Positions 1-64,000 of a stretch of DNA of 64,000 nucleotides are shown here, piece after piece. Made by a program: the position numbers and the translations under genes. How positions within the stretch are numbered: position 1 is the stretch's first letter; the number at the start of each line of letters is the position of its first letter. The DNA comes from Candidatus Bipolaricaulota bacterium (GTDB lineage: Bacteria > Patescibacteriota > Patescibacteriia > UBA11705 > DATKZF01). The notes beneath the pieces were generated by a model. The model was not told the DNA's origin, ran no database searches, and saw nothing but the letters and a program-made list of their open reading frames with translations. Location: assembly GCA_035528115.1 (NCBI GenBank), contig DATKZF010000003.1, positions 359,089-423,088 of the forward strand. The letters run 5' to 3'.

Positions 1-227
1 ACAATTCGTTAAAAAAGTTTATAAATAAAATTCTTTAAAAAGAAAACGAGAGCCTTTACGTGGAATAGGCTCTCGCGCGGGCAGGTTCATGAACCGGGAA
101 TGAATTCCTGCCTGCGGCAGAGTGTGATAGTCCGACCTGCTTGAAGTTTGTCAAGGATCATGGACACAAAAAACTCCACCAACTCTCAAAAAAAGCCTTA
201 TTTAAGGTCTTTTTTTTATTGACAGTA

Positions 228-256
228 TTGACAAAAATGTTAAAATTTGATATAAT
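228..256 (+). promoter_or_regulatory. sigma70-like promoter (TTGACA, 17-nt spacer, TATAAT) driving the GC-rich minigene 383..751
   Basis: Perfect -35 TTGACA at 228-233 and -10 TATAAT at 251-256, read directly from the sequence. A second overlapping TTGACA lies at 219-224. Confidence 0.5.
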
Positions 257-382
257 ATAATAATTAGAATACCGACTCCGTAGCGATTTAATCGGAATTT
301 CCGTAAATTCTTATTAAATCGCTATCGAGACGATGGCCGCTTGGGAATAAACTCGAGCGCATCCCGAGACGGGAGAGAAACG

Positions 383-751
383 ATGGGAAACAAAATTTCT
401 CTGAGTAGGACTATGTGCATCGCCATGGAGATGGCCAGGGTTGCTCTGCGCCACTTTCCTCATACTGCTGGTTGCGGCTGGTTCGAACAGATCGACATCA
501 ACTGGAAGGATGATGACTCCAAAGACAGGCCGGTCGACTCTCTCTTCTTCGAGTTCACTGTCCGCGTCTTTTGTGACATCCGTGCCAAAGTCACATGCGC
601 ACTCGCTCCCCTTCATGGTTACCTCGAAGATGAACAGCATCTAGGCACTGTTTATCTTACCCTCCTCGATGACGACCTTGAGCGGGGGCAACTGCAGTTC
701 AAGTGTCATTTCGCCAATGGGGAGATCGTTGCTCAAACGACGTTTGGGTAA
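383..751 (+). CDS. hypothetical protein (GC-rich orphan minigene)
   Basis: ORF 341..751 trimmed to the ATG at 383, which follows GGGAGAGAAACG as a ribosome-binding site. GC content is well above its surroundings. A hairpin plus T-tract terminator lies at about 815-840. No family recognised. Confidence 0.4.
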   Translation: MGNKISLSRTMCIAMEMARVALRHFPHTAGCGWFEQIDINWKDDDSKDRPVDSLFFEFTVRVFCDIRAKVTCALAPLHGYLEDEQHLGTVYLTLLDDDLERGQLQFKCHFANGEIVAQTTFG

Positions 752-852
752 AGATCTCTGAGCGAACCACCTCACCGTTCTTCTGCCGCCATGTCCCACG
801 GACCGCTGGCGGTTTTTTAATTTTCCCCGAATTCAAGCTATAATAAAGTTAT

Positions 853-1536
853 ATGAAGATCAAAATATTCACGCAAATATTTTTTAAAGTTTTAGCCGCG
901 GTTTTTTTCGTTATTTTTTTAAATCCCCTGCTGGCCGGCCGGTGGAATTATTGGCAAGGCTGGCTTTTTAGCGTGGCCATGATTTTAATGATGATCATTG
1001 AATTGATTTTATTTAGAGACAAACTCGACCTGGCCAAAGAACGAATGAACCCCGGCCCCGGCGTCAAATGGTGGGACAAAATATTATTTCCCGCCTTTTC
1101 ATTGTTCACTTTGGCCGCCTGGGTAGTCGGGGTATTGGACACGGGCAGGTTCGGCCTCAGCGCGGCTTGGCCGATCAGGGCTTATGTCATCAGTTGGCTG
1201 GTATTTATCTTTTCAATTTTTATGTTCACTTGGCCGATGCTGGAAAACAAATGGTTCTCCAGCGTGGTCAGGCTCCAAAAAGACCGCGGACAGCTGGTCT
1301 GCATGACCGGTCCTTATAAATACGTCCGCCATCCCGGATATGTGGGCGGAATTTTAATGGCTTTAAGCCTCGGCGCCATCTTCGGCTCTTTATGGGCGCT
1401 GATTCCCGGCGGTTTGGCCGCGATATTTTTAATCATCAGAACTTACTTGGAAGATAAAACTTTAAAAAAAGAATTGCCCGGGTATTTGGAATATTCGAAA
1501 AAAGTTAAATACAGATTAATACCGAAAATTTGGTAA
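853..1536 (+). CDS. isoprenylcysteine carboxyl methyltransferase / phospholipid methyltransferase family membrane protein
   Basis: Multi-TM protein with the C-terminal RHPGYVGGIL...EDKTLKKELPGY motif typical of the ICMT/PEMT family. Confidence 0.55.
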   Translation: MKIKIFTQIFFKVLAAVFFVIFLNPLLAGRWNYWQGWLFSVAMILMMIIELILFRDKLDLAKERMNPGPGVKWWDKILFPAFSLFTLAAWVVGVLDTGRFGLSAAWPIRAYVISWLVFIFSIFMFTWPMLENKWFSSVVRLQKDRGQLVCMTGPYKYVRHPGYVGGILMALSLGAIFGSLWALIPGGLAAIFLIIRTYLEDKTLKKELPGYLEYSKKVKYRLIPKIW

Positions 1537-1665
1537 GACTCTTACTTAAACCTCCATGCAAACAACGTTCTTGTCTCCGATTTCAACACTCCGCGCATTT
1601 ATGACCCGGCCTTTCTCGTTGAAAATAAAAAACCGAAATGATAGACTGAATTCAATGAAAACTTT

Positions 1666-2853
1666 ATGAATCAAATTCAAAAATTAACAGTATCCAACAA
1701 ACGCGTCGGCCCGATTTTGGCGCGGCATCCGTGGATTTTCTCCGGCGCCATTAACAAAATTCCCGACGGCATCGAAAGCGGCGCGCCGGTCGCTGTTTTT
1801 GACGAACAACAAAACTTTCTGGCTCAAGGGTATTTCAATTCATATTCGCAAATCGCGGTTCGCGTCTGGAGTTATGATGAAAAGGAAATCGTGGATGACA
1901 AATTTTTCGAAAAACGAATCAAGCAAGCTTTTGAAATCCGTGAAAATTACGTTGAAAACAAAAAAACGGATGCGTTCAGGATAATCAACAGCGAAAACGA
2001 TTTTTTGCCCGGCCTGATCGCGGACAAATACGGCGATTATGTTGTTTTGCAATTTCACACCAAGGGCATTGAGCGCTGGAAAGATCAAATTTTAAAGGCC
2101 TTGATCAAAATTCTCAAACCGAAAGGCATTTATGAACGCTCCGATCTTCGCGTCAGGGAAATCGAGGCCGGAAAAAAACAAGCCGGACTTTTATACGGCA
2201 AAATTCCGGGAAAAATCAAAATTTCCGAAAACGGTTTTAAGTTTTGGGTGGATGTCGTTAACGGACAAAAAACCGGTTTTTTTCTCGATCAGCGCGCCAA
2301 GCGCTTAGCCTTGATGAAATATGTCGAAAACAAAAATGTTTTGAATTGCTTTTCATACACTGGCGGTTTTTCCGTGTACGCTTTGGCCGCCGGAGCGGAA
2401 AAAACGGTCAGCGTGGATTCCTCGGCCTCCGCGCTCGAGCTTGCCAAAGAAAATATCAAACTCAATAAGCTCGATTTGAAAAAATGCGAATTCATTTGCG
2501 AAGACGCGAAAAAATATTTGATCGCGCCACAGCAAAAATTCGATCTGATAATTCTGGATCCGCCGGCATTCATTAAAGACAGACGAAAAATCAAACAAGG
2601 CCAAGCCGGTTATCGATCCATAAATGAAATGGCCATGAAAATTTTGCCTGAAAACGGAATTTTACTGTCTTGCTCCTGCTCGGCGCATCTGCCGCTGTCC
2701 GACTTTCAATTTGTATTGACTCAGGCCGCGGCCAGAGCGAAAAAAACTTGCCGAATACTTGAAACTTACACTCATGATATCGATCACTTGCGTTTGTCGG
2801 CCTTTTCCGAAAGTGAATATTTAAAAAGCATCTATGCAATCATCACCGATTAA
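1666..2853 (+). CDS. rlmI: class I SAM-dependent rRNA (cytosine-C5) methyltransferase, RlmI/RlmK-like
   Basis: N-terminal PUA-like region followed by a Rossmann methyltransferase with the NCFSYTGGFSVYA and DLIILDPPAF motifs. Confidence 0.65.
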   Translation: MNQIQKLTVSNKRVGPILARHPWIFSGAINKIPDGIESGAPVAVFDEQQNFLAQGYFNSYSQIAVRVWSYDEKEIVDDKFFEKRIKQAFEIRENYVENKKTDAFRIINSENDFLPGLIADKYGDYVVLQFHTKGIERWKDQILKALIKILKPKGIYERSDLRVREIEAGKKQAGLLYGKIPGKIKISENGFKFWVDVVNGQKTGFFLDQRAKRLALMKYVENKNVLNCFSYTGGFSVYALAAGAEKTVSVDSSASALELAKENIKLNKLDLKKCEFICEDAKKYLIAPQQKFDLIILDPPAFIKDRRKIKQGQAGYRSINEMAMKILPENGILLSCSCSAHLPLSDFQFVLTQAAARAKKTCRILETYTHDIDHLRLSAFSESEYLKSIYAIITD

Positions 2854-3451
2854 AAAAGCCAACAACAAACTTCGTCTGAACATGCTGATAATTTTCACTA
2901 TCGGTTATTTAACGATCTTCTCAATTGTTTCGGTGCTAAACCAACGGTATTCATTCCTTTTCTCAGCCGGCCTTATGCTGATTTTTACTTTTCTGGCGCT
3001 CTATCTTTATAAAAAAGCGGGCCTGCCCATTTCCGCCATGACCGCGATGACCTTGATAGCCGCTTTGCATATTTTCGCCGGCAACACGTACATTTACGGC
3101 GCCAGATTGTACGATATCTGGCTGATTGATAAATATCTGAAATTCGATAACTTGGTTCATTTTCTGGGAGGTTTTGTCGCGGTTTACATTATCTTTATTT
3201 TATTGGAGCCATACCTTGATTCAAAAATCAAAGAAAGAAAATTCGTTTTTTCCGTGCTGTTGATTTTAATAGCCGCCGGCATAGGCACGATCAATGAGAT
3301 TTTGGAATTGGGCGCGGTTTTATTCTTAAACGCTTCAACTCTTGTCGGAGATTATTTCAACAACGCTTTTGATTTGCTCTATAATTTTCTGGGAGCGACG
3401 ACCGCCGGACTCTTGGCGATCGGAATGAAAAAAGGCCGCGTTAATAATTGA
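2834..3451 (+). CDS. hypothetical integral membrane protein
   Basis: About six hydrophobic segments. Start overlaps the stop of the upstream gene. No confident family assignment. Confidence 0.4.
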   Translation: MQSSPIKKANNKLRLNMLIIFTIGYLTIFSIVSVLNQRYSFLFSAGLMLIFTFLALYLYKKAGLPISAMTAMTLIAALHIFAGNTYIYGARLYDIWLIDKYLKFDNLVHFLGGFVAVYIIFILLEPYLDSKIKERKFVFSVLLILIAAGIGTINEILELGAVLFLNASTLVGDYFNNAFDLLYNFLGATTAGLLAIGMKKGRVNN

Positions 3452-3514
3452 AACAAATAAAAAACGGAGGAGAATATGCCTCTGTTTTTTTTATTTGTGA
3501 AACACTCATTACAA

Positions 3515-5827
3515 TTAATTGACAATCGTTTCGAATGTCCACTGCTTGGCATTATTAATGAAAATTTCTTCGTATTTCGATCCCCATTCGAGCTGATAAA
3601 TTTGCGGATAGCTGCCTTTTTGATCCGGCGCGTCAATATAAAACTCGAAAGAATAAGTCTCGCCCGGAGCGACCGCTTTACTGATTTTATTGACCGCGTA
3701 TTTGGAATTCCATGAATAATCGTAAAAATGACTGGTTAACCAACTATTATTCTGGGTGTTTTTATAACTTCTTAATACCAGGTTTTGATTCCAAGAATTA
3801 AGCCCCGTATTTTTGAAAGTCAATTTAACCTTGGTTCGCGAAGAAGCCGCGAGCGATTCGGGAAATGTCGATTCGATCAATTCGGCCGCGTACGGCGTGT
3901 CAATTCTGGTTAACAAATCCACTTCTCCGCCTAATATCGACTCGCTGACCGCTTCATAATCTCCGTCAATCGGTTCGCCGGTCAGTCTGACGAGCTCAAA
4001 CTGCGGCCGAAAAAGTCCGGGACCGCGCGTTTGCAAATCAAAACTCCAAGTGGCGATCTCGCCCGGCTCGATCACATCATCTTCGCCGTCGCCGCTCGCG
4101 TCCCAGGAACCGTTCAAAAAAGCGATGAAGCCATTTTTATTGGTCCATTGATCATGATAAAACGCGTCATTGCCATTGGCTCGATCGGTCACTTTCAATC
4201 TGATCTCCGGAAATGTCCAATTTTTAGTGGAAGTGTTTTTGTATTTCAAAACAATTTGAGGCGTGGTGTCGGAAAAATAAGCGGGCGAAAATTTCTTATC
4301 GACCAATTCCGCGGAATAGTAAGAGTCGGCGTTATAAACGGTCACGCTGGCTCGACCGGCGGCGAAATAACCTTCTTGGCCTTTAACCAAAACCAAATTC
4401 TTTTCTTCTTTTTCTCCGAGCGGCGCGGTGATGGTCGCGTAAAACCTGGAGGTATCCCCCGGTTTGACATTAGGCTTGTCCGACACGATGTAATCGGTTC
4501 TGATGCTGGAATAAACGTCATTATCCTTTTCATCAGCTGTTTCTTCGGACAGCGCCGCGGCCGAAAATTGATTCAGCTTGGCCAATTTTTCCCCTTCTGC
4601 GGATTCGGTCAACCTGACCAAATCTTGTTCTATCGTTGAAAAATTATGCCAAGTCGTATTGCCTTCATTTCGAAATTCGAACCAAACCTGCTTTGTTTGT
4701 CCGTTCTTTAAGGTAATCTGATCATCGCTTTGGTCAAGCAAAGTCGCCTTGTAAACTCTTTTGTTTTTCAATTCATTATATTTGATTTGCGCTTGGGTGC
4801 GAATGATCGGCAATGAAGATTCTATATTCATTCCGGGGCAAGAAGTGCAGTCAACGTCTTTGTGTCCGACAACGGTCGGCAAAAACAGTCCCTCGCGAGT
4901 GCTGTAGCCGCCGGGCGGCAAAGACATATCCAGCCCCAGCTTGGCGATCAAATTGATCAACGACGCTCTGGCCGCGGCGGATAAAGATTGCTCGTTATAA
5001 TCGCCCAAAACAGCGATGCCGATCGTGCCGTGATTAAAGCCGATGACATCGCCGTCTCCGCTGAACACGCTCGAATCGCAAACCGAGCTTCGGAGCGTGT
5101 GCCCGCCTATAGCGCCCTCTCCGCCTTGCCTGCCTTCGAAGATTTCTCCATCCGGAGCGATTAAATAATTATAACCGATATCTCCCCAGCCGAGGCCGTT
5201 GGCCTGCCAGTTGTAAATGCTGCTTACCATCAATTTGTAATCCGCCGAGTTGATGAATTCATCGCCGTTCAAATCCTTTGGCGCCGAACCCGTGTGATGG
5301 AGTATCAAATGATCAATGCCGTAATAATTCACCGGCCAATCCACGTTCGATGACTCCGAAAGCCATTGATTTCTGGGAATTATCTTGAAAGATGGGTCGG
5401 GAACCAATTCCTCGCTCATTGTCGTGGCCGCGGACAACAGCCCGCCCTTAACAAAATCCGAAGTTTGGCTGAAAATTTTCAAACTTTTGACATAACTTTT
5501 ATTTTCAAATTTCAATTCGACTTTATTGCCGGAAGTAAAATGCAAATCGGAGAAAATTTGCTCGTTAATGCTTTCATCTTTGACCGCCATTTCAAAATCT
5601 ACTTTTCGCCAATCGCCATTAACCGCAAACGACAAGCCTGGGTCTTTGTCCGCGTCCAAAATAAAAGCCAGAGAGTCAAACTCCGGCAAATCATATACAC
5701 TTTTGTTTAAATCAACCGCGGTTATCTGAAAATTGGGGCCGGAAGCTTGAGCCGCTTTCACGCCAAAAAAAATCAAAATAAATATTATAACCGCGAAAAA
5801 TTTTTTCATATGGTTTTCCGCTTCCAT
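3515..5827 (-). CDS. secreted N-acetylmuramoyl-L-alanine amidase (Amidase_2/PGRP domain) with long repeat-rich C-terminal region
   Basis: N-terminal signal peptide. The HHTGS...NGLGWGDIGYNYLIAPDGEIFEGRQGG...GGHT block matches the Amidase_2/PGRP zinc-amidase signature. 770 aa. Confidence 0.6.
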   Translation of the reverse strand: MEAENHMKKFFAVIIFILIFFGVKAAQASGPNFQITAVDLNKSVYDLPEFDSLAFILDADKDPGLSFAVNGDWRKVDFEMAVKDESINEQIFSDLHFTSGNKVELKFENKSYVKSLKIFSQTSDFVKGGLLSAATTMSEELVPDPSFKIIPRNQWLSESSNVDWPVNYYGIDHLILHHTGSAPKDLNGDEFINSADYKLMVSSIYNWQANGLGWGDIGYNYLIAPDGEIFEGRQGGEGAIGGHTLRSSVCDSSVFSGDGDVIGFNHGTIGIAVLGDYNEQSLSAAARASLINLIAKLGLDMSLPPGGYSTREGLFLPTVVGHKDVDCTSCPGMNIESSLPIIRTQAQIKYNELKNKRVYKATLLDQSDDQITLKNGQTKQVWFEFRNEGNTTWHNFSTIEQDLVRLTESAEGEKLAKLNQFSAAALSEETADEKDNDVYSSIRTDYIVSDKPNVKPGDTSRFYATITAPLGEKEEKNLVLVKGQEGYFAAGRASVTVYNADSYYSAELVDKKFSPAYFSDTTPQIVLKYKNTSTKNWTFPEIRLKVTDRANGNDAFYHDQWTNKNGFIAFLNGSWDASGDGEDDVIEPGEIATWSFDLQTRGPGLFRPQFELVRLTGEPIDGDYEAVSESILGGEVDLLTRIDTPYAAELIESTFPESLAASSRTKVKLTFKNTGLNSWNQNLVLRSYKNTQNNSWLTSHFYDYSWNSKYAVNKISKAVAPGETYSFEFYIDAPDQKGSYPQIYQLEWGSKYEEIFINNAKQWTFETIVN

Positions 5828-5840
5828 TATACCATATTCA

Positions 5841-5912
5841 TGGCGCGGGCGGGCGCGCCCCGGTAGGAACAGGGCAATGCCCTGTTCCTACATCGGCGGC
5901 AACGCCGCCAGC
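5841..5912. repeat. GC-rich multi-hairpin palindromic element, copy 1 (core palindrome GTAGGAACAGGGCAATGCCCTGTTCCTAC)
   Basis: Perfect inverted repeat at 5863-5891 followed by a second hairpin GGCGGCaacGCCGCC. About 75% GC within an AT-rich genome. Further copies are at 8912-9030 and 14238-14326. Confidence 0.8.
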
Positions 5913-7174
5913 CGCGCCATCAATATCCACCAAAAAACGGCCAAATCATTTTTAAAATACGGCACATCAACCAATCCGTGAATTAAAATCACGGCAAAAA
6001 TCATTAAAATTATAAAATATTCTTCCCTTGTTTCCAATTTCTTTTTCCCGCCTTCCCAATACCCCCAAAACACTTTTCCGATTATCAAAAACCAAGTCGC
6101 CAATCCCAGCAAGCCGATTTCCGACCAAAAATTCAAGAAAATATTGTGCGGATACAAATAAATTTCAATGTAATCTTTTATGTGAAACGGCGCCACGCGA
6201 ATTTGATAACCGGCCAGACCCGCGCCTTCAATCGGCGTTTCCGAAAGCATGTCAATTGTCTCCCCCCACATTTCCATCCTGACTTGCCCTGAAAAATCTC
6301 GCAAAGTCAGTTTTTCCCAAACGATATTTCTTTCAGCGGGCTGGAAAACGAAAAAGCCTGTCAGCAAAACAATCGCTCCTACCAAAAACCATCTGGTTTT
6401 TTTGTTTTTGAAAAAAATTATGGCGGAAACAACGGCCATGGCCGCGATCGCTCCCTCGGACTGCGCAAATACAATGGCGAGAGATGACAACACAATAGTC
6501 ATGACGAAAAAAATTCTTTTCAGCCAGGAATTTTCTTGCCATTTCAAAACCAATTCGCCCAAATTCCAAATGGCAATCGGAGCCAAAAACAAACCGATGG
6601 CATTAGGGTAGCCGAAGATTGAAGTGACTCGCCGAGTTTCCGCGGCTTGCCAAAAAGCATTTGGAATCCAGGCGCCGGTGAATTTTTGATAAATGGCGAA
6701 AAGAGAAATCAAAATCGCGCTGACGGAAAAAGCGAAAAAAAGTTTTTGAAAATCTTTTTTGTTTTTAAAAGTGTTGATTAAAACAATGAACAACAAAATC
6801 GGTTCGATAAAATAAGCTTTCCAAATTCCCAAGGCCGCGATTTTATCCGGCGAGACAATCACGCCGATGGTGGCGGCGAGCAGAAAAAGCATGATTAACC
6901 ATTTGAATCCTCGACCAAGCTTGGCCACGCGCCCACCTTGTCCACTCGCTTTGCTCGTCGCTTTTCGGCCTCTCCTTGAAACAATAAACCTTATCAGCCA
7001 AACCGCGAAAACGATTAATATCATCAATTCCAAAACAGTCATCGGAATCGGCCCGATTTTGAATCTTAAAAGATAAGAGGGCAAACCAAGGGCGATCAAA
7101 ATCAAAGCCCAATCAAGCTTTTTCCAGGCTAAAATGGCAAAAATTACAGTAAAAACACTCGCAAAAATTAGCAT
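5888..7174 (-). CDS. O-antigen ligase / Wzy-like polysaccharide polymerase family membrane protein
   Basis: Around 10-12 TM segments with a large periplasmic loop (Wzy_C-like). The last 10 codons (ARLAALPPM) are encoded inside the GC-rich palindromic repeat, so the true 3' end is uncertain. Confidence 0.5.
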   Translation of the reverse strand: MLIFASVFTVIFAILAWKKLDWALILIALGLPSYLLRFKIGPIPMTVLELMILIVFAVWLIRFIVSRRGRKATSKASGQGGRVAKLGRGFKWLIMLFLLAATIGVIVSPDKIAALGIWKAYFIEPILLFIVLINTFKNKKDFQKLFFAFSVSAILISLFAIYQKFTGAWIPNAFWQAAETRRVTSIFGYPNAIGLFLAPIAIWNLGELVLKWQENSWLKRIFFVMTIVLSSLAIVFAQSEGAIAAMAVVSAIIFFKNKKTRWFLVGAIVLLTGFFVFQPAERNIVWEKLTLRDFSGQVRMEMWGETIDMLSETPIEGAGLAGYQIRVAPFHIKDYIEIYLYPHNIFLNFWSEIGLLGLATWFLIIGKVFWGYWEGGKKKLETREEYFIILMIFAVILIHGLVDVPYFKNDLAVFWWILMARLAALPPM

Positions 7175-7178
7175 ATCG

Positions 7179-7207
7179 TTGACAAAATATTAAATTTGTG
7201 GTAATTT
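7179..7207 (+). promoter_or_regulatory. sigma70-like promoter (TTGACA, 17 nt, TAATTT) for the minigene 7251..7421
   Basis: TTGACA at 7179-7184 and a weak -10 TAATTT at 7202-7207. Confidence 0.35.
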
Positions 7208-7250
7208 CTTAAGTTGCTTCACCCCCAACCCATGCGAGGAGGAGGACAGC

Positions 7251-7421
7251 ATGAACAGCGAAAGACTGGCGGCGATCAAGATGTTCCTCGAGCAGGCACG
7301 TGACCGCAACACGGCCATGCAGGCCCGCCACCCCGAGTGGAAGACACTCCTGAAGGCCAACCTGCCCGAACTGCCCGCCGCCGAGCCCGCCAACAGTGAG
7401 CCCATGCCCGCGGCCGCCTGA
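7251..7421 (+). CDS. hypothetical 56-aa protein encoded by a GC-rich minigene
   Basis: Not in the ORF track (<60 aa). Strong Shine-Dalgarno GAGGAGGAGG lies 6 nt before the ATG. About 65% GC. A weak hairpin plus T-tract follows at about 7462-7490. Translation: MNSERLAAIKMFLEQARDRNTAMQARHPEWKTLLKANLPELPAAEPANSEPMPAAA. Confidence 0.4.
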   Translation: MNSERLAAIKMFLEQARDRNTAMQARHPEWKTLLKANLPELPAAEPANSEPMPAAA

Positions 7422-7525
7422 TCCTCACCTCAACACCAACGCCCCCCCATTTCCCCCCAGCCGAATCGGCCGGGGCTTTTTTATCTCCTTAATTCTAAAG
7501 TCTTCCCCTTCTCCTTAATTCTCTT

Positions 7526-8968
7526 TCATCTCCATCTCTTTAATCTTTCTCCCTTCAACTCCATTCGGGGCATGCCTTCAACCTTAATCTTCACCTCGGC
7601 CATGGCCAATCCAACCACAATCCAAACAAACGGCAAATAAATTATTGAAAACGAATTATATTGAATCAAAATGGCGATAATCACCCAAAAAAAACCTTCC
7701 AGCAAAATTTTCCTCAATTTATCCCCACTCGCTTTCATTGCTTTATACAAATAGAATAACAACAAAACAAAAAAACTCATAATCGCCAAAAACCCCCAAA
7801 TTCCGTTTTCCGCCAAAATTTCCAAATACAAATTATTAACGATTTTCCAATCTTGCCTCGATTCCCAGGCTTTTAGCGGCGCCAAAATACCGAAACTTCC
7901 CGGCCCTGATCCGAGCCATGGATGTTCTTTGAAAATCAGCCAAGCTTCCTTAAACGTTTCTTGCCTTTCCTGAAAAGCCGCGCCTTGAAAGGGATGGGTC
8001 GCGCGGTAAATGAATTGACCCGAAATGCCTGACGGAGCGATGAAATAAATCAATGTTCCGGCCAGACTGATTAAAACCAGCGCGGACACCGCCGCGATTT
8101 TTATTTTTCGAGAAATTTTTGAATAATTGAAAACCGCGAAGAGGATCAAAACGGCCAGCCCGGCCAGAAAAGCGCCTCTGGCGCTGGTCAGAACAAAATT
8201 TATCAGACTTAAAACCAAGGTGACTCGCAAAAACCATTTCATGCGCTCGCTTTTAACTTTATTCAATAAAAACAACGAACAAAAAACAATTGGCAAAAGC
8301 AAAAAATCGGCAAAATAAAGCGGCTCAATGAAAAGGCCTTGAACTCTGGTAAATCCCAAAATACTTTTGGTATATTTTTCAGTTAAAAAAGTCCAATTCG
8401 GGCCAAGCCCGGCCATGTCGGCGATGAATTGATAAAGCCCGAAAACGCAGGTTACTAAACTTGAGACCAAAAAGACTTTGATGGCTGTCGCGACTTCTTT
8501 TATCTTGTGGAAAAACTGTGGAATAAAAATAGATAAGCTTAAAATGAACACTGTGCTGACGAAAACAAACAAACTTCTATTTAAATCCGGACTAAAAAAC
8601 AAACCAAGGCCCATGATAATAAAAAATATGATACTCAATCTTTGCAAAGTATAGATTTTAGAGAATCTTGACCTGTATTCTTCAAATAATATCTTGGCAT
8701 TTTTATTGGCGGCGACTTCAAAAATCTTTTTATAAAACCAAATCAAAATTCCGATCAATAAAAAAACATGCGTCGGCCGGACGGTCGCTCCGAAAACATT
8801 GAATACAAAAACCCTTTCAATCGGCAAACAAAAAATGGCCGCATACAGCCAATATTTGCTGCCGGAAAACGTAATTTTTAATTTTTCAAATATATTTTTC
8901 ACATTTGAAATTTCGCGCGGCAGCGCGCGATCGCGCGCCGTAGGAACAGGGCAATGCCCTGTTCCCAC
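7526..8968 (-). CDS. O-antigen ligase / Wzy-like polysaccharide polymerase family membrane protein (paralog)
   Basis: Polytopic membrane protein with a Wzy_C-like loop. The annotated N-terminus (MGTGHCPVPTARDRALP) is read out of the GC-rich palindromic repeat, so the real start is probably downstream, possibly a non-ATG codon. Confidence 0.5.
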   Translation of the reverse strand: MGTGHCPVPTARDRALPREISNVKNIFEKLKITFSGSKYWLYAAIFCLPIERVFVFNVFGATVRPTHVFLLIGILIWFYKKIFEVAANKNAKILFEEYRSRFSKIYTLQRLSIIFFIIMGLGLFFSPDLNRSLFVFVSTVFILSLSIFIPQFFHKIKEVATAIKVFLVSSLVTCVFGLYQFIADMAGLGPNWTFLTEKYTKSILGFTRVQGLFIEPLYFADFLLLPIVFCSLFLLNKVKSERMKWFLRVTLVLSLINFVLTSARGAFLAGLAVLILFAVFNYSKISRKIKIAAVSALVLISLAGTLIYFIAPSGISGQFIYRATHPFQGAAFQERQETFKEAWLIFKEHPWLGSGPGSFGILAPLKAWESRQDWKIVNNLYLEILAENGIWGFLAIMSFFVLLLFYLYKAMKASGDKLRKILLEGFFWVIIAILIQYNSFSIIYLPFVWIVVGLAMAEVKIKVEGMPRMELKGERLKRWR

Positions 8969-9030
8969 ATCGCCGTTACCGGCGATGGCCGCGCCATTCG
9001 TACAGACGCGCCGCGGCGCGTCTCATAAAA
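8912..9030. repeat. GC-rich multi-hairpin palindromic element, copy 2
   Basis: Core palindrome GTAGGAACAGGGCAATGCCCTGTTCCCAC at 8940-8968. Flanking hairpins are ATCGCCGttacCGGCGAT and GACGCGCCGCGGCGCGTC. Confidence 0.8.
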
Positions 9031-10156
9031 AATTTCGATATCCATCAATCATCTTCTCCATTGAAAAATTCCTCGCCGTCTCCAATCCTGCCGCTTTGAA
9101 CTTTTTCGCCAAATCCGGATTATTATAAAGTTTCAAAATCGCTTGCTTCAAATCTTGCACATTGTCCGTTTCAAACAGCAGACCGTTTTCATTGTTTTTG
9201 ATAATTTCCGGCAATCCGCCAACATTGGCCGCGATGACCGGCACCTTGGCCAACATGGCTTCCAAAATCGCAATGCCGAATGCTTCTTTTTTCGAGGGCA
9301 AAACAAACAAATCGAAATCTTCGAGCCACTCGTAAACATTTTCCTGAAAACCAAACAGGACGACACTGTCTTTTATTTTCAATATATCGATCAAGCCTTC
9401 CAAATCCTGCCTGCTCGGCCCTTCGCCGATAATGGTCAAATGAATATCGGGAATTTCCGTTTTCAATTCGCCAATCGCTTTAATCAACAGCCCCAAATTT
9501 TTTTCATGACTCAATCTGCTGATCGAGCACACATTAAAATGCTTTTTTTCAAAGTCCGAATAATTCTTATCAGCCAAATTTTGATAAATGTCTTCCTGAA
9601 AAAACTTTTTCGACAAATCAATACCGTTGTAAATCACCTTGACGTTCTTGACCTTTATTTTTTCCAATTCTTTTTTCACGAATTCTGACACGCAAACGAC
9701 CGTTGCCAGACGCGACCACCATTGATATAAAAATCTGTACGGGTTTTTGGTCAGCCAGCGCTCGATGGACACGTGCTCTTGCCAAATAACCTTATAGCCG
9801 AGCAGTTTGGCCATTGGCGTGATCAAAATTTTCTCGGTCAAAGACAAGCAAAACAAGATTTTGGTTTTATGTTTGATTCTATAATAAACAATAATGGCCA
9901 GCAGGCTTAAAAACGAATAAATGGCGAGGATCGGAAACAAAAAAAGCGCCCAAATCGCCACCGGCTCCACGCCGACCCACCAATATTTTTGCGGCCAATT
10001 TCTTTTTTCGAATTCGGCCGTTAAAACTTTATCCGAGGACATTAAAAAAAAATTGAAATCTTCCTTTTTCAATCTTTCCACCAATTCCAGCGTATACTTT
10101 TCCCCTCCGCCGAATTGGGATTGGTAGGGAAATTTGAGGATTAATATGTTCGACAT
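9023..10156 (-). CDS. glycosyltransferase family 4 (GT-B fold) with N-terminal membrane anchor
   Basis: EAFGIAILEAMLAKVPVIAANVGGLPEII matches the GT4 E-X7-E region. Confidence 0.7.
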   Translation of the reverse strand: MSNILILKFPYQSQFGGGEKYTLELVERLKKEDFNFFLMSSDKVLTAEFEKRNWPQKYWWVGVEPVAIWALFLFPILAIYSFLSLLAIIVYYRIKHKTKILFCLSLTEKILITPMAKLLGYKVIWQEHVSIERWLTKNPYRFLYQWWSRLATVVCVSEFVKKELEKIKVKNVKVIYNGIDLSKKFFQEDIYQNLADKNYSDFEKKHFNVCSISRLSHEKNLGLLIKAIGELKTEIPDIHLTIIGEGPSRQDLEGLIDILKIKDSVVLFGFQENVYEWLEDFDLFVLPSKKEAFGIAILEAMLAKVPVIAANVGGLPEIIKNNENGLLFETDNVQDLKQAILKLYNNPDLAKKFKAAGLETARNFSMEKMIDGYRNFL

Positions 10157-10170
10157 ATTATTTATTTAGC

Positions 10171-10415
10171 TAAGATTTCTCCACTTCACTCGTCGTCGCT
10201 ATGCTCGACTCACTCCGGTCGAAATGACAAAGAGGGATGATATCTTTTTTTTGTCACCTCGAGCGAATCCGAGAGCTCTTTTCCTAATTGACCGTCGTTG
10301 TCATCTCGACCGAAGTCGTCCGAAGCTTTGGCGAAGGATGACGAAGCGGAGAGCTCTTTTCCTAATTAACCATCGTTGTCATCTCGACTGAAATGGAGAG
10401 ATCTTTTCCAAAACC
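10171..10415. mobile_element. MITE-like element E1 with terminal inverted repeats (AAGATTTCTCC ... GGAGAGATCTT) and an internal roughly 48-bp tandem duplication
   Basis: The ends are reverse-complementary. The unit GAGAGCTCTTTTCCTAATTGACCGTCGTTGTCATCTCGACCGAAG repeats about 2.5 times. Related copies are at 10721-10845, 12757-12888 and 13177-13245. Confidence 0.6.
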
Positions 10416-10422
10416 GGCCAGC

Positions 10423-10719
10423 TTAAATGCTTTGGGACAAATCATCCCAATCCGGATTCATTTCCTCAATCAGCCGGATTTTCTTTTCCCTTCTCCATTT
10501 CTTCAATTGCTTTTCCCGCTCAATCGCTTCATTAATATCATTGAAATTTTCAAAATACACCAGTCTGGTGCAATTGTATTTTTTTGTAAAACCTTCAATT
10601 ATTTTATCTTGGTGTTCAGCCACTCTTCTGACCAAATCGTTCGTTACTCCAACGTATAACGTTCTTTTATAGCTTGCCATTATATAAACATGGTAATTGT
10701 TTTCAAACATATGCATCAT
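10423..10719 (-). CDS. GIY-YIG nuclease superfamily protein (YhbQ/UPF0213-like small nuclease)
   Basis: YVYIMASYKRTLYVGVTNDLVRRVAEH matches the GIY...YIG motif. 98 aa. Bracketed on both sides by the MITE-like inverted-repeat elements. Confidence 0.7.
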   Translation of the reverse strand: MMHMFENNYHVYIMASYKRTLYVGVTNDLVRRVAEHQDKIIEGFTKKYNCTRLVYFENFNDINEAIEREKQLKKWRREKKIRLIEEMNPDWDDLSQSI

Positions 10720-10720
10720 T

Positions 10721-10845
10721 TGGAAAAGATTTCTCCACTCCGCTCGTCTTCGCTACGCTCGACTCACTCCGGTCGAAATGACAACGGATGATGTCTTTTC
10801 TTTTGTCATCTCGACCGAAGCGGAGAGATCTTTTCCTAGAAACCC
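10721..10845. mobile_element. MITE-like element E2 (TTGGAAAAGATTTCTCC ... GCGGAGAGATCTTTTCCTA)
   Basis: Terminal inverted repeats about 19 bp. Internal sequence GGTCGAAATGACAA...GTCATCTCGACCGAAG is shared with E1, E3 and E4. Confidence 0.6.
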
Positions 10846-10851
10846 GTATCC

Positions 10852-11280
10852 TCACAATTTCATCTCCGCAATCAACCGCATCAAACTCTCATCAGAAACT
10901 TTATAATCCCCTGTTAAAAATTCCTGCTTGGTCACCCAGCGAAATTCCCTGATATCATCAACCCCGGGATTTTTAGTAATATCAATATTAGTGGAGGTCG
11001 GAATGCAAAGAAAGGTTGAGCAGACCACTTGTCCGCCATCAATTTCCTTGAAAAACCACCAGATGCCGAGCGGCTCTTTGATTTCAACATCAAGAAATAC
11101 TTCCTCTTTAACCTCTCTTCTCAACGCGTCAAAAGGAGACTCCCCGAAATCCACTTTGCCGCCCGGCAAATCCCAAAAATATAAATCATCATTAATGTGC
11201 GCTTTGACTATTAAAAATTTATTGTCTTTTTTTATAAACGCTTTGACACCGGCGATTACCGGTAATGTCTGTTTAGCCAT
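10852..11280 (-). CDS. NUDIX hydrolase
   Basis: Nudix box GGKVDFGESPFDALRREVKEEVFLDV (GX5EX7REUXEEXGU). Confidence 0.75.
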   Translation of the reverse strand: MAKQTLPVIAGVKAFIKKDNKFLIVKAHINDDLYFWDLPGGKVDFGESPFDALRREVKEEVFLDVEIKEPLGIWWFFKEIDGGQVVCSTFLCIPTSTNIDITKNPGVDDIREFRWVTKQEFLTGDYKVSDESLMRLIAEMKL

Positions 11281-11295
11281 ATATTTAATTTTGTT

Positions 11296-12717
11296 TCATG
11301 ACTTCAACGAAACCATCTCCTTCACCGTCTCCTTTTTAATCACCCCAAACACCGCCAACAAAGAAAAATAAACGGCCATGCCGATTAAAATCAGCCAGAT
11401 GACGTTAAGGTCGCGCAAGAAATAAATGACCCCGGCCATAATGCCGGCCGCGACCAAGGATTTGCCGAAATTGACCAGGGACGGAAAAAATTTGACTGCC
11501 CGATAAACCACAATGCCGGTCAAAATCATGATCATGACTTCGGACGCCACGGTGAACGCCGCGGCCGCCCAGTATCCGTATTGCGGAATGAAAACGAAAT
11601 AGCCGATCAAGGCCACGATGGCCGTGGCCAAATAGCCCCAGATCATTTGCTTTTGCTTGTTGACGCCGACAACCGCGTAACCGAACAGCGTGCCGAAAAA
11701 AATGGCGCCGGCCGCGAAAATCAATATTTTTAAAATATCGCCCGAACCCGCGAAATCCGAACCGGCAATCAATGTCATGACTTTTTCTCCAATGACCAAA
11801 CCGCCCAAAACAACGGGCAAGGCCATCATGGCCATGGCGTCAAAAGATATTTGAAGCAAATGCTTGACCCCGTCCAGTTTTTTTTCAATCCAGTCTTTGG
11901 CCAGCAGCGGCAAAATAAGTCCCATGAATAAAGCGGGCAACATGGTTAAAATATCAATCACGCGGTACGCCGCGCCGTACAAGCCCACATCCGCGTTCGG
12001 CCAGTACAAAGACAGGATAACCGTGTCCGTTTTCAAATACAAAAGATTGCAGGAAATGGAAATCGCGATCGGCCAACTCTTCTTCAAAATCCCCAGCCAA
12101 ACATCTTTATCAAAAGTGAATTTTATTTTCACGTATTTTCTCGAAGCCAGATACGAAATCAAAAGGTGCGTGAAGCTGCCCAGCGAGATCATCCAAAAAA
12201 TCAAATAAATATTCGCCTGAAAATACATGGCTGTCGCAATGCCCGCCAACAAAACGATCCTGCCAATAACCTCGGCGATGCTGTAAATGAACATTTTCAA
12301 TTCTTTTTGAAAAACGCTGGCCAAAATATTATTTATCGAAATGAAAAAGAAGGAAAAAACCACAATGGCCACGCCCAGCTTGATTTCCATGGCATACGGG
12401 AAAAACAAAACGACGATCGGCGCCAGAGATAAAAAAATAAACGCGGAAATAACGCGCAAAGTCAGCATGTTGCTCAAGTACTTATCAATATTTATCCCCG
12501 GGTTGCCCACAGTTCTGGTCGCGGTGAGTGACAACCCGAAATCCACGATTATGCCGAAAAACGACAGGAACGCGACTACGGTGATATATTGACCGAAGCC
12601 CTCCGGTCCCAAATACCTGGTCATCAAAGCAACCACAAAAATACCCAGGATCGTGGTGGCGATCTTGCCGATGAATTGAACGATGGTGTTTCTGGCCAAC
12701 TGTTTTGTTAATGACAT
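11296..12717 (-). CDS. polysaccharide biosynthesis protein / Wzx-like flippase (MOP superfamily)
   Basis: 473 aa with about 12-14 TM helices. The overall pattern matches the Polysacc_synt/MATE-like family. Confidence 0.55.
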   Translation of the reverse strand: MSLTKQLARNTIVQFIGKIATTILGIFVVALMTRYLGPEGFGQYITVVAFLSFFGIIVDFGLSLTATRTVGNPGINIDKYLSNMLTLRVISAFIFLSLAPIVVLFFPYAMEIKLGVAIVVFSFFFISINNILASVFQKELKMFIYSIAEVIGRIVLLAGIATAMYFQANIYLIFWMISLGSFTHLLISYLASRKYVKIKFTFDKDVWLGILKKSWPIAISISCNLLYLKTDTVILSLYWPNADVGLYGAAYRVIDILTMLPALFMGLILPLLAKDWIEKKLDGVKHLLQISFDAMAMMALPVVLGGLVIGEKVMTLIAGSDFAGSGDILKILIFAAGAIFFGTLFGYAVVGVNKQKQMIWGYLATAIVALIGYFVFIPQYGYWAAAAFTVASEVMIMILTGIVVYRAVKFFPSLVNFGKSLVAAGIMAGVIYFLRDLNVIWLILIGMAVYFSLLAVFGVIKKETVKEMVSLKS

Positions 12718-12756
12718 ATAAATTTTGAAATAAGGAATCTATGAAAAGCAATAAGA

Positions 12757-12888
12757 AGCGTCTGCAAAAAAGACCGTCATCTCGACCCCTCGACTGTGCT
12801 CGGGCAGGCCGAAGCGGAGAGATCTTTTCCTAACTGCCCGTCGTTGTCATCTCGACCGAAGCGGAGAGATCTTTTCCTAACAAAATAT
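12757..12888. mobile_element. MITE-like element E3 (two tandem copies of GTCATCTCGACCGAAGCGGAGAGATCTTTTCCTAAC)
   Basis: Same family as 10171-10415. The first unit is interrupted by a 22-nt insertion. Confidence 0.6.
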
Positions 12889-13176
12889 TTAAATACTCTG
12901 TGATAAATCATCCCAACACCCATTCATTGATTCAATCAATTGAATCTTCTTTTCTCTTCTCCACTTTTTTAATTGCTTTTCCCTATCAATAGCTTCATTT
13001 ATATCATTGAAAAGTTCATAATACACAAGACTGGCGCAATTATACTTTTTCGTAAAACCTTCAAAAACTTTATCCTTGTGCTCACTGACTCTTCTCTTCA
13101 AATCATTTGTTACCCCAACATATAATGTTCTTTTAAAACTTGCCATTATATAAACATAATAATCATTTTCAAACAT
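12889..13176 (-). CDS. GIY-YIG nuclease superfamily protein (paralog of 10423..10719)
   Basis: YVYIMASFKRTLYVGVTNDLKRRVSEH. About 75% identical to the first copy. Bracketed by GCGGAGAAATCTTTTCCAA upstream and TTAGGAAAAGATCTCTCCGC downstream. Confidence 0.7.
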   Translation of the reverse strand: MFENDYYVYIMASFKRTLYVGVTNDLKRRVSEHKDKVFEGFTKKYNCASLVYYELFNDINEAIDREKQLKKWRREKKIQLIESMNGCWDDLSQSI

Positions 13177-13245
13177 ATTCTTATTTGGAAAAGATTTCTC
13201 CGCTCCTCCTCACAAGCTCGTCGTCGGTCGAAATGACATGAATAA
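13177..13245. mobile_element. MITE-like element E4 (truncated left half)
   Basis: TTGGAAAAGATTTCTCCGCTCC...GGTCGAAATGACA matches the left arm of E2 and then diverges. Confidence 0.5.
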
Positions 13246-13247
13246 AT

Positions 13248-13508
13248 TTATTTCAACGGGTCATTACCCCCTTTCGACCACGGATTGCACCTCATTATCC
13301 GCCAGACGCCTTTGGTGCCGCCGCGAATAAGACCGTATTTTTCAATGGCTTGATAAGTGTATTCGGAACACGTGGGATGGAACTTGCAAAAACCTTGAGG
13401 GAAAAGGTCTTTCAGCCAGCCGTGGTCGAATGAAAAAACGCGTTGATAAAATTTTATCAATTTCAAAACGAGAAATTTGGGAATATTAACAATGAATGAA
13501 AAAATCAT
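13248..13508 (-). CDS. yidD: membrane protein insertion efficiency factor YidD
   Basis: HPTCSEYTYQAIEKYGL...RCNPWSKGGNDP matches the YidD/DUF37 signature. Sits in the conserved rpmH-rnpA-yidD context. Confidence 0.8.
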   Translation of the reverse strand: MIFSFIVNIPKFLVLKLIKFYQRVFSFDHGWLKDLFPQGFCKFHPTCSEYTYQAIEKYGLIRGGTKGVWRIMRCNPWSKGGNDPLK

Positions 13509-13867
13509 TTGACGATCAATCTTAATTTTCTAAAAATCTGGTCAACATCTCTTTCGAGTCGAGCGAAATCCGCGTCCGCAATGCCTTTTTGAGCGATGAT
13601 CAAAACATCATATCCCCCGGAGATCCGAGGCAGCCGCGCTCTGACGATTTCCCGCAACCGCCTTTTGATCAAATTGCGTTTGGTGGCGCGCTTATCGACT
13701 TTGGTGGAAATCACAAAAGCGAATCGGCTTATTTCGCTCCGGTTTTTTAGACTTTTAATAATAAGGTCGGGCGTGGAATTGGAATATCCTCCCGATTTTC
13801 TAAATTTCGGCCCGAAAAACTTGTCGAAATCTTTTTTTTGGGTTATGCGATGAAGTCTTTTAAGCAT
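13505..13867 (-). CDS. rnpA: ribonuclease P protein component
   Basis: Basic 120-aa protein (KRNLIKRRLREIVR...) with a 4-nt overlap onto yidD. Conserved position downstream of rpmH. Confidence 0.8.
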   Translation of the reverse strand: MLKRLHRITQKKDFDKFFGPKFRKSGGYSNSTPDLIIKSLKNRSEISRFAFVISTKVDKRATKRNLIKRRLREIVRARLPRISGGYDVLIIAQKGIADADFARLERDVDQIFRKLRLIVK

Positions 13868-14037
13868 ATTGAATAGGGGGCTAAAGAAGTCTTAAGAGGG
13901 CGGGTCGAGGTGAAGGGACAAGCGCGGGAGAAGGCAGACAAATTTTATTCGGGGTAGGCGGAAATTCGGATCACAACGCTCTCCCCTTAATATTAGCTTA
14001 TATATTGGAAAAAGAAAAAGGCCACGCGACCGTGACC

Positions 14038-14175
14038 TTAAGCTGATAATTTTTTTCTGCCTCTCTGGCGTCGAGTTTTCAAGATCGCTTGTCCGCTTTT
14101 ATCGCTCATTCTTTTTCTAAAGCCATGCTTTTTGCTCCTTTTTCTGGCAGTCGGCTGATATGTTCTTTTGGGCAT
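14038..14175 (-). CDS. rpmH: 50S ribosomal protein L34
   Basis: Not in the ORF track (45 aa). Reverse-strand translation: [45 protein letters not shown]. Followed on the minus strand by the hairpin GGTCACGGTCGCGTGGCC plus a T-tract at about 14008-14036. Confidence 0.85.
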
Positions 14176-14237
14176 ATTTAAAAGTTACTTTAATAATAAA
14201 ATTATTCTAACAAAGGAACGTCGTTTTGTCAACTGAC

Positions 14238-14326
14238 GCGGCCGCGGCCGGCGCGCAATCGCGCGCGTAGGAACAGGGCATTACCCTGTTCCTACATCGG
14301 CGACACATTCGTCGCCGCCGGCCGCT
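14238..14326. repeat. GC-rich multi-hairpin palindromic element, copy 3 (inside the rpmH-dnaA intergenic/origin region)
   Basis: Core palindrome GTAGGAACAGGGCATTACCCTGTTCCTAC at 14268-14296. Second hairpin GGCGACacattcGTCGCC shows compensatory changes relative to copies 1 and 2. Confidence 0.8.
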
Positions 14327-14329
14327 GAT

Positions 14330-14529
14330 TTGCATAATCCCAAAAATTCTATACAATGAATTTATATTATTCACACCTAATGCACAGCTTGCCAACTTTA
14401 TCCGCCTTGCGACAAATATTATCCACAGAAAAATTGTGTTATAATACGAACACAAAAAAATTCCCATATTTCCACTTGTTTTTACCTCTTTAAAATAAAA
14501 ATAAAGAAAAATTAATCCCCATTTTTCCT
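14330..14529. promoter_or_regulatory. oriC part 1 / dnaA promoter region with DnaA boxes
   Basis: Perfect DnaA box TTATCCACA at 14419-14427. One-mismatch box TTATTCACA at 14367-14375 and TTTATCCGC at 14397-14405. AT-rich. Confidence 0.55.
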
Positions 14530-15924
14530 ATGACTCAAGAAAATGAACAACTCTGGCAAACAGTGCTGGGGGAATTGGAGCTCAATTTGAGCAAGGCCAG
14601 CTTCACCACCTGGTTCAAGAACACCTTTATTCTCGACAACGAGGATGGCAGGATCATTATCGGCGTGCCCAACACTTTTTCTCAGGCATGGCTGAAACAG
14701 AAATATCATAATGATATTTTTAAGACATTGCAGAATCTGACAGGGAAAAGAATCAAAGACGTCAATTATAAAGTTCAGAATAAAAAAGACTTCAGACCCA
14801 CGGAAAAAATTCCGGTTCCCGTGGTCGAAGGGGTCGTTCGCGAAGAACTCATTTCCTCTCAGCCGACCACGCCTCTTCTCGAACAAAATAGCGGCGCGTA
14901 TCAAAACATTAACCGCAATTACGCTTTTGTCAGTTTTATAGTTGGTAAAAACAATGAATTGGCGCACGCCGCGGCCAAGGCCGTGGCCGAAAATCCGGGA
15001 TTCACTTATAATCCCCTTTTTATTTACGGCGGGGTCGGACTGGGAAAAACCCATCTGCTTCAATCCATTGGCAATGAAATCCTCATTAAAAACAGCCAAA
15101 AAAAGATTTTATACGTCACTTGCGAACAATTCACCAATGATTTTATCAATGGTATTTCTTCGGGCAATTCCGGTAAATTCCAATCTTATTATCGCGGTCC
15201 GGACGTGCTTTTAATAGACGACATTCAATTTTTAACCGGCAAAGAAGGCACGCAAGAAGCTTTCTTTCATACGTTCAATGATCTGCATCAACGAAACAAG
15301 CAAATAGTTATCACTTCGGATCGGCCGCCGAAAGCCATTGCCACTCTCGAGGACAGGCTTCTTTCAAGGTTTGAGTGGGGCATGATTGCCGATATTTCCC
15401 AGCCGGACATGGAAACGAGAATGGCTATTTTGGAGAAAAAATGCCTTGAAAAAAACTTTAATCTGAATAGGGACATTGTTCAATACATCACCCAAAACAT
15501 TCAAAACAACGTTCGGGAACTCGAAGGAGCTCTCAATAAGATTATCGCTTATCATCAATTGAATAAAATAGAACCGACGCTGGAAAACATTAAAAAAATA
15601 CTATTCTCTTTAAGCAATGCCGGCGGACAAAAAAACTCAGTCACTCCGCGGCACTTGATTGAAACCGTGGGTAAATTTTACGAAATAGGCCTTGAGGACA
15701 TTACAGGCAAGTGCAGACAAAAACGATTGGCCTTTCCCAGACAAATAATAATGTATTTGATGAGAGAAGAACTCAGGGAGTCTTATCCTTCAATCGGCCA
15801 AGAATTGGGAGGCAGGGATCATACCACGGCCATGCACGCGCACAGTAAAATTTTAAACTTGCTCGAAACGGATGAAAAGCTCAGACAAGAAATAAACCTG
15901 CTCAAACAACTGCTGTATCAATAA
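14530..15924 (+). CDS. dnaA: chromosomal replication initiator protein DnaA
   Basis: Walker A GGVGLGKTHLL, the LLIDDIQFL sensor, and the C-terminal DNA-binding helix DHTTAMHAHSKI. Confidence 0.95.
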   Translation: MTQENEQLWQTVLGELELNLSKASFTTWFKNTFILDNEDGRIIIGVPNTFSQAWLKQKYHNDIFKTLQNLTGKRIKDVNYKVQNKKDFRPTEKIPVPVVEGVVREELISSQPTTPLLEQNSGAYQNINRNYAFVSFIVGKNNELAHAAAKAVAENPGFTYNPLFIYGGVGLGKTHLLQSIGNEILIKNSQKKILYVTCEQFTNDFINGISSGNSGKFQSYYRGPDVLLIDDIQFLTGKEGTQEAFFHTFNDLHQRNKQIVITSDRPPKAIATLEDRLLSRFEWGMIADISQPDMETRMAILEKKCLEKNFNLNRDIVQYITQNIQNNVRELEGALNKIIAYHQLNKIEPTLENIKKILFSLSNAGGQKNSVTPRHLIETVGKFYEIGLEDITGKCRQKRLAFPRQIIMYLMREELRESYPSIGQELGGRDHTTAMHAHSKILNLLETDEKLRQEINLLKQLLYQ

Positions 15925-16188
15925 CGAAACACCCTGTTCATAAACTCGGGAAAAAAGAAAAAAAAACCTATTGATAAACGGTGGAAAAAAGACCTGGAGA
16001 AAAAAAACTTTAAAAGCCTGTTATTTATCAACAACGGACAGCACAAGAAACTCTCTTTTTTCCAGCCGTCTATTAACATCCCTCGTGTCAAAAAAGACCT
16101 ATAAAATAAGGCTGAAAAAACTTTTCCACCTAATCCACAGCATTATTATTAATAGTATTATAAATTTAAATTAATATTTATATATTAT
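15925..16188. promoter_or_regulatory. oriC part 2: dnaA-dnaN intergenic region with degenerate DnaA boxes and an AT-rich DNA-unwinding element
   Basis: TTATCAACA near 16023 and TAATCCACA near 16131 are each one mismatch from consensus. 16140-16188 is almost pure A/T (ATTATTATTAATAGTATTATAAATTTAAATTAATATTTATATATTATATG). Confidence 0.5.
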
Positions 16189-17319
16189 ATGAAATTCATT
16201 TGTACACAGGAGAATCTAAATAGGGGGTTGTTCATCACCGGACATTTATCAAACAAGAACGTTAATCTTCCGATATTAAACAACGTGTTATTGAAAGTAA
16301 CGGAGGGAGCACTGACTTTAGCTTCAACCAATTTGGAAATAGGCATTAGCGCGACGGTTCGAGGTAAATTGGAAAAGGAAGGAGAATTCACGGTAGAATC
16401 CAGATTGATTTCTGATTTTGTAAGTTTATTGCCCAACGAAAAAGTGGAATTGCTTTTGGACAAAGACGATTACTTGAAGGTCAGCACTTCTAATTCCAAA
16501 ACCCGCATAAAAGGATTGCCCGCTACTGACTTCCCCGTCATCCCTAAAATTGAAAAAGACGATCCGTATATCGTCAATATCAAAGACTTGCAAAAAGCCA
16601 TTTCGCAAGTGATCTTCGCGGTTTCCACCAATGAATCGCGGCCGGAAATCAGCGGCGTTTTTATGAGCCTTCATTCTGAAAACAATAAATTAACGTTGGC
16701 CGCTACGGACAGCTATCGTTTGGCTGAAAAGAAAGTGGATATTTCAGGAAATAAGAACAAGAAGGAATTGATCGTGCCCGTGAAAACGTTTCAAGAACTT
16801 TTGCGTATTTTGACCGCGCTGAAAGACGATCCAGACGGCGCGGAAAACATTGAAATCTTCATCACGGAAAATCAAATCTTGTTTTCTTTAAGCAGCGGCA
16901 TTGAAATTATTTCCAGAACAGTGGAAGGACAATATCCTGATTACAAACAAATTATCCCAAATGAAAATAAAACAAAGGTGACCGTGGAGACACCAAGGCT
17001 TTTGAAGACCATTAAAACCACCAGTTTGTTTTCCAAAACGGGCATTTTCGACATCAATCTTGAATTTCTGGATGACAAGAAAAGCTTGGTGGTTTCTTCT
17101 ACTAATAATCAGCTGGGCGAAAGCGTTTCCGAAATGGAAGTTGACTTTCACGGGGATAAAAATCAAACGGTGATAAATTACAGGTATCTTTTGGACGGGT
17201 TGAATAACCTCGACAGCGACAATGTGTCCTTGGAAATCATTGACGGCAATGTGCCGCTCATTATCAGGCCGGCGGAAGATACCGGGTATTTGTATATTAT
17301 AATGCCGATAAAGCAGTAG
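16189..17319 (+). CDS. dnaN: DNA polymerase III beta sliding clamp
   Basis: 376 aa. Conserved position after dnaA. Three-domain clamp-like sequence. Confidence 0.9.
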   Translation: MKFICTQENLNRGLFITGHLSNKNVNLPILNNVLLKVTEGALTLASTNLEIGISATVRGKLEKEGEFTVESRLISDFVSLLPNEKVELLLDKDDYLKVSTSNSKTRIKGLPATDFPVIPKIEKDDPYIVNIKDLQKAISQVIFAVSTNESRPEISGVFMSLHSENNKLTLAATDSYRLAEKKVDISGNKNKKELIVPVKTFQELLRILTALKDDPDGAENIEIFITENQILFSLSSGIEIISRTVEGQYPDYKQIIPNENKTKVTVETPRLLKTIKTTSLFSKTGIFDINLEFLDDKKSLVVSSTNNQLGESVSEMEVDFHGDKNQTVINYRYLLDGLNNLDSDNVSLEIIDGNVPLIIRPAEDTGYLYIIMPIKQ

Positions 17320-17370
17320 ACATGGAACACGTATCATGTATCACATAGCACATAACACAAACCCACCCGC

Positions 17371-17404
17371 CCAGCGGAAAGATTGTCTTTCCGCTGTTTT
17401 GTTT
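17371..17404 (+). terminator. rho-independent terminator after dnaN
   Basis: CAGCGGAAAGAttgtCTTTCCGCTG followed by TTTTGTTT. Confidence 0.65.
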
Positions 17405-17512
17405 AACAAAAAAAACGCTTTGCAAAGAAAGTGTTTTTATGGCTGTGCCATCCGATTCGTCTATTGGAGGAACACCACGAGCGAGCCCGAGCAGCGCCGA
17501 GGGCGAGTCGAG

Positions 17513-17599
17513 TGGTGCCGGCGGACGGAGTCGAACCGTCACGGATTTTCATCCACAGGATTTTAAGTCCTGCGTGTATACCAATTTCACCACGCCGGC
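17513..17599 (-). tRNA. tRNA-Leu (anticodon TAA), class II long variable arm, CCA encoded
   Basis: Reverse complement GCCGGCGTGGTGAAATTGGTATACACGCAGGACTTAAAATCCTGTGGATGAAAATCCGTGACGGTTCGACTCCGTCCGCCGGCACCA. Anticodon loop is CTTAAAA. Confidence 0.85.
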
Positions 17600-17700
17600 C
17601 TACGCTCTCACTACGTTCGAGCTTCGGCCGGTCTTCGACTCCGAGGTTCGACGATCTCGTCGCTCAGACTCGAGGAGCAGGCCGGCCAAGGCTTTTAATT
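17600..17700. repeat. tRNA-adjacent GC-rich repeat T1 (GGTCTTCGACTCC ... CGACGATCTCGTCG ... CAGACTCGAGGAGCAGGCC)
   Basis: Related copies lie at 18021-18140, 59441-59576 and, inverted, at 50953-51017. Each abuts the 5' end of a tRNA except the 50953 copy. Confidence 0.7.
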
Positions 17701-17945
17701 TATTCGAGCTTCGGCCATCTATGCCGGCCAAAGCAAAGTTTTCGCTTCGTTCAATCTACGGCCGGCGGGCCGGCTATAGAAAGATTAAAGAGCAAAGTGC
17801 AAAAATAAAAAAATAGAATTAAGATCAAAGTTTTGGTGTGATTTGTTTCTATTTAAAACTCCAGCCTCCGACCCCCGCAAAGTCTGACAGGCGAAATGGC
17901 CTGCCAGCCGTAGCTCCGACGAGCGGAGCGAGGAGGAGCGAAGGC

Positions 17946-18020
17946 TGGAGCGGGTAACGGGAATCGAACCCGTATCTCTGCCTTGGCAAGGCAATATAAT
18001 AACCATTATACGATACCCGC
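17946..18020 (-). tRNA. tRNA-Gly (anticodon GCC), CCA encoded
   Basis: Reverse complement GCGGGTATCGTATAATGGTTATTATATTGCCTTGCCAAGGCAGAGATACGGGTTCGATTCCCGTTACCCGCTCCA. Confidence 0.85.
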
Positions 18021-18140
18021 CTACGCTTTCGCTTCGCTCAAGCTTCGGCGGGTCTTCGACTCCGCCCTCGGCCGTGAGCTCGGGCCGAACGGAGGTCTGA
18101 CGATCTCGTCGTTCAGACTCGAGGAGCAGGCCCGCCTGTT
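18021..18140. repeat. tRNA-adjacent GC-rich repeat T2
   Basis: Shares GGTCTTCGACTCCG...CAGACTCGAGGAGCAGGCC with T1 and carries an extra internal GGCCGTGAGCTCGGGCC hairpin. Confidence 0.7.
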
Positions 18141-18366
18141 GATAGGCTGTGTAAATATTCAATTTACATAAAAAATTATATCAAGGTAGCCATGAAAAGT
18201 CAATAAATTTAATTGATCGCGGTTTTTTTAAAGTTCCACTGAGATTTTCTTTTTTTATCTAAAATTAGAGAATATTGCAAAATTTTGAATTGACATAAAT
18301 TTATAAAAGTGTTAACCTTTTTAGAATGTTTGCCATAGTGGCGGACATGGAAGTACGGAGAGATGA

Positions 18367-19713
18367 ATGGTAGTTACACGACGCAACGCAATGCGGGTGG
18401 TTCGTTTGGGCCACTCCGAAGGTGTGGGAGCGTCGTGTTTCGCCTATGACAACGGATCCAGCGTTGTCATGGTCGATTGCGGCGTTCACATGGGTATTCA
18501 ACTTCGCCATCAGGCGACAATGGATTCGGATGAGCCGTTTGTTATTTACCCGGAAGCTCTGCCGAACATGCGGTGGATACTTGAAAATCGAGAGCGCATC
18601 GTAGGGTGGTTTCTCACCCACGGCCATCTCGATCACATTGGCGGACTGACATCATTGCCCGAGGAGATTTTAAACTCGGTGCCGTTTTATGGCACCCCGT
18701 TCACAGCGGCCATGATTCGCGCACTATTTCATAAAGCGCAGAAAAAAATGCCGCATATTACATTTCTTTCAGCGGATCAAAAGGGCGGCGATTTTGAACT
18801 GCCCGGGGAAGATCTGCGGATCTGTTACCGCGGGGTGCCGCACAGCATTCCGCAGTCGATCGCTTTGGCGATTTCGTCGCGCGGCAAGACTGCGGTGCAC
18901 CTGACTGATTTCAAGTTTGCCGGGCAAGACTTTCCGGCAAGCAAGATAGCTCTCGCGAGCTGGCTGAAGGATTACTCTGGCGCGGATCTTCTCGTCCTAG
19001 ATGTGCTCAATGCAGACAGGGAAGAAGGAGAAACCTTGCCAGAGAGCCTGGTTTACGGCTCGATCTGGGAGGTTATTGACCGGACTCCCCTGAGTAACAC
19101 GGTGTTCGCGGCCATGTTTTCCACGAACATCGATCGGATTCGGGAAACCGCGCGGTTGGCCGGTCTCTGCGGACGATCCGTTGAGTACGCGGGCCGAGCT
19201 TTGATAAATAGCGTAAACAACGCCCGCGAGGCCGGAGAGTACAATCTCGATCCCGGAGGCAACGATGATCCTCCCAAGCTGGTCATCATGACCGGTTGCC
19301 AGGGAGAGCCCGGCTCTGCTTTGTCAAAGGCGGCCTATGGAGAAGATGTCGGCTGGACTCCGAGAGATGGAGATTCGGTTATCATTTCCTCCACCGTTAT
19401 TCCCGGAGGCGAGCATCGGGTAGGTGAAATGATTTATCGTTTGACTAAAGCCGGCGCCCATGTCTTCGTGGCCTCCAAGGCCTTTTCGCGTCGATTCTCC
19501 TATCGGGGGGTCATCTCAATGAATCATCTTCATGTTTCCGGCCACGGCGGATTGGGAGACATGGAGCTCGCGATCAGGGAGGTTTATCCTCAAACCGTTT
19601 TGCCCATTCATGCGGATAAAACGGGAAGCAAGGCGTTCACCTCTTTTTGCCGGAGCAGGTTTCCTAAAACCGGAATTTCCACATGTTTGCAAGGAGAGAG
19701 TCTCTCTTTGTAG
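18367..19713 (+). CDS. metallo-beta-lactamase fold ribonuclease, RNase J-like (beta-CASP family)
   Basis: N-terminal pattern LGHSEGVGASCF...VMVDCG...WFLTHGHLDHIGGL...FYGTPFT parallels the RNase J N-terminus. 448 aa. The gene is clearly more GC-rich (about 53%) than flanking host genes. Confidence 0.5.
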   Translation: MVVTRRNAMRVVRLGHSEGVGASCFAYDNGSSVVMVDCGVHMGIQLRHQATMDSDEPFVIYPEALPNMRWILENRERIVGWFLTHGHLDHIGGLTSLPEEILNSVPFYGTPFTAAMIRALFHKAQKKMPHITFLSADQKGGDFELPGEDLRICYRGVPHSIPQSIALAISSRGKTAVHLTDFKFAGQDFPASKIALASWLKDYSGADLLVLDVLNADREEGETLPESLVYGSIWEVIDRTPLSNTVFAAMFSTNIDRIRETARLAGLCGRSVEYAGRALINSVNNAREAGEYNLDPGGNDDPPKLVIMTGCQGEPGSALSKAAYGEDVGWTPRDGDSVIISSTVIPGGEHRVGEMIYRLTKAGAHVFVASKAFSRRFSYRGVISMNHLHVSGHGGLGDMELAIREVYPQTVLPIHADKTGSKAFTSFCRSRFPKTGISTCLQGESLSL

Positions 19714-19804
19714 CTTGAGGGGTCTTCACACTCGAAGCCCCTTTTTTAATTAAAAAAATTGATTGCTTTGAGTTTTTCGAAAGTTGGGGTAAAATGTAGT
19801 TGCT

Positions 19805-20827
19805 ATGACAAAAACAGCTGACAAGGAAAACAGAATCGCCAGCCCGATCGCCAAAATCAATGAAAATGAGATGGAAACCTCCCTTCGTCCGCGCAAGCTG
19901 GACGAATATATCGGGCAGAACAAAATAAAGGAAAACGTTTTGATTTCAATTGAGGCGGCGAAAAAACGAAATGAGCCGCTGGAACATATTTTATTATTCG
20001 GCCCGCCCGGACTGGGAAAAACCACTTTGGCGCATGTGATCGCCAATGAAATGGGAACCAATATGCGCGTGACTTCCGGCCCGGCCATTGAAAAGGGCGG
20101 AGATTTGGCCGCCATTTTAACCAATCTGCAGCCGGGCGATATTTTATTTATCGACGAAATTCACCGGTTGAACAGATCTATTGAAGAAATATTGTACCCG
20201 GCCATGGAAGATTACGCTTTGGACATTGTCATCGGCAAGGGACCGTCCGCGCGCACTGTGCGGCTGGAGTTGCCGAAGTTCACCTTAATCGGCGCCACGA
20301 CCAAAATCAGCTGTCTGTCCGCCCCTCTTAGAGATCGTTTCGGCAATGTCTATCGTCTGGATTTTTATTCGCATGAAGATATTGAAAAAATAATTTTAAG
20401 ATCGGCCAGGGTTTTGAACTGCGATTTTTTTGACGAATGTTCAAAAGACATTGCGGCGCGTTCGCGCAAAACGCCTCGCGTGGCCAATCGTTTGTTAAAA
20501 CGCGTGCGCGATTTTGCGGAAGTGAAAAACAACGGCCGGATCGAACGACAAATCGCGGAGCAAGCTTTGAAAATGCTGGAAATAGACGAGCTGGGTCTCG
20601 ACGATGTGGACAGAAAATTGCTTTTAACGATTATTGATAAATTCGCCGGAGGTCCGGTGGGTTTGAATACCATTGCCGCGGCCACCTCCGAGGAAATGGA
20701 CGCCATTGAAGATGTTTTCGAGCCATTTTTGTTGCAACTCGGCTTTATCGATCGCACGCCGCGAGGCAGAATGGTGACCGAAAAGGCGTACAAGCATTTG
20801 AATGTGCCGTTTGCGCGTAACACATAG
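19805..20827 (+). CDS. ruvB: Holliday junction branch migration DNA helicase RuvB
   Basis: [22 protein letters not shown] Walker A and [10 protein letters not shown]. Confidence 0.95.
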
Positions 20828-20968
20828 CACGTAGCATGAATCATGGAGCATGAAGCAATTGGCAAGGTTTTTAGTCGAGTAGGTTATTAGATTGCTTTCC
20901 CTAAGAACCTAATAACCTAAAAATACTCAAAACTCATTACTCGTTACCGATTACAGAATTAATATTTT

Positions 20969-21226
20969 ATGACCGTGGAAATCCCTTTATTCGCTTTATT
21001 GATTATTTATCTGGCCTATTTGGCGATATTTTTAATTTTCAGCATTTTTAATGTTTTACATATTTTCAAACACGACCTTTCTCCGGATAGAATTTACGCG
21101 CTCATCTGCGTTTATTTCCTTTTGTCCGCGTTGGTTGTTTTCGGAACTTATTATTTGCTGAAAGACATTGATTGGCAATCGACCATCACCGTGTTTTCGG
21201 AACAATATAAAAACATCAAATTTTAA
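20969..21226 (+). CDS. small membrane protein
   Basis: Two hydrophobic helices. 85 aa. Forms an apparent operon with 21230..21811. Confidence 0.4.
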   Translation: MTVEIPLFALLIIYLAYLAIFLIFSIFNVLHIFKHDLSPDRIYALICVYFLLSALVVFGTYYLLKDIDWQSTITVFSEQYKNIKF

Positions 21227-21229
21227 ATT

Positions 21230-21811
21230 ATGGTCTCACTGACTCATTTTCCCAATCAGCAAGCCGATGAAACGATTATTTTATCGATGCGCCGTCACTG
21301 GATCGCGGTGTTCAAATTGATTGTAATGTTTATAGCGTTGGTCGGATTGATTTTACTTTTTGATTTGGTAGCGTATGAATACACGGAAATTTGGAGCGGT
21401 GAGGTCGGATTTTCGCTGATGATTTTGGGCAACAGCGCGTATTTATTGTTTGTTTTGTTATTTTCTTTTTCTCATTTCGTGGATTATTATTTGGATATTT
21501 GGATTGTCACGGACAAAAGAATCATCAATATCGAACAAAAAGGCCTTTTCGCCAGAGTGGTTTCGGAAAAGGAATTATTTCGCATGCAGGACGTGACTTC
21601 CGAGGTCGAAGGTTTTTGGGCGACCTTTTTCAATTACGGCGATGTTTTTATTCAGACCGCCGGTGAAACGTCTCGTTTCGTTTTCAGGCAGGTGCCGAAC
21701 GCGTCCGAGGTAGCGCAAAAGATCAGTGACCTGGTCACCAAGACCAGAGAAACCAAGCCGTTCCCGATGTACGTGACCGAACCGAATGCCAAAATAGACG
21801 ACGAATTATAA
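21230..21811 (+). CDS. membrane protein with bacterial PH-like (YdbT/DUF304-like) domain
   Basis: N-terminal TM pair followed by a soluble domain (DVFIQTAGETSRFVFRQVPNASEV). A terminator hairpin GCCGCattaGCGGC plus T-tract lies at about 21836-21862. Confidence 0.4.
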   Translation: MVSLTHFPNQQADETIILSMRRHWIAVFKLIVMFIALVGLILLFDLVAYEYTEIWSGEVGFSLMILGNSAYLLFVLLFSFSHFVDYYLDIWIVTDKRIINIEQKGLFARVVSEKELFRMQDVTSEVEGFWATFFNYGDVFIQTAGETSRFVFRQVPNASEVAQKISDLVTKTRETKPFPMYVTEPNAKIDDEL

Positions 21812-21931
21812 TCAACATTTCAGATAAAACAAAAAGCCGCATTACGCGGCTTTTGTAGTGAGGAAGTTTTATTTTAATAAAGAACGGTTGATTAATGAAT
21901 AAATGTTTGACCTTGAATATGATTTATTTTA

Positions 21932-23590
21932 TCACCAAATTTTTTCCAAAGTGATTCCCGAATAATAGTATTTCAAAATTTGATCGTATTTTGCTCCTGT
22001 TTCGTCCGCCCTGTGATACGCGTCATACGCGTCAATGCCCACTCCGTGACCCCACAATTCCTTGCCTTCGCTGAACTGGCAATTTACGGAAACCAGATAA
22101 GGGACATCATTATTCCAAACTTCCTTGAAGCTTCTGGTGCGGCCGTCGCTTCTGGAAAAATAAGCGGCCACGATCGGTTTTCCTTCATAAGTGGCGACGA
22201 TGCCGTTGGTTTCGTCAATGGCTTTTTGCATGTCTTTCAGCCGCAAAGAAACATTGTAGCCTCGATAGACCTGATCGTAGGTGGCGTCCACATGATAATA
22301 TTCATCGGCGTGTTTGGTGGCCTTGGTGAAGTGATAATAAGCGTATGTTCTGGCGGCCACGGCCATTGTTTTCAAATATTCGATCGGCGAGCCGTTGCTT
22401 GTTTCAGCAATGCCGCGCAAATAATCTTCCATGGGCAGTTCATTGATAATCCATGTTCTGTCTTTTGAATCGTTGTGCCTGATTTCCAAGTCGCCCGAGA
22501 AAGTATTGTCGTTTAAGGCGGTGTTCCAGGCCGGTCTGTTTTCAAAACTGGTTATTTCAAAAATGCCGTTGTTGGTATTTTTCAAAATCAAATAGTTTGA
22601 AGTGGAAACGCTTTTGTCTGATTTAATATATGAATATTTGTTTGTCGAAGGATCAAATGTCGCGCTGAGTTTTTCATTGGCAGCGAAAGAAGCGATTGTA
22701 TTGTTGTTTGAGTCGAAAAGCTGCCAAGCTTTGGTGTTTTTTATTTCAAAGGCATTGTCCGAGTAAAACAGTCCCACTCTGATGCGCGGGCCGGTCGAAG
22801 CCATTTGAGGCAAGCAATTTGAATCCGCGTTTGTTGAAGAACTTAATGTATATGGACAATCGGTTCTATTATTTGGCGAGGCAGTCGGCAATTCCGCGGT
22901 TTCGCTCGGCGCGGGTGTATTTATGGGCGCGGGTTTTTCCACGGCAAAATCTCTCGGATCCGGATTAGCCGGATTATCCGTGACATACATTGATATGGAA
23001 ATATCTCCGCCTTTTATCATGACATTATCGTCAGCGAGCACAAATGTGCCGTCATAATCTCCGAAGGCGGGCGGCGCTTGCACCGCGAATCTAAAAGTCG
23101 CCACTTGTCCCGGAGCGATACTGTCCTCCATCATGGCGCCCGGCAAAAAAGGGTCCGGCCAGAATTCGTGTCTGAATTTCAATCCCGATGTTTTTGATTT
23201 CAAATAAACATGACCTTTTTTCCAAACATTGTCTCCGGTATTTTTGAACTTGGCTTCAAAGGTAAATCCCTTATTGGGCACAATTTTCACTCTCGCATGG
23301 GATTGCTCAAGAAATTGAGAAGCATTGCTATTGGTCTGCGTCGCAGCCAGGGCCACGGTGACGTGAAATGGGTTTAATTTTTGGGGCAGATCCAGGTTAG
23401 AGTTTTTATTATAAACCGTGTTTTCAATGTGGCGCAGTCCGCAGCTGGTCACAACCAAGATTAAAAAAGCGAAAGTCAAATTCACTAAAAGATTCGGTTT
23501 TTTATCCGGTTGAAGTCTATAATTACGGCAATACGTTTGATTTTTGTTTTCGGGAAGCATATTTTTGATTACCTGAATACAGTATATCAT
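21932..23590 (-). CDS. SpoIID/LytB domain protein (peptidoglycan-remodelling)
   Basis: C-terminal region TMAVAARTYAYYH...GHGVGIDAYDAYHRA matches the SpoIID/LytB signature. N-terminal signal/TM region. Confidence 0.7.
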   Translation of the reverse strand: MIYCIQVIKNMLPENKNQTYCRNYRLQPDKKPNLLVNLTFAFLILVVTSCGLRHIENTVYNKNSNLDLPQKLNPFHVTVALAATQTNSNASQFLEQSHARVKIVPNKGFTFEAKFKNTGDNVWKKGHVYLKSKTSGLKFRHEFWPDPFLPGAMMEDSIAPGQVATFRFAVQAPPAFGDYDGTFVLADDNVMIKGGDISISMYVTDNPANPDPRDFAVEKPAPINTPAPSETAELPTASPNNRTDCPYTLSSSTNADSNCLPQMASTGPRIRVGLFYSDNAFEIKNTKAWQLFDSNNNTIASFAANEKLSATFDPSTNKYSYIKSDKSVSTSNYLILKNTNNGIFEITSFENRPAWNTALNDNTFSGDLEIRHNDSKDRTWIINELPMEDYLRGIAETSNGSPIEYLKTMAVAARTYAYYHFTKATKHADEYYHVDATYDQVYRGYNVSLRLKDMQKAIDETNGIVATYEGKPIVAAYFSRSDGRTRSFKEVWNNDVPYLVSVNCQFSEGKELWGHGVGIDAYDAYHRADETGAKYDQILKYYYSGITLEKIW

Positions 23591-23652
23591 TTTTGGAAAA
23601 GATTGTCAATGCTGTTTTGTGTAATTTTAGATAAAAAAGAGGTTGTTGCCTA

Positions 23653-23681
23653 TTGACAATGTTATGAGGGCGTGCTAATAT
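23653..23681 (+). promoter_or_regulatory. sigma70-like promoter (TTGACA, 17 nt, TAATAT)
   Basis: TTGACA at 23653-23658 and TAATAT at 23676-23681, upstream of the acidic-protein minigene. Confidence 0.45.
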
Positions 23682-23770
23682 ATGATATTCCGTGGCTTGC
23701 GTAGGCCTAGGGAGAGAACTGCAGATGACGCATTCCAGGGTTGGCGTTTAGCCGTCCAAAGGAGGCATTC

Positions 23771-24157
23771 ATGTCTGACGGGGTTGAGGAAGGGGTTTAT
23801 ATCTGGGAGGAAATTCCCGAGGACGAGGAGGACATCGGGGAACTCTACGTTCCCACGGTCGAGCTTTCCGCCGAAGAGAAGAAGTTAGCGCGTCTGCTGG
23901 CCGAGGCCGACGCAATCAGCATGCCGGCCATGGTAGAGGCTTTCGAGTCCCTCGAGGCCTACTTGGAGGACGAAGGCTTCGAGCCTCAGCCGACTCTCGA
24001 GGAGTACCGCTTCTGGGGACAGAAGGTCAAGGCTAGGACTGACAAGGCGCATAGGCTTTGGGGCGAGTTTTTGAGCGAAGAAGGGCGGAGGTTCGCTGAG
24101 GCGGACGCCGAGGACATTGAGCTCCAAGCGGCGGCCTGTGAGTCACTGGAGGAGTAA
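23771..24157 (+). CDS. hypothetical highly acidic protein (GC-rich minigene)
   Basis: ORF 23741..24157 trimmed to the ATG at 23771, preceded by AAGGAGG. About 58% GC. Shares the motif EEYRFWGQK with the HTH protein 28957..29316 (EEYRVWGKR). Confidence 0.45.
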   Translation: MSDGVEEGVYIWEEIPEDEEDIGELYVPTVELSAEEKKLARLLAEADAISMPAMVEAFESLEAYLEDEGFEPQPTLEEYRFWGQKVKARTDKAHRLWGEFLSEEGRRFAEADAEDIELQAAACESLEE

Positions 24158-24316
24158 TTGGAGGCCGAGGGGTTCGAGGGCTGCTTCGAAGAGGATCTCG
24201 AGAACTAGTCGTGTGGTTACAGTTTGTCAAAGGAAAGGAGGAAGTTGACAGGCGGATTCATCTCAATGAGTCCGCTGTTTTATTTTAAATTAAAAAAATC
24301 CGCGGCGTGGGGCGGA

Positions 24317-24583
24317 TTAGAGTTGTCGCGGTCGCCTTTTTTCAATCACGGGCAAGTTGATTCTTTGACGCAATTTGGATCCGCATTGGCGACAAAACGA
24401 GTCTTCAATATGGACGATGGGTCGGTAGCATTCCGAGCATTTTGGCGCGCTATCGCCATTTATTGCGGGCAGTGACATGCCGCATTGGCGGCAAAATCGG
24501 TCTTGATGATGGACGAGAGGTTTTTGACAATGAGGGCACTTTGTCCGACGCGGTTTTCTCGGCGTCCTCTCTCTCTTTCCCAT
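24317..24583 (-). CDS. double zinc-ribbon protein (internal duplication)
   Basis: Two CxxC...CxxC units (CPHCQKPLVHHQDRFCRQCG and CSECYRPIVHIEDSFCRQCG). The DNA shows the corresponding roughly 75-bp direct repeat. The start is uncertain, and the upstream part of ORF 24317..24697 is probably not coding. Confidence 0.4.
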   Translation of the reverse strand: MGKRERTPRKPRRTKCPHCQKPLVHHQDRFCRQCGMSLPAINGDSAPKCSECYRPIVHIEDSFCRQCGSKLRQRINLPVIEKRRPRQL

Positions 24584-24873
24584 GGCAAATACTCCTTGCT
24601 TAGGTTCAAACGCATGGTAATCAGTATTTTCAGGCAAGTCAAGAAAATAAAAAACGGCAGCCGCGAGGCTGCCGAGGAAAAGCCGACTAGCTGTCAAATT
24701 TTAAAAAATATTCTTTGGGTTTCGATTCTTGTTCCAAGACATCTTTCCATTCGGGATTAAGGTCGGATACCCTTTTTAACGCGCCCTCATGCAGGCAAAG
24801 AGGATCGACTACCCGCGATTTGCAAAAAACTTTGCAGTCATAGTCGTTGGGATCATTTAGAAAGCCGATTTTA

Positions 24874-25878
24874 TTACTTATCCTGATCGACCGCTTCTTC
24901 CAAACGTTTGGCTTCCTTATCAAAATCACTGATTATTTTTTTGCTTTTCTCCGCGTGATATTTTTCGTATTCTTTGTTGGCTAGCCGCTCAGCCTTTTCG
25001 GCGCTGATTTTTCCGGCGTTGGTTAAAATCTCTTTTTCGCTTAATTTTAAAAAGTCATCCAGTTTATTTATCCAGTTTTCCATGGACATGGCACGGTCGT
25101 TGGTGGCTTGCAGTTCCGCGAAATCCAAATATAGCGAAACGATTAAATTTAACTGTTTCAATTCAGGTTCATTCAAATAGTTTTTGGCCACGTGAGCATC
25201 GGCGACCGTGAGATAGTTGCCCTTAAAATTTGTTAAACCCATATTCGGTTTCTCGGCGTTCGCGCGTTGCGCTATTAATTCAGCGGCGGTATTACCATGG
25301 ACGGCAAAGTGTATTTTATTTTGCACTGTCGCGAAAAATTTTTTGGTCAACGCGTCATCTTTGCGGTAATCAATGCTGGTGGCGTAGACATCTGTGATTT
25401 TTTGATAAAAATTCCGTTCGCTGGCGCGGATGTCACGGATTCGTTGCAAGAGTTCTTCAAAATACCTCGCGCGTCCACCGCCCTGCTTTAGGCGTTCATC
25501 GTCCAGCGCGTAGCCTTTTATAATATATTCCCGCAAGCGTTGAGTCGCCCAAATGCGGAATTGAGTGCCGCGGAGCGAATTTATCCTATATCCTACAGAA
25601 ATAATCGCGTCAAGGTTATAAATCTTTATAGGGCGGTTGACTTGCCTATTACCCTCAAGTTGAACTGCCGAGGATTCCTCGGATGTTGCTTTTTCCTCTA
25701 ATTCACGATCCAGATAGATATTTTTTAGATGAAGGGCTATATTGTCTATGCTGCAATCAAAAAGCTCGGCCATCTGCTTTTGCGATAGCCACACTGTTTC
25801 TTTTTCCATTTTAACCTCCACCTTGGTTTTTCCGTCATCGGTTTGATAGAGGATGATTTGGGATGAGTTATGTCCCAT
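24874..25878 (-). CDS. RhuM family (virulence-associated) protein
   Basis: QIILYQTDDGKTKVEV...WLSQKQMAELF...NLDAIISVGYRINSLRGTQFRIWATQRLREYIIKGYALDDERLK is a strong match to the RhuM family signature as I recall it. Confidence 0.75.
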   Translation of the reverse strand: MGHNSSQIILYQTDDGKTKVEVKMEKETVWLSQKQMAELFDCSIDNIALHLKNIYLDRELEEKATSEESSAVQLEGNRQVNRPIKIYNLDAIISVGYRINSLRGTQFRIWATQRLREYIIKGYALDDERLKQGGGRARYFEELLQRIRDIRASERNFYQKITDVYATSIDYRKDDALTKKFFATVQNKIHFAVHGNTAAELIAQRANAEKPNMGLTNFKGNYLTVADAHVAKNYLNEPELKQLNLIVSLYLDFAELQATNDRAMSMENWINKLDDFLKLSEKEILTNAGKISAEKAERLANKEYEKYHAEKSKKIISDFDKEAKRLEEAVDQDK

Positions 25879-25883
25879 AAAAA

Positions 25884-26138
25884 TTAAGTTGATATGTCGA
25901 TACCAATAGCTTCGGCCGGCGAATTCGGCTGTTCATCGAAATGTTCCGTGAAGTAACGCATAACTTCTCCTGTGCCGGTCCCGACATCGATGTATCGCCG
26001 CATAGGTTGCCCGGCTCGCGCGCACGAATCGCAAAATGCCCGCACCGTTTGAAAAACGCGGCTCAATGAGTTAGAATTTGTCACCCAAGGCAGCTGATCG
26101 AATGATTTTGCGCGGAGATTGAAGACGTGTCTTTGCAT
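25884..26138 (-). pseudogene. N-terminal fragment of a class I SAM-dependent methyltransferase (truncated)
   Basis: Motif I IDVGTGTGEVMRY and post-I IGIDIS, then a stop 6 nt before the RhuM start. No downstream continuation was found. Confidence 0.3.
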
Positions 26139-26205
26139 ATTGAAGTGCGGAATTGATTAGTCGCAGGGATCATCCCGAGGAGGTCACCCATAAATCAATT
26201 TATTT

Positions 26206-26847
26206 TTAGTTCTTCCCCGTTATGCGGAGACTGGCAAGAATGTCTCTATAAGGTGATGGCGCGGCTTCCTCAATGGAATAGTCGACATTGTGAAAAGCGG
26301 CTTCGTAGTAGTATTTGTCGGATTCCAACAGATAGCACATGGCGGGAAACATTCCGGAGCAATCATACTTATAGTAGCGTACGCCGCCAATATTTTCAGT
26401 TTGCTCGGAGGAAAGGTCTGTTGTTATTTCCTGTTTGCCCAATAGCCATCCGGCGTTCGTAAGATTTTTGTCGAAGACCGAGATGGTCCCATCGAGTGTA
26501 ACTTGCTCCCCCTCCAGCTGTAGGATACTTACTGAGTATAGTGAGTTTTCGCTCTCGCCAAACTCAATCAGCGACGCATTCGATGGATAAGAAAATGAGA
26601 ATCCGAGATCCTTGTTCTCATATGATTTTAATTGGATGACGGCTCCGCCCTTGCCTTCTTGATCAATACTATTTGCATTGGATAATGGCTGTTGCGTTTC
26701 ACTGCTATTTTCCTGATTAGCGGTCGGAGCATTCATTGGAGGCTGATTTATTTTGCTTTTGTCGCATCCTGCGGCGAGTATTATCAATAACAAGCAGCAA
26801 GCCAAGGAAACCGGCGCGCGGAGAGTATTTGATAACGTCATTTTCAT
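26206..26847 (-). CDS. hypothetical lipoprotein
   Basis: Signal peptide with lipobox LAAGC. Ser/Asn/Gln-rich linker. Confidence 0.5.
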   Translation of the reverse strand: MKMTLSNTLRAPVSLACCLLLIILAAGCDKSKINQPPMNAPTANQENSSETQQPLSNANSIDQEGKGGAVIQLKSYENKDLGFSFSYPSNASLIEFGESENSLYSVSILQLEGEQVTLDGTISVFDKNLTNAGWLLGKQEITTDLSSEQTENIGGVRYYKYDCSGMFPAMCYLLESDKYYYEAAFHNVDYSIEEAAPSPYRDILASLRITGKN

Positions 26848-26896
26848 ATATAATTTTGCTTTATCCTTTATCGCAATTTTAGTATTGCCCGAAAAT

Positions 26897-27577
26897 TTAT
26901 CTTACAGGTTCCCACGGCTCGAACGCTTTTTGAATATTGTCCAGTTCGGTTACCATCGGTTGAATGAACCGGACGGAATCGGAATTTGCATTCCACCATG
27001 TTGCTATTGCTTTTGGTGCGCCCTCGCCGCGAAATGCCCAAACGAGAATATCGCCATTGCTGGCTGTTTCTCTAATGTCATTTGCCAACCAGTCTGAGTT
27101 CGCCGCCATGCCAAGATCCTTTTCCATTTCGTCGGCATGGACGGAAAGGATATGGCGAAGGGTTGCCTCGTCGCATGACATATTGTCAACAGATAGAGGA
27201 ATTCGCGACCCCTCTATGCCACCTGCCTCTGTCGGAAGCAGCAGGATGACCCAATCGCATTTAGGAGAGCCTTGTTTCGAGAGAAGATTTTCAAATTCGC
27301 CTGGCGTGAGCCAGTGTGAGAAGCTGACTTGAACATTGAGTGGATCTTGCGTTTCCTTTGAGAGTCTATTCATCAGCCATTCGCGATATATCGATTCTTT
27401 GTCAGTTTGCATCACCTCGGCCGGATTCTTGGCCTCCTCATTCCCACAGGCGACTAAAAGCAATGCCAATAAGGCAAGAGAACCAACTTTAAATATAACC
27501 GAGATGTTAGTTTTTTTCATACAATATTCATTAAACAATTCTATCACAAGGTTATCATTTATCAATATGGATGACAA
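26897..27577 (-). CDS. hypothetical lipoprotein
   Basis: Signal peptide with lipobox LVACG. Confidence 0.5.
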   Translation of the reverse strand: MSSILINDNLVIELFNEYCMKKTNISVIFKVGSLALLALLLVACGNEEAKNPAEVMQTDKESIYREWLMNRLSKETQDPLNVQVSFSHWLTPGEFENLLSKQGSPKCDWVILLLPTEAGGIEGSRIPLSVDNMSCDEATLRHILSVHADEMEKDLGMAANSDWLANDIRETASNGDILVWAFRGEGAPKAIATWWNANSDSVRFIQPMVTELDNIQKAFEPWEPVR

Positions 27578-27610
27578 TAATATAAGGAAAAGTCGGTAAA
27601 AGGCTGCGTA

Positions 27611-27638
27611 TTGACAGATTTTATAAAAATGCTATACT
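27611..27638 (+). promoter_or_regulatory. sigma70-like promoter (TTGACA, 16 nt, TATACT)
   Basis: Read directly from the sequence. It lies upstream of the leader ORF and the ZAS-like gene. Confidence 0.5.
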
Positions 27639-27707
27639 AAAAGCTCGAAAATATCGAGGAAGACGTCGACAGTTAGTGTGCTTCAGCACGACAAGGAGGA
27701 TAGAGCC

Positions 27708-27758
27708 ATGAACTGCCGGCAAGCAACGGATATCCTGCTCGATGAAAACGGAAGATGA
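27708..27758 (+). CDS. 16-aa leader peptide (MNCRQATDILLDENGR) translationally coupled to the downstream gene
   Basis: Strong SD AAGGAGGA 7 nt upstream of the ATG. Its TGA stop overlaps the downstream start codon as ATGA. Confidence 0.35.
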   Translation: MNCRQATDILLDENGR

Positions 27759-28105
27759 ACATGCCGAAGAAAAGCAAACCGGCTTCAAGTGCCCCTGCCC
27801 CGGATTTTGTGGAAGCATTTGCGGCCATTCGCGAAAAGCTTGGCTGCACTGATGAGAAATTGGGGCAAATCATCGCATTTGCGCTGGTCAGAGATCGTCG
27901 AATTGCGGCATTTTTCTCGACCACGCGCGATGGCGCGAAGCAATTCCGTGACATCGCGAGGCACATGAGGGATTGCCCCTGTTGCAGTCTCGCGCTTCAT
28001 CTGATCATGTCCAGCGTGTACGAGGTGCGCCTGGAAAACAAAAAAAAGGCGAAGACAAAACCTTCGCCTCGCAAGCAGTCAGTACCGACCAAAAAGGCCC
28101 AGTAG
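27755..28105 (+). CDS. putative zinc-binding anti-sigma-factor-like protein (HxxxCxxC ZAS motif)
   Basis: ARHMRDCPCCSLALHL contains H-x3-C-x2-C. Lys/Pro-rich basic tail. GC-rich. Confidence 0.35.
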   Translation: MNMPKKSKPASSAPAPDFVEAFAAIREKLGCTDEKLGQIIAFALVRDRRIAAFFSTTRDGAKQFRDIARHMRDCPCCSLALHLIMSSVYEVRLENKKKAKTKPSPRKQSVPTKKAQ

Positions 28106-28111
28106 CCTAAG

Positions 28112-28162
28112 CTCTCATGAGCCATTCGGCAACGCGGATCCAACATCGGGTCCGCTTTTTTA
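28112..28162 (+). terminator. shared terminator-like repeat R1 (GCCATTCGGCAACGCGGATCCAACATCGGGTCCGC plus T-tract)
   Basis: Near-identical copies at 29330-29395 and 29737-29780, each directly after a plus-strand minigene. Confidence 0.5.
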
Positions 28163-28213
28163 TTTTAAAATTTTTCTGAAATTGAAAAATGACCCTTGTG
28201 AAGAGCCACCTTG

Positions 28214-28753
28214 TTAAAAGTCTTGATCCGGAATCAGGCCGGCAATGCCACCGTTCACTAAACGGCGATGACTGATCTGAACCAGTGGAACCCGGCCCCC
28301 CTTAAATGTCGTGAAACCATGGCGTTGGGTTCTGTCCTCTATTGTCGCCACTCTGCTCCTAACTCGACGCAAATCGTCTTGCAGATCCTCCAACCGACCG
28401 TCAAGTTTCGAGAGATCCTTGCGGAGGCCGTCTTGTCCCTTTCTCACCTCTTCGCGCAGAGCGTCCTGACCCTGCTTCATCTTTCCCAGGTCGTCCGCAA
28501 GGGTTCCCACGCGGGCGTCGAGGTGATCCTGACCCTGCTTCATCTTTCCCAGGTCGTCCGCAAGGGTTCCCACGCGGGCGTCGAGGTGATCCTGACACTG
28601 CTTCATCTTTTCCAGGTCGTCCGCAAGGGTTCCCACGCGGGCGTCGAGGTGATCCTGACACTGCTTCACCTCCTTGCGGAGGGCGTCCTGGCCCGCCTTC
28701 ACTTCCTTGATACCTACTAGAATCTCACTTGTGTTGTCGAATTGCGTTTCCAT
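28214..28753 (-). CDS. coiled-coil protein with three tandem 21-aa repeats (QDHLDARVGTLADDLGKMKQG)
   Basis: Three copies of a 63-nt tandem DNA repeat at about 28440-28640. SD GAGAGGGA lies before the ATG. Architecture resembles the AT-rich ORF 62816..63163. The plus-strand ORF 28268..28720 is its antisense image. Confidence 0.5.
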   Translation of the reverse strand: METQFDNTSEILVGIKEVKAGQDALRKEVKQCQDHLDARVGTLADDLEKMKQCQDHLDARVGTLADDLGKMKQGQDHLDARVGTLADDLGKMKQGQDALREEVRKGQDGLRKDLSKLDGRLEDLQDDLRRVRSRVATIEDRTQRHGFTTFKGGRVPLVQISHRRLVNGGIAGLIPDQDF

Positions 28754-28869
28754 TGTTCAATCCCTCTCGAATTGGGGTGATGACACAAAACAAACAATTT
28801 AAAAATATCATTTATAAATACCAAAGGCAATAGGAAGAAACAACGGAGCTATTTTAAAATAAGCTGGCA

Positions 28870-28898
28870 TTGACAGTTTTTATGGAAAATGATATAAT
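28870..28898 (+). promoter_or_regulatory. sigma70 consensus promoter (TTGACA, 17 nt, TATAAT)
   Basis: Perfect hexamers at 28870-28875 and 28893-28898. Confidence 0.55.
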
Positions 28899-28956
28899 TA
28901 AATGTTGTTTTTCCACAGATTTTGACCTGTTTTCAACCAAGTAAAGGGGGCCTGCC

Positions 28957-29316
28957 ATGAGTGATGAGAGATTCAGCGCAGATGAGTTGGAGGAGTACAG
29001 AGTCTGGGGAAAGAGAATGGCGCGCAGGGCAAGGCAAGCCGACGCGCTGTATGCGCAAGTTGGGGCGGAAGTCAGCGCAAAGGTGGAAGCTGCCGAGCGC
29101 GCGCCAACACTAGAGGCGGTTCACTTCCTTGTCAGTCATTTCAAGCTGACGCCGAAGGAGTGGATGTACCTGTACTGGCGCTACGCTATGCGCCTTCATC
29201 ACAAGGACGTGGCTGTAAAGATGGAAGTGTCCCGCCCGCGCGTGTCACAGCTCGGCCGGGCAGTGCGAGAGAAGATGGGTCTGGAAGGTCTGAGGCTCCT
29301 CGGACGCAACAGCTGA
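28957..29316 (+). CDS. sigma-70 region 4-like helix-turn-helix DNA-binding protein
   Basis: KDVAVKMEVSRPRVSQLGRAVREKMGL resembles the sigma region 4.2 / LuxR-type HTH. The protein is too short for a full ECF sigma factor. SD AAAGGGGG before the ATG. Confidence 0.4.
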   Translation: MSDERFSADELEEYRVWGKRMARRARQADALYAQVGAEVSAKVEAAERAPTLEAVHFLVSHFKLTPKEWMYLYWRYAMRLHHKDVAVKMEVSRPRVSQLGRAVREKMGLEGLRLLGRNS

Positions 29317-29329
29317 CACATTTCACGGT

Positions 29330-29395
29330 CATTTCCGCCGACAGCTCTCATGAGCCATTCGGCAACGCGGATCCAACATCGGGTCCGCTTTTTGA
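29330..29395 (+). terminator. shared terminator-like repeat R2
   Basis: CTCTCATGAGCCATTCGGCAACGCGGATCCAACATCGGGTCCGC plus TTTTTG. The first 50 nt are identical to R1. Confidence 0.5.
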
Positions 29396-29412
29396 TTGAA
29401 TAAAGACTTTAA

Positions 29413-29440
29413 TTGACAATTAGGACGCTTTTATTATACT
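29413..29440 (+). promoter_or_regulatory. sigma70-like promoter (TTGACA, 16 nt, TATACT)
   Basis: Read directly from the sequence. Confidence 0.5.
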
Positions 29441-29486
29441 GAAAGCGAGACCGAGAAAATCTCGGCTAACAAAACAAGAAGGAGGA

Positions 29487-29720
29487 ATGGCGATGAAAGC
29501 GATATGGTATTTAATTGTGTATTTTATTCTACAAGCGTTTTTCACGGGCTTGCTGTATCTTCTTGTGGAGAAAATGTTATCACCGCATAAGATGGACTGG
29601 CCCAGCGAATACGGATGCTACATGTTTCTCCTGATCGTCATCGCAGGTGAACTTGCGACGTTGGGAGGTCTTCTCGTCGTGCATTTCGGAGGTCTTTTTA
29701 GGGATGAGGAGAAGTCTTAA
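29487..29720 (+). CDS. small two-helix membrane protein
   Basis: SD AAGGAGGA before the ATG. 77 aa, hydrophobic. Followed by repeat R3 at 29737-29780. Confidence 0.4.
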   Translation: MAMKAIWYLIVYFILQAFFTGLLYLLVEKMLSPHKMDWPSEYGCYMFLLIVIAGELATLGGLLVVHFGGLFRDEEKS

Positions 29721-29771
29721 AGAAACTACCAGTAACGGTATGCGGATCCAACATCGGGTCCGCTTTTCTTA

Positions 29772-30443
29772 TTATAAAATTTTGGTAGACTCGACTGATT
29801 TGGCTTCCTCGCGTTCTTTAAGCAGATAAATACCAAGATACGACAGCGGCGTGTAAAGCGCGCCCATGGCCACTTTGTACAGCCACCAAGTGATGATGAT
29901 GCTGATCAGGGTGCGAGTCGGATATATGCCCGCGAAAGCGATAATCATGAAAATCGTCGAGTCCAGCAATTGCGACCAAATGTTGGATAAAAGAGACCGC
30001 AACCAAAAAGCCTTTACTCCCAATTTTTCCCGGAAAAAGAAAAATGACAGCACGTCTTGATATTCGGCTATTAAAAAGGCGGTCAGCGACGCGACGCTCA
30101 TGCGAATGGACAGTCCGAAAATTTGATTATAGCCTTGCCTCGCCCATTCCCCATCCGCTGACCAAGGCATGGCCAGTGAGATAAATGAGTAGGCTATGAA
30201 CAAGGCCGCGCTGATGAATCCGGCTAATACAAAGAATTTGGCAAGGCGCTTGCCGAAAACTTCTCCGATGACGTCGGTCATTAAAAATACTACCGGGAAG
30301 GAAAACACGGCCACTGACAGATGCGAGCCGAAAATGAACGGCATCATTTTCAGACCGAGAGTATTGGCCGCAAAAAGCGAGGTGAGATAGATGGTCAACG
30401 CTATAATCAGTTTTTTGAATGATTTTTTGGTGAGATGAATCAT
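29772..30443 (-). CDS. yhhQ: queuosine precursor transporter, YhhQ/VUT family (DUF165)
   Basis: FLMTDVIGEVFG and SQLLDSTIFMIIAF match the family's conserved D/E and Q..DS motifs. Six or more TM helices. Confidence 0.6.
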   Translation of the reverse strand: MIHLTKKSFKKLIIALTIYLTSLFAANTLGLKMMPFIFGSHLSVAVFSFPVVFLMTDVIGEVFGKRLAKFFVLAGFISAALFIAYSFISLAMPWSADGEWARQGYNQIFGLSIRMSVASLTAFLIAEYQDVLSFFFFREKLGVKAFWLRSLLSNIWSQLLDSTIFMIIAFAGIYPTRTLISIIITWWLYKVAMGALYTPLSYLGIYLLKEREEAKSVESTKIL

Positions 30444-30578
30444 ATGGTATTTTTAATTAATAAAAAAACCGCCCGATAAGGCGGGAGTAAATTTCGAAAA
30501 CACCCCGTCCTTATCGGCATAAAAGGCGGGCGTAAATAAATCCTGACCAGGTTTTTATTTTGTTATTGTGGAGCATGT

Positions 30579-30840
30579 TTAAAATTTGGTTGGATGTCCA
30601 TATTTGATCAAATTTTCTTTTTTAATTTTGCTCCAACGTTTTATTTGGTTTTCTCGCTGCATAGCTTCTCTTAATGTATTATATTCTTCAAAGTAAATGA
30701 TTTTTACAGGTCTTCTATATTTTGTATATTTTGCGCCTTTGCCTTCATTGTGTCTTTTTTCTCTTGCTTGAATGTTTAAGCGAGATCCGGTATATAGGGA
30801 GTTATCATTACATCGCGCTATATACATGAAGTGCTTCATT
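30579..30840 (-). CDS. GIY-YIG nuclease superfamily protein (third paralog)
   Basis: MKHFMYIARCNDNSLYTGSRLNIQAREKRHNEG...REAMQRENQIKRW. ORF 30579..31082 trimmed to the ATG at 30838-30840. The upstream part is GC-rich repeat sequence, not coding. Confidence 0.6.
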
Positions 30841-31157
30841 GGGATAAGTAAAATTTTTTTAAGTGCCCCTCGACTTCGCTCGGGACATTCGACTCGTCTG
30901 GTGGTGGAACACCATGAGCGAGTCCGAGATTTCGAGGACGAGTCGAATGGTGGAGCCGAGTAGAGGAAGTTAGAACTTTTTTCGTCGCCGGAGCGCGCAA
31001 TACTGCCGATCCTGGCCGGGTACCTGCAGAGTACCACGACCGCACTGCTCGAGGATGTGCGAGAATATGACCTCGAGCACATGGCGAGAGTTCAGCATCC
31101 GAAGCAGCTCTGTCCAAACTCCTTGCCAGTTCGTAATTGGCCACGACGCAGTATGTA

Positions 31158-31186
31158 TTGACAGCAGATCCTATTAGTGCTAGGAT
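31158..31186 (+). promoter_or_regulatory. sigma70-like promoter (TTGACA, 17 nt, TAGGAT) inside the island
   Basis: TTGACA at 31158-31163. The -10 is imperfect. Confidence 0.3.
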
Positions 31187-31262
31187 ACCATATCCAGCCG
31201 CATCTTTCCCTCCCTTGCGTGCCCACCGAATTCCGGCAGGCAGACATCAGAGGGGAAGGGGG

Positions 31263-31514
31263 ATGGCTATGGGTCTTGCAAAGCATTTGCTACTCTGCGT
31301 AACGCTATTCCTAGCGTTTATGGCATTTTGGTATCTAACGATGGAAGGGTGGGCTAACGGCCAAGAAGGAGTCCAGTCGTGTGGTGGTGGATGCGGACGA
31401 ATTCTGTTTCTTCTGGAGGTCCTCTTGGCACAGACAGGCTCACTTTTGACGATGTGCATACTGCACTGGAGTGGACTGCCTCGTGGCAAGAGGCGAGATT
31501 CTCAGCAGTCCTAG
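31263..31514 (+). CDS. hypothetical small membrane protein (island cargo)
   Basis: SD GAAGGGGGA before the ATG. One or two hydrophobic helices and a CGGGCG motif. Trimmed from ORF 31137..31514. Confidence 0.3.
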   Translation: MAMGLAKHLLLCVTLFLAFMAFWYLTMEGWANGQEGVQSCGGGCGRILFLLEVLLAQTGSLLTMCILHWSGLPRGKRRDSQQS

Positions 31515-31856
31515 TTCCGAAGTTGTTCTGGCGGAACCGATCATCCGTGTTCCGCCTTTTTGTTTTCCCGCAAGAAACTCATGCGGCTTGATGCAATAGA
31601 TGACTCTCGGGTCATCGAACAGATGGGTCGGAAACGCCATTCCGACCCATTTCCATTGAACAGCGCTCATCGACAGCGAAGAAGACCGTCAATTCTTGCG
31701 CCGTCGTAGCCCTGCACGTAGTCGGACCCAATCACAGCGAACGGCAAACTGAGGTTGTCGGACCCGAGGATCCTTGATAGTCGTCGCGCCGACTCAGGAT
31801 CGCGCTCCACGTCGCGGCGACGATAGAATTGGAGCACGGTTGCCCTTCGTCCGCAA

Positions 31857-32360
31857 CTACGCGGAAATGTCTGCCAATTCCAATGACATGCTCGCCGCAA
31901 GATCGCCTGGACTGAATCTCATGCCACAGTACTCATCGCCACCGGCTCCGGTGACCAGCGCTCTCCGAAGAACGTTCCTATCAATGATCCTCCGATCACA
32001 AGACGATACAGCCACCGGCGGGACTCCACCAATACGAAACTGGGTCACCGACTCGATCTGCTGGGGCGTGGCGAATCGAAGTTTCTTGACGCCGACCAGT
32101 TCCGCGACCCTGCGAACGTCCAGTCGGTCAGATCCTAGTATTATGCAAGCGATGAATACATCCTCCCTTGGAGCATGCAAGACGAGTGTCTTGATGATGT
32201 TTTCCGATGCGGTTTCGAGGGCGGCAGAGGCCTGCGAGGTCGTCTTTCCAGACTGCTCGTGCATCATGAACTGGGCCCTCAGACCTACGCAACTTGCCAG
32301 TCTCTTCGCGCGGTCGATGGCTCCGGTGTCCAACTGGCGCTCCTTTCCAATCAGGTTGGC
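31857..32360 (-). CDS. YbaK/ProX-like aminoacyl-tRNA deacylase domain protein (island cargo)
   Basis: IKTLVLHAP...RLDVRRVAELVGVKKLRFATPQQIESVTQFRIGGVPPVA parallels the YbaK KTLV...GGVSP pattern. The 5' end is uncertain: no in-frame ATG at the expected position, so a GTG/TTG start is possible. The ORF-track entry extends to 32642. Confidence 0.45.
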   Translation of the reverse strand, partial: ANLIGKERQLDTGAIDRAKRLASCVGLRAQFMMHEQSGKTTSQASAALETASENIIKTLVLHAPREDVFIACIILGSDRLDVRRVAELVGVKKLRFATPQQIESVTQFRIGGVPPVAVSSCDRRIIDRNVLRRALVTGAGGDEYCGMRFSPGDLAASMSLELADISA

Positions 32361-32934
32361 GTGACAGACTTTGGGCGCACGTCTGAACGGTGGTAGGGGC
32401 GTGACGGACGGGGAGGTCGTGCTTGCACCCACAGCGGCACCCTCGAGGAACGAGGTCAGCGATTGGCCTGTGCCATGCCTCACCTGGCGTTGGGAACATG
32501 TCCGGCCGTCCGTTTCCGCGGGCACGCGGTGTACTCCTCTGCTGGTGTTGTTCATACTACATGCTTGGCCGCCGGTCGTCTTGGCCGCCGGCATTTGTGT
32601 TTCACTCATGCTAATTGTACGGAGATTGCGCATGCTTGTCAACCAGGCATCTCACTGAATTCCTCAAGCCGGCCTGCGTGGGTTCAGCGCAAACGGGGCC
32701 GTTGACAGCCTTCCAGTTCGCTGCTACGAAGACCACAGAGATCTCTGCGCCCGTGCAAAATGGATGGCCCGGTAGCTGCAGGATCGAACTGACGCCCGTC
32801 TTCACGACCTCTCGGGTCTTCCGTTCGCAACGGCCTCGCTCGGTCGCACCGGCCACGCGGAGCGAATGAGACAAGGTCGCAACCATCGCGACGGCATAAG
32901 TGTAGAATATATATACTACGTGAAGATAGATGTT

Positions 32935-32980
32935 AGAGCGAGAGAGATAGACACCTAGGAATGTCTATCTCTCTCGCTCT
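32935..32980. repeat. perfect 19-bp-arm palindrome AGAGCGAGAGAGATAGACA-cctaggaa-TGTCTATCTCTCTCGCTCT
   Basis: Arms at 32935-32953 and 32962-32980 are exact reverse complements. The 8-nt spacer contains CCTAGG. It lies about 350 bp upstream of the serine recombinase gene. Confidence 0.85.
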
Positions 32981-32985
32981 CTATC

Positions 32986-33297
32986 TTGAGTACTCTTGGA
33001 CGAGCCGTGTGCGACCGGGACCGCCTGCCGCTGCATGCTTTCGGTGTCTCCGCCACCCCCTGCCCGGACCAACCCAGGCGCGATACGCTTGTGGTGTTCA
33101 ACTACATGCCATTGACACAAGATGACATCGAGGATCTCAAGGGGCTGCTCAGGGCCGAGTACGGCGAGGAGGTGCCGCACGACGAGGCCTGGGACGTTGG
33201 CCTTTCTCTAGTCGAGCTGTGTCGAGTCGCTCTCCGGCCAGCCCCCGCGGCAAGGGAGTCAGACCCGACTGTGGATAACTCGCAGCTTGCCAAATAG
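32986..33297 (+). CDS. hypothetical small acidic protein upstream of the recombinase (possible accessory/directionality factor)
   Basis: ORF in GC-rich DNA. The segment MPLTQDDIEDLKGLLRAEYGEEVPHDEAWDVGLSLVEL looks protein-like. Low confidence because GC-rich DNA yields many spurious ORFs. Confidence 0.25.
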   Translation: MSTLGRAVCDRDRLPLHAFGVSATPCPDQPRRDTLVVFNYMPLTQDDIEDLKGLLRAEYGEEVPHDEAWDVGLSLVELCRVALRPAPAARESDPTVDNSQLAK

Positions 33298-33337
33298 CCT
33301 GGCCAGCTCTACGATCCACAATGAACGCTCGCCACCT

Positions 33338-34954
33338 ATGAAGCATTGCTATATTTACGCTAGAAAATCGTCGGAGTCCGAGGACCGACAGGTTCTGTCC
33401 ATCGACTCGCAGGTCAGTGAGCTCGAGCAGCTGGCCGTCCGGCTGGGACTGCCGGTCACCCGGGTGTTTTCGGAGTCGAAGTCCGCCAAGACTCCCGGGA
33501 GGCCGGTTTTCACCGACATGCTAGAACGTCTTCGTAATCCAGAGGGGAGCGTGGTGCTGTGTTGGAAACTCGATCGGCTGGCCCGAAACCCGCTTGATGG
33601 CGGGGCAGTGATTTGGGCGGTCGAGGAGCGCCAGATCGGGGAGATCGTCACTCCGGGTCGGACCTTCCGCAACACCGCCGACGACAAGTTCTGGATGCAA
33701 CTCGAATTCGGGATGGCCAAGAAGTACGTGGACGACTTGTCTGACAACATCAAGCGCGGAAACAGGGCCAAGCTCCAGCGCGGCCAGATCCCGGGGCAGG
33801 TCCCCCTCGGCTACACCAAGGACCCCTGCACAGGCGACACGATCCCCGATCCGGAACGGTTCGAGTTGGTTCGGCGCATTTGGCAGCGGCTTGTTGATGG
33901 CCACCGGCCGGCAGAGATCCTGAGGGTCGCCTCGAGCGACTGGGGTCTGCGAACGCGAGGTTCCAAGAGGACCGCGAGCGGGCCGCTATCGCCGTCGTAC
34001 TTCTACCGGTTGCTCTCGAATCCGTTTTACGCCGGCGTGGTTCAGCGTGCGGGCCAGGTCTACGTCGGTGCCCACCAGGCGATGGTCAGCCAACATGAGT
34101 TCGACCTGGCCCAGAGGATGTTGGCGGGCAGGTCCAACTCGAGATCTCAGCGCCACGAGCACACCTACGCCGGGCTACTGCGCTGCGGGGTGTGTGGCCG
34201 CATGTTCACCGGAGAGAGCCACACCAACCGCTACGGATCCACGTACGTGTACTACCGGTGCACTCGAAAGCGGCTGGGTAGCAGGGTGTGCCCCCAGCCC
34301 TACGTGCCCGAGAAGGTCATCGACGAGCAGGTGCTCGACTACCTCGGAAGGCTCTCAGTGCCGAGGCAGTTTGTGGACTGGGCCTGCAAGCGCCTCGAGC
34401 GCCTCGCAGCAGAGGATCAAGCGACCGAGCAGGTGGCGCAGTCGTCGATCGAGAAGGGCCTCGCTGCGGCCCAACGCAAACTCGAGAACCTGACGCAGCT
34501 GCGATTGTCCGAGATGATTGGTGACGAAGAATTCGTACTAGAGCGAGCCAGACTGCTGGACGAGGTCGCCGGTTTCAAGGCCCGCCTGGCCGCGCCCTCG
34601 ACCACGGGTCCCGCGTGGCTGCAGCCCACGAAGGAGGCGCTCGCCCTCGCCTCAAGGGCCGAAAATCTGTATCGCAGTGGACTGAAGGACGACAAACGGA
34701 CCATCCTGCGGGCCATCGGGTCGAACTTCTTCATCAGGGACCGGATTGTGCTAATCCAAGCCAAGAAACCGTTTCGCATTCTGGCCGCCGCCCGCGATTC
34801 CTCCGAGCCCGAGCCACCGCGGGTCGAACCCCGGGATTTTGGCTCAGCCAAACAAAAAAACGAGCCATCGAGTGGTCGTTTTCTCCTGTGGTGGACCCTA
34901 AGGGATTCGAACCCTTGGCCTCCTCCATGCCATGGAGGCGCTCTAGCCAACTGA
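33338..34954 (+). CDS. large serine recombinase (resolvase/invertase catalytic domain, recombinase domain and zinc-ribbon)
   Basis: N-terminal YIYARKSSESEDRQVLSIDSQ carries the catalytic Ser motif. The central region matches the recombinase domain. Zinc ribbon CGVCGRMFTG...YYRCTRKRLGSRVCPQP. Start trimmed to the ATG at 33338. The 3' end overlaps tRNA-Ala, so the true stop is uncertain. Confidence 0.85.
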   Translation: MKHCYIYARKSSESEDRQVLSIDSQVSELEQLAVRLGLPVTRVFSESKSAKTPGRPVFTDMLERLRNPEGSVVLCWKLDRLARNPLDGGAVIWAVEERQIGEIVTPGRTFRNTADDKFWMQLEFGMAKKYVDDLSDNIKRGNRAKLQRGQIPGQVPLGYTKDPCTGDTIPDPERFELVRRIWQRLVDGHRPAEILRVASSDWGLRTRGSKRTASGPLSPSYFYRLLSNPFYAGVVQRAGQVYVGAHQAMVSQHEFDLAQRMLAGRSNSRSQRHEHTYAGLLRCGVCGRMFTGESHTNRYGSTYVYYRCTRKRLGSRVCPQPYVPEKVIDEQVLDYLGRLSVPRQFVDWACKRLERLAAEDQATEQVAQSSIEKGLAAAQRKLENLTQLRLSEMIGDEEFVLERARLLDEVAGFKARLAAPSTTGPAWLQPTKEALALASRAENLYRSGLKDDKRTILRAIGSNFFIRDRIVLIQAKKPFRILAAARDSSEPEPPRVEPRDFGSAKQKNEPSSGRFLLWWTLRDSNPWPPPCHGGALAN

Positions 34955-34965
34955 GCTAAGGGCCC
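34889..34965 (-). tRNA. tRNA-Ala (anticodon GGC), G3:U70, CCA encoded
   Basis: Reverse complement GGGCCCTTAGCTCAGTTGGCTAGAGCGCCTCCATGGCATGGAGGAGGCCAAGGGTTCGAATCCCTTAGGGTCCACCA. Confidence 0.85.
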
Positions 34966-34988
34966 TTGGTTTGGGAATTGGAAACTGA

Positions 34989-35063
34989 TGGTGGGCGCAG
35001 GAGGACTCGAACCTCCAACCAATGGCTTAAGAGGCCACTGCTCTACCATTGAGCTATGCGCCC
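34989..35063 (-). tRNA. tRNA-Lys (anticodon CTT), CCA encoded
   Basis: Reverse complement GGGCGCATAGCTCAATGGTAGAGCAGTGGCCTCTTAAGCCATTGGTTGGAGGTTCGAGTCCTCCTGCGCCCACCA. Confidence 0.8.
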
Positions 35064-35068
35064 GAGAC

Positions 35069-35145
35069 TGGTGCAGCCGGAAGGATTTGAACCCTCAACC
35101 CCTTGGTCCGAAGCCAAGTGCTCTATCCAGTTGAGCTACGACTGC
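35069..35145 (-). tRNA. tRNA-Arg (anticodon TCG), CCA encoded
   Basis: Reverse complement GCAGTCGTAGCTCAACTGGATAGAGCACTTGGCTTCGGACCAAGGGGTTGAGGGTTCAAATCCTTCCGGCTGCACCA. Confidence 0.75.
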
Positions 35146-35151
35146 ATTAGA

Positions 35152-35209
35152 AATAAACCTTGCCTGTCCGCCGAAGCTCCGAGCATAGCGAGGAGCGAAG
35201 GCGGAAGCT
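35152..35209. repeat. GC-rich insert (family shared with 17880-17945) flanked by a 16-nt direct repeat AGCTACGACTGCATTA that duplicates the tRNA-Arg 5' end
   Basis: Direct repeats at 35135-35150 and 35207-35222. Insert core CTTGCCTGTCCGCCGAAGCTCCGAGCATAGCGAGGAGCGAAGGCGG resembles GCTCCGACGAGCGGAGCGAGGAGGAGCGAAGGC next to tRNA-Gly. Confidence 0.55.
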
Positions 35210-35311
35210 ACGACTGCATTAAAAATGTTGACAATAGATTAACATTCGACTCGTTTTTTGGCAAGTCCGAGGCAATAAAAACTTAAGCAGCTTTGCCTAA
35301 GTTTTTCGGCA

Positions 35312-36004
35312 TTAATTCCATTTTTTCTTCTTTATCGCCTTGGTGGCCGCGTCTTCCTGAGCTTCTTGCTTGCTGGATCCGCCGCCTTTGGCCACCAGTG
35401 TTTTACCCAAAAAGACTCCGATTACAAATTTTTTGGCGTGATCCGGCCCGCTTTCTTCCAAAACTTTGTATGTTGGCGTGACCCCTTCTTTTTCTTGAGA
35501 GGATTCCTGTAATTTGCTTTTCGGATCCATGTATAATTTATGTTTTAAAATATACGGCAGCTCCGGCAATAAATGTTCGCAAATGAAATTTTTTGCCGCG
35601 TCCCAGCCTTGATCCAGATAAATGGAGCCGATCACCGCCTCGAAAGCATTGGCCAAAATATACTGCCTGGCCTTGCCCGTGTCTTTTGATTCTCCGCGGC
35701 TCAGGTATAAAAAGTCGTCCAGATCAGTGTCTTTGGCCAGCTTGGCCAGCATTTTACTGTTGACCAGACTGGCTCGCCAGTTCGTCAGGTCGCCTTCGGG
35801 ATTGTCGTAATTATTGTATAAGTATTCGGTAACGATCAATTCAAGCACGGCGTCGCCCAGAAATTCCAATCGTTCGTTGTGATTCAATTCGAAACTCGGA
35901 TGCTCGTTGAGATACGATCGATGCACCAGCGCCTGAGCCAATAATTTTTTATTTTCGAAAGTAACGTTGATTTTTTTCTCCAATTTACTGAAATCTTTTT
36001 TCAT
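35312..36004 (-). CDS. rnc: ribonuclease III
   Basis: ERLEFLGDAVLELIVTEYLY catalytic signature. C-terminal dsRBD. Confidence 0.9.
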   Translation of the reverse strand: MKKDFSKLEKKINVTFENKKLLAQALVHRSYLNEHPSFELNHNERLEFLGDAVLELIVTEYLYNNYDNPEGDLTNWRASLVNSKMLAKLAKDTDLDDFLYLSRGESKDTGKARQYILANAFEAVIGSIYLDQGWDAAKNFICEHLLPELPYILKHKLYMDPKSKLQESSQEKEGVTPTYKVLEESGPDHAKKFVIGVFLGKTLVAKGGGSSKQEAQEDAATKAIKKKKWN

Positions 36005-36087
36005 AAAGCTACCGACTCATAAATCGTCCGCGGATGGCGTCGCATTATTTTTGCGGTAAAATCTGCGGGAGATCCATAAGCCCGTAA

Positions 36088-36567
36088 TTATTTGGCCGGT
36101 TCTTTCGCGGCCGTTTTTACTTCAAGTTGTTCTTTGTCTTCGGTTTTCAGCACCTTGTCCATGTCTCTATAAATCGAACCCAGCACGCCATTGACGAATT
36201 TGCCCGAGGATTCTCCGCCGAATGTTTTGGCGATTTCGATCGCTTCGTTGATGGCCACCTTCGAGGGCACATCCTTGTCGAAAATTAATTCGTAAACCCC
36301 GATTCTTAAAATATTGCGGTCGACTTGGGTGATTTGATCAATCGGCCATTCCGGGGCGTATTTGGTGATGTACCTGTCGATTTTTTTTAAATTTTTAGCG
36401 ACACCATTGACTATATTTTCCGTAAAATCCCGATCCTTGGCGTTGGGCGCGAATTCTTTGAAAGTGTAATTGATAAGCTCCGGGATTTTTTTATCTTCCT
36501 TTTCCAAAAAGTCCCAGGTGAACAGCGCCTGCATCGCCACGGTTCTGGCTAAGTGTCTATTGGCCAT
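36088..36567 (-). CDS. nusB: transcription antitermination factor NusB
   Basis: About 159 aa. N-terminal [10 protein letters not shown] and overall NusB pattern. Confidence 0.75.
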
Positions 36568-36640
36568 AATTGAATGATTGATGGAAATTATAAAAATGAA
36601 CTTGCTTGCATTTTACTAAGTTTCGTTCGTTTTGGCAAGA

Positions 36641-38260
36641 TTAATAGCTGAGATAAGGCATTGATTGCGGGTCGCAAAAGTTTGCGGCATCTCGGGAGGA
36701 GACATTTAAGATTGAAGAGACTTTTTCCGCGCAACCTTGTAGGAACGAATCATACGTCATAGTAGATAAGGTTTCTATCATAACATCGATAAAATCGGCT
36801 ATTTCCGGATTGGTTTCCGTTTCTTTAATGTCTTTTAACAATTGCGCACAGGCCGTTGTGTGGTCGGTGGAATAATAGTAATAACGATAGCTTTGAAACG
36901 CGCTCAACAAAATATCCAATTTATTTTTATTCGAAGCGCCCGAGTAAGCGTCTTTCAAAAAATCGGCGACATGTTTTCCTTCGCGAGAGTCGGAGATTTT
37001 AGAAGAAATGAAATATCTATCCAAATGATTCACAAGTTCGGCCTGCCCTTTTATTTTGTTGTAATGACTTTTCACGGACAACGCATTCAAATCAATGCCG
37101 AATGAAAAAAGGCAGGACAAAACAATCATGACCAAAATGGCGATCAGATTGCTGAGCTTGAGACCTTCCAGATATTGATTGGTTTTTAAATCGGATAAAC
37201 GGTAGATCGCGAAAACGCAATATAAAACAGTCATAAGCGCCAAGAACGCCAAGCTGAACAAAACGAGGAATCTGTCTGGCGTGATGCCGTATTGATTGAT
37301 GCGGGAAACGATGGCAAAAAGTCCGACCGCCAGCATGACTAAACTTTCAAATAACAAAGCGATCGAGGAAATCGACAGCGCCCGATGCGTTTTTTTGCCA
37401 GCTTCTTCGTGTTTTAAAAATATGCCGGTGAAATAAAGAACAACGATGTTGAACGAGGCCAGCGCCGCGAAAAGCACCGAGGTTTGCCCGGTTTTAAGAA
37501 TCACTGAAAAGCCGCTCGGCAAAAGAATGATTATGTAAAGAAGCAAAAGGCCTGACATCACAAACGAGATAACCATGAATATTCTGGAAAAGAGTTTTAA
37601 TATTTTGGTGTAAGGCTCTTGATCAATAACGCTTTTTTTCAAGTCATAGCAGAGAGAAAAAGCGAAGAAGCCGATGGTTGAATACACCACTGAAATAATC
37701 AAGACGATCAGTTTTTCGGGCACGGAGAATTTGATCAAAAAAAGCAAACCACTGAAAAGTCCGATAACGATAAGCGCGGCCAGGCCGAAGATGCCGGCGA
37801 TAACGACCGTTTCAAAAACTTTATTGATGAATTGATAAAAGGCCTCCGGAATTTTTTTCCAAGACTTTTCGCAAAAAGACAGGAGCAAGCCGATCAGCGC
37901 GGTGAAGAAAACGGCCTTCATGGCCAGATAAACCAACAAAGGCGGAGTTTGATCGAAAGAAAAGAAATACAGCGCGGCTTGAAAAGCGGCGAACAGCCCG
38001 ATTGACGCGCAGGCCAGTCCTTTGTTTTTTATTTTTTTGTACGACAACAGGAAATATACGAAGAAAGCGGCGAACAGCAAAATTTCCAAAAGCATAACCA
38101 GCGATTTGCCCACTGCCGGTTCACTCAATGAGCTGAATTTTTCGGAAACGCTGAGCAGATAAATGCCCCAGACTCCAAGACCGGTCAGGACGCCGATGAT
38201 GATGGCGCGAAGCGAATTTGTCCAATCGAATGAAGTTTTTGCGTTGGTGTTTTTTTGCAT
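36641..38260 (-). CDS. hypothetical polytopic membrane protein
   Basis: 539 aa, at least 10 TM helices. No family recognised. Confidence 0.45.
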   Translation of the reverse strand: MQKNTNAKTSFDWTNSLRAIIIGVLTGLGVWGIYLLSVSEKFSSLSEPAVGKSLVMLLEILLFAAFFVYFLLSYKKIKNKGLACASIGLFAAFQAALYFFSFDQTPPLLVYLAMKAVFFTALIGLLLSFCEKSWKKIPEAFYQFINKVFETVVIAGIFGLAALIVIGLFSGLLFLIKFSVPEKLIVLIISVVYSTIGFFAFSLCYDLKKSVIDQEPYTKILKLFSRIFMVISFVMSGLLLLYIIILLPSGFSVILKTGQTSVLFAALASFNIVVLYFTGIFLKHEEAGKKTHRALSISSIALLFESLVMLAVGLFAIVSRINQYGITPDRFLVLFSLAFLALMTVLYCVFAIYRLSDLKTNQYLEGLKLSNLIAILVMIVLSCLFSFGIDLNALSVKSHYNKIKGQAELVNHLDRYFISSKISDSREGKHVADFLKDAYSGASNKNKLDILLSAFQSYRYYYYSTDHTTACAQLLKDIKETETNPEIADFIDVMIETLSTMTYDSFLQGCAEKVSSILNVSSRDAANFCDPQSMPYLSY

Positions 38261-38308
38261 ACGTTACAAATATTGCGGCTATTAAGATAGCCTTTGTTTT
38301 ATATTTTA

Positions 38309-38446
38309 ATTGTTACGAATTACAATATTCTATTTAGCTTTTAGGTTATTTGTTACGAATTACAATCTGCTAAAGCATAAAGCCATAGAGGAATGTACTT
38401 CGTAACAATCGATTGGAAGCCAAGTGGAATATTGTAATTCGTAACG
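38309..38446. repeat. L-family element L1: inverted pair of units with 40-bp periodicity built on TTGTTACGAATTACAA
   Basis: Forward units at 38311 and 38351. Reverse-complement units follow (…ATTGTAATTCGTAACG at 38432). Forms an imperfect long hairpin of about 65 bp per arm. Confidence 0.75.
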
Positions 38447-38476
38447 ATACTCCATGCTAACATCATATCACCTGCG

Positions 38477-39916
38477 TTGATTTTGACAAATAAGGCAAAT
38501 GGTGATAAATTATATTTTATAAAGAAAGGGAAAAACCATATAGCAGCGCTAAAAATCAAACAATATTTGGTTAAGCTATTGCTAAGGATTTGCGATGAGG
38601 TGGGCGTGCTGGGCAGATATATAAAGAAGGCTTTTTCTTATATCGTCAAGCCGTTTATTATCATCGGAAAATTCATTTTCAAGTTTGTAATCTTGCCGAT
38701 ATACAAGCTTTATTTATTTTTTAAAAGGAGAACGCAAGTTTTTTACTTGCCGGCCAAGAGTAGATTCTTTTCATTTTTTTCCAAGAAATATTTTATTCAC
38801 GTGGTTGTGGTTTTCGTGTCTTTCGTGGTGGTGGTGAATAATATCAGCGCCAAGGAAATCAGAGATGACAATTTCGGCGAGAAAACCGCCATTTATGCCA
38901 TGTATAATGAAGCGACTTTGGGATATATCGAAGAGGTTGTTGATAGCGAGGCGAGCGCCCAAGCCAAGGTTTTCAGCTATTTGGACAAAACCATGGTTTC
39001 AAACAAACAGACCATTGTCATCGATTCTCAGGAAAGCGTGGCCGAAGATCAGCTCGCGGACAGCTTGACCACCGTAACCCAGGGCGGCGCAGCGCTGGTT
39101 AAACCAAATTTCACGGAAACCAATATCGCTCAGCGGGAAAGAAGCTCCAAAATATCTTACTCGGTGCAAGACGGCGATACTTTGGGCACTATCGCCGAAA
39201 AATTCGGTATTTCCATGCAAACCGTTTTATGGGCGAATAATTTAACGACCAGAAGCACGATTCAGCCGGGAGATGTCTTGGCTATTTTGCCGGTTTCCGG
39301 CGTTGTCCATATAGTTAAATCCGGAGAAACCATCGGCAAGATTGCGCAACGCTATGACACCGACGCTGAAAAGATTATTGAATTCAACAAATTGGCTGAC
39401 GCGTCGGATATTAAAATCGGAGATGAACTGATCGTGCCGGGCGGCACTCAGCCGGCCATCATTTCCGCGCCGCAATATGTCAGCAATAAGAACGTGAATA
39501 TCGCGCCGATTAAAAATTTGATTAACACTCCCCCGCCCGGAGCGACGGATATTCCGGCCGGGAAAATGGTTTGGCCGACGTCTTGGCACGTAATTACTCA
39601 ATATTACAGTCTTCGACATTACGGCTTGGACATTGATGGAGATTATAATTCTCCGATTTACGCGGCCGAGGCCGGCAAAATCATCAAATGCGGCTGGGGC
39701 ACGGGTTACGGCAATGTCATTTATATTGATCACGGCAACGGCGTGCAGACTCGTTACGCCCACATGAGCAAATTTTTCGTCTCCAACGGACAATATGTCG
39801 AAAAAGGACAGACCCTGGGCATGATGGGCACGACCGGCTGGTCCACTGGAACGCACCTTCACTTTGAAGTCAGAATAAACGGCTCGGCCATGAATCCGTT
39901 GAGCTATATCAGATAA
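38477..39916 (+). CDS. LysM-domain M23 family metallopeptidase (peptidoglycan endopeptidase)
   Basis: Two LysM repeats (YSVQDGDTLGTIAEKFGIS..., HIVKSGETIGKIAQRYDTD...). M23 motifs GLDIDGDYNSPIYAAEAG and HLHFEV. Confidence 0.8.
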   Translation: MILTNKANGDKLYFIKKGKNHIAALKIKQYLVKLLLRICDEVGVLGRYIKKAFSYIVKPFIIIGKFIFKFVILPIYKLYLFFKRRTQVFYLPAKSRFFSFFSKKYFIHVVVVFVSFVVVVNNISAKEIRDDNFGEKTAIYAMYNEATLGYIEEVVDSEASAQAKVFSYLDKTMVSNKQTIVIDSQESVAEDQLADSLTTVTQGGAALVKPNFTETNIAQRERSSKISYSVQDGDTLGTIAEKFGISMQTVLWANNLTTRSTIQPGDVLAILPVSGVVHIVKSGETIGKIAQRYDTDAEKIIEFNKLADASDIKIGDELIVPGGTQPAIISAPQYVSNKNVNIAPIKNLINTPPPGATDIPAGKMVWPTSWHVITQYYSLRHYGLDIDGDYNSPIYAAEAGKIIKCGWGTGYGNVIYIDHGNGVQTRYAHMSKFFVSNGQYVEKGQTLGMMGTTGWSTGTHLHFEVRINGSAMNPLSYIR

Positions 39917-40010
39917 TGCTTATAAAAAAATAAGGGTCTTATCCATGGCCTTTGTTTTTTATTTGGGTTTCGTTAAATGTTAAATATTGTTCCCTTGTTT
40001 CATTGCTTCA

Positions 40011-40207
40011 TTGTTACGAATTACAAGATTCTAATTAGCTTTTAGGTTATTTGTTGCAAATTACAATCGACTATTTGGCTTTCAGGTTATCTGTTACGCC
40101 TACCTACCTGCCTGCCGGCAGGAATTACATTTATAGCTATATGCCATAGAATCTTGTAATTCGTAACAACCGCTTCGAAGCCAAATGAAATATTGTAATT
40201 CGTAACG
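40011..40207. repeat. L-family element L2 (three forward units, a GC-rich insert with palindrome CCTGCCGGCAGG, two inverted units)
   Basis: Unit starts at 40012, 40052, 40092 and, reverse-complemented, at 40152 and 40192. Exact 40-bp spacing. Confidence 0.75.
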
Positions 40208-40229
40208 CTAATCCAGCCCCTTCGGGACT

Positions 40230-41741
40230 TCAGGATTTAGGTCTGTACTGCAACGCTTCGGCCACGTGATTCGCTTCAATGTTTGTTTTGCTTTCCAGAT
40301 CCGCGATGGTTCGCGATATTTTTAACACGCGGTGATAAGATCTGGGAGACAAATGCAATTTTTGCACGGCCGATTTCAACAATTCCAGCGAGGCGTTGTC
40401 CAAGGCGCAGAATTTTTTTATTTCCTGCGGCCGCATTTCTGAATTGAATCTGAGCGGGGAATTTTCAAATCGTTGGCGCTGGATGACCACGGCCGCGATC
40501 ACTCGTTGTCTTATTTTTTCGGAATTTTCAGAGCCGTCATCGGATTGTAGTTTTTCAAATTTGATTCTGGGCACGTCAAGGTGAATATCAATGCGATCAA
40601 TGATCGGGCCGGAGATTTTTTTCTGATACCTGATGATTTGCGAAGATGAGCATGAGCAGGGTTTGTCCGGATCGTTGTAGTAGCCGCAGGGACAGGGATT
40701 TTGGCTGGCGATGAGCGTGAAATTCGCCGGATAAGTGATGGTGCCTTGCGCGCGTGAGATTGAAATGACGCCATCTTCGAGCGGTTGCCGCAGGCTTTCC
40801 AAAACGCTTCTGGGGAATTCGGGCAATTCGTCCAAAAATAAAATGCCGCGGTGAGAGAGGCTGATTTCTCCGGGTTTGGGAAATTTTCCGCCGCCCACCA
40901 AGGCCACGCTGGAAGAGGTGTGGTGCGGAGACCGGAAAGGCCGGGAAGAAATAAGAAAATTGTCTTTTTTCAGCAGGCCGGCCACCGAATACATTTTTGT
41001 CACTTCCAGAATTTCCGCTTCGCTCATGGGCGGCAATATGGATGGCATGGTTTTGGCCAGCAAGGTTTTGCCCGAGCCGGGCGGCCCGCTCATCAGTACG
41101 TTATGGGCGCCGGCGGCCGCTATTTCCAAAGCTCTTTTGGCGTGTTCTTGGCCTTTGACATGAACCATGTCGCTGTCGAAAACAAGATTGGCGGCGGAAA
41201 TGTTTTTCAGCGGCTCGGCCGGAGCGATCGGATTTTTTCCGGAAAAGTGGTCGAAAAGCTGATTCAAATCTTGCGCCGGATAGATTTCAATGCCGGAAAT
41301 CAAGCCGGCCTCGCCGGCATTGGCCGCTGGGATGAATAGTTTTTTGTAATTGTTCTCTTTGGCGAAAAGCGCGATGGGCAAAATGCCGTTGACGTGCCTG
41401 ATTTGGCCGTCGAGCGACAATTCGCCAGCGAACAGGCTGTCGCTTAGTTCGTTTTTTAGCTGGCCGTCAGCGGTCAGAATGCCGATGGCCATGGCCAAGT
41501 CAAAAGACGGGCCTTCCTTTTTTATATCAGCGGGCGCCAGATTGATCGTCACCTTTCTTTTGGGAAATTCCAATCCTGAATTTTTTATGGCCAAATAAAC
41601 CCGCTCGCGAGCTTCTTGCACGGCCGCGTCGGGCAGTCCGACAATGATGAATTTCCTCACTTGGCTGGAAATGGCGGTTTCGACTTCAACCAATTGGCAC
41701 TCAAGTCCGAGCGTGGCGCAGGAATTTATTCTAGAATACAT
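40230..41741 (-). CDS. comM: YifB/ComM family Mg-chelatase-like AAA+ ATPase
   Basis: N-terminal MYSRINSCATLGLECQLVEVE (Lon-like/ChlI N-domain). Walker A GPPGSGKTLLAK. 503 aa. Confidence 0.8.
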   Translation of the reverse strand: MYSRINSCATLGLECQLVEVETAISSQVRKFIIVGLPDAAVQEARERVYLAIKNSGLEFPKRKVTINLAPADIKKEGPSFDLAMAIGILTADGQLKNELSDSLFAGELSLDGQIRHVNGILPIALFAKENNYKKLFIPAANAGEAGLISGIEIYPAQDLNQLFDHFSGKNPIAPAEPLKNISAANLVFDSDMVHVKGQEHAKRALEIAAAGAHNVLMSGPPGSGKTLLAKTMPSILPPMSEAEILEVTKMYSVAGLLKKDNFLISSRPFRSPHHTSSSVALVGGGKFPKPGEISLSHRGILFLDELPEFPRSVLESLRQPLEDGVISISRAQGTITYPANFTLIASQNPCPCGYYNDPDKPCSCSSSQIIRYQKKISGPIIDRIDIHLDVPRIKFEKLQSDDGSENSEKIRQRVIAAVVIQRQRFENSPLRFNSEMRPQEIKKFCALDNASLELLKSAVQKLHLSPRSYHRVLKISRTIADLESKTNIEANHVAEALQYRPKS

Positions 41742-41759
41742 AGTTTATTATTTGAATCA

Positions 41760-41933
41760 TTGTTACGAATTACATTCACTAAAAAGCTCTTTATTTGTAT
41801 TGTTACGAAGTACAAGATTCCATTTGGCCTACGGACGAATATTACAAATTACATTCACCTATAGCCTTAAGCCTGAGAATCTTGTAATTCGTAACAAATA
41901 ACCTGAAAGCTAAATAGAATATTGTAATACGTA
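41760..41933. repeat. L-family element L3
   Basis: Forward units at 41761 and 41801. Inverted units at 41881 and 41921. Right arm GATTGTAATTCGTAACAAATAACCTGAAAGCTAAATAGAATATTGTAATACGTAAC. Confidence 0.75.
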
Positions 41934-41976
41934 ACATTATTGTATCAATTTATCATCTGCGCCGGATAACCGCAAA

Positions 41977-42005
41977 TAAAAAAAGTCTCGAATTGGTCGA
42001 GGACT
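41977..42005. terminator. bidirectional hairpin terminator AGTCTCGAattggTCGAGGACT
   Basis: Flanked by an A-tract on one side and a T-tract on the other. Confidence 0.45.
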
Positions 42006-42374
42006 TTATTGTCCTGCGGGGTCTGTGAGCCCCTTGATTTTGCCGTATCTTTTCCACTTGTACCACCAAAAGGAAAATCGGACATCTCCCTTCTCGGCTT
42101 TTTGCTCGAGCATGGCCGCCAGTTGTCTGATCATGGCGTTCCCTTCTTTTTGGGTCTGGAAACAATAGTCCGGAAGCAGGCGATTGTTGAGCTTTGCCCA
42201 CATGTTGCCGTCCCAGATCATGATGATGACATAGCCGCTGTAGCCGTAGTTGGTATGCCTGCCCGCGGCCGCCTTGCGCCCTTCCCCATCCATTTTGGAT
42301 GTTATCCTGATATCACCGACTTCGAGTTCCCCGACTCCTTCGCTTTCGTAATCGCGGTGGAGAAAAACTCTCAT
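42006..42374 (-). CDS. hypothetical protein (GC-rich orphan minigene)
   Basis: Strong SD AAAGGAGG 8 nt before the ATG, giving MRVFLHRDYES... About 52% GC. Trimmed from ORF 42006..42434. No family recognised. Confidence 0.4.
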   Translation of the reverse strand: MRVFLHRDYESEGVGELEVGDIRITSKMDGEGRKAAAGRHTNYGYSGYVIIMIWDGNMWAKLNNRLLPDYCFQTQKEGNAMIRQLAAMLEQKAEKGDVRFSFWWYKWKRYGKIKGLTDPAGQ

Positions 42375-42473
42375 TGCCCGCCTCCTTTGGCATTGGTTCA
42401 TTCGCAGGGTATCATGGGAAAATAAATAATTCAAATAAAAAACAGCCGCCCTGGCCGTTTTTTTTATTTATAA

Positions 42474-43157
42474 TTAAATAATTCCCGTTAAAATCATGAT
42501 GCCGAAAACCAGCATGGCCAGGCCGATGATCAATCTCAGCCAAGAGCGGCTTTTCTTGCGCAGTTCTTCCAGCTTTTTAGAGGAATAACCGAAATAGACG
42601 AGCATCAAGATTATTATCAGCGGCAAAACGAAAATCAAATTATAGAGCAACAGGTAAAGCACCCCGTTCAAATAGGAAGCATTTACGGCCAAAAGAGACA
42701 AGATGGCGATATATACTCCTCCGGTGCAAGGAAGCTCGAACGCGGAAACCAAAACGCCCAGCACAATCGCCGCGGGCAAACTCGCTTTTCTAACATATTT
42801 TTCTATTAACGGTTTTTTGCTCTCCGGAATGCTTAAAGACAAGCCTTTGCCATACCAGAAAAAATCTTTGATGTTGATCAGGCCCAAAAATATCAATAAC
42901 ACGGCTGACAAACGATAGATGGTAATGGTGAGAGTATTGGAAGCGAGACCCAGCGCGGCCATCAAGCCGATGCCGGCCAGAAAATAAGTTAGATAAACGA
43001 AGAAAATATAAACCAACCCGACGGACAGCATTTGTTTCGGTTTTTTTAAAACGCTTAAAAAGGTTAACAAAAAAACCAGTACGGCAATGGCGCACGGATT
43101 GATGGAGTCAATGGCCGCGGCGCCGAGCACTGTCGAAATCGTCAATGAGTCAAACAT
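42474..43157 (-). CDS. ccdA: cytochrome c-type biogenesis / disulfide-reductase transmembrane protein CcdA/DsbD family
   Basis: AIDSINPCAIAV first-Cys motif. Six TM helices. Confidence 0.7.
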   Translation of the reverse strand: MFDSLTISTVLGAAAIDSINPCAIAVLVFLLTFLSVLKKPKQMLSVGLVYIFFVYLTYFLAGIGLMAALGLASNTLTITIYRLSAVLLIFLGLINIKDFFWYGKGLSLSIPESKKPLIEKYVRKASLPAAIVLGVLVSAFELPCTGGVYIAILSLLAVNASYLNGVLYLLLYNLIFVLPLIIILMLVYFGYSSKKLEELRKKSRSWLRLIIGLAMLVFGIMILTGII

Positions 43158-43159
43158 AA

Positions 43160-43705
43160 TTATTTTATTTTTTTTCTATTTTGTAAAACAATGAATAAAA
43201 TGACAACGCCTATCACCAGAATCCCGGCCACGATCAAGGCGATCATTTGATTTTTTTGAATGTCGTTTGCCGCCGCGTCGCTCGAGGCCGGTTCGTGCCT
43301 TTTTAAATAGTCTTGCACCAATTGATTGGGATCGGGACAATAATTTTGTTCGCAGTTTGATATCGCTTTTTCTATTTCTTCGACTTTTTCTCCGACAATG
43401 ACTTTATCTCCGATGAATAATGTGGGCACGGCCGTGCTCTGCGAGGAGTAGGTCAATCTGAAATCATTAAAAATATTGGCATTGCCCGACTTGGCCAAAT
43501 CCAGAATGCGCGCGTTGATTTTGGGATGACTCGTTTCTTTCCATTCGTCCAGCTTGCTTTCCACTACGGCGCAGTGAGGGCAGCCTTGCAAAACGAAAAC
43601 GTACATATCAATCGATTCGGCGGGCGCCGGATTTTGCGCGGTCACCGGACGCGAAATCATCAAGGCCGAAACGAGTATAGTCAATATGATTATTCTTTTT
43701 ATCAT
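43160..43705 (-). CDS. thioredoxin-fold thiol-disulfide oxidoreductase with C-terminal membrane anchor
   Basis: VLQGCPHCAV CxxC active site. Signal peptide. Adjacent to ccdA. Confidence 0.65.
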   Translation of the reverse strand: MIKRIIILTILVSALMISRPVTAQNPAPAESIDMYVFVLQGCPHCAVVESKLDEWKETSHPKINARILDLAKSGNANIFNDFRLTYSSQSTAVPTLFIGDKVIVGEKVEEIEKAISNCEQNYCPDPNQLVQDYLKRHEPASSDAAANDIQKNQMIALIVAGILVIGVVILFIVLQNRKKIK

Positions 43706-43771
43706 AGCTTAATATTTCTCGATTTTTTTATAGCCTACTTTTATAATAGCAAAAAGAAATAATACGTAAAG

Positions 43772-44254
43772 TTATTTTTTGATTTCTCTAACCGCGAAAG
43801 ATTCTTTGAATATCAGGATCAGCGCGCCGCAGACGATAAAAGTATCGGCGAGATTGAACACGGCGAAACTCCAATTAGCCAGTTGAATCGAAAAAAAATC
43901 GATGACCGCCCCGTGAATGATCCTGTCTATTAAATTGGATGTCGCTCCGCAAAAAATTAAAGATAAAGACAATACGGACAGGCTTTGTCCTTTTTGAAAC
44001 GTTCGGATGAGGAAAAAGACGATCGCGACCAGCAGTATTCCCACTATCAGAAAAATCAAAACCTGCGGCAACGGGATACTGAACGCCAAGTTTTCGTTTT
44101 TAACGAGACTTATTGAGAATTTAAAATAACTTAGATCGATTAAAAAAAATTCCCTTTGAATTTTTGACAGAACTAGATACTTTGACAGTTGATCTAGCAG
44201 TAACAAGACAAAGGGTATGATGAAAACAGATAATTTTGTTTTGTTGAAAGACAT
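43772..44254 (-). CDS. lspA: lipoprotein signal peptidase II
   Basis: NLAFSIPLP and VIDFFSIQLANWSFAVFNLADTFIVCG conserved blocks. Confidence 0.8.
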   Translation of the reverse strand: MSFNKTKLSVFIIPFVLLLLDQLSKYLVLSKIQREFFLIDLSYFKFSISLVKNENLAFSIPLPQVLIFLIVGILLVAIVFFLIRTFQKGQSLSVLSLSLIFCGATSNLIDRIIHGAVIDFFSIQLANWSFAVFNLADTFIVCGALILIFKESFAVREIKK

Positions 44255-44265
44255 CTGAATCCGAG

Positions 44266-44646
44266 CTATAACGATTTGAGTTTTGTTTTACACGATATGC
44301 AGGCGCTCGACGTCGGTCTGGCCAAAAGCCTTTTGTCGTCTATTTCTTGTTTGCAATATTTGCAGGTGCCGTATGTTCCTTTTTCGATTCGGTCCAAAGC
44401 TTTATTGACGTCTCTCAATTCTTTTTCAAGAGTCGCTTCGAGTGACAAATTTACGTCATAGGTAGCGACCTCATTGGTGTTTTCCGTTTCGTCATTGCCA
44501 TAATCCGGAAAATCCGCCTGATAATCCGTCGGGTCGTTTTTGCTCGGATGAGCGAATTTGGCCAATTCGTTTTCCAGATTGGCTTTTTGTTCCACCAGAT
44601 TTTGTTTGATTTGTTCAATAACCTTGTTATCCATATTACGTTTCAT
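44266..44646 (-). CDS. DksA/TraR family C4-type zinc-finger protein
   Basis: C-terminal CKYCKQEIDDKRLLARPTSSACISC. N-terminal coiled-coil. Confidence 0.7.
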   Translation of the reverse strand: MKRNMDNKVIEQIKQNLVEQKANLENELAKFAHPSKNDPTDYQADFPDYGNDETENTNEVATYDVNLSLEATLEKELRDVNKALDRIEKGTYGTCKYCKQEIDDKRLLARPTSSACISCKTKLKSL

Positions 44647-45215
44647 TTATGAGTTTAGTTTACCTAAAAAATAAGGTATTGGCAATATAACACATTTTTT
44701 TAAAATTTAAAAGGGCGCATGCGATCAGCCCAATTGGGTAAATATAAGGCTTGTATGCGCCCAGAGGCAAAGGAGATTTACGCCACTCCCGTTTCGACCG
44801 AAGTCAATTCGGAAGACAAGGCGTGTTTTGCCAATTTAGCGCTCGACGCGCTGTCCGGTTCCCGCTTCGCGGCGCTTGCCTATTGAGGCCGCGCCTTGGT
44901 AATTTCGTTTTTGTTTTTATTTTGTGACGTATGGCCGAGTCCGGTCGAGAAGGGCTCGGAATCAAAGCAGGTTTCGGAGTTTTCCTGTAGAGTAAGAGAA
45001 TGAGTGCGATTTTGCAAAGAACTGGTGTGAACACTGGAGGTGTTCACGTGTTGGTAGAGAGCTTGGAATGTGATCCGTTGTCTCTGCATATATTATATCA
45101 AGAACATTTTCTTGAGTCAATGTCTAATCCGTTGAATTATTATAAAAAGGCTAAAATTAGCCCCAATACGTGTGTTTATCGCGATTGATTCTTATTTGCG
45201 ACAATGCTTCATCTG

Positions 45216-45251
45216 TGGATAAGTGGTGTCTAAAGCCCATGTTATCCACAC
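45216..45251. promoter_or_regulatory. pair of inverted perfect DnaA boxes (TGTGGATAA at 45216-45224; TTATCCACA at 45243-45251)
   Basis: Exact matches to the DnaA-box consensus, 18 bp apart, in a 600-bp intergenic region. Confidence 0.5.
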
Positions 45252-45262
45252 GAAAGTTCACA

Positions 45263-46459
45263 CTAGTGTATACTTATGTCTATTTTTTGGTTCGACTCGG
45301 TGATTGATATGCTTGAAAATAGGAATATGTCCGGATTATTAATTACAATCTGGCTTTCTGGGTTTTTTGAGGTGTCGGCGAAAGACAAGTCCGAGGAATG
45401 CTCGGCAATGAGCTCCCTATTGTTTGACAGTAGAAATCCGGTATTTACTTCCCGTATATAGAATCTTTCAAAATCATTGCCCGCATTGAGCATCCCCATC
45501 TCATCGCTTCTTTGCCAGAGATCGTCGTTTGACGCCAGCATATGCTTGGCAATGGTATTGTCAGGCAGAATTCTCTCAACGATTTTTGGGTATTTTTCAG
45601 ATAAATAAGAAGAAATATTGTCTTGTAATAGCTTTTGTACGTCATTTTTTGCTATAATTAGCCAATTATCGTTTTTGTCCACGGCTAAATCAATACAATT
45701 GTTGAGATTATTTAAAAATATGAGGTTTTTTAAGGCAAAGTTTTGCGTGGATAAATTGTTAATATAATATTTCATCTCCTTTGAATCGCTTAAAACTAGA
45801 TTATTGTCGCAATTTTCCAAAGACTCTGAATCTTTTGCGGTCATTTTAAGCTCATCAGCTTCCGGTTGAGCTTTCCCGAAAAAATTAACGGGTAGGTTTT
45901 CTTCGGTCAGTTCGGCGGGTAAGAAGTCCAGATTCTTAAAAGATGGAATAAAAACGTTAATTAAGGATGTGTCCGTATATTTTGCGTGTCTATAAAAGTC
46001 GGAAGCGGCCAAGGATTCTTCTTCATCAATCAATTCACTTATACCGGCCTGATTTTGGAGACTTTCAAAAACAATATTCTTATAAACGTATTGCGCGTTA
46101 AAAACATCGGCGCTTTGTTTTTTTGGAACAAAGGCGAATATCCATTGCCCATCGAGATTAAAAATGGCAAATTCCTTTGAATTGGTTATTTTTTCGGTTA
46201 CATCATCAAAGCCCAAGCCGGAGACCAGCGCGAGGCCTTTTTTTATAACATCATTGTCCATATCCAGTTTTTGCGAGCGCCAATGAGAATAAAAGGAAAT
46301 TTGTTCGGAAATCACATTGTCGATTTGATCTCGATGATAATAATGAAAAAAGGACCCCAGAAAAAGAAAAATTCCTCCGAGCAGGGCGATTAAAACCGCT
46401 GCCGGAGGAATTTTTCCGGGTTTATTTGATTTTTTATTTATGAGATCTAGGCTGGGCAT
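45263..46459 (-). CDS. hypothetical membrane-anchored protein
   Basis: N-terminal TM helix. 398 aa. No family recognised. Confidence 0.4.
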   Translation of the reverse strand: MPSLDLINKKSNKPGKIPPAAVLIALLGGIFLFLGSFFHYYHRDQIDNVISEQISFYSHWRSQKLDMDNDVIKKGLALVSGLGFDDVTEKITNSKEFAIFNLDGQWIFAFVPKKQSADVFNAQYVYKNIVFESLQNQAGISELIDEEESLAASDFYRHAKYTDTSLINVFIPSFKNLDFLPAELTEENLPVNFFGKAQPEADELKMTAKDSESLENCDNNLVLSDSKEMKYYINNLSTQNFALKNLIFLNNLNNCIDLAVDKNDNWLIIAKNDVQKLLQDNISSYLSEKYPKIVERILPDNTIAKHMLASNDDLWQRSDEMGMLNAGNDFERFYIREVNTGFLLSNNRELIAEHSSDLSFADTSKNPESQIVINNPDIFLFSSISITESNQKIDISIH

Positions 46460-48659
46460 GCTCTTGGTTGTCTTCTTTTGGAAGTAATGCTTTTATTGAT
46501 AAATTAACTCGGCCTTGTTCGTCAATGCTGACCACTTTAACTTTGACGACTTGGCCGACTTTCAGTTTGTCAGTCACCTTATTAACTCGGTAAGGCGCTA
46601 TTTCCGAGATATGAACCAGCCCTTCTTGGTTGGCGAAAATTTCCACCATAGCTCCAAATTCAAATAATCTTGAGACTTTACCTTCGTAAATATCTCCGAT
46701 TTTGGCTTCTTTGGTCAAATCTTCAATCCATTTTTGGGCGCGATCCATTCCTTCCGCCGATTCCGAAGTGATAAAGACCATACCGTCCTGTTCGATATCG
46801 ATGCTAACGCCCGTCGCGTCAATGATTTCATTGATGATTTTGCCGCCGGGTCCGATGACATCCCTGATTTTATCCGGATTGATTTGCATGGTCAATATTC
46901 TGGGCGCGTAAGAGGAGAGTTCTTGTCGTGGTTCCTTGATCGTTTCCTCGATTACATCCAAAATTTTATGACGGGCATCCTTTGACTTCGATAAAGTTTC
47001 TTTGACTATATCGAGCGTTAGTCCGTGTGTTTTCGTGTCCATTTGAATGCAGGTAATGCCGTCTCTCGTGCCGGCGATCTTGAAATCCATGCCGCCATCG
47101 CCGTCTTCGAGGTCTTGCAAATCGGTTATTACCTTGAAGCGGCCTTGATCGTCGGAAGCCAGCCCCATGGCAATACCGGCAACCGGTTTTTCAAGAGGAA
47201 CTCCCGCGTCCATCAGTGCTAATGTTGAACCGCAGGTAGCGGCCATGGAGCTTGAGCCGTTGGAACTGAGCACTTCCGAGACCACGCGAATCGTATAAGG
47301 GAATTTTTCTTTTTCCGGCAATAAATTTTTTATGGCCCGCTCGGCGATTGATCCGTGTCCGATGTCTCTTCGTCCCGGTCCTCTCATCGGCCCGGCTTCT
47401 CCCACGGAAAATGGAGGGAAGTTATAATGATGCATGAAATTTTTCTTGCCGCTTTCCTCCATGCCCTCGAACGTTTGTTCATCTCCGGGAGCGCCCAGAG
47501 TCACGATGGACAGCACTTGCGTTTCGCCGCGAGTAAAAAGGCCGCTGCCGTGAGTTCTTTTCAAGAGACCTACCTCGCCGTCGAGATGTCTGATGTCGTC
47601 AGCGCCGCGACCGTCCACCCTGATGTTTTTTTCCAGAATGGCTCTTGAGATTTCTTCTTCGATAAAAGAAAAGAACGTATTTTTAATGAGTTTATTTCTT
47701 TTTTCCTTGCCAACTTGTTTTTCGATCAAATGAGCCTCCAAGACGTCTTGAAGTTTGCCCATCATTTCTTTTCTTTCGCGTTTACTGCCTTTGGGGATAT
47801 TGAAAACATAGGAATCGAGCTGAGAGCGCAAGAATTCTTTCGACTCTTCGACCAATTGTTGAAAACTTTCTTCAGAAAGTTTTTCGTCTTCGGTCAGTTC
47901 ATCCTCTTCGCTCATGATAGTCAATGATTGTTTTTCTTTGCCCACAGCATCTCTGATTTCATCGATAAAAGAAATTAATTTTTTGGTATGCTTAACCGCG
48001 AATTCAAAAGCTTGATAAACCATGTCCTCACCGGCTTCCCTTGATTCGGCGTCGACCATGATGACTTTATCCATGGTGGTGCCCACGACCAAGTCGAGAA
48101 TCGATTTTCCTCGCGCTTCATGAGAGCCGTTGATCAGCCATTCGCCATCAATTTGGCCGATGCGAATGCCGGCCACGGGGCCCGCCCAAGGAATGTCCGA
48201 GATATGAACGGCGATCGACGCGGCGATCAGTGAAACGACATCCGGGTCGTTTTCTCCGTCCGTGGACAGCACGGTGATGATTATTTGCACGTCGTTTTTA
48301 ATCGTTTTGTCGAAAAGCGGTCTGAGCGCGCGATCAATCATGCGGCCATTTAAAACCGCTTCGTCCGACGGACGTCCTTCTCGTTTGATATATCTTGATC
48401 CTTTGATTTTTCCGGCCGCGTAAAATTTTTCTTCGTAATCGACCATCAGCGGGAAATAATCAATGCCATCTCTGGGTTCCTTGCCCATGGTGGCCGTGGC
48501 CAAGACCACGGTATCTCCGTACTGAACGGTGCAGCTGGCATTCGCTTGAAGCGCCAGTTTGCCGACTTCGACAATCAATTGTTTGCCGCCGAATTCGGTT
48601 TCAAAGCGGTGGACGCCATCGTCCTTGCCGTCTTCATTTTTCTTGTTGAAAAACAACAT
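46434..48659 (-). CDS. pnp: polyribonucleotide nucleotidyltransferase (PNPase)
   Basis: Two RNase PH domains, KH and S1. Start trimmed to MLFFNKKNEDG (ATG at 48657-48659). Confidence 0.9.
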   Translation of the reverse strand: MLFFNKKNEDGKDDGVHRFETEFGGKQLIVEVGKLALQANASCTVQYGDTVVLATATMGKEPRDGIDYFPLMVDYEEKFYAAGKIKGSRYIKREGRPSDEAVLNGRMIDRALRPLFDKTIKNDVQIIITVLSTDGENDPDVVSLIAASIAVHISDIPWAGPVAGIRIGQIDGEWLINGSHEARGKSILDLVVGTTMDKVIMVDAESREAGEDMVYQAFEFAVKHTKKLISFIDEIRDAVGKEKQSLTIMSEEDELTEDEKLSEESFQQLVEESKEFLRSQLDSYVFNIPKGSKRERKEMMGKLQDVLEAHLIEKQVGKEKRNKLIKNTFFSFIEEEISRAILEKNIRVDGRGADDIRHLDGEVGLLKRTHGSGLFTRGETQVLSIVTLGAPGDEQTFEGMEESGKKNFMHHYNFPPFSVGEAGPMRGPGRRDIGHGSIAERAIKNLLPEKEKFPYTIRVVSEVLSSNGSSSMAATCGSTLALMDAGVPLEKPVAGIAMGLASDDQGRFKVITDLQDLEDGDGGMDFKIAGTRDGITCIQMDTKTHGLTLDIVKETLSKSKDARHKILDVIEETIKEPRQELSSYAPRILTMQINPDKIRDVIGPGGKIINEIIDATGVSIDIEQDGMVFITSESAEGMDRAQKWIEDLTKEAKIGDIYEGKVSRLFEFGAMVEIFANQEGLVHISEIAPYRVNKVTDKLKVGQVVKVKVVSIDEQGRVNLSIKALLPKEDNQEHAQPRSHK

Positions 48660-48764
48660 AATAATGAGTTCTGGTCGCCAGACTTTAGATTTCAAGAATC
48701 AATGATTTTTGATCATCGACCCTTGTGAAAATCTACTTGTCTTGCGACCAGAAACGATTAATTC

Positions 48765-49283
48765 TTATTTTCTTAATAAATATCTGGGTTTGTTCTTGCT
48801 CAAATCCGTGAAATCATCGGAGACCTCCACCAGTTTGTTGGAGGTTGTTTCTCCGAAAGCGATTATTTCCACCAGACAGCCTTTGTTTTCCTGTAAATAA
48901 GTCACCAGCGGCCGGAAATCCCCGTCACCTGTCACCAGCACTACCACATCCAGTTTATCAGCCAGTTTAATGGTATCCACGGCAATGCCCACGTCCCAAT
49001 CCCCTTTTTTCATTCCGCCCGGGAAGACCTGCAGATCTTTCATGGTTACTTCAAACCCTTGTTTTGACAAGGCATCGAAAAAAGCTTGTTCTTCTTTGGT
49101 TTGAGCTTTGATGACATAAGCGAGAGAGCGGATTAATTTTCTGCCCGCGATCGCGGATCTTAGAATTTCCTCGAAATTCACTTTTTTGCCGTATAAATTT
49201 TTCGCCGAATAATACATGTTTTGAACATCGACGAAAACGCCGATTCTTTGATCTTTGTGTTTGATCATACAAAAGAAAAGCAA
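48765..49283 (-). CDS. NYN/LabA-like PIN-fold domain protein
   Basis: IGVFVDVQNMYYSAKNLYG ... VVLVTGDGDFRPLV. Confidence 0.65.
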   Translation of the reverse strand: MLFFCMIKHKDQRIGVFVDVQNMYYSAKNLYGKKVNFEEILRSAIAGRKLIRSLAYVIKAQTKEEQAFFDALSKQGFEVTMKDLQVFPGGMKKGDWDVGIAVDTIKLADKLDVVVLVTGDGDFRPLVTYLQENKGCLVEIIAFGETTSNKLVEVSDDFTDLSKNKPRYLLRK

Positions 49284-49304
49284 CCAAAGGTTGCTTGGAT
49301 TATT

Positions 49305-49640
49305 TTATTTTTCTTCAGCCTTCATGGCCGCAGCCTCGGCTTCAATATCCTCATCCGATTGAGTGATTCGTTTTGATATTTTGATGTTTAATTCCCTGGT
49401 CAATTTATTGAAACTGGTCGGATTGTCGCTTTCCAAATATCTCAGCAACCGTCTTCTTTCTCCCAGTTTTTTCAATAAACCGCGTCTGGATGAATGATCG
49501 TGTTTATGCGCTCGAAGATGTTTGGTCAATTCCACGATTTCCTCCGTTAAAATGGCTATTTGCACCTCGGACGAGCCGGTGTCTTTCTCATGGGTTTTGT
49601 ACTTGTTGATGATTCGTTGTTTTTTTTGCGCAGTTAACAT
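49305..49640 (-). CDS. rpsO: 30S ribosomal protein S15 with C-terminal extension
   Basis: N-terminal S15 pattern (QKKQRIINKYKTHEKDTGSSEVQIAILTEEIVELTKHLRAHKHDHSSRRGLLKKLGERRRLLRYL). Conserved pnp-adjacent position. Confidence 0.75.
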   Translation of the reverse strand: MLTAQKKQRIINKYKTHEKDTGSSEVQIAILTEEIVELTKHLRAHKHDHSSRRGLLKKLGERRRLLRYLESDNPTSFNKLTRELNIKISKRITQSDEDIEAEAAAMKAEEK

Positions 49641-49916
49641 ACTTTTGCCAATACCGGAGACGGGACGCTACCTTGGTTGACTGCCCTCATCCCCCGTACC
49701 GCGTTAATAATAATAAAAACTTCTTTAAATAACTCTAACACATATCGGCAAACCGCGCAAGAAGGGGAAAGGGAGCGAAATCTCATTGCATAAATTGATT
49801 TGGTGTCGTAAAATACTATTACGAGATTACAGATTTGAATACAGATGATACGAGATAGGAGTGAGAGAGTTAATCTGTATAATCTTGTATGTTTATCGGT
49901 AATCTCGTATATTCAT

Positions 49917-50873
49917 ATGTCAAATAAAACGGAAATAGAAAAACTTATCCAAGAGTTTTTGGAAGATCTCGAAGTCACTTATAATCGTTCGCTTAGAACC
50001 GTGAATAATTATCATTTTTATTTATCTCGCTTTGCGGGGTATTTGTCCGGAAAAAACATAAAAGTTCCCGGCGGCATTACCCTGGATGATGTCAGGCAAT
50101 ATCGACTGTGGCTTAATCGTCTTCAAAGCAACAAAAAAGAGTTTTTGAAATCGAATACGCAAAATTATCATTTGATCGCGGTGCGCGCCTGGTTGAAGTA
50201 TTTGGCAAAAAGAGACATCAAGGCCTTGGCCGCTGAAAAAATAGATTTGGCCAGAGTGCCGGAGCGTTCCGTGGAATTCCTGGACGGCTCGGATTTGGAA
50301 AGATTGCTGGAAGCACCTTTGACTTCCAAAAACCCGGGGATTATTAAAAAACGCGACAAAGCCATTTTGGAAACATTTTTCAGCACGGGCTTGCGCGTGT
50401 CCGAATTGGCCAATTTGAAAATAGATTCCATTAATTTGAAAAAAGACGAATTCACGGTTCGCGGCAAAGGCGACAAGCCGCGCATAGTTTTTTTATCGAA
50501 TCAATCTCGCCACTGGCTGTCGGAATATTTGAAAATGAGAAAGGATTCCAATCCTTTTCTTTTTATTTCACATGATCGAGCGGCCAAGGGACGAAAAACC
50601 GTGAACGACGCCGGTTTGACGCCGAGAAGCATCCAGCGATTGGTGGAGCGTTATTCGAAAGCCGCGGGGTTGACCAAAAAAGTCACTCCGCATACCATGC
50701 GGCACAGCTATGCCACGGATTTATTGATGAATGGGGCCGATATTAGAAGCGTTCAATCCATGCTGGGGCATTCTTCCATCACCACTACGCAGATTTACAC
50801 GCACATTACCAATCAGCAGTTGCATGACGTGCATAAGGCGTTTCATGGCAGGAGTCGTCGGAAGAAGTCATGA
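49917..50873 (+). CDS. xerC: tyrosine recombinase XerC/XerD family
   Basis: C-terminal HTMRHSYATDLLMNGADIRSVQSMLGHSSITTTQIYTH containing the catalytic R-H-R-Y residues. Start trimmed to the ATG at 49917. Confidence 0.85.
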   Translation: MSNKTEIEKLIQEFLEDLEVTYNRSLRTVNNYHFYLSRFAGYLSGKNIKVPGGITLDDVRQYRLWLNRLQSNKKEFLKSNTQNYHLIAVRAWLKYLAKRDIKALAAEKIDLARVPERSVEFLDGSDLERLLEAPLTSKNPGIIKKRDKAILETFFSTGLRVSELANLKIDSINLKKDEFTVRGKGDKPRIVFLSNQSRHWLSEYLKMRKDSNPFLFISHDRAAKGRKTVNDAGLTPRSIQRLVERYSKAAGLTKKVTPHTMRHSYATDLLMNGADIRSVQSMLGHSSITTTQIYTHITNQQLHDVHKAFHGRSRRKKS

Positions 50874-50952
50874 ATCACGTATCATGTAACACACAACACA
50901 TAACATGAAACATGAATCATGGAGCACGTATCACATATCACGTATCATGAAG

Positions 50953-51017
50953 CATGCCTGCTCCTCGAGTCTTAGCGACGAGATAGCATGCTCCGAGTCG
51001 AAGACCGGCAGGCAGGC
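50953..51017. repeat. tRNA-family GC-rich repeat T4 (inverted orientation, no tRNA adjacent)
   Basis: Reverse complement CCGGTCTTCGACTCGGAGCATGCTATCTCGTCGCTAAGACTCGAGGAGCAGGCATGC aligns with T1. Confidence 0.65.
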
Positions 51018-51062
51018 GTAACAAATAACCTGAAAGCTTCATAAAATCTTGTAATTCGTAAC
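51018..51062. repeat. L-family half element L4 (GTAACAAATAACCTGAAAGC...TCTTGTAATTCGTAACAG)
   Basis: Matches the right arm of L3. Directly abuts T4. Confidence 0.6.
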
Positions 51063-51152
51063 AGTGTAACAATGAGGCAATTTTCTTCTCCAATCCCAGT
51101 TTCAATTTACCCATTACTTTTTTCTAGTTACTGATCACTTATTATTCCAAAT

Positions 51153-52310
51153 ATGAAAATACTATACTTAATAACTCAATCAACTTGGGGCGGCGCGCAA
51201 CGTTATGTTTATGATTTGGCTGTCGGTATGAATAAAGAATTTGAGGTGGCTGTCGCCTGCGGCGGTGATGGCGGGCTGATCAAAGAACTGGCAAGAAAAA
51301 AAATAAAAGTGATTCCGTTGAAATATCTGAAAAGAGATATTTTATTTTTGTCAGACATCAGATCCTATTTTGAAATAAAAAAATTGATTAAAGAGGAACG
51401 GCCGGATATTTTGCACGTCAACAGCAGCAAGGCCGGGTTTTTGGGAGGTTTGGCCGCTCGATCTTTCCCCAAAACAAAAGTGGTTTACACTGTGCACGGC
51501 TCGGTTTTTACCGCGGCATTCAATATTTTTTATCGTTGGTTATTTAAAATAATCGAGAAAACGACTTCAAAACACAAGGATTCCATTATTTTGGTCTCCA
51601 ACCATGACCGTTCGCTGTGGCTCGAAAACAAAATTTGCGAATCCGAAAAATTATTTGTGATACATAATGGCATTGACGTCGCGCTTGAAGAATTATTTTT
51701 GCCCAAAGAGCGGGCGCTGGCCGCGCTGTTGCCGGCTGAAAAGGAGATTAATCTTAAAATTATAGGTTGCATTGCCAATTTTTATGCTGAAAAAAACCTG
51801 CTCTCGTTTTTATCGGTTTTCAAGGAGGTTTCAAAAGAGGTTTCGAAATGTCGGTTGATTTTAATAGGCGACGGTCCGCTTCGTCGGGAAATAAAAAAAT
51901 ACGTTCGCGAGAATGATTTATCTGAAAAAGTAATTTTACCCGGATTTATAAAAAACGCTTGGCTGTATTTAAAGGCTTTTGATTTGTTTGTCTTGCCGTC
52001 AAAAAAAGAAGGCTTCCCATACACGATTTTGGAAGCCTTGTTGGCAAAGGTGCCGGTGGTGGCCAGCAGGGTCGGAGGAATCCCTGAAATCATCGGCGAC
52101 GAAAGCACCGGCCTGCTTTTTGACAGCGCCGACTCGCGGCAGTTGGCGGAAAAGATGCTAATATTATTGAAAGACGAAGTTTTTGTCGCGCAGTTGGTGG
52201 GAAATGGCATTAAGAAGGTCAAAGAATCATTTAACCTCACTGGCTTTTTGGATCAAACGAAAAAGATTTATCTGTCTTCATTGTTAGCGGCGTCCGATGA
52301 GGAGAAGTAG
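51153..52310 (+). CDS. glycosyltransferase family 4
   Basis: EGFPYTILEALLAKVPVVASRVGGIPEII. Confidence 0.75.
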   Translation: MKILYLITQSTWGGAQRYVYDLAVGMNKEFEVAVACGGDGGLIKELARKKIKVIPLKYLKRDILFLSDIRSYFEIKKLIKEERPDILHVNSSKAGFLGGLAARSFPKTKVVYTVHGSVFTAAFNIFYRWLFKIIEKTTSKHKDSIILVSNHDRSLWLENKICESEKLFVIHNGIDVALEELFLPKERALAALLPAEKEINLKIIGCIANFYAEKNLLSFLSVFKEVSKEVSKCRLILIGDGPLRREIKKYVRENDLSEKVILPGFIKNAWLYLKAFDLFVLPSKKEGFPYTILEALLAKVPVVASRVGGIPEIIGDESTGLLFDSADSRQLAEKMLILLKDEVFVAQLVGNGIKKVKESFNLTGFLDQTKKIYLSSLLAASDEEK

Positions 52311-54343
52311 TCGTTCGCCTCGCTTGTCGCGTCTCCGACGGGCTTAACGATATATCGGGGCAATAAGCCCTTTTCCATGGCCAATCGATAATATTCATCA
52401 GCTTCTTGTGGCATGCCCAGACGATCATAGACCAAAGACAATTTATAATATGGCAAAGCGACATTGGGATCTATTTCCGTCGCTTTTTTCATTATTTTAA
52501 TTATTTGATCCTTGTAGGTTTCATCTTGTCCGGATTTTAATCTGCCGAGAACGTTTTCCGCCCATGCCCAGTACAGTTCATGGCGCGTCGGCGCGAGTTC
52601 TATCGCCTTGCCGAAATAAAAATCCGCTTTGCCGAATTCTCCGAAGAGATTATGAATACTGCCCAAACTGATGTAACTGAGATAATTGTCGGGATGTTTT
52701 TTCAAGTCATCATGCAACAAAGTGTAAGCCGAATTCAACGAATTTTGAGCCACTTCCAGATTTTCTTTCGCGAAACGAATGGTATTTCTAATATCCGCGG
52801 CCACCAAACTGGAGGTGAATTGCGCTGACGGCCAGAGTCGATGCGCCTCCTCTCTGTAAAAAAGACCGTTTTCCGTTTTTTGCGCCCGAGTAAAGGCCAT
52901 ATTCGCTCTGATTCTCGGAATGAGAACCAGTATCAAAACCAAAAGAAAAATAATCAGCGGCGCGCCGGCCAAAAGCAATTTTTTTGAAGTCGACAATTTT
53001 TTTTCTTCCACCTCGCTCAAGGAATTTTTGACGAGAGCCGCGGACACCACTTGGCTGAAGATGAAGAAAATAAGGATATAAGTCGAAATAACCGGGTACA
53101 TGAAAAAATATTGAGCGATAAAACCGATGACCGTATACATGCCGATGGCGCCCAGCCATGCTTTTTCTTTGCTTTCGCTTGAAAACAGTTTACACGATAA
53201 ATAGAAAATATAAGACAAAAACGCGACCAAGAAAAGCAGGGCGAAAATGCCGTTCGCGACCAAAATATCCAAAAACACATTGTGAGCTCGATCTATCTTC
53301 GTTTCAGGCAAATCCGTCAGTTTCGGAGGATAATTCCGATCAAAAGCCAGTGACAAGTTATCGTCTCCCCAGCCTGTCAGCGGTCGGGCCAAAAACGCGT
53401 CCCAGGAGCCTTGCCAAAAGTACAGCCGTTGTTTGTTGGACAAATCCTCGGTATTGAAAACGCTTAAGGCTCTTTTGACATAAGGGTTGCCTGTCGCGTC
53501 CGGATGATAAATCGCCAAATATACGAATGATCCGACAAGCACAATGGCTGACAGCAAAAAAATCGTCAGCTTTTTTTTATTGCGGCTGATTTTTATAAAA
53601 TAAAGCAAACCGATTGCCAGACAAGAAATGAACATGGCCGCCCAGGAGCTTCGCGAATTGGTGAAAAGCAAAGTGAACAGTTGCAAAACCAAGGTGGCCA
53701 GTGAAAACATTTTAAGCAAGATGTTTTTGAATTTGAAAACGCCCCACAGACTCAGCGGAATGGTAAACATCATTAAGGCGCTGAGGTGAATGGTGTTGCC
53801 CAAGGTGCCGATGGGCCGCAAATTGACCGAGGCGCTCCAGCTCGAGCCGATTTTGCCGGCATATTGCAACAGTCCGACGACGCATTGAATAAAAGTTGCG
53901 GCAATTATCGTGAATAAATAGATGTTGCGTTTATTGCTTTTAATGGCGTTGAAACATAGTATAAAAAAATACAAAATATAGAAAAGCCAAGTGAAAACGC
54001 CTTCCAATTTGGAATAGTTGCCCCAGAAGCTGGTAAAGGGGTTGGCGCTGAAAATACAAGCGATTATTTTGACCAACAAAAATCCGCCGAGCAAAATAAG
54101 CGGCCATTTGTAATTTTTCCAAAGGAGATATTTCTTTTCCGCGAAAACAATCGCCGCGGCAATCAGCACCAAACAAACCAAGGCGATGAAAGTCGTGGTT
54201 TTCAGCAATCTGAAGCTGTTATAGAGTTTCGAGCTGTAAATCAGCGGCACGATTATTAAAATGCCGATTAGTAAACTGTCCAAAATGATTTGCCAAGGAT
54301 TGGGGCTTTTAATTTTGCTCATATTGCATGTCAGGGCTCGCAC
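52268..54343 (-). CDS. O-antigen ligase/Wzy-like membrane protein fused to C-terminal TPR repeats
   Basis: Polytopic N-terminal Wzy_C-like region. C-terminal TPR-like repeats (…YKLSLVYDRLGMPQEADEYYRLAMEKG). Confidence 0.55.
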   Translation of the reverse strand: MRALTCNMSKIKSPNPWQIILDSLLIGILIIVPLIYSSKLYNSFRLLKTTTFIALVCLVLIAAAIVFAEKKYLLWKNYKWPLILLGGFLLVKIIACIFSANPFTSFWGNYSKLEGVFTWLFYILYFFILCFNAIKSNKRNIYLFTIIAATFIQCVVGLLQYAGKIGSSWSASVNLRPIGTLGNTIHLSALMMFTIPLSLWGVFKFKNILLKMFSLATLVLQLFTLLFTNSRSSWAAMFISCLAIGLLYFIKISRNKKKLTIFLLSAIVLVGSFVYLAIYHPDATGNPYVKRALSVFNTEDLSNKQRLYFWQGSWDAFLARPLTGWGDDNLSLAFDRNYPPKLTDLPETKIDRAHNVFLDILVANGIFALLFLVAFLSYIFYLSCKLFSSESKEKAWLGAIGMYTVIGFIAQYFFMYPVISTYILIFFIFSQVVSAALVKNSLSEVEEKKLSTSKKLLLAGAPLIIFLLVLILVLIPRIRANMAFTRAQKTENGLFYREEAHRLWPSAQFTSSLVAADIRNTIRFAKENLEVAQNSLNSAYTLLHDDLKKHPDNYLSYISLGSIHNLFGEFGKADFYFGKAIELAPTRHELYWAWAENVLGRLKSGQDETYKDQIIKIMKKATEIDPNVALPYYKLSLVYDRLGMPQEADEYYRLAMEKGLLPRYIVKPVGDATSEANDYFSSSDAANNEDR

Positions 54344-56348
54344 TCTCGCTCGAGCTCGTTGAATTATTTATTTTATTTTCTTCTTTTTTGAAAAATTTTT
54401 CTCGCAGTCCTTTTGACCGGGCGGTTGCTTCATACGCGGCGGCTTTTTCCTTTTCGCCGAGAGCCAAATAAGCCAGCGACAGCTTCAGGTAAGGCATGCC
54501 GACTTCTTCGTCAATCGCGATTGCTTGTTCCAAGACTGAAATCGCGGCGTCATTTTCGTTTTGTTTGAAAAGATATTCCGCGTATTGCCAATAAATATCT
54601 TGCCTGGCCGGAAAGTTTTCAATGGCCAGTTCATACTCGACCCTCGCGGCGTCTTGGTCTTTGGTCAGCGAGAGGGTTTTGGCCAGTAAAAGATAGTTTT
54701 GATAATAATACGGATATTCATCGATTAAGGCAGGAAAAATAATTTTGGCTGGCCCGGCGTATTTATTCATGGATTCAAGGTCGCCTCTTTTTTGGGCGCT
54801 TTCAATGGCGTTGACATACAGCGCGCCGTATTGCTGTCTGTAAAACGGGTGAGGAAAAATTTCAGTCGCCAATTGAAAATGCCTGGACATGTCTTTTTGG
54901 GAAAACAAACCGGCGCTGAGTTCTTTGTTGGCCAGGATAGGTTTTAAGATCACAAAGAACACTAAGGCGACAGAGCCCAGACCCAAAACAAAATACAGAT
55001 TGGAGTTTTTTTTAAGTTTTTCCAAAAGACTCGAGGTTATTGGAGCGCCTTGGGCGCTCGGAGAAAATGAGGCGTTAAAAACCATGGCCAGACTCAAGCA
55101 AATCAAAATTACCGGAGAAATCAAGGCAAACATGAAAAAGAATTGGAGCAGGCAGGCGGCCATCAAATAAATGAACGTCAAACCCAGCCAAGATTTTTCG
55201 GTTTGCTCATTTTTCGACAATTTGATTGACTTTGCAAAAGCGAAAATCAAAACGAACATTAAAAGCAGCCAGGTAGGCGCGCCATTCATGACCAAAACAT
55301 CCAAATGCCAGTTGTGCGCCCGATCAATGTGTGTTTCCGATAAATCGGACAGGGCCGGCGGGTAATTTTTGTCAAAAGCGTAGCCCAAGGAGTCTTGACC
55401 CCAGCCGAAAATCGGGCGTTCCAAGAAAGCGTCAAAGGAGCCGCGCCAAAACAAGAGTCTTTGCTGGTTTGATTCATCCGCCGGGTCAAAAACGCTGAAA
55501 ATCCTTTTTAGGCCGGGTTGTTCGAATCTGTCGAAATATTTGATCCCCATGAAAGTGAATATCGAGATGGCCGCTATGCCGGTGAGCAGCAGCGCCGCGA
55601 ATATTTTTTTATGTCGTTTGTAAAAATAAAAAGTGAAAATGGCGAAGTTGGCGAACAAAAAGGCGATCCATGAACTTCTCGATCCGGAAAGATATAAGGA
55701 AACGGCGGAAAGAACCAGCCCGCAGATAATGAGAATTCTTAAAAAGGTGTTTTTAAAATTCACGAAGCAATAATAGAAAAAAGGGAAGAGCAAAATTATG
55801 TACGCGCTGAAATTGAGCGGGTTGCCCATGGAGGAGATTATTCTGGCTTCCACGTCAGCGGTCCAGTGATTGGCGATCAAGCCGTATCTTTGCATAATCC
55901 CGTAGCCGGACAGGCAAATGGCGGAAAAAACGATGATCAGCGCCAGGGTCTTCCTTTTGCCTTTGGTCCAATCATTGAACAGAGCCGCCAAAAAAAATCC
56001 GATAATGAGTATCCATAACAGAAAGCCTTCCGCTCTGAAATATTCTCCCCAAAAACTGACAAAGGGCTGAGCGCTGAAAAGCCATGACAGAAGATTGAGA
56101 ATAAAAAAAACGCCGGTTAAAATCAAAATGAGTTTGTGTCGGCGCCAATCAAATGATTTTTTTTCCAAAACGCGCATCAGCGAAAAAAATATCGCGGCGA
56201 CCGCCAAAACCATGAACAGCGTGTTTTTTGGCAATCGAAAACTGTTGTATAATTTGGTGGAAAAAAACAGCGGCACGATAAAAACGGTCAGGGCGAAGAC
56301 AATATTTATCGCCCAATCGCAAAGAACTATTTTATTTTCGGTTTTCAT
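54309..56348 (-). CDS. O-antigen ligase/Wzy-like membrane protein fused to C-terminal TPR repeats (paralog)
   Basis: Same architecture as 52268..54343. C-terminal AISVLEQAIAIDEEVGMPYLKLSLAYLALGEKEKA. Confidence 0.55.
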   Translation of the reverse strand: MKTENKIVLCDWAINIVFALTVFIVPLFFSTKLYNSFRLPKNTLFMVLAVAAIFFSLMRVLEKKSFDWRRHKLILILTGVFFILNLLSWLFSAQPFVSFWGEYFRAEGFLLWILIIGFFLAALFNDWTKGKRKTLALIIVFSAICLSGYGIMQRYGLIANHWTADVEARIISSMGNPLNFSAYIILLFPFFYYCFVNFKNTFLRILIICGLVLSAVSLYLSGSRSSWIAFLFANFAIFTFYFYKRHKKIFAALLLTGIAAISIFTFMGIKYFDRFEQPGLKRIFSVFDPADESNQQRLLFWRGSFDAFLERPIFGWGQDSLGYAFDKNYPPALSDLSETHIDRAHNWHLDVLVMNGAPTWLLLMFVLIFAFAKSIKLSKNEQTEKSWLGLTFIYLMAACLLQFFFMFALISPVILICLSLAMVFNASFSPSAQGAPITSSLLEKLKKNSNLYFVLGLGSVALVFFVILKPILANKELSAGLFSQKDMSRHFQLATEIFPHPFYRQQYGALYVNAIESAQKRGDLESMNKYAGPAKIIFPALIDEYPYYYQNYLLLAKTLSLTKDQDAARVEYELAIENFPARQDIYWQYAEYLFKQNENDAAISVLEQAIAIDEEVGMPYLKLSLAYLALGEKEKAAAYEATARSKGLREKFFKKEENKINNSTSSSESASPDMQYEQN

Positions 56349-56357
56349 AGGCTCCGA

Positions 56358-57722
56358 TTACCTTCCTTTTGAAAACAAAACGTCATTTAAGGTTTTGATT
56401 ATAATTTTTATGTCGAAAATGAAAGATTTGTGTTTTAGGTAATACAAATCGTAGCGCAGTTTATACTGGTGTTCTTCGAGAGTGGCGCAATAAGGGTAAT
56501 TTATTTGAGCCCAGCCGGTCACGCCCGGTTTTATCAAATGTCGTTGATTGTAAAACGGGATTTGCAATGAGAGTTCCTCGACTATTTGAGGTTGCTCCGG
56601 TCTCGGGCCCACGATGCTGATATCTCCTTTCAAAATATTGATGAATTGGGGGAATTCGTCCAAATGAGTCTTTCTCAAAATTTTTCCGATCGAAGTTATT
56701 CGTTTGTCGTTCGCGCTGGCCAAAAGCTGAGTTTGTTCGTTTGTGTGTTCCATTGTGCGAAATTTGTAAATGTAAAACACTTTATTATTTTGCCCCATTC
56801 GTTGTTGTTTGTAAATGACAGGACCTTTTGAATCCAGCTTGATCGACGCGCCGATGATTAAATAAAGAGGAGTCAAAATAGCCGCGCCGACAATGCCCAC
56901 GGAAAGATCAATCGCTCTTTTGCCGGCCAAATATATTTTTTGACTGGGTTTGAGATTATAAATGAACCATTTTTTATCCAATGTCTCCAATGAAATGGTC
57001 CGATGAAATTTTTCGACAAAGTCGTTCAGTTCATAAAACTCACTGTTTATTTTGGATATATGGGAAAACAGTTGATTGATAATATCGTGCGTTTGCGGGA
57101 ATTCCGCGTCAATGATTATTTTGTCGATGTGATGGGTGTTTATCGCTTCGATCAGATTTTCAACGGGCGGTTCAATGACTTTGGCGAAATCGCAGTCTTG
57201 ATCCATTAAAAATGTGTCGGAATAAATGAAAATCTTTTTTTTCTGCGCGCTCGGCGCGCAAAGATCCTTGAATAATTGGCGAGCTCGTGAACTGCCGCCG
57301 ATAATCAGATAAGTCTCCCCTGTTTTGGAAAGCAAATGAAAAATTACCCAGCGGAAAAGCAACCATAAAATTAAGAATGAGACGGCGAATATCAATAAGA
57401 TGGTTTTCGGAGTTACTTGCGCTTTTATCGGAACCCAATAAAAGAATAAAGTGCTGAAAACGGTCAGAACAACTATGGCCGCCACTTGTTTTTTGAAATA
57501 ATCAAGACGGCCCTGGAATTTATTCAAATGATATAAATCAAAGGTGTAAAATACGGCCAGCCAGATGATTAACAAAAATCCGAATTTGATCAGATTTTCC
57601 ATGAAATATTCATATTCGAAAACAACGCCTTGGCGCACCCAAATGCTGATCAAAAAGGCAATAAAAAACAGGGCGATATCTCCGCCAATTAGAAAGATTT
57701 TTGATTTAAGCAGCGTTTTCAT
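56358..57722 (-). CDS. undecaprenyl-phosphate sugar phosphotransferase (WbaP/EpsL-like bacterial sugar transferase)
   Basis: C-terminal ...KGDISIVGPRPEQPQIVEEL...IKPGVTGWAQIN. Confidence 0.8.
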   Translation of the reverse strand: MKTLLKSKIFLIGGDIALFFIAFLISIWVRQGVVFEYEYFMENLIKFGFLLIIWLAVFYTFDLYHLNKFQGRLDYFKKQVAAIVVLTVFSTLFFYWVPIKAQVTPKTILLIFAVSFLILWLLFRWVIFHLLSKTGETYLIIGGSSRARQLFKDLCAPSAQKKKIFIYSDTFLMDQDCDFAKVIEPPVENLIEAINTHHIDKIIIDAEFPQTHDIINQLFSHISKINSEFYELNDFVEKFHRTISLETLDKKWFIYNLKPSQKIYLAGKRAIDLSVGIVGAAILTPLYLIIGASIKLDSKGPVIYKQQRMGQNNKVFYIYKFRTMEHTNEQTQLLASANDKRITSIGKILRKTHLDEFPQFINILKGDISIVGPRPEQPQIVEELSLQIPFYNQRHLIKPGVTGWAQINYPYCATLEEHQYKLRYDLYYLKHKSFIFDIKIIIKTLNDVLFSKGR

Positions 57723-57809
57723 AAATTATGCTTAAAGTATAACAGAATAGCGGATAATTTCAATTATTTCAAGTCGTTTAAACTGAAAATAACGCGTTGA
57801 ATGCGTTAT

Positions 57810-57911
57810 TTTCTAAGCCTTCTGGTGTGCTTGGCCAGATGCTTGCCGAGCTTGGTTTTCTTTTTGGCATGAGTTGTTCTGGCCTTGGCCGCACTGTTTT
57901 GTCCCATATTT
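57810..57911 (-). CDS. candidate 33-aa basic peptide (MGQNSAAKARTTHAKKKTKLGKHLAKHTRRLRK), possible ribosomal-protein-like small ORF
   Basis: Not in the ORF track. Followed on the minus strand by hairpin AACGCgttgaaTGCGTT plus a T-tract at about 57789-57812. Confidence 0.3.
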
Positions 57912-58015
57912 GATTGTTATTTCTTGATTTGTATATCATACCCTTATTTTTTTGATTTGACAAGCAAAAACAAAAGTCCGGCCGAATCGGCCGGAACTTA
58001 TTGTAAAAACTTTTA

Positions 58016-58216
58016 TTAAGCTTTTGAAACGTTGACCGCTCGAGGACCTTTTTCTGAATCCTCTACTTCAAAGGTCACGGCGTCGCCTTCTCGAAGATCA
58101 TTGAATCCGACTCCAACGAGAGCGGATGAATGAAAGAAAACGTCCTTGTCGGGACTTTCATCGGAAGCGATGAAACCGAATCCTTTGTCAGTCAATCTTT
58201 TGATTGTTCCTGTCAT
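58016..58216 (-). CDS. cspA: cold-shock protein, CspA family
   Basis: GTIKRLTDKGFGFIASDESPDKDVFFHSSAL carries the RNP-1/RNP-2 motifs. Confidence 0.9.
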   Translation of the reverse strand: MTGTIKRLTDKGFGFIASDESPDKDVFFHSSALVGVGFNDLREGDAVTFEVEDSEKGPRAVNVSKA

Positions 58217-58404
58217 AGTAAATTTAAAAGTGAATAAATCTGCAAAAGCCGCCTTTCGCAGAAATTCGACGGGTTTCTACTTGGTAAGGGGAAACTTTTT
58301 GCTCTTACATGATATCACATAATCAAAAAAAAAGCAATAGCTTGATCATTTAAAACAAAAAACGCCATATTAATGGTGCTTTTTGGCTGTTTTTGTGATT
58401 TCTC

Positions 58405-58479
58405 TGGGGTGGCTACTGGGAGTTGAACCCAGGCTAGCGGGACCACAACCCGCTGTTCTACCGTTAAACTATAGCCACC
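58405..58479 (-). tRNA. tRNA-His (anticodon GTG) with extra 5' G(-1), CCA encoded
   Basis: Reverse complement GGTGGCTATAGTTTAACGGTAGAACAGCGGGTTGTGGTCCCGCTAGCCTGGGTTCAACTCCCAGTAGCCACCCCA. Confidence 0.8.
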
Positions 58480-58480
58480 A

Positions 58481-58556
58481 TGGCGTCCGCGGCTGGGCTC
58501 GAACCAGCAACCTACAGCTTAGAAGGCTGTTGCTCTATCCATTGAGCTACGCGGAC
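58481..58556 (-). tRNA. tRNA-Arg (anticodon TCT), CCA encoded
   Basis: Reverse complement GTCCGCGTAGCTCAATGGATAGAGCAACAGCCTTCTAAGCTGTAGGTTGCTGGTTCGAGCCCAGCCGCGGACGCCA. Confidence 0.8.
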
Positions 58557-58619
58557 ATAAATCTGTCGCTATTATAGCAAATTCACGCCCGGGGGTCAAT
58601 ATTTAAAAAGCGGATTTTG

Positions 58620-58976
58620 TTAAAATCCACTTTTACGATGATATTGTCCTTTTCTTGTCTTGTTTTCCTTGTCCATGGTCGGCAAACTGTACACGGAAAC
58701 GCCGATAAAGGGCTTCATGGAATTAGTTGTTCTGTCGTCGAGTCGTTTCGCTCTGGAAACATTGACTAATAGCTTGCAAATAGCTCTGCTATGGCGCAGT
58801 TTCTTGGCGGTAAGAACAAAGAAATTCTCATCACTTGATGATATTGACCAATCCAATGATTCTGGGTCTTTGAGATATCTTTTGATGTGGGATTGCAGTC
58901 GGGTAATGTCCACATCCCCGTTGCCGTTTCCTCCGTACATCTTTTGTAGGCTCTCGATCACGTCGGAGAGTTTCAT
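58620..58976 (-). CDS. hypothetical protein
   Basis: 118-aa ORF, no family recognised. The C-terminal part may be read-through. Confidence 0.3.
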   Translation of the reverse strand: MKLSDVIESLQKMYGGNGNGDVDITRLQSHIKRYLKDPESLDWSISSSDENFFVLTAKKLRHSRAICKLLVNVSRAKRLDDRTTNSMKPFIGVSVYSLPTMDKENKTRKGQYHRKSGF

Positions 58977-59182
58977 GAAGCGCGCCTCCTTTGTTTTACT
59001 TTATATAATATGTGTTCAGTTGTATTTTGCAAGTATTTGAAAAATTTTTCGATTATTGATATAATGAATAAAGAGATAGTTTTTGTTGTTATATCTTTTG
59101 CGACCCACGTATTTATTTATTTTTAGCAAAAAATTGAAATAAGCGCGAGCATAACTTGGTGTTTTTGTTAAAAAATGGTATA

Positions 59183-59206
59183 AAATGTTTCACGTGAAAC
59201 ATTTTC
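59183..59206. promoter_or_regulatory. 24-bp perfect palindrome AAAATGTTTCACGTGAAACATTTT (copy 1 of 3)
   Basis: Further copies at 59797-59826 (CAGGTG variant) and 59913-59935. CACGTG core. Confidence 0.6.
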
Positions 59207-59253
59207 GAATTTGATACGTGATTCATGTTCCGTGTTCCATGATTCATGAAAAC

Positions 59254-59330
59254 GCACCCGTAGCTCAGTTGGATAGAGCGAGACACTCCTAACGTCTAGG
59301 TCGCAGGTTCAATCCCTGCCGGGTGCACCA
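59254..59330 (+). tRNA. tRNA-Arg (anticodon CCT), CCA encoded
   Basis: GCACCCGTAGCTCAGTTGGATAGAGCGAGACACTCCTAACGTCTAGGTCGCAGGTTCAATCCCTGCCGGGTGCACCA. Followed by hairpin CATCCTTCGcgctatCGAAGGATG. Confidence 0.8.
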
Positions 59331-59440
59331 TCCTTCGCCAAGGCTTCGGCTGGCAGGCCATCCTTCGCGCTATCGAAGGATGCCCTTTGAAGCTTTAGCG
59401 AAGAAGGGCTTAAATTCAAAAAGTTAGTCGCTATATTTAC

Positions 59441-59576
59441 GCACGCGCTTCGCCTGCCGTCTTCGACTCCCGTTCGGCCATGAGCTCACGGCCAAGTGGC
59501 GAGGTCACTCCCTTCGTTCGAGGGCCTGAGTGGCCCCTCAGGGCCGTCGAAGGCAGACTCGAGGAGCAGGCAGGGA
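59441..59576. repeat. tRNA-adjacent GC-rich repeat T3
   Basis: GTCTTCGACTCC...GGCCATGAGCTCACGGCC...CAGACTCGAGGAGCAGGC aligns with T1 and T2. Confidence 0.65.
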
Positions 59577-59796
59577 TGGCACCGCCATATTCGCGATAGT
59601 AGAGGATGTCCTTTGAGGCTATGCCGAAGAAGATTGTTATTAAATAAATGTGGTCAGCGTGTTCATTTGGGAATAATTCGCAACAAGAGTCCTTATTGTC
59701 TACAATGGTGTGAACTTTTGTCGTAAAAATGATTGAATTTGAGCAATGCAGAATCCCCTGTCTTGGTTGTGAGTATGTAATTACAAATCGAGAATT

Positions 59797-59826
59797 TAAA
59801 AAATGTTTCAGGTGAAACATTTTTTT
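59797..59826. promoter_or_regulatory. palindrome copy 2 AAAAAATGTTTCAGGTGAAACATTTTTTTT
   Basis: One central mismatch relative to copy 1. Confidence 0.55.
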
Positions 59827-59912
59827 TGATGGATGGGAATGTTTGTTTCCAAATTCTTTTTAATCTTGAACTGCTATTTTTTTAAATTCGTTTTATTTAT
59901 TGTTTCACTTCG

Positions 59913-59935
59913 AAAAATGTTTCACGTGAAACATT
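59913..59935. promoter_or_regulatory. palindrome copy 3 AAAAATGTTTCACGTGAAACATT
   Basis: Perfect CACGTG-core palindrome. An extra half-site TGTTTCAC lies at 59901-59908. Confidence 0.6.
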
Positions 59936-59994
59936 GTCTTATCTTTTGCGACGCTTGCGAGTTGTTTTTATCTAAAATTAAACAAAACTTGATG

Positions 59995-60216
59995 CTAAAT
60001 ATTTATTGAAATTAGCTTATTTGAAGTGGTTTTGCCTGATTTTATGAAGATTTGATTTTTTGATACGTCAAAATGTTTTGCCAAAAGCGCGACAAGCCTT
60101 TCGTTTGCCTTACCCTTTTCAGGGATTATCGTTAATTTAGCCTTGAATTCAGTGTCAGATAGGGGAATAAGCTCTTCTTCTTTTGCTCTGGTTATCACTT
60201 TTACTTTTATGATCAT
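59995..60216 (-). CDS. DUF167/YggU family protein
   Basis: 73 aa. The segment IIPEKGKANERLVALLAKHFDVSKNQIFIKSGKTTSNK matches UPF0235 pattern. Confidence 0.55.
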   Translation of the reverse strand: MIIKVKVITRAKEEELIPLSDTEFKAKLTIIPEKGKANERLVALLAKHFDVSKNQIFIKSGKTTSNKLISINI

Positions 60217-60821
60217 AATATTTTGGAGGTATCGCCTTTGCCTTGCCTTATTATTTGAGGAACTTCTTCGGTCAAATCAATAACCGTTGATGGTTCATCG
60301 GCTATAATGCCGGCGTCCAAAATCAGATCTATTTCATCGCCGAATTTTTTTTCAATCTCAACGGGATTGGTGAAATATGGCTCACCTGAAATATTGATAC
60401 TGGTTGAAATCAATGGATTGCCCAGCATTTTTGCGATATTTAGCGAAATTTCACTGTTTGGTATTCTAATGCCAATGGTTTTTCTCTTGGGCATTATGCG
60501 AGCCGGCACCAATTTTGTCGCTTTCAAAATAAAAGTATAGGGTCCGGGAGTCAGCATTTTTATTATTTTGAATGCCGCGTCGCTTAAAATGGCGTATTTT
60601 GAAATGTCCTTTAGATCGGAAACAATAAAACTAAGTCCGGTATTCGGATCTTTTTGTTTGATTTTATATATTTTTTTAATGGCTTCTTTGTTAAAAGCGT
60701 CAGCGCCAAGGCCGTAAATGGTGTCGGTCGGATAGACGATTACCCCGCCTTTTTTTAAAGTTTCCGCGGCGTGTTTTATTTTTCGATATTCCGGAGCTTC
60801 TTTGTTGATTTCCATTAGCAT
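60213..60821 (-). CDS. tsaC: L-threonylcarbamoyladenylate synthase TsaC/YrdC
   Basis: GGVIVYPTDTIYGLGADAFN YrdC signature. ORF 60213..60926 trimmed to MLMEINK (ATG at 60819-60821), because the upstream codons are CATAACA-repeat sequence. Confidence 0.8.
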   Translation of the reverse strand: MLMEINKEAPEYRKIKHAAETLKKGGVIVYPTDTIYGLGADAFNKEAIKKIYKIKQKDPNTGLSFIVSDLKDISKYAILSDAAFKIIKMLTPGPYTFILKATKLVPARIMPKRKTIGIRIPNSEISLNIAKMLGNPLISTSINISGEPYFTNPVEIEKKFGDEIDLILDAGIIADEPSTVIDLTEEVPQIIRQGKGDTSKIL

Positions 60822-60994
60822 ATTTTTTTTGTTAATTCCCCATATGTATCTTATAATGGTAATAAGAAGCGGGCAATAGGGATTGTCATGGATCATGGAA
60901 CATAGAACACATAACACATAACACATAACATACGCGCGATAGAGGATAGGTATAGGCTTGGAAGCTGGAAATTTAAATAAGCCGATATGGCTTT

Positions 60995-61420
60995 ATGAAA
61001 AAATTTTGTTCAATCTTTTTTTTGATTTTGACTCTGGCGGGATGTTCTAAAAATGCCCAGGTCTCAAATGTTTGTTTTGACCAAACTTGTTTTAATGTCG
61101 AAGTGGCTGACAGCGGGGAAGCGCAAGAGAGGGGACTGATGTTTCGTGAAAAGCTGGAATCGAATCAAGGCATGTTTTTTGTTTTCGATGAAGAAGATAT
61201 ATATTCGCTTTGGATGAAAAACACCTTAATTCCGCTTGATATGATTTGGCTCGATGAGAATTTGAAAATCGTTTCCATTTTCTCCAACGCCCAGCCATGT
61301 CAAACACCAACATGCGAATCGATAAAACCCTTGAAAAAAGCTAAATATATTTTGGAAATAAACGGCGGTGCGGCGGTTGAAAAAGGAATTGATTTGCATC
61401 AAGTCGCGACATTCAAATAA
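60995..61420 (+). CDS. DUF192 domain protein (secreted)
   Basis: Signal peptide with LAGCS. The segment GLMFREKLESNQGMFFVFDEE...IPLDMIWLD matches the DUF192 core. Confidence 0.6.
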   Translation: MKKFCSIFFLILTLAGCSKNAQVSNVCFDQTCFNVEVADSGEAQERGLMFREKLESNQGMFFVFDEEDIYSLWMKNTLIPLDMIWLDENLKIVSIFSNAQPCQTPTCESIKPLKKAKYILEINGGAAVEKGIDLHQVATFK

Positions 61421-61530
61421 AACAGGCGCTTTGGTAAGAGGCTTTGTTTGGGGAAATTGATTGATAATCTTGTTTGATTATGAGCCCCCGTCATGTTATA
61501 ATAAAAAAGTGAAATTACTAAAAACAAGAT

Positions 61531-62367
61531 ATGGCAATTTTAGAAAGACTCAAAAACATGGGTGCCCGAGTGGTTGGGTTGGACGAGGGATCAAAATTCA
61601 ATAAGGAAACGGAGAGGTTGAAGAACGAAAAAGGAGTAACAGAGGAAGAGGCACAAAAAGAGATTTTTCATGAAACGCTGGAGCAGCTTAAGCAGGAGAT
61701 GATGTTGACTGGGACAATAGACAGAAACTCTGCTGTTTTTCGTAAATTTGTAGAATCGGCAGGTGAAATTTTCGGGCCCGAAATGATGAATCAGTTTGAG
61801 ATGGAAGCTAATAATCCTGAGAATTTTAATGATTTTCCCAAAAGTCCATCGGGGAAGGATTTAAATGGCGCGAGATCTGGATATAGCCGACGATTTAAGG
61901 GCGAGGTGCCGGATAGCAACGTATTGCGTGATGTCGCGGCGAAAAATATGGAGATTAACGCGGCCATAGACGCATTTGTTGCAGGGACCGGTGGCCCTGA
62001 GTCGCTCCAAAAATTAGTTGAAGATAATCCGGAGCTGGGTGCGTATCTGGGTAAAATTATTAAAAATAAAGAAAGATTAAATAAGCACGAAAAAAAATTT
62101 GGCCGAGACATTGCGTTTGAAAATGAAATGAAAGGCTTTAAGGAGACGGCAAAAAAAGAGCTTACCGATTTGCTGTGGAAAAATCCGGTAAAGTGGGCAA
62201 AATCTGTCTTGCATGCGGGTCTTAATCCGAGTTTTAAAAATTTTTTTAAGTTATGCAGTGACTCAGCTGAGTTCATGGGGAAATCCGTTTGGTCAGGCGC
62301 TAAATTTATTTTTAAGGGAATAAAAACTGGAGTTGCCGGCGTCAGAAAATTAACGGCAAAATTATGA
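61531..62367 (+). CDS. hypothetical protein
   Basis: 278 aa, charged/helical. Putative promoter TTGATT, 17 nt, TATAAT at about 61470-61500. 4-nt overlap (ATGA) with the next gene. Confidence 0.45.
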   Translation: MAILERLKNMGARVVGLDEGSKFNKETERLKNEKGVTEEEAQKEIFHETLEQLKQEMMLTGTIDRNSAVFRKFVESAGEIFGPEMMNQFEMEANNPENFNDFPKSPSGKDLNGARSGYSRRFKGEVPDSNVLRDVAAKNMEINAAIDAFVAGTGGPESLQKLVEDNPELGAYLGKIIKNKERLNKHEKKFGRDIAFENEMKGFKETAKKELTDLLWKNPVKWAKSVLHAGLNPSFKNFFKLCSDSAEFMGKSVWSGAKFIFKGIKTGVAGVRKLTAKL

Positions 62368-62765
62368 ATGACAATGAGAATTTGCAACAACTGATTCAAT
62401 CCTCGTTTATTGCCAATGATAAAAAGCAAACGTTGTTCGATTATTTAAATACCCAAGGAGCAACCGAGGAATTTTTTAAATTATTTGATCAATATTTGGT
62501 TGAGGAAACAGAAAAAATAAAAAATAGGTATATGGAAATCATAAAAGGATTCGACTCGAAGGCTGCGACTTTGGACCAGGAGACTAATGCAAAGAAAGAA
62601 CAGTTATCAAAAGATTTGGAAGTGAGATTGTCAAACGCCGAATTAAACGCGGGAGAAGAGGATGCGACTTGGGACGAATATTATAGGGCATTAGATAAAT
62701 TGCGGGAGGATTACCAGGCTGAAATTAAAAAGATAACGTCAGAAGCGGTACTTTCAACACTTTAA
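62364..62765 (+). CDS. hypothetical protein (operon partner of 61531..62367)
   Basis: 133 aa, helical. Confidence 0.4.
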   Translation: MNDNENLQQLIQSSFIANDKKQTLFDYLNTQGATEEFFKLFDQYLVEETEKIKNRYMEIIKGFDSKAATLDQETNAKKEQLSKDLEVRLSNAELNAGEEDATWDEYYRALDKLREDYQAEIKKITSEAVLSTL

Positions 62766-62815
62766 TCAAAAAAACTGACTCAGACGAGCAGTTTTTTTAT
62801 TATAAATTTTTTAAA

Positions 62816-63163
62816 TTACAGACTTGATTTTGGAAAAGGCTCCATTTCAAGAATTTTTTTTGCCTCAGTTTCTTCAAGCACATTTTTATTTTTCAAGACC
62901 TTAATCAGTTCTATCAATTTCGTGTCTTCTTTTCTCATCAGTATTGTAAGATCGCCACGCAAATCAGCAAGTTTATCGTCGAGGTAGTCTTTCGTGACCA
63001 TTTGCGATCTAATGCCGCCGATCTCTGATTTCATGCTGCCGATCTCGGATTTCATACTGCCGATTTCGGATCGTATTTCTTCAAATTGCGGATTGACATT
63101 ATCTTCTATTACTTTGCCCATTTCCACGGCTATTTTTTGTAGGTCTTCATTGGTTAACGTCAT
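62816..63163 (-). CDS. coiled-coil protein with short tandem repeats (SEIGSMK x3), AT-rich relative of 28214..28753
   Basis: Layout parallels the GC-rich coiled-coil gene: N-terminal region, tandem repeats, then KDYLDDKLADLRGDL. Confidence 0.45.
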   Translation of the reverse strand: MTLTNEDLQKIAVEMGKVIEDNVNPQFEEIRSEIGSMKSEIGSMKSEIGGIRSQMVTKDYLDDKLADLRGDLTILMRKEDTKLIELIKVLKNKNVLEETEAKKILEMEPFPKSSL

Positions 63164-63216
63164 ATTGTTTGTTTTTTATAGTAGTATTTTAGAACGATGG
63201 CTTTTTATTGTCAAAC

Positions 63217-63990
63217 TTATTTTATTTTCTTCAAATCCTTCAAAATCGCTTGATGGATTCTTTTATTTGACGCGACCATGTCTTTGCTTTTTACATTCCA
63301 TTCTTTGCCCGCAAAATCCGTAACTTTTCCTCCGGCTTCGCGCAAGATTAATACTCCGGCGGCCACATCCCATGGATGCGCGCCCGGAATCAAGATTGAA
63401 TCAGTTCTGCCAGAAGCGACATAGCAAAGCTCAAGGGAGGCGGAGCCGAGCTGTCTGATGAAGGAAGCTCGCAGTTTATAATAGCTGTAAATTTTAATGG
63501 CTTTTTTCCATGAATTGACGCCCGTGCCATGGCAATAAGTTAACAGCGCGTTGGAAATTTTATTTCTATTGGAAACTTTTAATTTTTTATTGTTCAAAAA
63601 TGCTCCTTTGCCCGGTTCGGCGACATAAAGTTCGTTGACCGCCGGCGCGTAGACAACGCCCAAAATAATTTTCCCCTGATGCGCCAAAGCGATTGAAACC
63701 GCGAATAGGGGATTGTGCATGAAAAAGTTGGTGGTGCCGTCGAGCGGGTCAATTATCCAAAGGTAATCGGATTTATTTTTCGATCTGCCGGTTTCTTCGG
63801 ACAAGATAGCATGATTGGGAAAATGTTTTTTGATGGCTTGCGCGATGATTTTGTTGGCGACCAAGTCGGCGGAGGTGACCAATTGATGTTTTGATTTGTA
63901 TTTGGCCGTAAATTTGTGGGAATTGTAAAGTTTTAATAATTCATTTCCCGCCGTTTTTATCGTTTGAAGGGCCATTGATTTGTGATTCAT
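63217..63990 (-). CDS. suhB: inositol monophosphatase family protein (SuhB-like)
   Basis: LWIIDPLDGTTNF and WDVAAGVLILREAGGKV motifs. Confidence 0.85.
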   Translation of the reverse strand: MNHKSMALQTIKTAGNELLKLYNSHKFTAKYKSKHQLVTSADLVANKIIAQAIKKHFPNHAILSEETGRSKNKSDYLWIIDPLDGTTNFFMHNPLFAVSIALAHQGKIILGVVYAPAVNELYVAEPGKGAFLNNKKLKVSNRNKISNALLTYCHGTGVNSWKKAIKIYSYYKLRASFIRQLGSASLELCYVASGRTDSILIPGAHPWDVAAGVLILREAGGKVTDFAGKEWNVKSKDMVASNKRIHQAILKDLKKIK

Positions 63991-64000
63991 ACGTTTTCCA

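Follow-up and report, generated by a model that had tools for sequence, protein, structure and literature searches.

A tandem-unit hairpin repeat beside LysM-M23 and ComM-type genes in a Patescibacteria genome is probably a miniature interspersed element

A sequence-only reading of 64 kb of DNA (the window) from a Patescibacteria MAG, a member of the candidate phyla radiation (CPR), had described regularly spaced units at four loci around a peptidase gene and an ATPase gene, and raised the question of whether these units space a DNA-binding protein or encode a structured antisense or small RNA. We find that the four loci, here named L1 to L4, are intergenic, non-coding, hairpin-forming sites built from 40-bp units. 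Our analysis suggests that they are probably copies of a lineage-specific foldback repeat, a miniature interspersed element resembling MITEs or BOX repeats, and that L most likely represents a small insertion element, selfish or neutral in nature, and neither a regulatory array nor one of guide RNAs.

The proposal that a single repeat family occupies the four loci is well borne out. The core TTGTTACGAATTACAA has 13 matches with at most two mismatches in the window, as opposed to 0.07 expected from 100 shuffles, and all of them are confined to L1, L2, L3 and L4, as are the matches to an HMM of the whole unit (E 1e-9 to 1e-10). Each unit consists of this 16-nt core and a 24-nt linker, and the core positions agree, at every full locus, with the described order of forward and then inverted units (Table 1). 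The gene positions likewise place the LysM-M23 and ComM-type genes between L elements, as had been noted. The full elements are AT-rich, imperfect palindromes of 138-198 bp (about 140-200 bp) without any ORF call inside them, and they vary in their number of units (2+2 in L1, 3+2 in L2, 3+2 in L3 and 1.5 in L4). A degenerate extra unit lies outside the first core in L1, L2 and L3, and L3 and L4 have the opposite orientation to the other two copies. The L2 and L3 sequence recurs without any difference in an independent Logan assembly, made from another run, so the elements cannot be put down to misassembly; a contig of that assembly breaks inside L2/L3.

Table 1. Positions of the L elements and of associated features in the window. 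Distances between successive cores are given in brackets after the core starts.
Feature	Position	Strand	Remarks
L1, full element	38310..38447	+	Between divergent genes DUF4153 (-) and LysM-M23 (+); core matches start at 38310 and 38350, forward (40 bp), and at 38393 and 38432, inverted (39 bp); fold -65 kcal/mol, z -14.3, 59 pairs
L1, degenerate additional unit	~38262-38309
L1, A arm	38310-38365		2 forward units; followed by the loop
L1, B arm	38393-38447		2 inverted units
LysM-M23 peptidase gene	38477..39916	+	Public gene call starts at 38567
Terminator-like site	39925-39960		Separate, outside L elements
L2, full element	40011..40208	+	Between M23 and ComM, whose 3' ends converge; 3 forward units (third core split) and 2 inverted; cores start at 40011, 40051 and 40091, forward (40, 40 bp), and at 40154 and 40193, inverted (39 bp); fold -61 kcal/mol on the + strand, -66 on the - strand, z -5.6
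GC-rich insert CCTACCTACCTGCCTGCCGGCAGG, 24 nt	40099..40122	+	In the third L2 core (40091)
YifB/ComM-type Mg-chelatase-like AAA ATPase gene	40230..41741	-
L3, full element	41760..41937	-	Flanked by the ComM start codon and the terminator of the small upstream gene; 3 forward units, one degenerate, and 2 well-kept inverted units; cores start at 41760, 41800 and 41839 (the degenerate one), forward (40, 39 bp), and at 41882 and 41922, inverted (40 bp); fold -49 kcal/mol on the + strand, -59 on the - strand, z -7.3
L3, A arm	41882-41937
Terminator-like site	41987-42001		Separate, outside L elements
G-family copy (second GC-rich repeat)	50943..51016	-	Abuts the broken L4 core
L4, truncated copy	51017..51064	-	One A-type unit and a half core; core at 51049, half core 51017-51024, in 40-bp register
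Further G-family copies	17627-17687 and 18048-18136		Next to tRNA genes

The elements have two distinguishable arms, A and B, which are only 66-80% identical to each other. Between loci, the A arms are 83-95% identical and clearly better conserved than the B arms (76-85%), a difference that could mean constraint on one arm. In addition, L1 matches L3 at 82% over 140 nt as the reverse complement and at only 72% in direct orientation. The arm-specific signatures, together with this reverse match, indicate that complete elements were copied, in both orientations.

The earlier claim of exactly 40-bp spacing stands as far as regularity is concerned, but not in its strictness, as the measured distances are 39-40 bp. 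TRF gives a period of 40, which is the length of the tandemly duplicated unit, and the unit itself contains a 7-nt sub-period that points to a simple-repeat origin. The spacing is therefore not a helical-phase device, and the suggestion of protein phasing over about four helical turns found no positive support, the more so as the cores are confined to elements that a relative with conserved gene order lacks. A broader form of this idea takes the 16-nt core as an operator- or centromere-like site recurring every 40 bp, in arrays that organise or regulate the origin-proximal region. We consider it very unlikely, despite the regular spacing of 4-5 sites per locus, the core being the best-conserved portion of the unit, the high identity of the A arms and a location 22-37 kb from dnaA and dnaN, near true parS sites. 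The linkers are conserved and complementary too, as expected of descent rather than of site selection; the outer symmetry of the core, TTGT-N8-ACAA, involves only 4+4 outer bases, and its asymmetric centre is as well conserved as its symmetric ends. No isolated core was found outside the L elements in the approximately 81 kb examined (the window and its 8-kb flanks), no partition or regulator gene is adjacent, and 40 bp corresponds to 3.8 helical turns, so that the sites would not all point to the same side of the helix. Plasmid F has a centromere, sopC, with 12 tandem 43-bp units that each hold a 16-bp SopB site, and it is comparable in its roughly 40-bp tandem units and partly symmetric 16-bp sites. 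The sopC units, however, run in one direction and lie beside sopAB, whereas those of L change direction half-way, lack partition genes in their vicinity and are missing from relatives.

Homology among the linkers, both inside a locus and from one locus to another, means that they are not CRISPR-like spacers, in line with the initial dismissal of a CRISPR array. Such an array, in which direct repeats of 23-50 nt in one orientation alternate with unrelated spacers of similar length, was rejected in view of the related spacers, a repeated core of only 16 nt, and the half-way inversion. TIGR arrays, which occur in CPR bacteria, have a 36-nt unit (PMC12045711), and a CPR host with a unit of about 40 nt could bring to mind a guide-RNA array of this or a CRISPR-like type. 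TIGR arrays usually comprise 5-15 units in one orientation, in which edge and loop repeats of 8-12 nt alternate with 9-nt variable spacers A and B, next to a Tas gene with a Nop domain (PMC12045711). In L only one type of core occurs, variable spacers are lacking and the array inverts after 2-3 units; its neighbours are M23, ComM and DUF4153 genes, and no Nop-domain match was found among the window genes that were scanned or in the Pfam lists of the called genes. We thus give a guide-RNA array hardly any credence.

The prediction of a long hairpin at each full locus was confirmed by folding, which gave 57-68 pairs for L1, L2 and L3 (z -5.6 to -14). These very stable folds raise the possibility that L functions as structured RNA, with long hairpins in UTRs or as small or antisense RNAs that regulate M23, ComM and their neighbours through stability, processing by RNase III or attenuation, much as Correia, ERIC and BOX repeats influence transcripts (PMC3049150). 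The A-to-B direction of L1 and L3 points into the start of M23 and of ComM, respectively, and a -10-like TACAAT within each core is employed by promoter-like hexamers. Moreover, one strand folds better by about 10 kcal/mol, following the orientation of the element (+ for L1, - for L3), and the wobble-compatible (G:U) mismatches in L1 favour that strand by 8 to 3. Taken together, the wobble bias and the free-energy difference hint weakly at a single-stranded form that is specific to one strand; the asymmetry is, however, not significant (binomial p ~0.11 for the mismatches), and, as all loci inherited it from a common ancestor, they do not test it independently.

Comparison of L1 with L3 yielded no compensatory base change in any pair, and, among 18 one-sided changes, 7 keep the pair and 11 break it. 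In these substitutions the L hairpin shows no sign of constraint. In Rfam searches, only tRNAs reach the gathering threshold in the window, and no family matches L; the best sub-threshold match is to a plant miRNA-precursor model (43 bits compared to a threshold of 139), and such matches reflect a generic long hairpin. Rho-independent terminators were tried and rejected as well, as neither strand has a T-run after the hairpin and L1 and L3 lie at gene 5' ends, while M23 has terminator-like and promoter-like sites of its own outside L1 and L2. Given in addition that relatives retaining these genes lack L in the orthologous spacers, the structured antisense or small RNA put forward initially gained no positive support, and we regard a functional RNA as unlikely. 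Side effects of the repeats on neighbouring genes, by way of UTR hairpins and the -10-like TACAAT, are possible.

The relatives also bear on what L is in relation to the genes around it. A relative whose ComM is 71% identical (L010) is fully syntenic across the whole block (GT4, Xer-like recombinase, S15, NYN and PNPase, then SfLAP, ComM and M23, then NusB and RNase III). Its spacers measure 113, 140 and 246 bp, compared to about 265, 313 and 306 bp for their equivalents in the window, and contain ordinary terminators without any L-like repeat. The L repeat was likewise not found in the relatives L012 and L013 (ComM 74% identical). The syntenic spacers of these relatives (ComM 71-74% identical) are empty of L but too diverged to align. 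Since LysM-M23 and YifB/ComM are conserved and syntenic in relatives, they are not cargo of the L elements. Integron attC sites, imperfect palindromes with RYYYAAC and GTTRRRY cores that flank mobile promoterless cassettes and are served by an IntI integrase, were accordingly rejected: relatives free of the repeats keep the bracketed genes in unchanged order, the L sequence GTTACGA departs from GTTRRRY, and the sole tyrosine recombinase is Xer-like and syntenic in L010. No further copies of L were found in the approximately 81 kb of host genome, nor in the public collections scanned, Rfam, or the phage and plasmid sets.

The extra GC-rich insert described for L2 is indeed present (CCTACCTACCTGCCTGCCGGCAGG); it is flanked by GTTACG and AATTACA and splits the third core. 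The same within-core break, GTTACG|CCTGCCTGCCGG, occurs in L4, where CCTGCCTGCCGG is common to the L2 insert and the L4 junction; the shared break reads GTTACG|CCT..CCTGCCGG, and at L4 it runs on into the G-family repeat. Nested or mosaic arrangements of this type are a feature of small mobile repeats. A distance of 11 kb separates L2 from L4, and their common junction implies that a composite copy must have reached a new site.

In size (MITEs being under about 300 bp) and structure, the full elements resemble MITEs, with the 16-nt core inverted at both ends and an extensively paired fold. No transposase adjoins any L copy among the genes of the window and its 8-kb flanks, which gives no support to terminal repeats of a known insertion sequence, one of the two outcomes that had been named as refuting the initial description. 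These 81 kb hold no transposase domain, RAYT, Y1 transposase or other plausible mobilising gene; recombinase-type genes there are the Xer-like tyrosine recombinase, a large serine recombinase (33-35 kb) and GIY-YIG genes. Furthermore, no direct repeat of 2-9 bp flanks L1, L2 or L3, whether the boundary is set at TGT...ACA or at TTGT...ACAA, a negative that is not absolute because degenerate edge units make the boundaries fuzzy. The 3.5 copies are distributed over four spacers in a 13-kb part of the 81 kb examined, which would also fit local duplication or local function. It is in this light that an origin without any transposition machinery has to be weighed, by local segmental duplication, gene conversion or slippage among AT-rich, heptamer-rich spacers. 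The 7-nt sub-period, the frequency of heptamer tracts in the spacers of this genome, and an A-arm similarity that could come from gene conversion agree with such an origin, as do the clustering of the copies and the lack of target-site duplications and a transposase. We nevertheless find it rather unlikely, as both orientations are represented among the copies, the four spacers that hold them are separated by conserved genes, the flanking sequences are unrelated, and L4 carries the nested junction of L2.

Under the preferred reading of L as a foldback interspersed element, an ancestral copy with A and B arms already distinguishable would have been copied into several intergenic spacers of a conserved, origin-proximal gene block, after which slippage or unequal exchange may have altered the number of units. 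A GC-rich repeat presumably became nested within one core in the common ancestor of L2 and L4; L4 would then have been truncated, and the copies are probably decaying now. Spread could have occurred by mobilisation in trans, through a transposase binding the 16-nt core at both ends, or by local duplication or recombination. Some transposons do carry several subterminal transposase-binding sites, as at the ends of Tn7, Mu and IS21, and the foldback (FB) transposons of eukaryotes have long inverted arms of tandem sub-repeats. L shares with these elements a short site that is present two or three times, as direct repeats at one end and in inverted orientation at the opposite end, and ends that begin with TGT and finish with ACA; with FB transposons it also shares long arms of tandem sub-repeats around little or no central region. 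It differs from them in the lack of a linked transposase and of a 4-8 bp duplication, and in linkers that are conserved between the arms.

Among bacterial small repeats, the BOX elements of Streptococcus pneumoniae are modular (boxA-boxB(n)-boxC) and present in more than 100 copies (PMC3049150). Both BOX and L are small, non-coding, intergenic and strongly base-paired, have a variable count of a tandem module of about 40-45 nt, occur in both orientations, and cluster with and nest in other small repeat families; the variable unit number and degenerate edge units of L recall boxB modules (PMC3049150). However, they have no sequence similarity, L has far fewer copies and no known IS with matching ends, and both arms of the L palindrome are built from the tandem module, whereas that of BOX lies between distinct A and C ends. 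The Correia/NEMIS repeats, MITEs of Neisseria, are likewise AT-rich, hairpin-forming and about 100-200 bp long, with terminal inverted repeats (the 16-nt core at both ends in L), and sit in intergenic sites that are empty in relatives. L departs from them in its arms of tandem sub-repeats, its very low and local copy number, and the absence of a detected target-site duplication or identified transposase partner. REP/BIME sequences are also extragenic, palindromic and mosaic with other motifs, lack target-site duplications and, like L, could plausibly form a strand-specific hairpin. REPs are nonetheless single palindromes of 20-40 nt that number in the hundreds and are accompanied by a RAYT gene, whereas the L core is not a stable hairpin alone. 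An assignment of L to REP/BIME with RAYT was rejected on the 4+4 symmetric bases, the 13 cores at four loci and the lack of a Y1 transposase in 81 kb.

Interspersed small repeats are barely described in reduced CPR genomes, and a full-text literature search on CPR bacteria and miniature inverted repeats found no paper on that subject. The private repeat families of this window break short-read assemblies and could serve as promoters, as RNA hairpins or as substrates for recombination. With regard to annotation, the L elements illustrate that regular spacing and a conserved core are insufficient to call a CRISPR or TIGR array or a phased protein site. It is highly improbable that L is instead a functional device, either a phased array of 16-nt sites for a CPR protein or a strand-specific hairpin acting as RNA or ssDNA. 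If it were, the unusually conserved A arm would be its active part, and L could represent a DNA- or RNA-level system new to CPR bacteria, such as a centromere-like or nucleoid-organising system of its own or a means of regulating a cell-wall hydrolase and ComM near the origin. Besides L and the GC-rich G family, the private repeats of the window comprise heptamer tracts, which are common in the spacers of this genome, and 29-nt palindromes, and these families nest within each other.

The L elements, the hairpin-forming intergenic repeats of this window, are best read as a private interspersed repeat of foldback type, with each arm a tandem array of a 40-bp unit. A scan for the 16-nt core TTGTTACGAATTACAA, allowing up to 2 mismatches, returned 13 matches in the 64-kb window against 0.07 in shuffles, and all 13 are confined to four loci, L1 to L4, as the sequence-only reading had claimed. 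Its description of forward cores followed by inverted ones, able to fold into a long hairpin, also holds: this order is kept at each locus, and a single long hairpin is predicted for each full locus (L1, -65 kcal/mol, z -14.3; L2, -61 to -66 kcal/mol, z -5.6; L3, -49 to -59 kcal/mol, z -7.3). An assembly artefact can be excluded for L: contig L009, assembled independently from another run, is identical in sequence and ends inside L2 and L3. The window comes from the chromosome of a Patescibacteria (CPR) MAG; the closest source-named matches to its ComM protein are from Patescibacteria, Parcubacteria, Kuenenbacteria and Falkowbacteria. In this group of organisms such repeats have barely been described.

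Features of the window, in window coordinates
Feature	Position	Strand	Remark
L1	38310-38447		
L2	40011-40208		
L3	41760-41937		
L4	51017-51064		truncated copy
Insert in L2	40099-40122		CCTACCTACCTGCCTGCCGGCAGG
G repeat copies	17627-17687, 18048-18136, 50943-51016		conserved blocks GGTCTTCGACTC and GATCTCGTCGYTMAGACTCGAGGAGCAGGC
dnaA and dnaN	14.5-17.3 kb	+	
DUF4153	36641-38260	-	
LysM-M23 peptidase	38477-39916	+	
YifB/ComM ATPase	40230-41741	-	
Xer-like tyrosine recombinase	49845-50873	+	
GT4 glycosyltransferase	51153-52310	+	
parS sites	59186-59201, 59804-59819, 59918-59933		TGTTTCACGTGAAACA; 2 perfect, 1 with 1 mismatch
Gene-free gap	44647-45262		~620 nt, between genes for a 398-aa protein and a DksA/TraR-type protein
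DnaA boxes	45214-45222, 45242-45250		TTATCCACA; perfect, inverted
Imperfect heptamer tracts	17319-17365, 20819-20857, 50867-50968, 59209-59252, 60885-60931		ATCACGT ATCATGT AACACAT and similar
Palindromes	5863-5891, 8940-8968, 14267-14295		GTAGGAACAGGGCAATGCCCTGTTCCTAC; 29 nt, near-perfect
GIY-YIG nuclease genes	10153-10838, 12797-13206		95 aa, 82% identical
GC-rich island	~32000-35150		54-60% GC vs ~43% elsewhere
Large serine recombinase	33287-34954		in GC-rich island
Three tRNA genes	34892-35145		adjoining GC-rich island
63-nt tandem repeat	28464-28668		3.3 copies, 98% identical
Coiled-coil ORF	28214-28753	-	contains 63-nt tandem repeat
Terminator-like 55-mers	28110, 29343, 29718		nearly identical

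Each L unit consists of the core and a 24-nt linker (consensus KATTCYATTTRGCTTTYAGGTTAT), and the linkers share homology within a locus as well as between loci. Two kinds of arm can be distinguished. The A arm is the left one in L1 and L2, the right one in L3 and the sole one in L4. Between loci, A arms are 83-95% identical and B arms 76-85%, whereas A and B arms are just 66-80% identical to each other; similarly, L1 matches L3 at 82% over 140 nt as the reverse complement and at 72% in direct orientation. These arm-specific identities indicate that whole, oriented elements were copied. Unit numbers differ between L1, L2 and L3 (2+2, 3+2 and 3+2), and degenerate extra units lie outside the first core; one example is the motif TTGCGGYTAT, which precedes the first core by 38 nt in both L1 and the inverted L3. 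The strict 40-bp phasing that had been emphasised stands as a regular spacing, Tandem Repeats Finder independently giving a 40-nt period for L2, but the cores lie 39-40 bp apart rather than at exactly 40. The unit additionally has a significant 7-nt sub-period (self-match 0.55 at shift 7 vs ~0.29 at other shifts, a value reached in 6 of 5000 shuffles). Imperfect heptamer tracts are frequent in the spacers of this genome. The phasing thus simply reflects how long the tandemly duplicated unit is, and this unit probably originated from simple repeats.

Comparison with relatives places these elements among otherwise conserved genes. In contig L010 (GCA_049319825.1; ComM 71% identical) the whole block is kept in the same order and orientation, from the GT4, Xer-like recombinase, S15, NYN and PNPase genes onward via SfLAP, ComM and M23 to NusB and RNase III. 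In the three corresponding L010 spacers (113, 140 and 246 bp) there are ordinary terminators, but nothing resembling an L repeat. At two of the three sites the window spacer is ~150-175 bp longer, roughly the size of one element; at the third it is ~60 bp longer, and there the far-side gene differs too. The repeat is likewise missing from contigs L012 and L013 (ComM 74% identical). Absence from these three relatives argues that the L elements are lineage-specific insertions, in spacers too diverged to align for exact boundaries. The bracketed M23 and ComM genes are not cargo. A composite transposon or inverton formed by L1 and L3 around them is rejected because relatives without the repeats keep gene order and orientation, and a link to the adjacent tyrosine recombinase fails likewise, since this Xer-like gene is syntenic in a relative without any L copy.

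The extra GC-rich insert reported in L2 is real: it is 24 nt long and splits the third core exactly between GTTACG and AATTACA. L4 breaks at the same GTTACG and continues with CCTGCCTGCCGG, so that the break point and the following 12 nt are those of the L2 insert, and then runs on into a second, GC-rich repeat family, G. Two G copies, those at 17627-17687 and 18048-18136, sit just 5' of - strand tRNA genes, and the outer flanks of G vary by copy but remain complementary (GGCCGG/CCGGCC, GGCGGG/CCCGCC and GCCTGC/GCAGGC), which may make it a structured element. The common break point and 12 nt indicate that L2 and L4 descend from one element with a G insertion already in a core; L2 kept just the ends of that insertion, and L4 lost the distal half of L. 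Such common ancestry implies that the composite was copied to another site, 11 kb distant. Nesting of small bacterial repeats is already known (PMC3049150).

A functional role for L, as an array bound by protein or as a hairpin RNA, is possible but less likely; the two observations that speak for it are that the A arm is the better conserved one and that there is a weak bias towards one strand. Wobble-compatible mismatches in L1 favour one strand by 8 to 3, which is not significant; that strand folds ~10 kcal/mol better, and the asymmetry goes back to a single ancestor. Comparing the hairpin pairs of L1 with those of inverted L3 gives 39 unchanged pairs, 7 one-sided changes that preserve pairing, 11 one-sided changes that disrupt it and no compensatory change. 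The core includes a -10-like TACAAT. Intrinsic terminators are rejected, as the L hairpins have no 3' T-tract and terminator-like and promoter-like sites are separate, outside the hairpins. In Rfam searches tRNAs alone passed gathering thresholds; the L elements gave only sub-threshold matches to plant miRNA-precursor models, reflecting a generic long hairpin, and an Rfam-family reading is rejected accordingly. Related linkers and a core of only 16 nt agree with the earlier judgement that this is not a CRISPR array. A TIGR array is discounted by the lack of alternating edge and loop repeats, 9-nt variable spacers and a Nop-domain gene, an integron attC site by its anatomy, and a parS reading of the cores by true parS sites elsewhere, at 59.2-59.9 kb.

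Beyond the four loci, neither core (up to 2 mismatches) nor unit-HMM matches were found in ~81 kb of this genome, including 8.3 kb added on each side of the window; the few core matches at 3-4 mismatches are isolated and at chance level. Scans of genome and metagenome contigs for pairs of cores spaced 20-35 nt apart missed the source genome itself, cover its lineage poorly and say little on close relatives. The single genome match, from an Ignavibacteria MAG, is a tandem heptamer repeat with no relation to L, and the four metagenome matches inspected of six (all but L004 and L005) are unrelated tandem heptamers, coding repeats and operator-like triplets. Two unrelated soil metagenome contigs (L002, 470-530; L007, 870-925) carry triplets of GGTTACGAATTACACC-like motifs, chance matches of the core scan that resemble operator repeats in the spacer of a high-GC bacterium and are unrelated to the L family. 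Among viral contigs, 38 had a single core, a chance level, with no second core at up to 2 mismatches and no match to a core-plus-linker pattern. L1 had no blastn match in phage and plasmid sets. Six-frame peptides of the L elements, which might have revealed other copies through spurious ORFs, had no match in a 5.8-billion-protein database at E up to 10. No L units occur in the related contig L056, and the GIY-YIG paralogues, followed as a route to more of this genome, led to a sole same-genome paralogue already within the window.

L behaves most like the BOX elements of pneumococci and the MITEs of bacteria, and its architecture most resembles that of foldback elements or of transposon ends that carry multiple subterminal binding sites. 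It qualifies only in part as a MITE: its size, inverted ends and structure agree, while searches for a target-site duplication and for a partner transposase found neither. Nor was any transposase-type domain found in the window and its 8.3-kb flanks, which speaks against the elements being IS terminal repeats beside a transposase. We infer that L spread by trans-mobilisation or local duplication.

Several other features of the window deserve mention. Three canonical parS sites fall inside 750 bp, where chance would give 0.06; they probably mark the chromosomal ParB loading region, ~43 kb from dnaA. The gene-free gap, which holds the two DnaA boxes, retains 66-69% nucleotide identity to its syntenic L010 counterpart (6772-7420), unlike the L-bearing spacers examined, which have no obvious similarity to theirs. 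The gap matches nothing in Rfam and may encode a conserved ncRNA or serve in replication or regulation. The heptamer tracts lie mostly directly 3' of gene ends, with a similar tract in L010 at 960-1040, and intergenic heptamer direct repeats occur in other bacteria, for example the TAACTGA repeats (PMC4679880). The 29-nt palindromes, another private repeat family, adjoin Wzy-type genes and sit upstream of dnaA. The duplicated GIY-YIG genes, surrounded by 36-nt repeats (TTGTCATCTCGACCGAAGCGGAGAGATCTTTTCCTA) and flanking a polysaccharide-synthesis gene, look like a small mobile or homing cassette, and the GC-rich island with its large serine recombinase is probably an integrated element or the remnant of one.

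What the first reader, a model, noticed from the sequence alone, without database searches (positions are those of the whole stretch)
59183..59935. Triplicated 20-24-bp CACGTG-core palindrome around tRNA-Arg(CCT)
AAAATGTTTCACGTGAAACATTTT occurs three times within 750 bp, twice perfect and once with a CAGGTG variant, and there is an extra half-site. The copies flank a tRNA gene and a GC-rich repeat. Perfect dyad symmetry of this length is typical of dimeric transcription-factor operators. Three operators suggest cooperative control of the divergent genes 58620..58976 and 59995..60216 and the tRNA.
Basis: seen in the sequence. Interest (0 to 1): 0.55.

Follow-up and report, generated by a model that had tools for sequence, protein, structure and literature searches.

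The report
Chromosomal parS centromere sites near oriC
The three palindromes are textbook copies of parS, the bacterial "centromere" that the ParB protein binds near the replication origin so daughter chromosomes can be pulled apart; this is an ordinary, well-known feature and not a new transcriptional operator.

Summary
TGTTTCACGTGAAACA occurs at 59186-59201 and 59918-59933 (both perfect) and at 59804-59819 (CAGGTG variant), with an extra TGTTTCAC half-site at 59901-59908. No shuffle of the window gave three such matches. The sequence is the published chromosomal parS consensus TGTTNCACGTGAAACA. The exact 18-mer turned up in more than 120 genomes from many phyla. In 46 of 120 of those 8-kb blocks a ParB homologue lies beside it, in 47 a ParA homologue, and 80 of 120 hold two or more sites. 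The window also carries rnpA-yidD | dnaA-dnaN, DnaA boxes and the cumulative GC-skew minimum at about 14-18 kb. The cluster therefore sits about 44 kb from oriC, which is where parS sites normally lie. The operator reading fails on three counts: both named genes are on the minus strand, two of the three sites lie at the converging 3' ends of transcription units, and no regulator gene is adjacent. One gap remains. No parB or parA gene lies in the window or within 10 kb of either end, and the rest of the genome could not be read. The "GC-rich repeat" between the sites is a member of a dispersed GC-rich repeat family, unrelated to parS. Already known; low interest.

The parts
59182..59205 (.). 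parS site 1. Perfect 16-bp consensus at 59186-59201 inside a perfect 24-bp palindrome, AAAATGTTTCACGTGAAACATTTT. It lies 49 bp upstream of tRNA-Arg(CCT) and directly after a candidate extended -10 element (TGgTATAAA, 59176-59184).
   Evidence: The promoter reading is my own inspection of the sequence; the scan did not list it because the -35 hexamer is weak.
59800..59823 (.). parS site 2, TGTTTCAGGTGAAACA at 59804-59819, with one central mismatch. Its reverse complement, TGTTTCACCTGAAACA, is the form a review lists for Streptomyces coelicolor. It is flanked by A6 and T8.
   Evidence: RNA hairpin of -10 kcal/mol.
59901..59908 (+). Isolated half-parS, TGTTTCAC, 9 bp upstream of site 3.
   Evidence: Half-parS binding by some ParB proteins is described in PMC7022226.
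59914..59935 (.). parS site 3. Perfect 16-bp consensus at 59918-59933; palindrome AATGTTTCACGTGAAACATT of 20 bp. It lies 60 bp downstream of the stop codon of the minus-strand Sua5-DUF167 operon.
59254..59330 (+). tRNA-Arg(CCT), located between parS 1 and parS 2. It is a neighbour of the centromere, not part of it.
59445..59580 (+). Core of a dispersed GC-rich repeat with invariant ends GGTCTTCGACTCC ... AGACTCGAGGAGCAGGC. It is flanked by imperfect 60-nt direct repeats at 59348-59406 and 59574-59632. It lies between parS 1 and parS 2 but is unrelated to parS.
13868..16188 (.). Replication-origin region: rnpA(-) | DnaA boxes at 14367 and 14419 | dnaA 14530-15924(+) | DnaA boxes at 16025 and 16131 | dnaN 16189(+). 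The cumulative GC-skew minimum falls here. It is the reference point that makes the parS cluster origin-proximal, about 44 kb away.

Best explanation
The three palindromes are chromosomal parS sites, the centromere of a ParABS partition system. Shown here: they match the parS consensus exactly, they are clustered, and they lie about 44 kb from dnaA/oriC. Inferred from established knowledge of the family (PMC7022226): dimers of ParB (Spo0J) recognise each 16-bp site through their helix-turn-helix domains. The dimers bind CTP, close into clamps and slide onto flanking DNA, building a partition complex several kb wide. That complex loads SMC condensin and is moved by ParA, which separates the newly replicated origins. 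The adjacent half-site may add weak ParB contacts. Any effect on the tRNA-Arg(CCT) promoter (site 1), or on termination of the converging transcripts (sites 2 and 3), would be secondary.
For: (1) Sequence: two sites match TGTTNCACGTGAAACA 16/16 and one 15/16, with 0.06 matches expected by chance. (2) Literature: TGTTNCACGTGAAACA and TGTTTCACGTGAAACA are given as the conserved chromosomal parS in B. subtilis, C. glutamicum, Hyphomonas, Burkholderia chrI and others. The CACCTG/CAGGTG centre is listed for S. coelicolor. (3) Independent association test: the exact 18-mer hit at least 120 genome blocks across Actinomycetota, Bacillota, Pseudomonadota, Bacteroidota, Spirochaetota, Chloroflexota, Saccharibacteria and more. 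Of these blocks, each at most 8 kb, 46 encode a Spo0J/ParB homologue (tblastn E from 1e-18 to 1e-76), 47 a Soj/ParA homologue and 7 a dnaA. About 0.2% would be expected for any single-copy gene. (4) Clustering is typical: 80 of 120 foreign blocks hold two or more sites. (5) Origin proximity: DnaA, DnaN, RnpA and YidD are identified by Pfam, DnaA boxes flank dnaA, and the GC skew changes sign with its cumulative minimum at about 14-18 kb. (6) The motif is confined to this one cluster in the 64-kb window and in the 10 kb read beyond each end, as expected of a centromere rather than a regulon or a dispersed repeat.
Against: No parB, parA or smc gene was found. tblastn with Spo0J and Soj gave no hit in the window at E<=1. 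Pfam on nearly all ORFs of 110 aa or more found none. The precomputed Pfam annotation of the 10 kb beyond each window end shows none either. The rest of the genome (contigs of 438 kb and 763 kb) could not be read, so the presence of the cognate ParB is unverified. No close relatives were retrievable to test whether the sites are conserved at this position. Binding itself was not tested.
Confidence: 0.9

Rival explanations
1. Operators of a local dimeric transcription factor that cooperatively controls tRNA-Arg(CCT) and the flanking genes.
For: The sites show perfect dyad symmetry. Site 1 directly follows a candidate extended -10 element (TGgTATAAA, 59176-59184), so it would cover the start site of a tRNA-Arg transcript (my inspection). 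ParB-family proteins can silence nearby promoters in some plasmids and a few chromosomes (PMC7022226).
Against: The identical 18-mer is present in more than 120 genomes of unrelated phyla, beside parAB, and no local regulon motif behaves like that. Genes 58620..58976 and 59995..60216 are both on the minus strand. Sites 2 and 3 lie downstream of converging units, not in promoters. No helix-turn-helix regulator gene lies next to the cluster. The motif occurs nowhere else in the roughly 84 kb read, so there is no regulon.
Confidence: 0.04
2. The palindromes act mainly as bidirectional intrinsic terminators. They would act between the + strand tRNA-Arg unit and the minus-strand Sua5-DUF167 operon.
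For: Sites 2 and 3 sit exactly between converging transcription units. Site 2 is flanked by A6 and T8, and site 3 is followed by T5 on the minus strand. The predicted RNA hairpins are -6.5 to -10.5 kcal/mol, and site 2 has z-scores of -3.1 and -6.0 on the two strands.
Against: The stems contain only 2 G-C pairs. The terminator scan did not call them, whereas it did call G+C-rich terminators nearby in this genome, such as TCCGGCCGATTCGGCCGGA followed by a T-run after cspA. Site 1 lies upstream of a gene, not after one. A terminator role cannot explain identity to a motif conserved across phyla. At most this is a secondary role.
Confidence: 0.04
3. Terminal inverted repeats or recombination sites of a small mobile element that carries the tRNA and the GC-rich block.
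For: Sites 1 and 2 form a 31-nt inverted repeat, 87% complementary, bracketing 580 bp (I1). The bracketed GC-rich core is a dispersed repeat. A tyrosine recombinase gene lies 8 kb away.
Against: Because each site is a palindrome, any two copies necessarily register as inverted repeats. The other copies of the GC-rich repeat (17.6, 18.0 and 50.9 kb; L121:2270-2393) have no parS beside them. There is no transposase, no target-site duplication around the parS pair, and no other copy of the motif in 84 kb.
Confidence: 0.02

Closest known systems
Chromosomal parS of the ParABS system (B. subtilis Spo0J sites, consensus TGTTNCACGTGAAACA; also Hyphomonas, Corynebacterium, Caulobacter, Mycobacterium)
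   Same: The 16-bp sequence is identical. There are several copies in a short cluster, the cluster is close to the origin, and a half-site is present.
   Different: The parAB operon is not beside the sites or within the 84 kb that could be read. In this AT-rich intergenic setting the palindrome extends to 24 bp (AAAA/TTTT arms). Across other genomes only the first flanking base on each side shows a preference: A 49% and T 62%.
Streptomyces coelicolor parS variant tGTTTCACCTGAAACa (as listed in PMC7022226, Table 1)
   Same: Site 2 (TGTTTCAGGTGAAACA) is its exact reverse complement.
   Different: Here it is the minority form, one of three sites.
Noc-binding site (NBS, ATTTCCCGGGAAAT) of Bacillota
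   Same: It is a 16-bp palindrome bound by a ParB-family CTPase clamp.
   Different: The specificity positions differ. The sites here are of the parS type at every position.
Plasmid ParB/KorB operators that silence transcription
   Same: They use the ParB-family clamp on a palindromic site and can repress nearby promoters. Site 1 overlaps a candidate tRNA promoter.
   Different: The plasmid sites have other sequences. The context here is chromosomal housekeeping genes (Sua5, cspA, tRNAs).

Membership tests
Chromosomal parS (ParABS centromere) | 16-bp palindrome matching TGTTNCACGTGAAACA | tested here: met
   The matches are 16/16, 15/16 and 16/16. The consensus is taken from PMC7022226 and 27 further papers that hold the exact 16-mer.
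Chromosomal parS (ParABS centromere) | The same sequence is associated with parB/parA genes across bacteria | tested here: met
   Of 120 foreign blocks (8 kb or less) carrying the exact 18-mer, 46 encode a ParB homologue and 47 a ParA homologue. Hits of 35-50% identity over about 270 aa show that the queries were valid.
Chromosomal parS (ParABS centromere) | Origin-proximal position | tested here: met
   dnaA lies at 14530-15924 and dnaN at 16189-17319, with rnpA, yidD, DnaA boxes and the GC-skew minimum at 14-18 kb. The cluster is about 44 kb away. Contigs of this organism reach 763 kb, so that is at most about 6% of the chromosome.
Chromosomal parS (ParABS centromere) | A cognate ParB (HTH plus GERRxRA CTP-binding N-domain) encoded in the same genome | tested here: inconclusive
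   ParB is absent from the window (tblastn at E<=1; Pfam) and from the 10 kb beyond each end. The remaining 350 to 680 kb or more of the genome could not be read with these tools.
Chromosomal parS (ParABS centromere) | ParB nucleation and CTP-dependent spreading from the sites; a segregation or SMC-loading defect when they are removed | not testable with these tools
   This needs ChIP-seq, EMSA or genetics.
Chromosomal parS (ParABS centromere) | Conservation of the sites at the syntenic position in relatives | tested here: inconclusive
   The metagenome scan with the adjacent Sua5 protein returned only relatives at 40% identity or less, none with parS within 4 kb. Same-species contigs are 100% identical, so they carry no information.
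Transcription-factor operator set | Sites lie in the promoters of the genes they control, a regulator gene is nearby, and the motif is specific to one lineage's regulon | tested here: not met
   Only site 1 is near a candidate promoter, while sites 2 and 3 lie between converging 3' ends. No regulator gene is adjacent. The motif is shared by many phyla.
Intrinsic (rho-independent) terminator | G+C-rich stem-loop followed by a U-tract | tested here: not met
   U-tracts are present at sites 2 and 3, but the stems have only 2 G-C pairs and fold at -6.5 to -10.5 kcal/mol. The scan that found G+C-rich terminators nearby did not call them.
MITE / mobile-element terminal inverted repeat | Ends of a unit that is repeated in the genome, with target-site duplication | tested here: not met
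   There is no further copy of the motif in about 84 kb. Other copies of the enclosed GC-rich repeat lack parS.

The most novel reading that the evidence does not exclude
The centromere may be wired into local gene expression. Site 1 covers the start of a tRNA-Arg(CCT) promoter, and sites 2 and 3 double as the bidirectional terminators of the converging tRNA and Sua5-DUF167 units. ParB loading would then modulate a rare-codon tRNA. Alternatively, the genome may keep perfect parS sites while having lost or relocated a canonical parAB operon, in which case the sites would be used mainly for SMC loading or by a divergent binder.
Probability: 0.07. Interest if true: 0.35.

Novelty: already known. 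Interest (0 to 1): 0.1.

Why it matters
For annotation, the sites mark the chromosomal centromere of an uncultured bacterium. NCBI labels identical proteins as coming from a Candidatus Bipolaricaulota MAG. Together with dnaA-dnaN, the sites fix the origin domain of the assembly. They predict that the organism has a ParB with canonical parS specificity. Beyond that, the finding is a standard instance of one of the most conserved DNA motifs in bacteria and opens no new question.

Tried and rejected
(1) Searching for parB, parA or smc. I used tblastn with Spo0J and Soj, motif regexes, Pfam on about 50 window ORFs and look-ups 10 kb beyond both window ends. Nothing was found. The tools do not permit walking further, because only window proteins can be looked up.

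(2) Synteny test in relatives. The single metagenome scan, with Sua5 as query, gave 16 loci at 31-40% identity and none with parS, so it was uninformative.

(3) Rfam on 57-62 kb at E<=1 and on the whole window at gathering score gave only tRNAs and sub-threshold noise. There was no family for the GC-rich block.

(4) Folding the GC-rich block on either strand gave z-scores of only -2.5 and -2.9, with no convincing single structure.

(5) Literature searches for parS or ParB together with Patescibacteria or Candidate Phyla Radiation found nothing relevant. My initial guess that the organism is a CPR bacterium rested on gene content only. NCBI's own label, Bipolaricaulota, does not support it, so I left the point open.

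(6) Considered and rejected: a dif/Xer site (no asymmetric 6-bp spacer, three copies), a DnaA-box cluster (none within 13 kb), Rex-, CRP- or FNR-type operators (half-sites in the opposite orientation, from memory), and a Noc NBS.

Full report
**Observation**

The region was read directly. TGTTTCACGTGAAACA is present at 59186-59201 and 59918-59933, both perfect, and at 59804-59819 with one central change (CAGGTG). At up to 2 mismatches the window holds exactly these three matches, against 0.06 expected, and 0 of 100 dinucleotide-preserving shuffles reached three. Relaxing to 3 mismatches adds nothing anywhere in the 64 kb.

- Copy 1 is a perfect 24-bp palindrome (59182-59205).
- Copy 2 is palindromic over 24 to 26 bp apart from the central change.
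- Copy 3 is palindromic over 20 bp only.
- An extra half-site, TGTTTCAC, lies at 59901-59908.
- tRNA-Arg(CCT) occupies 59254-59330 on the + strand.
- A 58-68% GC block follows at 59331-59640, in otherwise 19-40% GC intergenic DNA.

**What it is**

I scanned one representative genome of each of 185,579 species for the exact 18-mer ATGTTTCACGTGAAACAT. They came from Actinomycetota, Bacillota, Alpha-, Beta-, Gamma- and Zetaproteobacteria, Bacteroidota, Spirochaetota, Chloroflexota, Acidobacteriota, Saccharibacteria and others, and many blocks held 2 to 4 copies a few hundred bp apart. A motif shared verbatim by such distant phyla cannot be the operator of a lineage-specific regulator.

It is the conserved chromosomal parS site. 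A full-text search finds TGTTNCACGTGAAACA and TGTTTCACGTGAAACA only in papers on ParB-parS. The review PMC7022226 gives TGTTNCACGTGAAACA as the highly conserved palindromic parS of most bacterial chromosomes. Its per-species table covers B. subtilis, C. glutamicum, Hyphomonas, Burkholderia chrI and others. That table also lists tGTTTCACCTGAAACa for S. coelicolor, which is the reverse complement of copy 2 here.

- 46 blocks encode a ParB homologue (35-50% identity, E down to 4e-76).
- 47 blocks encode a ParA homologue.
- 7 blocks carry dnaA.

For a single-copy gene in a block of 8 kb or less, about 0.2% would be expected. In addition, 80 of the 120 blocks contain two or more sites at up to 1 mismatch, so a cluster of three is typical.

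**Position in the chromosome**

The window contains the classic origin arrangement. rnpA (13505-13867, -) and yidD lie on one side, and dnaA (14530-15924, +) and dnaN (16189-17319, +) on the other, all with strong Pfam matches. DnaA boxes lie at 14367 and 14419, and at 16025 and 16131. The GC skew changes from negative to positive, and its cumulative minimum falls at about 14-18 kb.

The parS cluster is thus about 44 kb from oriC. Contigs of this organism reach 438 kb and 763 kb, so the cluster lies within roughly the nearest 6% of the chromosome at most. That is the origin domain, where parS sites are found in the species tabulated in PMC7022226.

**How it most likely works**

This part is inferred from the family and was not tested here. 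ParB dimers recognise each 16-bp site, bind CTP, close into clamps and slide onto neighbouring DNA. The resulting partition complex loads SMC and is moved by ParA (PMC7022226). The neighbouring half-site may add weak contacts, as reported for P. aeruginosa and some other ParB proteins.

**The missing piece**

No parB, parA or smc gene was found. The window gave no hit by tblastn at E<=1 or by Pfam on nearly all ORFs of 110 aa or more. The 10 kb beyond each window end also has none. The rest of the genome cannot be reached with these tools. The membership feature 'cognate ParB in the same genome' therefore stays inconclusive, and it is the main reason confidence is 0.9 and not higher.

A test for conservation of the sites in relatives also failed. 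The only retrievable relatives of the adjacent Sua5 gene are at most 40% identical and show no parS nearby.

**Rival explanations**

The motif is universal. Two of the three sites lie between the converging ends of the tRNA-Arg unit and the Sua5-DUF167 operon. No regulator gene is adjacent. Site 1 does abut a candidate extended -10 element (TGgTATAAA, 59176-59184; my inspection, not listed by the scan), so ParB occupancy could incidentally affect tRNA-Arg(CCT) transcription.
- *Intrinsic terminators.* Sites 2 and 3 are well placed and have T-runs. However, their stems contain only two G-C pairs (-6.5 to -10.5 kcal/mol), and the scan that found G+C-rich terminators nearby did not call them. This is at most a secondary role.
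- *Mobile-element ends.* The 'inverted repeat' between sites 1 and 2 follows trivially from each site being a palindrome. Other copies of the enclosed GC-rich repeat have no parS.

**The GC-rich block**

Its core (59452-59578) has a 92% identical copy in an AT-rich intergenic spacer about 10 kb away, 3.8 kb beyond the window end (L121:2270-2393). Shorter relatives lie at 17627-17688 and 18045-18135, abutting tRNA-Leu and tRNA-Gly, and at 50955-51015 in reverse orientation.

An alignment shows invariant ends, GGTCTTCGACTCC and AGACTCGAGGAGCAGGC, around a variable, hairpin-rich centre. A short-read contig of the same species breaks inside the element, at window 59545, as expected for a repeat. 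No Rfam family matches it. It is a small dispersed GC-rich palindromic repeat, MITE- or REP-like, that happens to sit between two parS sites. It is not part of the centromere.

**Verdict**

This is a canonical, origin-proximal parS cluster. The kind is already known, and the instance is merely unannotated in an uncultured bacterium. NCBI labels identical proteins, HUT22495.1 to HUT22532.1, as Candidatus Bipolaricaulota. Interest is low.

Noticed in passing
window 59445-59580; 17627-17688; 18045-18135; 50955-51015 (reverse); L121:2270-2393: A family of dispersed GC-rich repeats with invariant ends, GGTCTTCGACTCC ... AGACTCGAGGAGCAGGC, and a variable hairpin-rich centre. Three of the five copies directly abut tRNA genes (Leu, Gly, Arg-CCT). 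There is no Rfam match. A short-read contig breaks inside one copy. It could be a MITE- or REP-like element or a small structured RNA.
   Followed up: partly
window 59348-59406 and 59574-59632: Imperfect direct repeats of about 60 nt (75-77% identical) flank the GC-rich core downstream of tRNA-Arg(CCT). The first contains a 10-bp hairpin, CCATCCTTCG/CGAAGGATG. Their origin is unexplained: duplication on insertion, or two units of another repeat.
   Followed up: no
window 59212-59248 and 50870-50955: Short AT-rich repeats of the type TGATACGTGATTCATG / CCATGATTCATG lie in the 5' leader of tRNA-Arg(CCT). They recur, reverse-complemented and reiterated, next to the GC-rich repeat copy at 50.9 kb.
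   Followed up: no
window 10172-10286, 10342-10409, 10726-10838, 12776-12880; L121:4041-4193: A second repeat family, 87-94% identical. It flanks the small GIY-YIG gene at 10423-10719 and lies just upstream of the one at 12889-13176. A third GIY-YIG ORF is at 30579-31082. These are possibly mobile GIY-YIG cassettes.
   Followed up: no
window about 24300-35150: The segment contains a RhuM-family gene (24874-25878), a double-zinc-ribbon protein, several ORFs with no family, and a large serine recombinase (33287-34954) whose ORF runs into the tRNA-Ala/Lys/Arg cluster (34889-35145). GC rises to 54-57% at 30-36 kb against 44% for the window. It is probably an integrated element at a tRNA locus.
   Followed up: no
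window 13868-14529 and 15925-16188: Candidate oriC. DnaA boxes lie at 14367 (8/9) and 14419 (9/9) upstream of dnaA, and at 16025 and 16131 (8/9) between dnaA and dnaN. The cumulative GC-skew minimum falls here.
   Followed up: partly
window 49845-50873: A XerC/XerD-type tyrosine recombinase (Phage_integrase plus SAM_1 domains), followed immediately by a reverse-oriented copy of the GC-rich repeat.
   Followed up: no
whole window; L123:1-1033: NCBI labels identical proteins as 'Candidatus Bipolaricaulota bacterium' (MAG TPA, HUT22495.1 etc.). The gene content looked to me more like a small-genome Patescibacteria-type organism: repeated Wzy_C/TPR O-antigen-ligase-like proteins, TrbC/T4SS pilins, and many small ORFs with no family. 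The taxonomic label may deserve a check.
   Followed up: no
window 61531-62367, 62364-62765, 62816-63163, 58620-58976: Four neighbouring proteins of 278, 133, 115 and 118 aa have no Pfam family. The first three look rich in coiled coil and charged residues. The 115-aa protein contains a tandem EIGSMKS repeat.
   Followed up: no
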